A stretch of 19,532 bases of DNA from Pyrobaculum sp. (GTDB lineage Archaea > Thermoproteota > Thermoprotei > Thermoproteales > Thermoproteaceae), in NCBI GenBank assembly GCA_046293555.1, contig JBKBOT010000031.1, forward strand, positions 1 to 19,532, given 5' to 3'. This document shows, piece after piece, positions 1-19,532 of the stretch. The first letter of the stretch is position 1. Each line of letters begins with the position of its first letter. The notes beneath the pieces were generated by a model, which worked only from the letters and a program-made list of their open reading frames with translations, had not been told where the DNA came from and searched no databases. Made by a program: the position numbers and the translations under genes.

Positions 1-96
1 TGCAAGCTATGCGAAAGAGAAAAATACTGCACCACCCCATGCCCCACACTAACCCAAACCATAGAGCCAAAGATAAGAATATTGGTGAAGACGTAA
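1..96 (+). CDS. 3' end of a gene entering the window; Cys-rich C-terminus, possibly a radical SAM SPASM domain
   Basis: Frame 1 reads CKLCEREKYCTTPCPTLTQTIEPKIRILVKT*, with TAA at 94-96 abutting the stop of the convergent gene at 97. The CX2CX5CX3C spacing matches SPASM auxiliary Fe-S motifs; the CX2CX5C part also fits Cas4-like C-termini. Confidence 0.5.
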   Translation, partial: CKLCEREKYCTTPCPTLTQTIEPKIRILVKT

Positions 97-384
97 CTAC
101 AACGTCTCTAGTATTTCGCTTATTTTTCTGTAGTCTGTATCCCATAGCGGGGAGTTGCGGGGGATAAAACACCGCACGCGTCTATTTTCTACCAAGCACC
201 GCATATACCCCCTCTCTGCTAGCGTTCTAAACACCTGGCCGACGACATATGGCGACACGTTGGCGCTTGCGGCAACCTCGCTTGGCCATATCGCCACCAC
301 CTGTCCCTGGGCCTGTCTTATCACCTGCGATATGGCTATGGCGATTCTACACAAAACGCCGCAGTTTTGTGGAAAGGACTTCAC
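97..384 (-). CDS. Small hypothetical protein, probable winged-helix DNA-binding fold
   Basis: 95 aa, GTG start. PSEVAASANVSPYVVGQVFRTLAERGYM is an HTH-like pattern followed by a beta-hairpin-like wing. TTTTTTAAAA (411-402) begins 27 bp upstream. Confidence 0.6.
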   Translation of the reverse strand: MKSFPQNCGVLCRIAIAISQVIRQAQGQVVAIWPSEVAASANVSPYVVGQVFRTLAERGYMRCLVENRRVRCFIPRNSPLWDTDYRKISEILETL

Positions 385-403
385 GTAAGAAGGTTAACTG
401 TTT

Positions 404-724
404 TTAAAAAAGCGTTGGGAGGAAGAGGCTGAATACCCCATTTATTATATATATCAAGACTGCTAGCGCCAAGGCGCCTAGCCACCCCACGCCTTGGAGT
501 TTCCTCAAGGCGTAGAGCCAGATGAAGAAGGCCAATATGCCGCTTATTACTGGTATGCGAAATATAGAGTAAAATAGCCAAAAGATCAACGCGCCTGCTA
601 ATGCGGTGAGAGCCGCCCCGGCGAGACTCTCCCGTTTTTGCCTCCCGGGGAAAATCTTTAACGCGAGCCATATGGCTATAGTGGTGACTATCCACCCCAC
701 TAGAATACCGACTATATTCGCCAT
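404..724 (-). CDS. Small integral membrane protein (about 4 TM), loosely YvlD/4-TMS holin-like
   Basis: 106 aa with four hydrophobic segments; ATG start with TATATAAA beginning 27 bp upstream. The family assignment is pattern-level only. Confidence 0.65.
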   Translation of the reverse strand: MANIVGILVGWIVTTIAIWLALKIFPGRQKRESLAGAALTALAGALIFWLFYSIFRIPVISGILAFFIWLYALRKLQGVGWLGALALAVLIYIINGVFSLFLPTLF

Positions 725-743
725 GGCGTTTTCCTAGGAGTAG

Positions 744-751
744 TTTATATA
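744..751. promoter_or_regulatory. Single bidirectional TATA box (TTTATATA / TATATAAA)
   Basis: Its first base is 27 bp from ATG 771 on + and 27 bp from ATG 724 on -. Flanked by the inverted repeat GGAGTAG (737-743) / CTACTCC (759-765). Confidence 0.6.
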
Positions 752-770
752 CTTTGGCCTACTCCAGCCT

Positions 771-983
771 ATGGATGTGCTCGACGTGCCGGGATGTCCC
801 GAGGGGTCGCTTAGAGTAGTGTCGTACATACAGGAAAGACAGCCTGCCGTCCTCGTGGTGAGAACTCCCGACGCCGATTGTGTAAAAGTACTACAGTTAG
901 TACTCCCCCTTTTTGACTACTCCGTGGTGGAGACCACAAGCGGAGACATCTATATGCTTAAAGTGAAGAGGCGAGACGTCTAG
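771..983 (+). CDS. TusA/SirA-like small protein (putative sulfur carrier)
   Basis: 70 aa. N-terminal LDVPGCPEG resembles the TusA LDxxGxxCPxP motif and C-terminal YMLKVKR resembles TusA YxxxIRK; size fits. Confidence 0.6.
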   Translation: MDVLDVPGCPEGSLRVVSYIQERQPAVLVVRTPDADCVKVLQLVLPLFDYSVVETTSGDIYMLKVKRRDV

Positions 984-2070
984 CTCTACACTCGTCGCAT
1001 AGATATATGTGGTCGCTAGAGACGCCGCTTTTCTCAAGCCTTCTCGCCAAGGCTCTGGCCATAGTTCCGCCATAGGGCAGCTCTTTGCCACATGAGGTAC
1101 ATCTAGCTGGACTGTCTCTATATAACACCTCGGCTTGGTAGGGACTCTCTACGGCGGCCTCTCTAACATCTATCACCTTCTCTGGACATTTCTCCACACA
1201 GACGCCACAAGCCACACAGAGCGCGGGGGCTATGGCGAGCTGGAAGTTTTTAATAGATAGGGCTCTTGTGGGGCAGGTGTTAACACATGCGCCACATAGC
1301 GTACACCCATCTCCCACTTTTAGCACCCCCGTGGGCATCCCCACAGTCACTGCAGCTAGCCTGGTCTGCCACCTGTCGCCCGGGTCGAGTGGGGCCTTTT
1401 TCGCCTTTACTACAAACTCTCTCCCCTCTCTGACAAAACCCGCGGCCCATATCTCCACCGCCCTCCACAAGGGGCAGCTCTCCCCCCTGGAGCAATAAGC
1501 TCTAGCCTCGCCATGTTTGGAGGCGGCTATGTATAGATATTGTTTTGGCGCCGCGGCTATACACTTTACCCTCACGCCTTCTATATCTGTATCAAGCATG
1601 CCGTAGTCACATACAAGCCGCAGAGGCCCTGGCGACGTCTTGACTAACTCTGCCAAAAAGCCGTCGGGGATGGAGGGCATCTGGACGGCCCCCACGGGGC
1701 AGAGGGAGTTACACAGCCCGCAGTCGACACATCTGTCGTATCTAATCTGTACATACTCCTTCTCTCTATACATCACGGCGGAGGTGGGGCACTTCTCTAG
1801 ACATAACCTGCACCAGACACATTTATCCATATCGACGATGACTGTATCTCTCAGCTTGATAAACCCCCCAGTCAACAGCTCCCGCCTGGTGGCAATCCCC
1901 ACCCCGGCGGGGGGTAGGCGGGTCCACCCAGCCTCCCCCACATATCTCTCAGCCACGGACTTAAACCACTGTCCGTGAGGCCCCCTGTAGGCATATATCA
2001 GGGGGGCGTCTGATCTAGAGAGGTCCTGACGCCCCTTTATAATAACCACCGCGGGTTTATCTCGACTCAC
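958..2070 (-). CDS. Polyferredoxin (four 4Fe-4S motifs) with additional Cys-containing domains
   Basis: CVWCRLCLEKCP, CVDCGLCNSLCP, CTLCGACVNTCP, CVACGVCVEKCP; central C..C..C..C region; C-terminal CTSC...CDEC. GTG start; T-rich TATA-like run at 2095-2087. Confidence 0.85.
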   Translation of the reverse strand: MSRDKPAVVIIKGRQDLSRSDAPLIYAYRGPHGQWFKSVAERYVGEAGWTRLPPAGVGIATRRELLTGGFIKLRDTVIVDMDKCVWCRLCLEKCPTSAVMYREKEYVQIRYDRCVDCGLCNSLCPVGAVQMPSIPDGFLAELVKTSPGPLRLVCDYGMLDTDIEGVRVKCIAAAPKQYLYIAASKHGEARAYCSRGESCPLWRAVEIWAAGFVREGREFVVKAKKAPLDPGDRWQTRLAAVTVGMPTGVLKVGDGCTLCGACVNTCPTRALSIKNFQLAIAPALCVACGVCVEKCPEKVIDVREAAVESPYQAEVLYRDSPARCTSCGKELPYGGTMARALARRLEKSGVSSDHIYLCDECRARRLASSL

Positions 2071-2102
2071 ATATAGAAATGGGGAGTATAAAAAAGACGG
2101 GG

Positions 2103-3200
2103 TTACGACTCTGGAATTTCTGCGATAAACCTCCTATATATCGCATAATATGCCGCAGATATAAACGTCGCTATGGACAAAACCAGAAACGCCAGTATTA
2201 CATACACCACTGGGGTAGGTATCTCGATGTAGAAATTGGCGAAAAGCGCGACGGGCAGCCCCCGGTCGCCTACAAGCACCATGTTGGGGTACCTAGCCCC
2301 GCCGTTTAGCGCCTCGCCTAGCAACACTATAAACAACGCCAGCGGGCCTAGCCACCTGGCGGCATCAACCACAACGCCTCTCTTAGCCGACGCCAGGGCT
2401 TTAAATCCCAACACAGCCAAGGCGGCAATAGCCGCCACCTTTATCCCGAGGAGGGGGAGGTATGTTGTATTGACGGCGTCAAACAGAAGCGGCGAGTATT
2501 GACCTAAGCTGAGCCAGTAGGCTGGCCCAAAGACGAGCTGCGCCAGTAGTAAGGCCAGCCCCACCTTGGCGCCAAGTCTTACGCCTCTCACATCTCTCTC
2601 TAGGGCCAGTAGGCTGGCCACCACAAATCCGCCTACAGAAATCACCGCGGCGACTGTGTGTAGATATAACGTCCAGAAGAGCGGGTTGACATACGGCATG
2701 AAGCCCGGGTTTAAGCCGGTCTGTAGGTAATACCCCACCGCATGTGGGTAGTTAATTTCTGCAAATACCGCACGGAAGCCGAGGGGGACAAAGAAGCCAG
2801 ATATGGCCATGACCCACATGACGGCGGCGTGTCTCCCTGGGTCTATCTTACCCCATGTATACCAACTGATGGCAATAGCTGGAATCCGCACCATTATGGC
2901 GGCGATTGCTATCGCTATGGGGATAAATAGGGTGTTTGTAGCCAGTGTGGTCAACGCGGTGAAGAAGCCGGCGAGAAAGACCGTAATTATCGTGCCCCAA
3001 ACCCCTGAGAACAGCTCAGATACTATCAAGACTTTAAACGCCTTTCTCGCAAATAGCTCATACCAGCCGTCATTTGTCCTGACGGCCATGTGTCTAGCCC
3101 ACGCCGAGATGAGGCCAGTGCCCAAAGTCATTGAGACAAATATCACATGTAAAACCACGGCGAGGCCCAGCCCGGCGAAGCCTAGAAATACCGCCTCCAT
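2103..3200 (-). CDS. Cytochrome bd oxidase CydA' (subunit I paralog in place of CydB)
   Basis: Multi-TM protein with a CydA-like N-terminus (LHVIFVSMTLG, His19 equivalent), LYLHTV (His186 equivalent) and a degenerate GRQPW motif (GARYPN). Starts 1 bp after the cydA stop, with GTGGAG upstream. Confidence 0.8.
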   Translation of the reverse strand: MEAVFLGFAGLGLAVVLHVIFVSMTLGTGLISAWARHMAVRTNDGWYELFARKAFKVLIVSELFSGVWGTIITVFLAGFFTALTTLATNTLFIPIAIAIAAIMVRIPAIAISWYTWGKIDPGRHAAVMWVMAISGFFVPLGFRAVFAEINYPHAVGYYLQTGLNPGFMPYVNPLFWTLYLHTVAAVISVGGFVVASLLALERDVRGVRLGAKVGLALLLAQLVFGPAYWLSLGQYSPLLFDAVNTTYLPLLGIKVAAIAALAVLGFKALASAKRGVVVDAARWLGPLALFIVLLGEALNGGARYPNMVLVGDRGLPVALFANFYIEIPTPVVYVILAFLVLSIATFISAAYYAIYRRFIAEIPES

Positions 3201-3201
3201 A

Positions 3202-4785
3202 TTACTCCACGCCAGCCCCCTTTCTTAACAACTCGAGGAATTTATACCCCCTAGTGGCCACTAGATACATGGCGTAAAGCCCGCCGAATCCCACGGCGAG
3301 AATCACTATGTATGCAAATGCCAGAAAGCCGGGAGATGTGGCGTAAGGCACTGGCGTCATTATCTCGCTGGGGTATAACAGGCCGTATACAGTCCAGGGC
3401 TTTCTGCCAATTTCTCTAACTGCCCACCCCCCTACAGCTGGAATTACTGTACCTAACACAGCCAACAGAGAGAGGATAAACAGCCCCCTCCCCTCTCCTC
3501 CAAGCGCCGTGGCTATTCTTCTAGCCAGCGTAGTTAAGCCAGGCGTCTTGACGAAATAGAAGAAAAGAGCTAAGGCGGCAAAGCCGCCTATTATCGCAAA
3601 GAAGACCTTTGTGTAGAAGGTATAGTGGATTAACGACATGTAAGACTCAGCTCTCTGTAGGTCAGCTATACACAAGTCTTTCAACTTTACGCCGGCCACT
3701 GCGCTTACGTCCACCGCGCCTAACGCCTCTAGGTATTTACCTAGCCCCAGCCGGGCTGCCACATCTCCTAGCGTCACCTCGCCGTGTTTTTCACAACTGG
3801 CATAAAGCTGGTCAAAGCCTACAATTGGGCGGTTGGGGTCGCCGTATGCCAGCCACGCTATTAGCGGATTGTGGTAAGTCTCCCTTGCCCCCTCCATAAG
3901 GGCGAACTTAGTTGGGTTGTATTTCACCACCGCCTCGCCCATAAAGTGGGCCACTATAGGTGCCTGTATTACGAAAATGACCAAAAAGGAGATAGCCATG
4001 GGCTTTACGATTTTTAGATATCTAGAGTCGCCCGTCTTGTAGTACCTATAGAGCCACCCAGCTATAGCTACAGCCAGCCCAATCAACGTGGCCCCAATAA
4101 TGTTGTGAAATATGGAGATTAACGCATAGGGGCTGTACATAGCCACCATGGGGTCTGTCAACACTACTCCCACCCTTTCGGCCAAGCCAGGCTGCTGTAT
4201 GAGTATAGATATCGGGTGGCCGGCGGCCAGCGCGGCCACTTTTAACGCAACTAACTTCGGCACGTCTGTTGCCAACGGGCCGTACTCCGGCATGAAGGGA
4301 TATAGCGCCTGGGCCAGGGGGCCGGTGCCCCAAGGCGCTTGCATCCAGCTATTCACAGCAGTGATCAAAACGCCGGAGAAATACGCAAAGGCGGCGTAGA
4401 CTATGAGTATAGCTAAACTGACAGGCGGCCTCACTTTGCCCAACGTGACGATAAATAATATCAAAAACGCAACTTCGTTAGAAAAGGCGATAAGCTCAAG
4501 CGCCAGGGGGGCAAACGCAAATGTGGCAATGGCGAGATTGACGCCAGGCCATATCTGCACGAGGCCGAATTCCACAAGGGTGCCCATAATCGCGCCCAAC
4601 GCGAAGTTTACCGCCAGGACTGCAGTCATTATGCGGGCGGCTTTTAGATAGTCGCCATCGCCAGTACGCCACCATTTCCACAACATGGCGCCGATGGCTA
4701 CAGGCAGCCCAAAAGTCAACGAGATAAACACGCCGTGGAAATATACGCCTAACGCGCTTAGTGGGAGAAGTGGGTTTGGATCCAT
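3202..4785 (-). CDS. cydA: Cytochrome bd-type quinol oxidase subunit I
   Basis: FHGVFISLTFG (H19), APLALE..SNE (E99/E107), NSWMQAP, FHN (H186), NPTKFALMEG (Q-loop K252/E257), GWAVREIGRKPW (E445/R448); E. coli numbering. Confidence 0.93.
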   Translation of the reverse strand: MDPNPLLPLSALGVYFHGVFISLTFGLPVAIGAMLWKWWRTGDGDYLKAARIMTAVLAVNFALGAIMGTLVEFGLVQIWPGVNLAIATFAFAPLALELIAFSNEVAFLILFIVTLGKVRPPVSLAILIVYAAFAYFSGVLITAVNSWMQAPWGTGPLAQALYPFMPEYGPLATDVPKLVALKVAALAAGHPISILIQQPGLAERVGVVLTDPMVAMYSPYALISIFHNIIGATLIGLAVAIAGWLYRYYKTGDSRYLKIVKPMAISFLVIFVIQAPIVAHFMGEAVVKYNPTKFALMEGARETYHNPLIAWLAYGDPNRPIVGFDQLYASCEKHGEVTLGDVAARLGLGKYLEALGAVDVSAVAGVKLKDLCIADLQRAESYMSLIHYTFYTKVFFAIIGGFAALALFFYFVKTPGLTTLARRIATALGGEGRGLFILSLLAVLGTVIPAVGGWAVREIGRKPWTVYGLLYPSEIMTPVPYATSPGFLAFAYIVILAVGFGGLYAMYLVATRGYKFLELLRKGAGVE

Positions 4786-4879
4786 GCCAAAATCGATATT
4801 TACCCAGAAATATTTTTTGGAACAACCCGCCTGGCTTTACAACTATATATGTTCTAACAGTGGGGGGATATGTATATTG

Positions 4880-5296
4880 TTATTCCTGTGTCTTAGGCCA
4901 CCTCGCGCTTTCGCCTAGCTCTTTTAGAACTGGGTCTTCTAGAAAGTCTCGAACTGAGAGCACCCCCACGGCCTTTCCCGTGTTGTCCACCAGGATGACA
5001 TGTCTAACTCCTCTCTTCCTCATGGCGACTAAGACTTGGTAAACCCCATCTTCGGGTTTTGCGGTAAGTAAGTCTTTTGATGTGCCTACCTCAAGGGCTT
5101 TGGCTGTATTTGGGACACCTCTAGCCATCGCCCTGACTAGATCTTTTTCCGTCACTATCCCCAGGGGCCTTCCCTCCGTGTCTACTATAACCACGGCGCC
5201 TATGTTGTGAGCCGCCATTACTGCCGCAACTTCCCCCACCGTGGCGTCTACATGTAACGTCACGGGGGGTCTCTTGGCCAGATCTCCAACCTTCAT
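4880..5296 (-). CDS. Stand-alone CBS-domain pair protein
   Basis: IGAVVIVD..GIVTEKD and VRHVILVD..GVLSVRD CBS motifs. Start placed at ATG 5296 (138 aa) because it then aligns without gaps to the paralog at 5734-6150; ATG 5314 is the alternative. Confidence 0.9.
   Translation of the reverse strand: MKVGDLAKRPPVTLHVDATVGEVAAVMAAHNIGAVVIVDTEGRPLGIVTEKDLVRAMARGVPNTAKALEVGTSKDLLTAKPEDGVYQVLVAMRKRGVRHVILVDNTGKAVGVLSVRDFLEDPVLKELGESARWPKTQE
5156..5219. repeat. 64-bp direct repeat, copy 1 (copy 2 at 6010-6073)
   Basis: 63/64 identical; the only mismatch is 5171 T vs 6025 C. Confidence 0.95.
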
Positions 5297-5347
5297 AATT
5301 CCGATGGTTTGCATATTTTTATTTATGACTTCATAATTTACTAAATG

Positions 5348-5737
5348 TTATCTACAGATTTGCCGAAGGGCTTGTGGGTTTATTATATCTCTGATTGAAA
5401 CAACGCCGACCATCTTGCCGCCTTCTGTAACAACCAGGTGTCTGATGTTATTTATCCACATGAGTTCAGCCGCCTTCTCCACCGGCTCTTCTGCGCCTAT
5501 GGTAACCAACGTGGTGGACATAAAGGCCTCTACGGGGGTGGAGAGAGGCATCCTCATGCTTATAGCCCTCACGATGTCTCTTTCAGACAACACCGCCATC
5601 GGCATGTTGGGATTTTCTGGATTTACCACAACTAACGCGCCTACAGAGTGTTTAGCCAACAGGTCTGCCGCCTCGAGAAGCGTGACGTTAGGCGTGATGG
5701 TCAGCGGCGGCTTTCTTATAAGCTCTCTTATCTTCAT
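5348..5737 (-). CDS. Stand-alone CBS-domain pair protein
   Basis: VGALVVV..VLSERD and IRHLVV..GVVSIRD; ATGA overlap (5734-5737) with the upstream CBS gene. Confidence 0.9.
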   Translation of the reverse strand: MKIRELIRKPPLTITPNVTLLEAADLLAKHSVGALVVVNPENPNMPMAVLSERDIVRAISMRMPLSTPVEAFMSTTLVTIGAEEPVEKAAELMWINNIRHLVVTEGGKMVGVVSIRDIINPQALRQICR

Positions 5738-6150
5738 TCCTCCGGCTTAGGCCACCAGACCCTGTCGCCCAGGCTTTTCAACGCCCTGTCTTCCAGCAGG
5801 TCTCTTATCGACAAGACGCCAGCTACCTTGCCCAAATCGTCTACCACAATTAGGTGCCGCACCTTTCTCTCCCTCATTTTCTCCATCGCCTCATATATGT
5901 CGTCATCCATTTTAGCCACGACGAGATCTCTGGCGGTGCCCACCTCTAGCGCCTTGGCCGTCAGCGGGGTCTTCTTGGCGATGGCGCGGAGCACATCTCT
6001 TTCCGTAATTATCCCCAGGGGCCTCCCCTCCGTGTCTACTATAACCACGGCGCCTATGTTGTGAGCCGCCATTTGCGCCACGGCTTCTTCCACTGTGGCC
6101 TCTGCGTGTAGCGCCACAGGCGGCTTTTTGAGAAAATCTCTCACCCTCAT
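5734..6150 (-). CDS. Stand-alone CBS-domain pair protein
   Basis: GIITERD and VRHLIVVD..GVLSIRD; ATGA overlap (6147-6150) with the ppcA stop. Confidence 0.92.
   Translation of the reverse strand: MRVRDFLKKPPVALHAEATVEEAVAQMAAHNIGAVVIVDTEGRPLGIITERDVLRAIAKKTPLTAKALEVGTARDLVVAKMDDDIYEAMEKMRERKVRHLIVVDDLGKVAGVLSIRDLLEDRALKSLGDRVWWPKPEE
6010..6073. repeat. 64-bp direct repeat, copy 2 (copy 1 at 5156-5219)
   Basis: Encodes MAAHNIGAVVIVDTEGRPLGI in both CBS paralogs; 48 bp are perfectly identical (6026-6073 = 5172-5219). Confidence 0.95.
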
Positions 6151-7523
6151 CCCAAAAACTTGCGGAATTTCCCCATGGCGATTATGTTCGAGTCGCTTCT
6201 AGGCATTCTCAATAGCGTCAGATATGTGGGATTTGGCTTGGCGTCTATGCCGAGGTGATCCGCCATTTCTAACACGGCCTTTACGATCTCGCCGCCTAGA
6301 AACTTCTCTGCGGTCACCGGGTCGAAAAACTCCATGTCGTACTCCAATTCTTTTATATATGTGGGGAGGATCTTAAGGACTTTATCCAGCCTGCCCGATC
6401 TCGCCAGCTCTATGACATATGGCGCGTCTAAAAGCGTGGGGGGGACCCCCACGGCGTACCAAGTTGCAGTGTAGACAATTGCCCTCGGCATGTTCACCAC
6501 GGCGTCGCCATGGGAGAAAAGACGGCCGTACTCCTTCCAGCTGACCCTATCTCTGGTGCCAGGCACCAACCTGGCGACTTCTGTCACTCTATCCACATAT
6601 CTAAACACCAGGGAGCGGTATTTTGCAGAAGCCTCGGTGATTATAGCCACGACGTCTTCAGGGGGGCTGTGTCTAGCTTGACAACAGGCGTTTAAGATGG
6701 CCTCCCTAACTTTTATGTACTCTTCTAGCGATACGTCGTATCTCACGGCGGATTGTATCGTCGCCGTGTGGTAACCCGCGTATTGGACTACCTCAAGGTG
6801 GCAAAGCCTCGGGTTGTTCAACCCCCCGCGAAATGGCGGCGACCCCATGCCGATTATAGGCCTGATCTTTAGCCCCGCCTCTGCCTCCAGCCTGGAGGCA
6901 GAGGAGAGGGCGTAGGCTATAGAGAGGGCTGAGGCGAGGTGGCCGTGTTTCACAGCGGAGTCAGACTTGCCGAAAAACACCCTCACCTCCCCGTCGCCGT
7001 CTTTAAACACCTGTGTAAGTATTTCTTTCGCCTTTAGTTGCACCACGGCGTCTTCTATCAGGGGTATCACCTCCACATCTCCAATATCTACCCCAGTTTC
7101 CGACTTGTAGATCTCGTACTTCCTTTTTAACATCCTCCTCACTAACATCACCGTGTCTATATCTTCCACCATGGGCAGGATGACCCACCTGACGGCTTGC
7201 CTCCCGGCGTATTTCACAGAGAAGTAGTTAGCCACTATGGCCGCCTCTAGAGACAACATGGCGCGGTCAAACTCCTCGAGCTTGGGGTTGGGGAGACGTA
7301 CGGTTATATACCGCCGCTCTCCAAGAGGCACCTCGGACCTGAAGGCTTTCATCACGATGTCTTTCGGCTGTCCGTAGGGAGTCATCTTCCCCTCAAAGTC
7401 TACCATCACCTCGTCACATCCGTGAGCCGTGAAGGCCACTAACGCCTCGTCTACCTCTTCCCCAGCCGTAATCTTCACCGTGGCGTCTGGATGTTGTGTA
7501 CACATGAGCTTAGGTATATGCAT
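6147..7523 (-). CDS. ppcA: Archaeal-type phosphoenolpyruvate carboxylase
   Basis: IPKLMCTQHPD N-terminus, DEVMVDFEGK, VIPLIED, RVFFGKSDSA, GMGSPPFRGGL, TIQSAVRYD, PRAI; 458 aa. Confidence 0.95.
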   Translation of the reverse strand: MHIPKLMCTQHPDATVKITAGEEVDEALVAFTAHGCDEVMVDFEGKMTPYGQPKDIVMKAFRSEVPLGERRYITVRLPNPKLEEFDRAMLSLEAAIVANYFSVKYAGRQAVRWVILPMVEDIDTVMLVRRMLKRKYEIYKSETGVDIGDVEVIPLIEDAVVQLKAKEILTQVFKDGDGEVRVFFGKSDSAVKHGHLASALSIAYALSSASRLEAEAGLKIRPIIGMGSPPFRGGLNNPRLCHLEVVQYAGYHTATIQSAVRYDVSLEEYIKVREAILNACCQARHSPPEDVVAIITEASAKYRSLVFRYVDRVTEVARLVPGTRDRVSWKEYGRLFSHGDAVVNMPRAIVYTATWYAVGVPPTLLDAPYVIELARSGRLDKVLKILPTYIKELEYDMEFFDPVTAEKFLGGEIVKAVLEMADHLGIDAKPNPTYLTLLRMPRSDSNIIAMGKFRKFLG

Positions 7524-7544
7524 TACCTAACTACATAACCCCCC

Positions 7545-7551
7545 TAATAAA
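7545..7551 (-). promoter_or_regulatory. TATA box for ppcA
   Basis: Purine-rich BRE-like AGAAAAAAG followed by TTTATTA, beginning 28 bp before ATG 7523. Confidence 0.65.
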
Positions 7552-7575
7552 CTTTTTTCTCTATTTTAGATAACG

Positions 7576-7600
7576 ATAATTAGAAAGCTTTATAATTATT
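7576..7600. promoter_or_regulatory. 24-bp near-perfect palindrome, candidate transcription-factor site
   Basis: ATAATTAGAAAGCTTTATAATTAT (7576-7599, one mismatched pair), centred between the divergent TATA boxes; contains TTTATAATTAT, shared with 12089 and 14091. Confidence 0.65.
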
Positions 7601-7625
7601 AAAAAATCAATGGAAAAACATAAAC

Positions 7626-7631
7626 TTTAAG
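7626..7631 (+). promoter_or_regulatory. TATA box for the Zn-ADH gene
   Basis: TTTAAG after an A-rich stretch, beginning 28 bp before ATG 7654. Confidence 0.6.
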
Positions 7632-7653
7632 AGGGGGGCCATGTGGGATGTCA

Positions 7654-8739
7654 ATGCGTGCAGCTGTATTACATGGGTACAACACCCCCCTGAAGATAGA
7701 GGAGGTAGATATCCAAAAGCCAAAAGGCGGCGAGGTGTTGCTACGTATAAAAACTGCCGGCGTCTGCCATAGCGACTTGTACGTACTAGAGGGCGCGACG
7801 CCGGTGCCGCCCCCCCTGGTGCCAGGACACGAGGCCGTAGCCGTGGTGGAAGAAGTGGGCCCCAACGTGGAGGGAGTTGCGCCAGGAGATGTGGTGGTAT
7901 CTTCCTTCGTGTGGCCATGTGGGAAGTGTAGAAACTGCGCCAGGGGGTTAGAAAACCTCTGCGAGAAGTTCGCCGAGGTTAGACCCAAGGGGGTGCTTTT
8001 AGACGGCACCACGAGGCTAAGCCTAAACGGCGCCCCCGTGAGGGTATTTCTAGGCGGGGTTTGGGCCGAATATGCCGTAGTGCCCGCCACGGCGGTGGCC
8101 AAACTCCCCAAGAGCCTTGCAAACAGGCCGGAGATGGCCATGTTGGGATGTGCCATCCTGACGGCATACGGCGCCGTGGTGAACTCCGCCTCAACCTCGC
8201 CGGGAGACACCGTGGTGGTAATAGGCACAGGCGGCGTGGGTCTCGCCGCGGTGCAGGTAGCCAGGGCGCTGGGGGCCAGGGTGGTGGCAGTGGGGAGAAA
8301 TCCGGAGAAGTTAAAACTGGCGCGGGAGCTGGGGGCAGAGGTGGTTAACACCAGAGAGGGCGACCCGGTGACAGCTGTGAGAAACCTCACGGGGGGTCGC
8401 GGCGGCGATGTGGTAATTGAGGCTGTAGGCAGCGAGGAGACTGTAGACATGGCTGTAGAGATGGCGGCGACGGGCGGCAGGGTGGTGTTAGTGGGCTTGA
8501 TGGCCGTGGGGAGGAGGGCCCCCGTCCACGTGGCGCGGGTGGTGAGAGGCGGGATATCTCTAGTGGGTAGCTACGGCGCGAGGCCGAGGGTAGATCTGCC
8601 TAAAGTCATCTCGATGGTAGAACGAGGCCTCTTGAGGCCAGAGCTTCTGGCCAGAGATATATACAAGCTAGAGGAGGTAAACCAGGCCGTAGAGGCGCTT
8701 AGAGGCGGGAGGTCTGTTAGGCCCCTCCTAACCCCTTAG
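7654..8739 (+). CDS. Zn-dependent alcohol dehydrogenase (MDR family), likely NADPH succinic semialdehyde reductase
   Basis: CHSD, GHE, structural-Zn CGKCRNC..C, LGCA, GTGGVG. VAVGR has no acidic residue after beta-2, which suggests NADPH. The specific function is from gene context. ATG 7648 is an alternative start. Confidence 0.85.
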   Translation: MRAAVLHGYNTPLKIEEVDIQKPKGGEVLLRIKTAGVCHSDLYVLEGATPVPPPLVPGHEAVAVVEEVGPNVEGVAPGDVVVSSFVWPCGKCRNCARGLENLCEKFAEVRPKGVLLDGTTRLSLNGAPVRVFLGGVWAEYAVVPATAVAKLPKSLANRPEMAMLGCAILTAYGAVVNSASTSPGDTVVVIGTGGVGLAAVQVARALGARVVAVGRNPEKLKLARELGAEVVNTREGDPVTAVRNLTGGRGGDVVIEAVGSEETVDMAVEMAATGGRVVLVGLMAVGRRAPVHVARVVRGGISLVGSYGARPRVDLPKVISMVERGLLRPELLARDIYKLEEVNQAVEALRGGRSVRPLLTP

Positions 8740-10614
8740 CTTTTTCTCTAGCTCCTCAATACTCTCCTGGTCCTCCAAGGTGCTTAAATCCCCCACCGGC
8801 TGCCCCATGGCCATAGCCCGTAAAACCCGCCTCATGACTTTCCCAGTTCTGGTCTTGGGGAGTTTCTCCAAGATGGCTACTCTCCCCACCACGGCGAGGG
8901 GGCCGAGGGACTTTCTTAAATGTGCCACCACCTCCTCTTCTGTCACCAGCCTCCCCGCTTTGGGCACCACGAAGACCGCCAGCACGTCCCCCCTCACTGG
9001 ATCTGGTATGCTTACCACTGCCGCCTCCGCCACCGCGGGGTGGGAGGACAAGATGTCCTCCACCTCTCTCGTGGAGAGCCTGTGTCCAGCCACTTTAATC
9101 ACGTCGTCTGACCTCCCCAATATGTGTAGATGGCCCTTCTCGTCGATATAGCCCAAATCTCCGGTTAGATAATAGCCGCGGAATTTAGTCCAGTAGCTAT
9201 CTACATACCGCTTGGGGTCTTTCCATACCGTGTGTAAAAAGGCCGGCGGCAGCGGGGGCTTTACTGCCACATGTCCCTTAGAGCCAGGAGGCAGCTCCCT
9301 CCCCTCGTCGTCTAGAATCACTAGCCGCAATGTGGGATATGGATGCCCCACAGAGCCGTAGCTATAGTCAAAACCGCCCAGGTTTAGAGATCCCGGCGCC
9401 GTGACGAAACAAGCCGTCTCTGTCTGGCCCCATACGTCTGCCACCTGACAGCGGTCTTTACAGATATATGTCTTAAGCCACTTGTAGGCCTCCTCGTTTA
9501 GCACCTCCCCGGTGGGGTACACCGCGATGAGGCTATCTAGCCTATATCTACGCGGCCACTCGTCGCCATATTTCATCAAAAGCCTTATCGCCGTGGGGGA
9601 GAAGAGGTGGTGAGTCGCCCTATATGCATCTACTACCTCCCACCAGATGCCCGGATGTGGATAGTCCGGCGCATCGTCGTACCAAAGCACAGTGAGGCCG
9701 TTTAAAAGCGGCCCGTGTACGCCGTAGTGATGGCCAGATATCCAGCCGATGTCGGCTGTGGAGAAGAAGACTATATCCTCTCTAAACTCCCGTTCTGCCC
9801 CCACCATGTGGTTAAAGGCGTACCACACCCAGACCATATATGCCCCATGTAGGTGGAGAATACCTTTAGGCTTCCCCGTGGTGCCAGAAGTGTATAGTAT
9901 AAATAAAGGCTCGTCGCCAGCTACCCACTCGGGCTCTATGTAGGCATTTAGGGGGACGTACTTCATCTCTTCTTGCCACCAGAAGTCCCTCCCCTCCCTC
10001 ATGGGTACCCCCACGCCGAGATTGCGATATACTAACACCTGGGCGTCCATCCCGGCGAGGGCAAGTGCCTCATCTACTGTGGGCTTCAGCGGGATGGCCT
10101 TCCCCCTTCTAGACATGGCGTCTGCGGTGATCACCATTTTGGCCTCTGCGTCTTTAATCCTATCTGCCAACGCCTGCGCGCCAAAGCCAGAAAACACGAC
10201 TGTGTGTACAGCCCCCAGCCTGCTGACAGCAAGCATGGCCACCATAGCCTCTGGGATCATGGGCATATATATCGCCACCCTGTCTCCCCTCTCTACACCC
10301 CGCATTTTTAACAAGGTGGCAAGGCGGTTTACCTCGCGGTAGAGATCCCAATACCGCAAAACCCTGGTGGCGCCAGAGGAGGAAACCCATATTAACGCCG
10401 CCTTGTTAGACCTACCGCTGTTGATGTGGCGATCTACCGCGTTGTAGGCTATGTTGGTCTCCCCCCCTACAAACCACTTGTAGAAAGGCGGGTTGGAGTC
10501 GTCATACGCCTTTTCCCACCTCTGCCTCCAGTAGAGTTTTGCAGCTTGTCTCTCCCAAAATCCTATCGGGTCCTCTAGAGATTCTTGGTAAACCTTTAGA
10601 AATGTGCCAGACAT
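8728..10614 (-). CDS. AMP-forming acyl-CoA synthetase, likely 4-hydroxybutyrate-CoA ligase
   Basis: YTSGTTGKPKG, WGQTET, TGD, GRSDDVIKVAGHR, PKTRTGKVMRR. The acetyl-CoA synthetase pocket Trp is replaced by Gly; sits among DC/HB genes. Confidence 0.88.
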   Translation of the reverse strand: MSGTFLKVYQESLEDPIGFWERQAAKLYWRQRWEKAYDDSNPPFYKWFVGGETNIAYNAVDRHINSGRSNKAALIWVSSSGATRVLRYWDLYREVNRLATLLKMRGVERGDRVAIYMPMIPEAMVAMLAVSRLGAVHTVVFSGFGAQALADRIKDAEAKMVITADAMSRRGKAIPLKPTVDEALALAGMDAQVLVYRNLGVGVPMREGRDFWWQEEMKYVPLNAYIEPEWVAGDEPLFILYTSGTTGKPKGILHLHGAYMVWVWYAFNHMVGAEREFREDIVFFSTADIGWISGHHYGVHGPLLNGLTVLWYDDAPDYPHPGIWWEVVDAYRATHHLFSPTAIRLLMKYGDEWPRRYRLDSLIAVYPTGEVLNEEAYKWLKTYICKDRCQVADVWGQTETACFVTAPGSLNLGGFDYSYGSVGHPYPTLRLVILDDEGRELPPGSKGHVAVKPPLPPAFLHTVWKDPKRYVDSYWTKFRGYYLTGDLGYIDEKGHLHILGRSDDVIKVAGHRLSTREVEDILSSHPAVAEAAVVSIPDPVRGDVLAVFVVPKAGRLVTEEEVVAHLRKSLGPLAVVGRVAILEKLPKTRTGKVMRRVLRAMAMGQPVGDLSTLEDQESIEELEKKLRG

Positions 10615-10615
10615 G

Positions 10616-12031
10616 TCAAAGGCTCAATATGTAGAACTTGGGCTCTGTGAAGTACAGCATTGTGGACCTAACCCCCTCCCTCCACCCAAAGCCCGAGTTC
10701 TTCACGCCGCCGTATGGCAACGCGTCAAATCTCACCCTGGTGGAGTCGTTAATAATGACAGAGCCGGCCTTAATGGCCCGCGCCACTCTCATCCCCTTTC
10801 TGTAATCCGCCGTGTAGACCGCCGCCTGGAGGCCATACTCAGTGGAGTTAGCTAGCTCCACAGCCTCTCTCTCGTCCCCAAAGGGGGCCACCGGGAGGAC
10901 GGGGCCAAAGACCTCTTCTTTAAACACTCTGGCGTCTATATGGCCGTCGTCAAATTTTATCAACGTGGGCTGGAAGAAAAAGCCCCGTCTCTCCAGCCTC
11001 CTCCCGCCGTGGAGCACCTCGCCGTTTTTCCCCACGGCGTCTGACACAAAGCCCTCCATGGCTTTTACCATCTTCTCGGAGATCAAAGGCCCCATGTCTG
11101 TAGTCTCCTCCGTGGGGTCACCTACCTTTATGTCTGTAGTTTTTTCTATTAGCAACTTTACAAACTGTTGGTAGGCAGGTTTCTCTACATATACCCTCTT
11201 TGTGGCGTTACAGTTCTGGCCGGCGTTTTCAAACCTAGCCCTGACGATTATTGAGGCCGCGTGTGTCAAGTCTGCATCCGCGAAGACAATTGCCGGGTCG
11301 GAGCCGCTGGGGGCGATCATGTATTTCTTCCCCCTGCCCGCCGCCTTGGCTGCCACCTGTAGCCCCACGGCCGTACTTCCGGTGAAAGAAATTCCCGCCA
11401 CCTTCGGGCTGTCTAGCAGCTCGTTGAAGACCTCCTCCCCGCTGCCAACTATCACTCTCACCACGCCGTCGGGGAGGCCGGCCTTTTGGAAAATCTCATA
11501 TAGCTTAAGGGCCGTGAGGGGCGTGTGGGTAGAGGGTTTCACCACTGCGGTATTTCCCGCAATAATTACAGGCGCCACCTTGTGGGCAAAGGTGGAGGCC
11601 GGGTTGTTATAACTAAGGGCGCCCGCCACAACCCCCACTGGCTCTCTTATCTCTACCACAAGCCTACCCTCGTTACCTGGCGGGTAGGTGTAGCCATCTA
11701 CCCGCGGCACTCTTCCCTCTAAGATGTGACGCGCCTCTTCAGCGCTCGCCCTTACGATCTCTATAGCTCTATATAGCTCCGCTCTGGCGTCTCTAATGGG
11801 CTTTCCAGATTCCGCCACTAGGGTTTTTAACAGCTCGTCAAAAAGGAGTTCTGTAAGCTCGGCAGCTCTCCTTAAGATCTTTCCCCTCTCCCTAAGGGGG
11901 GTGGCAGACCACTTCTCAAAGGCCGTGTATGTCTCATCTATAGCTTTCCTCACGTCTTCTCTAGTGGCTGAGGGGAGTACCGCCAAGACATCCCCCGTGG
12001 CTGGATTATAGACAACGACCTCTTTCGACAT
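10616..12031 (-). CDS. Aldehyde dehydrogenase superfamily, likely CoA-acylating succinyl-CoA reductase
   Basis: [21 protein letters not shown] (catalytic Cys), [15 protein letters not shown]. The LELGG motif is replaced by IAPSG. Its stop is 1 bp before the ligase ATG. Confidence 0.85.
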
Positions 12032-12050
12032 GGGCCCCCCTCACTGTTAT

Positions 12051-12058
12051 TATATAAA
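12051..12058 (-). promoter_or_regulatory. TATA box for the ALDH-ligase operon
   Basis: TTTATATA beginning 27 bp before ATG 12031. Confidence 0.7.
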
Positions 12059-12088
12059 GATTTTCAATATGTACATAAATGCTTGAAA

Positions 12089-12115
12089 TTTATAATTATA
12101 GAAAATCATAATTTA
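12089..12115. promoter_or_regulatory. AT-rich palindromic candidate transcription-factor site
   Basis: TTTATAATTATAG with the perfect palindrome TATAATTATA (12091-12100) midway between divergent TATA boxes; a second ATAATT lies 16 bp downstream (12108), the same spacing as 7576/7592. Confidence 0.6.
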
Positions 12116-12133
12116 AAAAATTGGGATAAAAAA

Positions 12134-12140
12134 TTTAAAA
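12134..12140 (+). promoter_or_regulatory. TATA box for abfD
   Basis: GGGATAAAAAA followed by TTTAAAA, beginning 27 bp before ATG 12161. Confidence 0.7.
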
Positions 12141-12160
12141 CATTCCAAAAGAAAAGTGCT

Positions 12161-13663
12161 ATGTTGAGAACTGGGGATCAGTACGTAGAGGGGATACGAA
12201 ATAGACAACATGTGGGCATATATGTCATGGGGAAGAGGGTTACAGACGTCGCCACAAATCTCTTCCTCAAGCCCTCCGTCCTCTCGTTTAAGGCCACTTT
12301 CGACGCGGCGTTTGATGAAGACACAAGAGATCTGGCTAGGGTATATAGCCCCATAGTGGGGGAAGAGGTAAATCGCTTCAACTCGCTACACGCAACCCCA
12401 CAAGACCTGGTGGCTAAGGTAAAGCTTTTGAGAAAACTAAGCCACAAGACTGGCACATGTTTTCAACGATGTGTGGGGTGGGACGGCCTCAACACTCTCT
12501 ACATAGTAACCCGCAAGGCGGCGGAGAGGGGGGGCGCCAAGACCTATTTCGAGAACTTCATGAGGTATCTAGAGTACGTACAAAAAGGGGACTTGGCGCT
12601 AGCTGGCGCCATGACGGACGTGAAGGGGGTAAGGACGTTAAAACCCAGCGAGCAGCCAAACCCAGACGCCTACGTGAGGGTAGTAGAGGAGCGAGATGAC
12701 GGCGTCGTGGTGCGGGGCGCCAAGGCCAACATAACTGGCGTCGCCGTGGTGGACGAGGTGTTGGTAATGCCCACGAGAGCCATGACGGAAAAAGACGCCC
12801 CCTACGCCATATCTTTCGCAATCCCTCTAGACACTCCGGGAGTTAAGGTGGTGGTGGGGAGGCAGCTAAATGACTCCAGAAGGCTTGAGGGCGGGGAGAT
12901 AGACGGGCTGCCCTACATGTTTAACCACGAGGGGCTTCTCATATTTGAAGACGTCTTTGTGCCCTGGGAGAGGGTATTCCTATATAGGGACTGGAGGTGG
13001 GCTGGCGTCTTGGTGGAGATCTTCTCTTCTTACCACAGACAGGGCTACGCCGGCTGTAAGTCCGGCCTTGGCGACGTGATTATAGGCACGGCTTACAACC
13101 TGGCGAAACAGATCGGGGTGGCGGGAAAGTCTCACATAGAGGAGAAGCTAGTAGAGATGACTTTCCTCAACGAGGCCATGTATTCCACAGGCCTTGCGGC
13201 GAGCTGGGAGGGGAGAAAGATCGCGGAGGGTCCCGGCGGCGTTTGGGTCAACCCCATGTATGCCAACATAACTAAACACCTGGTAACACGCCTCCCCTAC
13301 GAGGTCGCCAGGTTGTCTCACGACATTGCCGGCGGAATTGTGGGCACAGCCCCCAGCGAGTTCGACCTGAAGAACCCAGAGGTTAGGCAGCTAATAGAGA
13401 AGTACCTCCAGGGCGTGCCGGAGTTTACGGCTGAGGATAGACTCAAGATGGTCCGCATGTTGGAAAACGTCAGCATGAGCGTGGCCTATCTCGTGGAGTC
13501 TATCCACGGGGCTGGCAGCCCCCAGGCCCAGAGGATTTCCATACAGAGGATTTACGACTACGAATATGCAGAGGTGGTAGCCAGACGGCTAGCCAACATG
13601 TCTAGAAGAGAGCTAGATAGAAGAGTGGAGCCACATAAGCCCACAGAGGCGGAGAGGATATGA
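12161..13663 (+). CDS. abfD: 4-hydroxybutyryl-CoA dehydratase (FAD, 4Fe-4S)
   Basis: CFQRCVG (CX3C) and HRQGYAGC (HX6C) cluster ligands, [20 protein letters not shown]. Start moved to ATG 12161 (MLRTGDQY, 500 aa) from the TTG at 12083. Confidence 0.95.
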
Positions 13664-14082
13664 CGCCAGTACGTCACATCGCCTCAAGGCCGCCGATAAC
13701 CGCCAGCCCCCATATCTCCATAAGAGAGGCCGCGGGGATTATGGCCCAGAGGAGAATTGGCCTCTTGATACTTGTAGAGGGGGGGAAGCTATATGGCGTG
13801 GTGTCAGAAAGAGATATCGTAGAGGCCGTGGCGCAGGGGGTCCCGCCCGGCGAGGAGGTATCTAAAATCGCCAAGAGGGAAGTTGTCACTATTGACGCAG
13901 ATGTTAACATCAGGGAGGCGGCTACACTTATTAGACGCCACGGGATTAGACACCTCGTGGTGATGTCGCGAGGGGAGATATACGGCGTGATTTCTGTAAG
14001 AGATCTAGTGAGAGAGAAGGAGATTCTTGCCTCCATCGCCGAGTTCCCACGCCTAGAGACAGAACTGGCGGCAGCTGACTGA
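13660..14082 (+). CDS. Stand-alone CBS-domain pair protein
   Basis: IGLLILV..GVVSERD and IRHLVV..GVISVRD; ATGA overlap with the abfD stop. Confidence 0.9.
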
Positions 14083-14089
14083 CATCAAA

Positions 14090-14139
14090 AATAATTATAA
14101 AATTGATACATTTTCGTTAAAAACATTTAAACTTAAAAA
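14090..14139 (+). promoter_or_regulatory. Candidate operator plus TATA box for the frd operon
   Basis: 14090-14101 is the exact reverse complement of 7589-7600 (TTTATAATTATT). CTTAAAAA at 14132 begins 27 bp before GTG 14159; TTTAAA at 14126 is an alternative. Confidence 0.55.
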
Positions 14140-14158
14140 TTAGTTGATATAATTAGAT

Positions 14159-15889
14159 GTGGAAATTATAAAATGTAATGTAGCTATAGTGGGGTCCGGC
14201 ATGGCTGGACTCAGGGCGGCGGCGGCAGCCGCCTCTGTGGGCGAAAAAGTTGAGATATGTGTTGTTAGTAAAGTCGCCGGGCCGCGGTCACATAGCATCT
14301 CGGCAGAGGGCGGCATGGCGGCTGTGATATATCCAGAGAAGACGGGAGACTCCCCACACCTCCACGCCTATGATACCGTCAAAGGCGGAGACTTCCTTGT
14401 AGACCAGAAGGCAGCACTCCTCCTCGCCGAGGAGGCGCCAGGAGAGGTTTGGTTTCTAGAAAAAATTGGGGTGCCCTGGAGCCGGGCGGAGGACGGCTCT
14501 ATCGCCCTGAGGCTTTTTGGCGGCATGTCTAAACCACGTACAGTCTTTGCTAAAGACAAGACTGGATTCTACATAATGACAACGCTATATAGATATGTCA
14601 AGTCTTTTCCAAACATAAAGTTTTTTGAAGAACACATAGTAACAAAAGTCGTCATAAGGCATGGGGTCTTCCACGGAGTTACCGCTCTAGACATGAGGAG
14701 GGGAGAGATGCGGTTCTTCAAGGCGCAGGCCGGAATTCTAGCCGCGGGGGGAGGGGGGAGGATATTCAAGCTGACCACCATGGGGCATCTAAACACCGGA
14801 GAGGTGCTTGGCTTCGCCCTTAGGGAGGGCGTGGCGTTAAAAGATGTGGAGTTTGTACAGTGGCACCCCACGGCTCTTGTGCCTAGCGGAATTTTGATAA
14901 GCGAGGCTGCAAGAAGCGAGGGGGGCTATCTGGTGAACAGACTGGGGGAACGCTTCATGAAGAGATACGCCCCACAAAAAATGGAACTAGCGCCAAGAGA
15001 CATAATCTCCCGGGCTATCGTACAGGAGTGTAAAGCTGGCCGCGGCTTTTATAGAGGTGGCCTCTGCCACGTGGGTCTCGACGTCAGGCATCTAGACAGG
15101 TCTATGGTACAACAGCGGCTGCCCCTCCTGGTGGATCTCGTCAAGACTTATGCAGGCGTTGACCCCTTCAGCGAGCTCATCCCCGTGGCTCCCGCGGTGC
15201 ATTACTTTATGGGCGGCGTTCATACTGACGTGTGGGGGCGCGTGTTGACTGCAGATGGGGTGTGGGTTAGGGGGCTGTGGGCAGCCGGCGAGGCGGCTGC
15301 GGTGAGCGTACATGGGGCAAACCGCCTGGGCTCAAACTCGTTAAGCGAGTGTGCAGTCTGGGGGAGAATAACGGGAGAACAGGCGGCAAAATACGCGCTT
15401 GAGGCGGGGGGCAGCGGCGAAAATCTGGCCTCCATCTTGGAGGAGGAAGAAAACAGGGTGTTTTACAGACTGGGGCGAAAGGAGACTGGCGGGGAGTCGC
15501 CAGCCGCCGTAAAGGCAGAGCTACAAAACGTAATGCACCAAAGCGCCGGCGTCTTTAGAGACGAGAGGTCAATGGCCGAGGGGCTCGCCAAGTTGGCGAA
15601 ACTCATGTCTATAAACCACCTCAACCTACATGACGTCAGCAGGGTGTACAACATGGAGTTAAGAGAGCTGATAGAGCTCGACGGGATGTTGCCCGTAGCT
15701 TACACCATATTGCTCGGGGCCTACTTTAGGAAGGAGTCTAGAGGCGCTCACTACGTGGTGGAGTATCCACATAGAGACGACAAGAGGTGGTTAAAACATA
15801 GCGTTGCCTTCAAGCTTGGCAATAGTTACGGCATGTTGTGGACAGAAGTGGATGTAGACAGATGGCCGCCCGAGGTGAGGGTGTACTGA
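14159..15889 (+). CDS. frdA: Fumarate reductase/succinate dehydrogenase flavoprotein subunit
   Basis: GSGMAG, RSHSISAEGG (covalent FAD His), QWHPT, SEAARSEGG, ELAPRD, HYFMGG, HGANRLGSNSL, RKESRGAH. The reductive direction is inferred from context. Confidence 0.92.
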   Translation: MEIIKCNVAIVGSGMAGLRAAAAAASVGEKVEICVVSKVAGPRSHSISAEGGMAAVIYPEKTGDSPHLHAYDTVKGGDFLVDQKAALLLAEEAPGEVWFLEKIGVPWSRAEDGSIALRLFGGMSKPRTVFAKDKTGFYIMTTLYRYVKSFPNIKFFEEHIVTKVVIRHGVFHGVTALDMRRGEMRFFKAQAGILAAGGGGRIFKLTTMGHLNTGEVLGFALREGVALKDVEFVQWHPTALVPSGILISEAARSEGGYLVNRLGERFMKRYAPQKMELAPRDIISRAIVQECKAGRGFYRGGLCHVGLDVRHLDRSMVQQRLPLLVDLVKTYAGVDPFSELIPVAPAVHYFMGGVHTDVWGRVLTADGVWVRGLWAAGEAAAVSVHGANRLGSNSLSECAVWGRITGEQAAKYALEAGGSGENLASILEEEENRVFYRLGRKETGGESPAAVKAELQNVMHQSAGVFRDERSMAEGLAKLAKLMSINHLNLHDVSRVYNMELRELIELDGMLPVAYTILLGAYFRKESRGAHYVVEYPHRDDKRWLKHSVAFKLGNSYGMLWTEVDVDRWPPEVRVY

Positions 15890-16197
15890 TGAGATACGTG
15901 GTGTACATTAGGAGGAAGTCTGGAGAGGTGCAATACACACAGAGGTACGTAGTGGAGGCAGACCCAAGGACCTCTGTGTTAGACCTACTTATAAACCTGA
16001 GAGAGGATGTAGACGGCACCATAGCCTTTAGGTACGCATGTAGGATGGGGGTATGTGGCATCTGCGCCGTGAGGATAAACGGCGTGCCGAAACTGGCGTG
16101 TGCCACCAAACTCTCTGACTTAAACACCCACGAGATCTACATAGAGCCTATTTCAGACAGGGTGATTAAAGACCTGGTGGTAGACTTAGAGCGATGA
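15889..16197 (+). CDS. Short FrdB/SdhB-like protein, N-terminal 2Fe-2S domain only
   Basis: ATG 15889 overlaps the frdA stop (TGATG); 102 aa; FRYACRMGVCGICAVRING..LAC; ends at VIKDLVVDLER*. Confidence 0.88.
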   Translation: MRYVVYIRRKSGEVQYTQRYVVEADPRTSVLDLLINLREDVDGTIAFRYACRMGVCGICAVRINGVPKLACATKLSDLNTHEIYIEPISDRVIKDLVVDLER

Positions 16198-17495
16198 GGG
16201 TGGTGGTGGTGGGCGGCGGGGCTGCTGGCGCCACGGCGGCCTCTAGAGCCAGACGGGTAAACCCACGTAATGAGGTAGTTCTGATAGAAGAGGGGCCATA
16301 TGTCACCCACGCGCCTTGCGCCATACCATACCACATAAGTCACTCCGCAAGGCTATATCTCTACACTGCAGAACAGTTCGCCAGAGAGAGGCAGGTAAGA
16401 GTCTATACAAACACGAGGGCTGAGGTGGCTGAGGGAAATAAGCTAAAGCTCAGAGGTCAACACGGCGGGGTGGTGGAGTGGGATGTGCTCATAGTGGCCA
16501 CTGGCGCCAGGGCTGTGACGCCTAGGATCGAGGGCGTGGAGAAAAGGGGCGTGTATGTCATCCGCCACGTGGCTGAGGTACATGCCCTAAAAAGCGGGCT
16601 GGAGAGAGCGCGGGAGGTGGCCATCGTGGGGGGCGGCTACGTGGGGGTAGAGATGGCGGAGGCCCTGTTGAGAATAGGGAAGAAGGTGGCCATGATAGAG
16701 TCGGGCCGCTGGCTGTTAGGCAGGATGCTCGACGGCGACATGGCCGCCGCGGTGAATCAATACGTGAGAGCCATGGGGGCAGAGCTAATACTGGGGGAGG
16801 CCGTGAGGAGGATTTTGGGGGGCGAGGAGGTAACTGGCGTCGAGACTCAAAACGCCGTGGTGAAAGCAGACGCGGTGGTGTTATCCACAGGCGTTAGGCC
16901 AAACGTAGAGCTTGCGGTAGCCCTCGGGGCTAGGCTAGGCGAGACGGGGGCGGTCCACACCGACGAGTATCTCGAGACCGCCGTCCCCGGGGTATATGCG
17001 GCAGGCGACGTGGCTGAGGTGAGACACGCCGTTACCAACAGGCCCGCATGGCTCCCCCTGGCCCCCTATGCCAACAAGATGGGCTACGTGGCGGGCACCA
17101 ACGCGGGGTTTGGGGAAAAAAGGCTGATGTTCCCGCCTGTCGCCGGCGCCTCGGTCACCAAGTTCTTCGAGATGTATGTAGGGAAGGTTGGCCTCAACGA
17201 GAGGGAGGCCGGAGAGGCCGGCCTTAAGACAGAAAGCGCCGTGGTGACCACTAGGGACAAAGCCCACTTCATGCCAGACGCCAGGGAGGTACACCTAAAG
17301 GCTGTGGCCTCCGGCGGGGCTCTAATCGGCGTGCAGGCCGTGGGCTTCAGCCCCTATGTAGCCGCCGTGATAGACTTCGCCGCGCAACATATCGGCAGGC
17401 CCCTCTCCTCCATAATACTGGCGGAGTATTCCTACATGCCCTTCACAGGCCCCGTCTGGCACCCCCTAATCACCGCGGCGAGGATCTTGGATTAA
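16194..17495 (+). CDS. FAD-dependent pyridine nucleotide-disulfide oxidoreductase, CoA-disulfide reductase/NADH oxidase family
   Basis: GGGAAG, single redox Cys in HAPCAIPY, ATG motif, GGGYVGVE, YAAGD, PLAPYANKMG, C-terminal SYMPFTGPVWHPL; ATGA overlap with the 2Fe-2S gene. Confidence 0.88.
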   Translation: MRVVVVGGGAAGATAASRARRVNPRNEVVLIEEGPYVTHAPCAIPYHISHSARLYLYTAEQFARERQVRVYTNTRAEVAEGNKLKLRGQHGGVVEWDVLIVATGARAVTPRIEGVEKRGVYVIRHVAEVHALKSGLERAREVAIVGGGYVGVEMAEALLRIGKKVAMIESGRWLLGRMLDGDMAAAVNQYVRAMGAELILGEAVRRILGGEEVTGVETQNAVVKADAVVLSTGVRPNVELAVALGARLGETGAVHTDEYLETAVPGVYAAGDVAEVRHAVTNRPAWLPLAPYANKMGYVAGTNAGFGEKRLMFPPVAGASVTKFFEMYVGKVGLNEREAGEAGLKTESAVVTTRDKAHFMPDAREVHLKAVASGGALIGVQAVGFSPYVAAVIDFAAQHIGRPLSSIILAEYSYMPFTGPVWHPLITAARILD

Positions 17496-17524
17496 CAAAT
17501 ATATGTAAATATCGACATATATAC

Positions 17525-17857
17525 ATGGAGTACAGACTCGACGTGCTGACGGCGTTGGGGCTCGAGGGGGAGCCTCTCACTGAGGACAGATTTAGGGAGT
17601 TCCAAAAGGTAAAGCTAGTGGAGGAGGAACTTGTGGCGGGGCAATATATCGACTTCGGCACGGTAAAGATCAGACACGAGGGCGGGGGCACCATCTCCTT
17701 TGCGAAGACTTGGCACGTATTTCTAGAGGCCATCTCGCTGAAAGACGGCGAGAGTTTTCTCATATATTGTACATGCCCCATGGTAGATAGGTTTGTGGTC
17801 TTGAAGAGAGTGGGCGAAAAAATCCTTCTCCTCTATAGGCCCCGCCCCCAGTCTTAA
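17525..17857 (+). CDS. Hypothetical protein
   Basis: 110 aa ATG-start ORF that fills the gap, with an AT-rich upstream region and a stop sharing TTAA with the convergent gene; contains CTCP. Confidence 0.65.
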   Translation: MEYRLDVLTALGLEGEPLTEDRFREFQKVKLVEEELVAGQYIDFGTVKIRHEGGGTISFAKTWHVFLEAISLKDGESFLIYCTCPMVDRFVVLKRVGEKILLLYRPRPQS

Positions 17858-19425
17858 TTACCCCTTTTTCTCGGCTCTGTAAGCCACCCCACCAAGTTTT
17901 TAAAAAACTGCCAGTTGTCGCCCATAGTTATGAAATACGGCGTGAAAGATCTTACAGACCCCACAAAGGTGAAGTTGCCGGCTTGTGCCGCCACCGTGTA
18001 GACGCCGTGGCCATATCCAAACATGTAGCCCGCCGCCTCTAGCCTATATGGCGCGTTGGTAGAAACCGCAGAGGGGGAGAAGAAGACTAGTCTAGACACG
18101 TTTCTCAAAAGCCTCCAGCTCCCGTTGGGCGTAATGGTGACAAGCTGCCAGTTTTCTTCAAAGGCCTTGGCGCCACCTGTGTAATTATAGACAGCACGAA
18201 GTCCAGACATGTTGAAATACATAAGCAAGGGGTCGAAAGGCGCGTAGGCGGAATACGGCGCTATGTAGCCCACCCCGCCTATGTAGACAACAGCGCTTGC
18301 CCTCATGTCGTAAAAATAGACAACCCGCACCCCCCTCCTGGTGGCGTTTACCACGGCCTCCACCGCCGTTTTGGAGAAAGGCGTCGTGGGGTTAACTACG
18401 ACGAGGCCTGTGGCGTTTTGTAACGCCCTGGCGAGGCCGTATTCTGTCTCCACGGGGGTTAAGACGTGGCCTCTAGCCGCCAGCTCCGCTCTAAGCACTT
18501 CTATAAAGCTATTGGGCACCATGTTTCCATGGGCCATGTCAAACACCACGTAGGGCTTCCCCGCCGTGTCCACTGGGGGCAGCTGGGGACGCGGCGTGTT
18601 TGACTCTAGCGTCCACTGCACCGCCGTGGGGAGTATGTAGAAGATAGGCGGCGACGGCTGGTTTAACAACCTCCCTAGATCTACCCCACCTGTAGTGGAG
18701 TTTAGATATACCACCTCGTATTGCCTAAGCCCTAGTCTCATGGCCATATCTCTCACGGCGTCGAAGAGGCCCCCTATCTCGTCCACAAGCCCCAGCTGGA
18801 GGGCCTCGCCTGCAGTAAACACGGCGGCTGTCTCTAAAGCCGCCAGGTCTTTTATCTTCTCCCCCCTCCCCTTGAGGACTGCCGCCACGAAGTTTAGCCT
18901 TATTTTCTCCACGTCGTTATAGTAATCTGTCAACTCCTTTCCGTAATACTTAAGCGGGCCTGTTGTGTATATATAATCGGGGACGTCGTAGAAATATGTC
19001 TCTGGCCACAACACCGCAATAACGCCGATGCTGCCCACCCAGCTGGAGGGCGTTGCGTAGATCTTGTCTGTAGCCACGGAGATGTAGTAAGCTCCGGAGG
19101 CCGCCATGCCTGTAACAACGGCGTATTTAGTCTTGTTTATTCCCAACAACGCCGTATATAACGCCTCTGTGTCCGCAACTGTGCCCCCGGGGGAGTTTAC
19201 CAACAGTATGAGGCCGGCCACCTCTTCCCTCTGGGCTATTTCAGTCAGTTTTCTCACAAGTTCCCCCGCGTAGGGGCTTGCGATAACGAAATCCACTGGA
19301 GCCACCACGATTTTTGGCGCCGGCGGGGCTGGCTTTATGTACCATGTGGATAACGTCATGAAGAGCGCCACGAGACTTATGGCTAGCGCCGCCGCCACGC
19401 CTGCCTTAACCCACACGCTGGCCAT
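17854..19425 (-). CDS. S49 (SppA-like) serine peptidase with N-terminal membrane anchor and extra C-terminal domain
   Basis: NSPGG, AASGAYY, GSIGV, GPLK (Ser-Lys dyad), GLVDEIG. Start placed at ATG 19425 because ATATAAAA begins 26 bp upstream; 19443 is an alternative. Confidence 0.82.
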   Translation of the reverse strand: MASVWVKAGVAAALAISLVALFMTLSTWYIKPAPPAPKIVVAPVDFVIASPYAGELVRKLTEIAQREEVAGLILLVNSPGGTVADTEALYTALLGINKTKYAVVTGMAASGAYYISVATDKIYATPSSWVGSIGVIAVLWPETYFYDVPDYIYTTGPLKYYGKELTDYYNDVEKIRLNFVAAVLKGRGEKIKDLAALETAAVFTAGEALQLGLVDEIGGLFDAVRDMAMRLGLRQYEVVYLNSTTGGVDLGRLLNQPSPPIFYILPTAVQWTLESNTPRPQLPPVDTAGKPYVVFDMAHGNMVPNSFIEVLRAELAARGHVLTPVETEYGLARALQNATGLVVVNPTTPFSKTAVEAVVNATRRGVRVVYFYDMRASAVVYIGGVGYIAPYSAYAPFDPLLMYFNMSGLRAVYNYTGGAKAFEENWQLVTITPNGSWRLLRNVSRLVFFSPSAVSTNAPYRLEAAGYMFGYGHGVYTVAAQAGNFTFVGSVRSFTPYFITMGDNWQFFKNLVGWLTEPRKRGN

Positions 19426-19502
19426 AGGTATGATGTCTCCCATTTTTATATCTCTCCACAAGTAGAATCTTTTTCTTTCTAGAAGTATTAACAATGTTAA
19501 TA

Positions 19503-19532
19503 CTTAAAAATACACAACGTAAATACCCCATG
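19503..19532 (+). promoter_or_regulatory. TATA-like box and probable start of a gene leaving the window
   Basis: CTTAAAAA at 19503 begins 27 bp before the ATG at 19530-19532. Confidence 0.5.

Follow-up and report, generated by a model that had tools for sequence, protein, structure and literature searches.

A putative soluble, anchorless fumarate reductase unit in the dicarboxylate/4-hydroxybutyrate gene cluster of a Pyrobaculum

The window analyzed here is a 19,532-nucleotide stretch of Pyrobaculum DNA, the + strand of which carries a unit of three genes: (i) frdA (14159..15889; GTG start, 576 aa) for a fumarate reductase/succinate dehydrogenase flavoprotein, (ii) mini-frdB (15889..16197; 102 aa), which encodes the N-terminal 2Fe-2S ferredoxin domain only, and (iii) a gene for a diverged flavoprotein of the CoADR/Nox/persulfide-reductase family (16194..17495; 433 aa). 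The trio is tightly coupled, with no gap inside the unit. The last base of the frdA stop codon TGA (15887-15889) is also the first base of the mini-frdB ATG (15889-15891), and the mini-frdB TGA (16195-16197) is overlapped by the flavoprotein ATG (16194-16196); the stop and start coordinates thus yield both the TGATG and the ATGA overlap of the original prediction. An AT-rich promoter-like box, TTTAAA ... TATAAT (14126..14153, + strand), was found by reading of the sequence and by a consensus scan, and it is located 6-33 nt 5' of the frdA start within the 76-nt gap preceding this gene. The box is the top + strand match of the scan, the consensus of which is bacterial-type, so the match shows AT-rich content only; its position would fit an archaeal TATA box and a leaderless or near-leaderless frdA transcript. 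The scan found no + strand terminator-like site within 14159-17495. The three genes have an operon structure, with overlapping stop/start codons, one common upstream AT-rich box, and no internal terminator-like site.

The trio sits inside a dicarboxylate/4-hydroxybutyrate (DC/HB) gene cluster, and the claimed link to this cycle agrees with the gene content of the window. Family matches identify a 4-hydroxybutyryl-CoA dehydratase-type gene (HpaB_N+HpaB; 12083-13663, + strand), a CBS-pair gene (13660-14082, + strand), an archaeal PEP carboxylase (6147-7523, - strand), a Zn-ADH (7648-8739, + strand), an AMP-forming CoA ligase (8728-10614, - strand), and an aldehyde dehydrogenase (10616-12031, - strand). 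By analogy with Table 1 of PMC12794621, the last three are putatively named succinic semialdehyde reductase, 4-hydroxybutyrate-CoA ligase, and succinyl-CoA reductase, respectively. Beyond the trio, the operon contains no further redox genes.

FrdA has the domains FAD_binding_2 (PF00890, 1e-99) and Succ_DH_flav_C (PF02910, 1e-31) and scores above the curated cut-offs of NF004724 (880 bits, cut-off 826) and TIGR01812 (668 versus 567). The presence of both domains and the score above the subfamily cut-off classify it as a flavoprotein subunit of the complex II (Sdh/Frd) type; on the NadB model, it reaches 370 bits, far under the cut-off of 453. The match to E. coli FrdA (1kf6_A) has an E-value of 1.7e-124, and in the FrdA tree the window copy falls within a clade of 16 cluster-type FrdA proteins (SH-aLRT 100), apart from canonical SdhA. 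Residue H45, in RSHSISAEGG, occupies what we take, by E. coli FrdA/SdhA, to be the covalent-FAD histidine position.

The iron-sulfur subunit matches 2Fe-2S families only: Fer2_3 at 1.3e-28 over residues 10-101 (profile 11-103 of 107), with weaker matches to Fer2 and Fer2_4. The four cysteine ligands of this domain (C51, C56, C59, and C71) are present and are invariant in 19/19 mini-FrdB orthologues. In alignment with solved SdhB/FrdB chains, the protein spans their residues about 20-118 and then ends, with VIKDLVVDLER; on full-length FrdB/SdhB models, it covers the first 100-115 positions only and scores under the cut-offs (100 versus 228 on NF004616). No 4Fe-4S/3Fe-4S domain or motif and no Fer4 family match were found in mini-FrdB, and none follows it, since the flavoprotein gene has already begun at that point. 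The proposal that FrdB stops cleanly at the end of its 2Fe-2S domain (KDLVVD) is therefore confirmed. A search of the genome for a dedicated split gene encoding the C-terminal domain of FrdB found none; the sole small Fer4_8 gene of the genome has a distribution independent of mini-FrdB, its 100-aa product being present in 50/62 genomes, including family f3, which is without mini-FrdB.

All 19 aligned orthologues end 0-5 residues past IKDL(V/I)x(D/E), the diverged copy in genome G051 has the same end point, and so this end is common to all 20 of the 22 loci that were read as far as their stop codon. The 2Fe-2S-only FrdB is a conserved form. Truncation by chance or by decay into a pseudogene was considered and rejected, given the shared end point of the 19 orthologues and the invariant ligands.

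No membrane anchor gene adjoins the trio, the neighbors being a 110-aa ORF without a Pfam match on the 3' side and the CBS and dehydratase genes on the other, and the absence of FrdC/D noted originally holds; the locus thus lacks the anchor of a complex II holoenzyme. The only SdhC/SdhD-like genes found in the genome, two ORFs of 140 aa and 119 aa called from hydrophobicity, are on a different contig (C3), next to the genes for a canonical SdhA of 580 aa and an SdhB of 249 aa. With neither the C-terminal domain of FrdB nor an anchor, quinol therefore cannot supply electrons by the known route.

The third protein contains Pyr_redox_2 (2e-56), Pyr_redox (5e-20), and Pyr_redox_dim (30.2 bits, cut-off 25.3) domains. 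Its single conserved cysteine, C42, lies in the motif THAPCAIPY, and its NAD(P)H Rossmann fold has the pattern G146-x-G148-x-x-G151, with Glu169 at the end of the second beta-2 (VAMIES). A single Cys in (S/T)HxPCxxPY, together with FAD and NAD(P)H folds and a dimerisation domain, assigns the protein to the CoADR/Nox/Npx group, in agreement with the single-Cys CoADR/Nox-family flavoprotein and the Glu (MIES) first described from the sequence. Cys42 is invariant in 13/13 operon-linked flavoproteins and occurs also in the G051 copy; the NAD(P)H Rossmann motif and the acidic residue ending beta-2 are likewise invariant (13/13). The best NCBIfam family is CoADR (TIGR03385), but the score of 322 bits is under the cut-off of 579, as is that on NF007123 (250 versus 458), and the protein is not a CoA-disulfide reductase equivalog by these models. 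The predicted model (pLDDT 83.5) was matched by Foldseek to the P. horikoshii CoA persulfide/polysulfide reductase (4fx9/5l1n) with TM 0.87-0.88.

In the flavoprotein tree, the copies adjoining FrdA and mini-FrdB group in a single clade (UFboot/SH-aLRT 98/96), to which the G051 flavoprotein is sister (97/94). This faster-evolving clade is separate from a housekeeping CoADR-like paralogue, which was found in 27 of the family's 29 genomes (G000 included). In the window's own genome, the housekeeping protein scores higher against P. horikoshii CoADR 3kd9 (424 bits) than the operon flavoprotein does (312 bits). Only 14 positions separate the two clades, including Ala for Gly after the Cys, and their comparison revealed no docking-like new insert in the trio-linked proteins. 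The flavoprotein is a dedicated paralogue lineage, co-inherited with FrdA and mini-FrdB.

In the order-level survey of 62 genomes, short-frame FrdB matches were confined to family f1, with 21 loci (L005-L025) and the diverged G051 making 22. In a phylum sample of 401 genomes, every short-frame match among the 150 rows listed of 250 was in the same family; one of those listed is a 173-aa frame at a contig end. Among the best 150 hits of a profile search against 1.84 billion representatives, only three stand-alone mini clusters were credible (P0010, P0015, and P0017). The flavoprotein follows FrdA and mini-FrdB in 16/22 mini-FrdB loci. The order and strand are the same in 15 of the 21 loci, of which 13 are intact; the other two are those of G040, where both FrdA and the flavoprotein are frameshifted, and of G053, where the trio is fragmented with N. 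The sixteenth trio is that of G051 (58%, 48%, and 38% identity to the window for FrdA, mini-FrdB, and the flavoprotein, respectively), which is deeply diverged and lies outside any DC/HB context. Its neighbors are a tRNA synthetase gene and genes for CBS and peptidase proteins, and this 99%-complete genome yielded no match to 4-hydroxybutyryl-CoA dehydratase. Two genomes of genus g2, G054 and G055, nest among genus-g1 sequences in the flavoprotein and FrdA trees, and weakly so in the mini-FrdB tree, whereas their housekeeping paralogue groups with g2; in G054, the trio is ~500 kb from the dehydratase gene. By these placements, the trio moves as a unit.

The remaining 6/22 loci have no flavoprotein gene adjoining mini-FrdB, and the expected synteny holds for the majority of loci but not for all. 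In G050, FrdA and mini-FrdB are followed, after 84 nt, by a homologue of the window's downstream gene; in G057, G058, and G059, the two genes converge, and the mini-FrdB gene of G058 comes directly 3' of the Zn-ADH gene in the same orientation. G052 has a member of the flavoprotein clade 16 kb off on the same contig, and G034 has mini-FrdB without FrdA. In G050, G057, G059, and G034, only the housekeeping paralogue was found (roughly 50% identical), and the clade flavoprotein of G058 is frameshifted and ~190 kb off, beside trehalose-synthesis genes; FrdA and mini-FrdB evidently persist in the absence of the flavoprotein. In three genomes of the second genus, the cluster FrdA and mini-FrdB are intact and the dedicated flavoprotein is lost or frameshifted. 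A similar separation is listed in Table 1 of PMC12794621, where the oxidoreductase is outside the cluster in T. tenax, given there as autotrophic, and in T. uzoniensis. The loci without the flavoprotein count against an obligatory three-part enzyme. Of the distinct soluble fumarate reductase originally envisaged, the coupled unit, the DC/HB cluster, the conserved 2Fe-2S-only FrdB, and the dedicated paralogue are supported, while the binding of the three proteins and the NAD(P)H or thiol donor are predictions.

We assign a probability of about 0.5 to the reading in which the trio is a soluble anchorless fumarate reductase with electron flow NAD(P)H -> FAD -> 2Fe-2S -> FAD -> fumarate. In this enzyme, a dedicated flavoprotein would stand in for the quinol-binding anchor and for the half of FrdB that carries the 4Fe-4S and 3Fe-4S clusters: (i) NAD(P)H would reduce the FAD of the CoADR-like subunit, (ii) the sole cluster of mini-FrdB, the 2Fe-2S center that is now exposed, would take up the electrons singly, and (iii) from there they would reach the FAD of FrdA, which would reduce fumarate to succinate. 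The succinate would serve the DC/HB cycle in most carriers. With potentials of about -320 mV for NADH and about +30 mV for fumarate/succinate, this transfer is strongly downhill, and the reverse is not feasible. The flavoprotein is proposed as the electron-input subunit; we infer from sequence that the three proteins bind one another, as well as the identity of the donor, the direction in which electrons move, and the function of Cys42. The flavoprotein keeps every catalytic feature of an NAD(P)H-dependent CoA-(per)sulfide reductase that works alone (Cys42, the two Rossmann motifs, and the dimerisation domain), and this full retention, together with the lack of a docking-like insert, counts against an electron-input role; ferredoxin reductases of the same superfamily are not known to need the active-site Cys. 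In December 2025, the group that has studied this cycle still wrote of the fumarate reductase that its natural electron partner "is not known" (legend of Fig. 1 in PMC12794621), which would suggest that a simple NAD(P)H-dependent activity has not been evident in extracts.

The same retained features, and the solved structures closest to the flavoprotein, which are CoA persulfide/polysulfide reductases, agree with a possible but doubtful alternative, in which FrdA and mini-FrdB form a two-subunit soluble enzyme, a diffusible ferredoxin or other small Fe-S protein donates electrons to the exposed 2Fe-2S cluster, and the flavoprotein is a separate enzyme. The latter would then be a second NAD(P)H-dependent CoA-persulfide/polysulfide (S0) reductase, co-transcribed for regulation only, that keeps the CoA pool reduced during a CoA-intensive cycle under sulfur-rich conditions. 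Intact FrdA and mini-FrdB without the dedicated flavoprotein in G050, G057, G058, and G059 point the same way, as do the small di-cluster ferredoxin-like genes of the genome and the Introduction of PMC12794621, which mentions a hypothesis that ferredoxin feeds the fumarate reductase of other DC/HB organisms. However, the flavoprotein adjoins FrdA and mini-FrdB rather than CoA-dependent enzymes, as in G054 and in G051 with no dehydratase match; the housekeeping paralogue, nearer to characterised CoADR, is already encoded in the same genomes; G040, the sole genome with a frameshifted FrdA, has a frameshifted flavoprotein too; and the 100-aa Fer4_8 protein does not track mini-FrdB.

The invariant Cys42 would be unexpected in a pure NADH:ferredoxin reductase, and related flavoproteins act on CoA disulfide, persulfide, and polysulfide, judging from structure entry titles. 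Both points accord with an unlikely scheme in which the flavoprotein runs backwards: Cys42 would oxidise CoA-SH, persulfide, or H2S, and electrons would pass via FAD and 2Fe-2S to FrdA, giving an analogue of the methanogen thiol:fumarate reductase built from other parts. NAD(P)H would enter only indirectly, via the housekeeping CoADR, the second canonical CoADR-like paralogue that could recycle the disulfide, or via sulfur reduction. Electron transfer from thiol or sulfide to fumarate is thermodynamically downhill, but the invariance of the NAD(P)H motif and acidic residue argues that the nucleotide site is still used, and no rhodanese or other sulfur-handling domain is fused to the flavoprotein or adjoins it. 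An oxidative or other role is very improbable. It would make the trio a soluble succinate oxidase passing electrons via 2Fe-2S and a Nox-like FAD/Cys center to O2, or let FrdA act on another substrate in the manner of L-aspartate oxidase. The family does include H2O-forming NADH oxidases and peroxidases, and FrdA keeps what is presumably the covalent-FAD histidine, as in succinate-oxidising enzymes; yet the trio lies in a CO2-fixation cluster that needs fumarate reduction, FrdA passes the cut-off of the Sdh/Frd flavoprotein subfamily and not that of NadB, and succinate oxidation has its own complete membrane-bound complex II, with genes elsewhere in the genome. With the NAD(P)H-driven fumarate reductase as the preferred reading, the trio of this hot-spring archaeon may offer a plausible answer to what donates electrons at the fumarate step of the CO2-fixation cycle.

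In the literature searched, the statement that the three-part complex has not been characterised holds, but its genes had already been listed as putative: Table 1 of PMC12794621 gives a putative fumarate reductase (SdrA/FdrA and SdrB/FdrB) and a putative nucleotide-disulfide oxidoreductase together in the P. neutrophilum cluster. With membrane-bound complex II (E. coli FrdABCD, 1kf6), the trio has in common a full-length FrdA and the N-terminal 2Fe-2S domain of FrdB with all four cysteines; in contrast, mini-FrdB is without the whole C-terminal 4Fe-4S/3Fe-4S domain, the operon is without an anchor gene, and the genome has a separate canonical SdhABCD on another contig. TfrAB of methanogens is likewise a soluble anchorless fumarate reductase of an anaerobic archaeon, with a non-quinol donor module in place of the anchor, and TfrB keeps further Fe-S and HdrD-like domains. 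The trio is not of this type: FrdA scores 422 bits on TfrA (NF004900; cut-off 718), mini-FrdB scores 79 bits on TfrB (NF004898; cut-off 385) over profile positions 5-99 of 488 and has 102 aa versus roughly 490 aa, and the candidate donor module is a CoADR-type flavoprotein instead of an Hdr-type domain. The enzyme of Hydrogenobacter thermophilus reportedly has five subunits, with other accessory subunits that set it apart from the trio. It resembles the proposed enzyme in being a soluble NADH-linked fumarate reductase in an autotrophic cycle, the NADH dependence being that of Miura et al. (2008, J Bacteriol 190:7170), as cited in PMC13147460.

The flavoprotein itself shares its fold (TM 0.87-0.89), its single active-site Cys motif, and its FAD, NAD(P)H, and dimerisation domains with CoA-disulfide/persulfide/polysulfide reductases and NADH oxidases (3kd9/4fx9 of P. 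horikoshii, 6pfz of A. fulgidus, and 6ruz of the T. kodakarensis type); it differs in being a diverged paralogue whose gene follows those of FrdA and mini-FrdB. AorC of tungsten aldehyde oxidoreductase (8c0z_E; 96 bits, TM 0.74), the putidaredoxin reductase-putidaredoxin pair (3lb8; TM 0.76), and PadH (NF045765) have the superfamily and overall fold in common with it, but they are much less similar and presumably do not rely on the Nox/CoADR active-site Cys. By analogy, AorC and putidaredoxin reductase provide a precedent in which the same fold family gives NAD-linked electron-input subunits that can exchange electrons with Fe-S partners, including 2Fe-2S ferredoxins.

The three genes of the trio lie exactly where the original prediction placed them and are chained on the forward strand: frdA (14159-15889, GTG start, 576 aa), the mini-FrdB gene (15889-16197, 102 aa) and the gene of a CoADR/Nox-type flavoprotein (16194-17495, 433 aa). 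The TGATG and ATGA overlaps were recovered at the junctions GTGTAC-TGATG-AGA (one shared base) and GAGCG-ATGA-GG (four shared bases). An AT-rich gap of 76 nt with a TTTAAA...TATAAT box at 14126-14153 precedes frdA, and no terminator-like sites were found on the plus strand within the unit, a suggestive result only, the scanner being built for the bacterial type. A 110-aa ORF without a Pfam match (17525-17857, +) follows directly downstream.

The trio lies in a cluster of the dicarboxylate/4-hydroxybutyrate (DC/HB) cycle type that also includes archaeal PEP carboxylase (6147-7523, -), Zn-ADH (7648-8739, +), AMP-forming CoA ligase (8728-10614, -), aldehyde dehydrogenase (10616-12031, -), and a 4-hydroxybutyryl-CoA dehydratase-type gene (12083-13663, +), which is separated from frdA by a CBS gene (13660-14082, +). 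Beside this CO2-fixation cluster, region 958-4785 (-) encodes two ORFs similar to cytochrome bd oxidase subunit I (527 and 365 aa) and a 370-aa poly-ferredoxin with several 4Fe-4S dicluster domains; three more CBS-pair genes (4880-6150, -) are found between these genes and the PEP carboxylase gene.

FrdA contains the FAD_binding_2 and Succ_DH_flav_C domains and passes the cut-off of the curated Sdh/Frd flavoprotein subfamily (880 vs 826 bits), whereas it scores under the NadB and TfrA cut-offs. A proposed marker of reaction direction, the choice of Glu or Gln following the FAD histidine, was dropped as uninformative, since the sequence is SAEGG both in FrdA and in the canonical SdhA encoded by this genome. 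Two blocks of frdA (window positions 14800-15390, codons ~215-285 and ~335-410) are 93-100% identical at the nucleotide level, third codon positions included, to the sdhA gene of the same genome (G000:C3, L085:3823-5565, -), while third-position identity outside the blocks is 14-63%. This pattern points to either recent gene conversion between paralogues or a chimeric assembly of this MAG. In the complete genome G054, third-position identity across these two blocks is 77-87%; the signal is weaker in G036 and absent from G038.

The claim that FrdB ends after its 2Fe-2S domain was borne out. Family matches are confined to 2Fe-2S families, chiefly Fer2_3 (1.3e-28); the protein covers just the first 100-115 positions of full-length SdhB/FrdB models, and it aligns to residues ~20-118 of solved SdhB/FrdB chains and then ends. 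Among 62 genomes of the order, the short-frame FrdB is confined to a single family (f1), where it occurs at 21 loci (55-73% identity) and at one diverged locus in genome G051. All 19 aligned orthologues retain the four cysteines and stop 0-5 residues past IKDL(V/I)x(D/E); the G051 protein, outside this alignment, stops at the same point. The genomes with mini-FrdB also have a second, canonical-type SdhB, ~245 aa long where the frame is whole, except for G039 and the 76%-complete G052.

In a phylum sample of 401 genomes, all short frames among the 150 matches listed of 250 belong to f1; one of them, 173 aa long, lies at the end of a contig in G049, a genome that has a genuine mini-FrdB as well. 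When 1.84 billion representatives were searched with a profile, 5125 matched at E ≤ 1e-3, and the best 150 of these include only three credible stand-alone clusters, P0010, P0015 (the G051 type) and P0017, the remaining short matches looking like fragments. P0017 is a very divergent third mini-FrdB of 98 aa that ends in ...VIRDLITED and is located on a 37.7-kb NCBI contig; its source and neighbour genes were not found in genome_contigs, 120 genomes of the class or metagenome_contigs. In other lineages of the phylum sample (G101, G209, G320, G417, G359, G159, G373 and others), FrdB-like 2Fe-2S domains open frames of ~525-545 aa (listed range 520-545 aa), a length that fits putative TfrB-like fused subunits.

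A search of the window's genome for a separately encoded FrdB C-terminal domain gave a single candidate, a stand-alone 100-aa Fer4_8 di-cluster gene (G000:C5:54358-54657, L035:1456-1758, +). It was rejected as a dedicated mini-FrdB partner because its homologues occur in 50 of the order's 62 genomes, also in family f3, which lacks mini-FrdB, and thus do not follow the mini-FrdB distribution. This gene is found directly behind an uncharacterised 159-aa ORF that resembles a DNA-binding regulator by eye only. A full canonical complex II is encoded on contig C3 of this genome: a 580-aa SdhA, a 249-aa SdhB that carries the two C-terminal cluster motifs, and two hydrophobic ORFs (140 and 119 aa). 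Hence, the anchorless unit exists in addition to the respiratory enzyme and is not a decayed version of it.

The third protein belongs to the pyridine nucleotide-disulfide oxidoreductases with a dimerisation domain. CoADR is its best family, but the score of 322 bits is below the cut-off of 579. Superposition of its AlphaFold model (pLDDT 83.5) gives TM 0.87-0.89 with CoA persulfide/polysulfide reductases and lower values (TM 0.73-0.76) with AorC (8c0z_E) and putidaredoxin reductase, the latter comparison including its complex with a 2Fe-2S ferredoxin. In the careful ML tree of 41 homologues, all operon-linked flavoproteins form one clade (support 98/96), with the G051 protein as its long-branch sister (97/94), and a second, housekeeping paralogue of the same genomes forms a separate clade that largely mirrors taxonomy. 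On contig C18, the window's genome has its housekeeping copy, which is 53% identical to the operon copy and much closer than the latter to P. horikoshii CoADR (424 vs 312 bits).

Cys42 and the GxGxxG of the NAD(P)H domain are invariant in all 13 operon-linked flavoproteins, and beta-2 ends in an acidic residue, Glu or Asp, in each of them. The window's residue, E169, had been taken to suggest NADH; the acidic residue is compatible with this cofactor but does not prove it. The operon and housekeeping clades are cleanly separated at 14 positions only (for instance, Ala43 vs Gly), and the comparison of clade positions revealed no insert distinguishing them. Given these invariant residues, the few differing positions and the lack of an insert, the sequence bears no apparent sign of a lost CoADR-type chemistry or a gained docking element.

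One subclade of the operon-linked flavoproteins (L016, L018, L019, L021, L024, L025, L062, and L081) has an extra CxxC motif, R(L/M)CPxCRVV, with its cysteines at residues aligned to positions 23 and 26 of the window's flavoprotein. All seven members counted have both cysteines, and the motif also occurs in L081, the frameshifted copy of G058, which is outside the count. A C-terminal tail of 5-12 residues was observed in 6 of 7 members, L062 being outside this check. The motif is absent from the window's own subclade (0/7) and from the housekeeping paralogue (0/17), and it may serve as an additional redox or metal site.

The original prediction had proposed synteny as a check on the unit. By tblastn, frdA, mini-FrdB and the flavoprotein gene keep the same order and strand at 15 of 21 loci, with G051 as a sixteenth case, but six loci lack the flavoprotein. 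Thirteen of the 15 syntenic trios are intact, whereas frameshifts affect FrdA and the flavoprotein alike in G040, and the G053 trio is fragmented with N. The G051 trio (L061, G051:C11, 4656-8057), a deeply diverged second version, encodes a 574-aa FrdA, a 102-aa mini-FrdB ending in VIKDLIISL and a 441-aa flavoprotein with SHSPCSAPY, which are 58%, 48%, and 38% identical to their counterparts in the window. Its neighbours are a tRNA synthetase and CBS and peptidase genes, outside any DC/HB context, and no match to the dehydratase was found in this 99%-complete genome. G051 FrdA and mini-FrdB branch with the canonical SdhA and SdhB clades, as they might after an independent origin of this trio; however, a single clade of this FrdA with the cluster FrdAs was not rejected by the AU test (p = 0.175). 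The G054 and G055 sequences, from a second genus, nest among those of the first genus in both the flavoprotein and FrdA trees, while their housekeeping copy groups with its own genus, and in G054 the trio is ~500 kb away from the dehydratase gene. Thus, the trio behaves as one heritable unit, independent of the remaining cluster.

The six mini-FrdB loci without an adjacent flavoprotein gene differ in arrangement. In G050, a homologue of the 110-aa ORF downstream of the window's trio comes immediately after FrdA (80% identical) and mini-FrdB, which makes this a clean presence/absence difference for the flavoprotein gene. The FrdA and mini-FrdB genes are convergent in G057, G058, and G059, and in G058 mini-FrdB immediately follows the Zn-ADH gene, both on one strand. 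In G034, mini-FrdB alone remains, adjoining the CBS and dehydratase genes. G050, G057, G059, and G034 have the housekeeping paralogue only; an operon-clade flavoprotein is encoded 16 kb away in G052, and in G058 the clade member lies in two frames ~190 kb away beside trehalose genes. These natural losses show that the flavoprotein is not universally required, and they provide a built-in comparison.

The association of the three genes is already in print, but their mechanism is not. Table 1 of PMC12794621 lists them together as 'putative fumarate reductase SdrA/FdrA', 'SdrB/FdrB' and 'putative nucleotide-disulfide oxidoreductase', with the cluster credited to Ramos-Vera et al. 2009; in this table, the oxidoreductase is part of the cluster in five Pyrobaculum species and not in T. 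uzoniensis or T. tenax, the latter given as autotrophic. In December 2025, the Fig. 1 legend of this paper still described the fumarate reductase's natural electron partner as 'not known'. For the T. tenax genome, PMC3189178 mentions a second, anchorless flavoprotein/FeS pair without deciding on its role. The claim that the trio is uncharacterised stands for the enzyme: full-text literature searches, with the primary J Bacteriol papers outside their scope, found no characterised enzyme of this kind. Any donor tests in extracts reported in those primary papers may bear directly on the proposed use of NAD(P)H.

The trio is a real, conserved and unusual module, and our central claim is a putative, still unproven three-part complex with NAD(P)H as the donor. 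Electrons would pass from NAD(P)H to the FAD of the flavoprotein, then via the 2Fe-2S cluster of mini-FrdB to the FAD of FrdA and fumarate, and the flavoprotein would occupy the face opened by the missing FrdB C-terminal domain. The direction of this flow follows from textbook potentials. We consider this path the most economical reading, with a probability of about 0.5. It is less likely, though still a serious candidate, that FrdA and mini-FrdB form a reductase of two subunits that receives electrons from ferredoxin or another carrier, and that the flavoprotein is a co-regulated CoA-persulfide/sulfur reductase. The loci that lack the flavoprotein and the closeness of its model to CoA persulfide/polysulfide reductases are to be set here beside the joint inheritance of the three genes; ferredoxin has been put forward as the donor in other species (PMC12794621, Introduction).

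We regard as rather improbable a thiol- or sulfide-oxidising fumarate reductase, in which Cys42 of the CoADR-like subunit would take electrons from CoA-SH, a persulfide or H2S, and FAD and the only 2Fe-2S cluster would relay them to FrdA. The invariance of this cysteine speaks for it, and H2S is abundant in sulfur-respiring Thermoproteaceae; the acidic residue at the end of beta-2 is equally invariant. An oxidative or other role of the trio seems very improbable.

Under the NAD(P)H-driven path, the locus offers a concrete candidate for the electron partner of the DC/HB fumarate reductase, a long-open question, and the candidate is testable: its three proteins are small and soluble and lend themselves to co-expression and assay. 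If correct, this path would settle how redox and energy are balanced in the cycle of Thermoproteaceae. The trio would also represent a minimal complex II in which a flavoprotein replaces two Fe-S clusters and the membrane anchor, with implications for Sdh/Frd modularity and for the design of soluble NAD(P)H-linked fumarate reductases. Among the soluble fumarate reductases, the trio is a new variant restricted so far to Thermoproteaceae. If the reductant were instead a thiol or sulfide, a sulfur compound would be the physiological reductant of a CO2-fixation step, and the trio would be a convergent, differently built counterpart of the thiol:fumarate reductase of methanogens.
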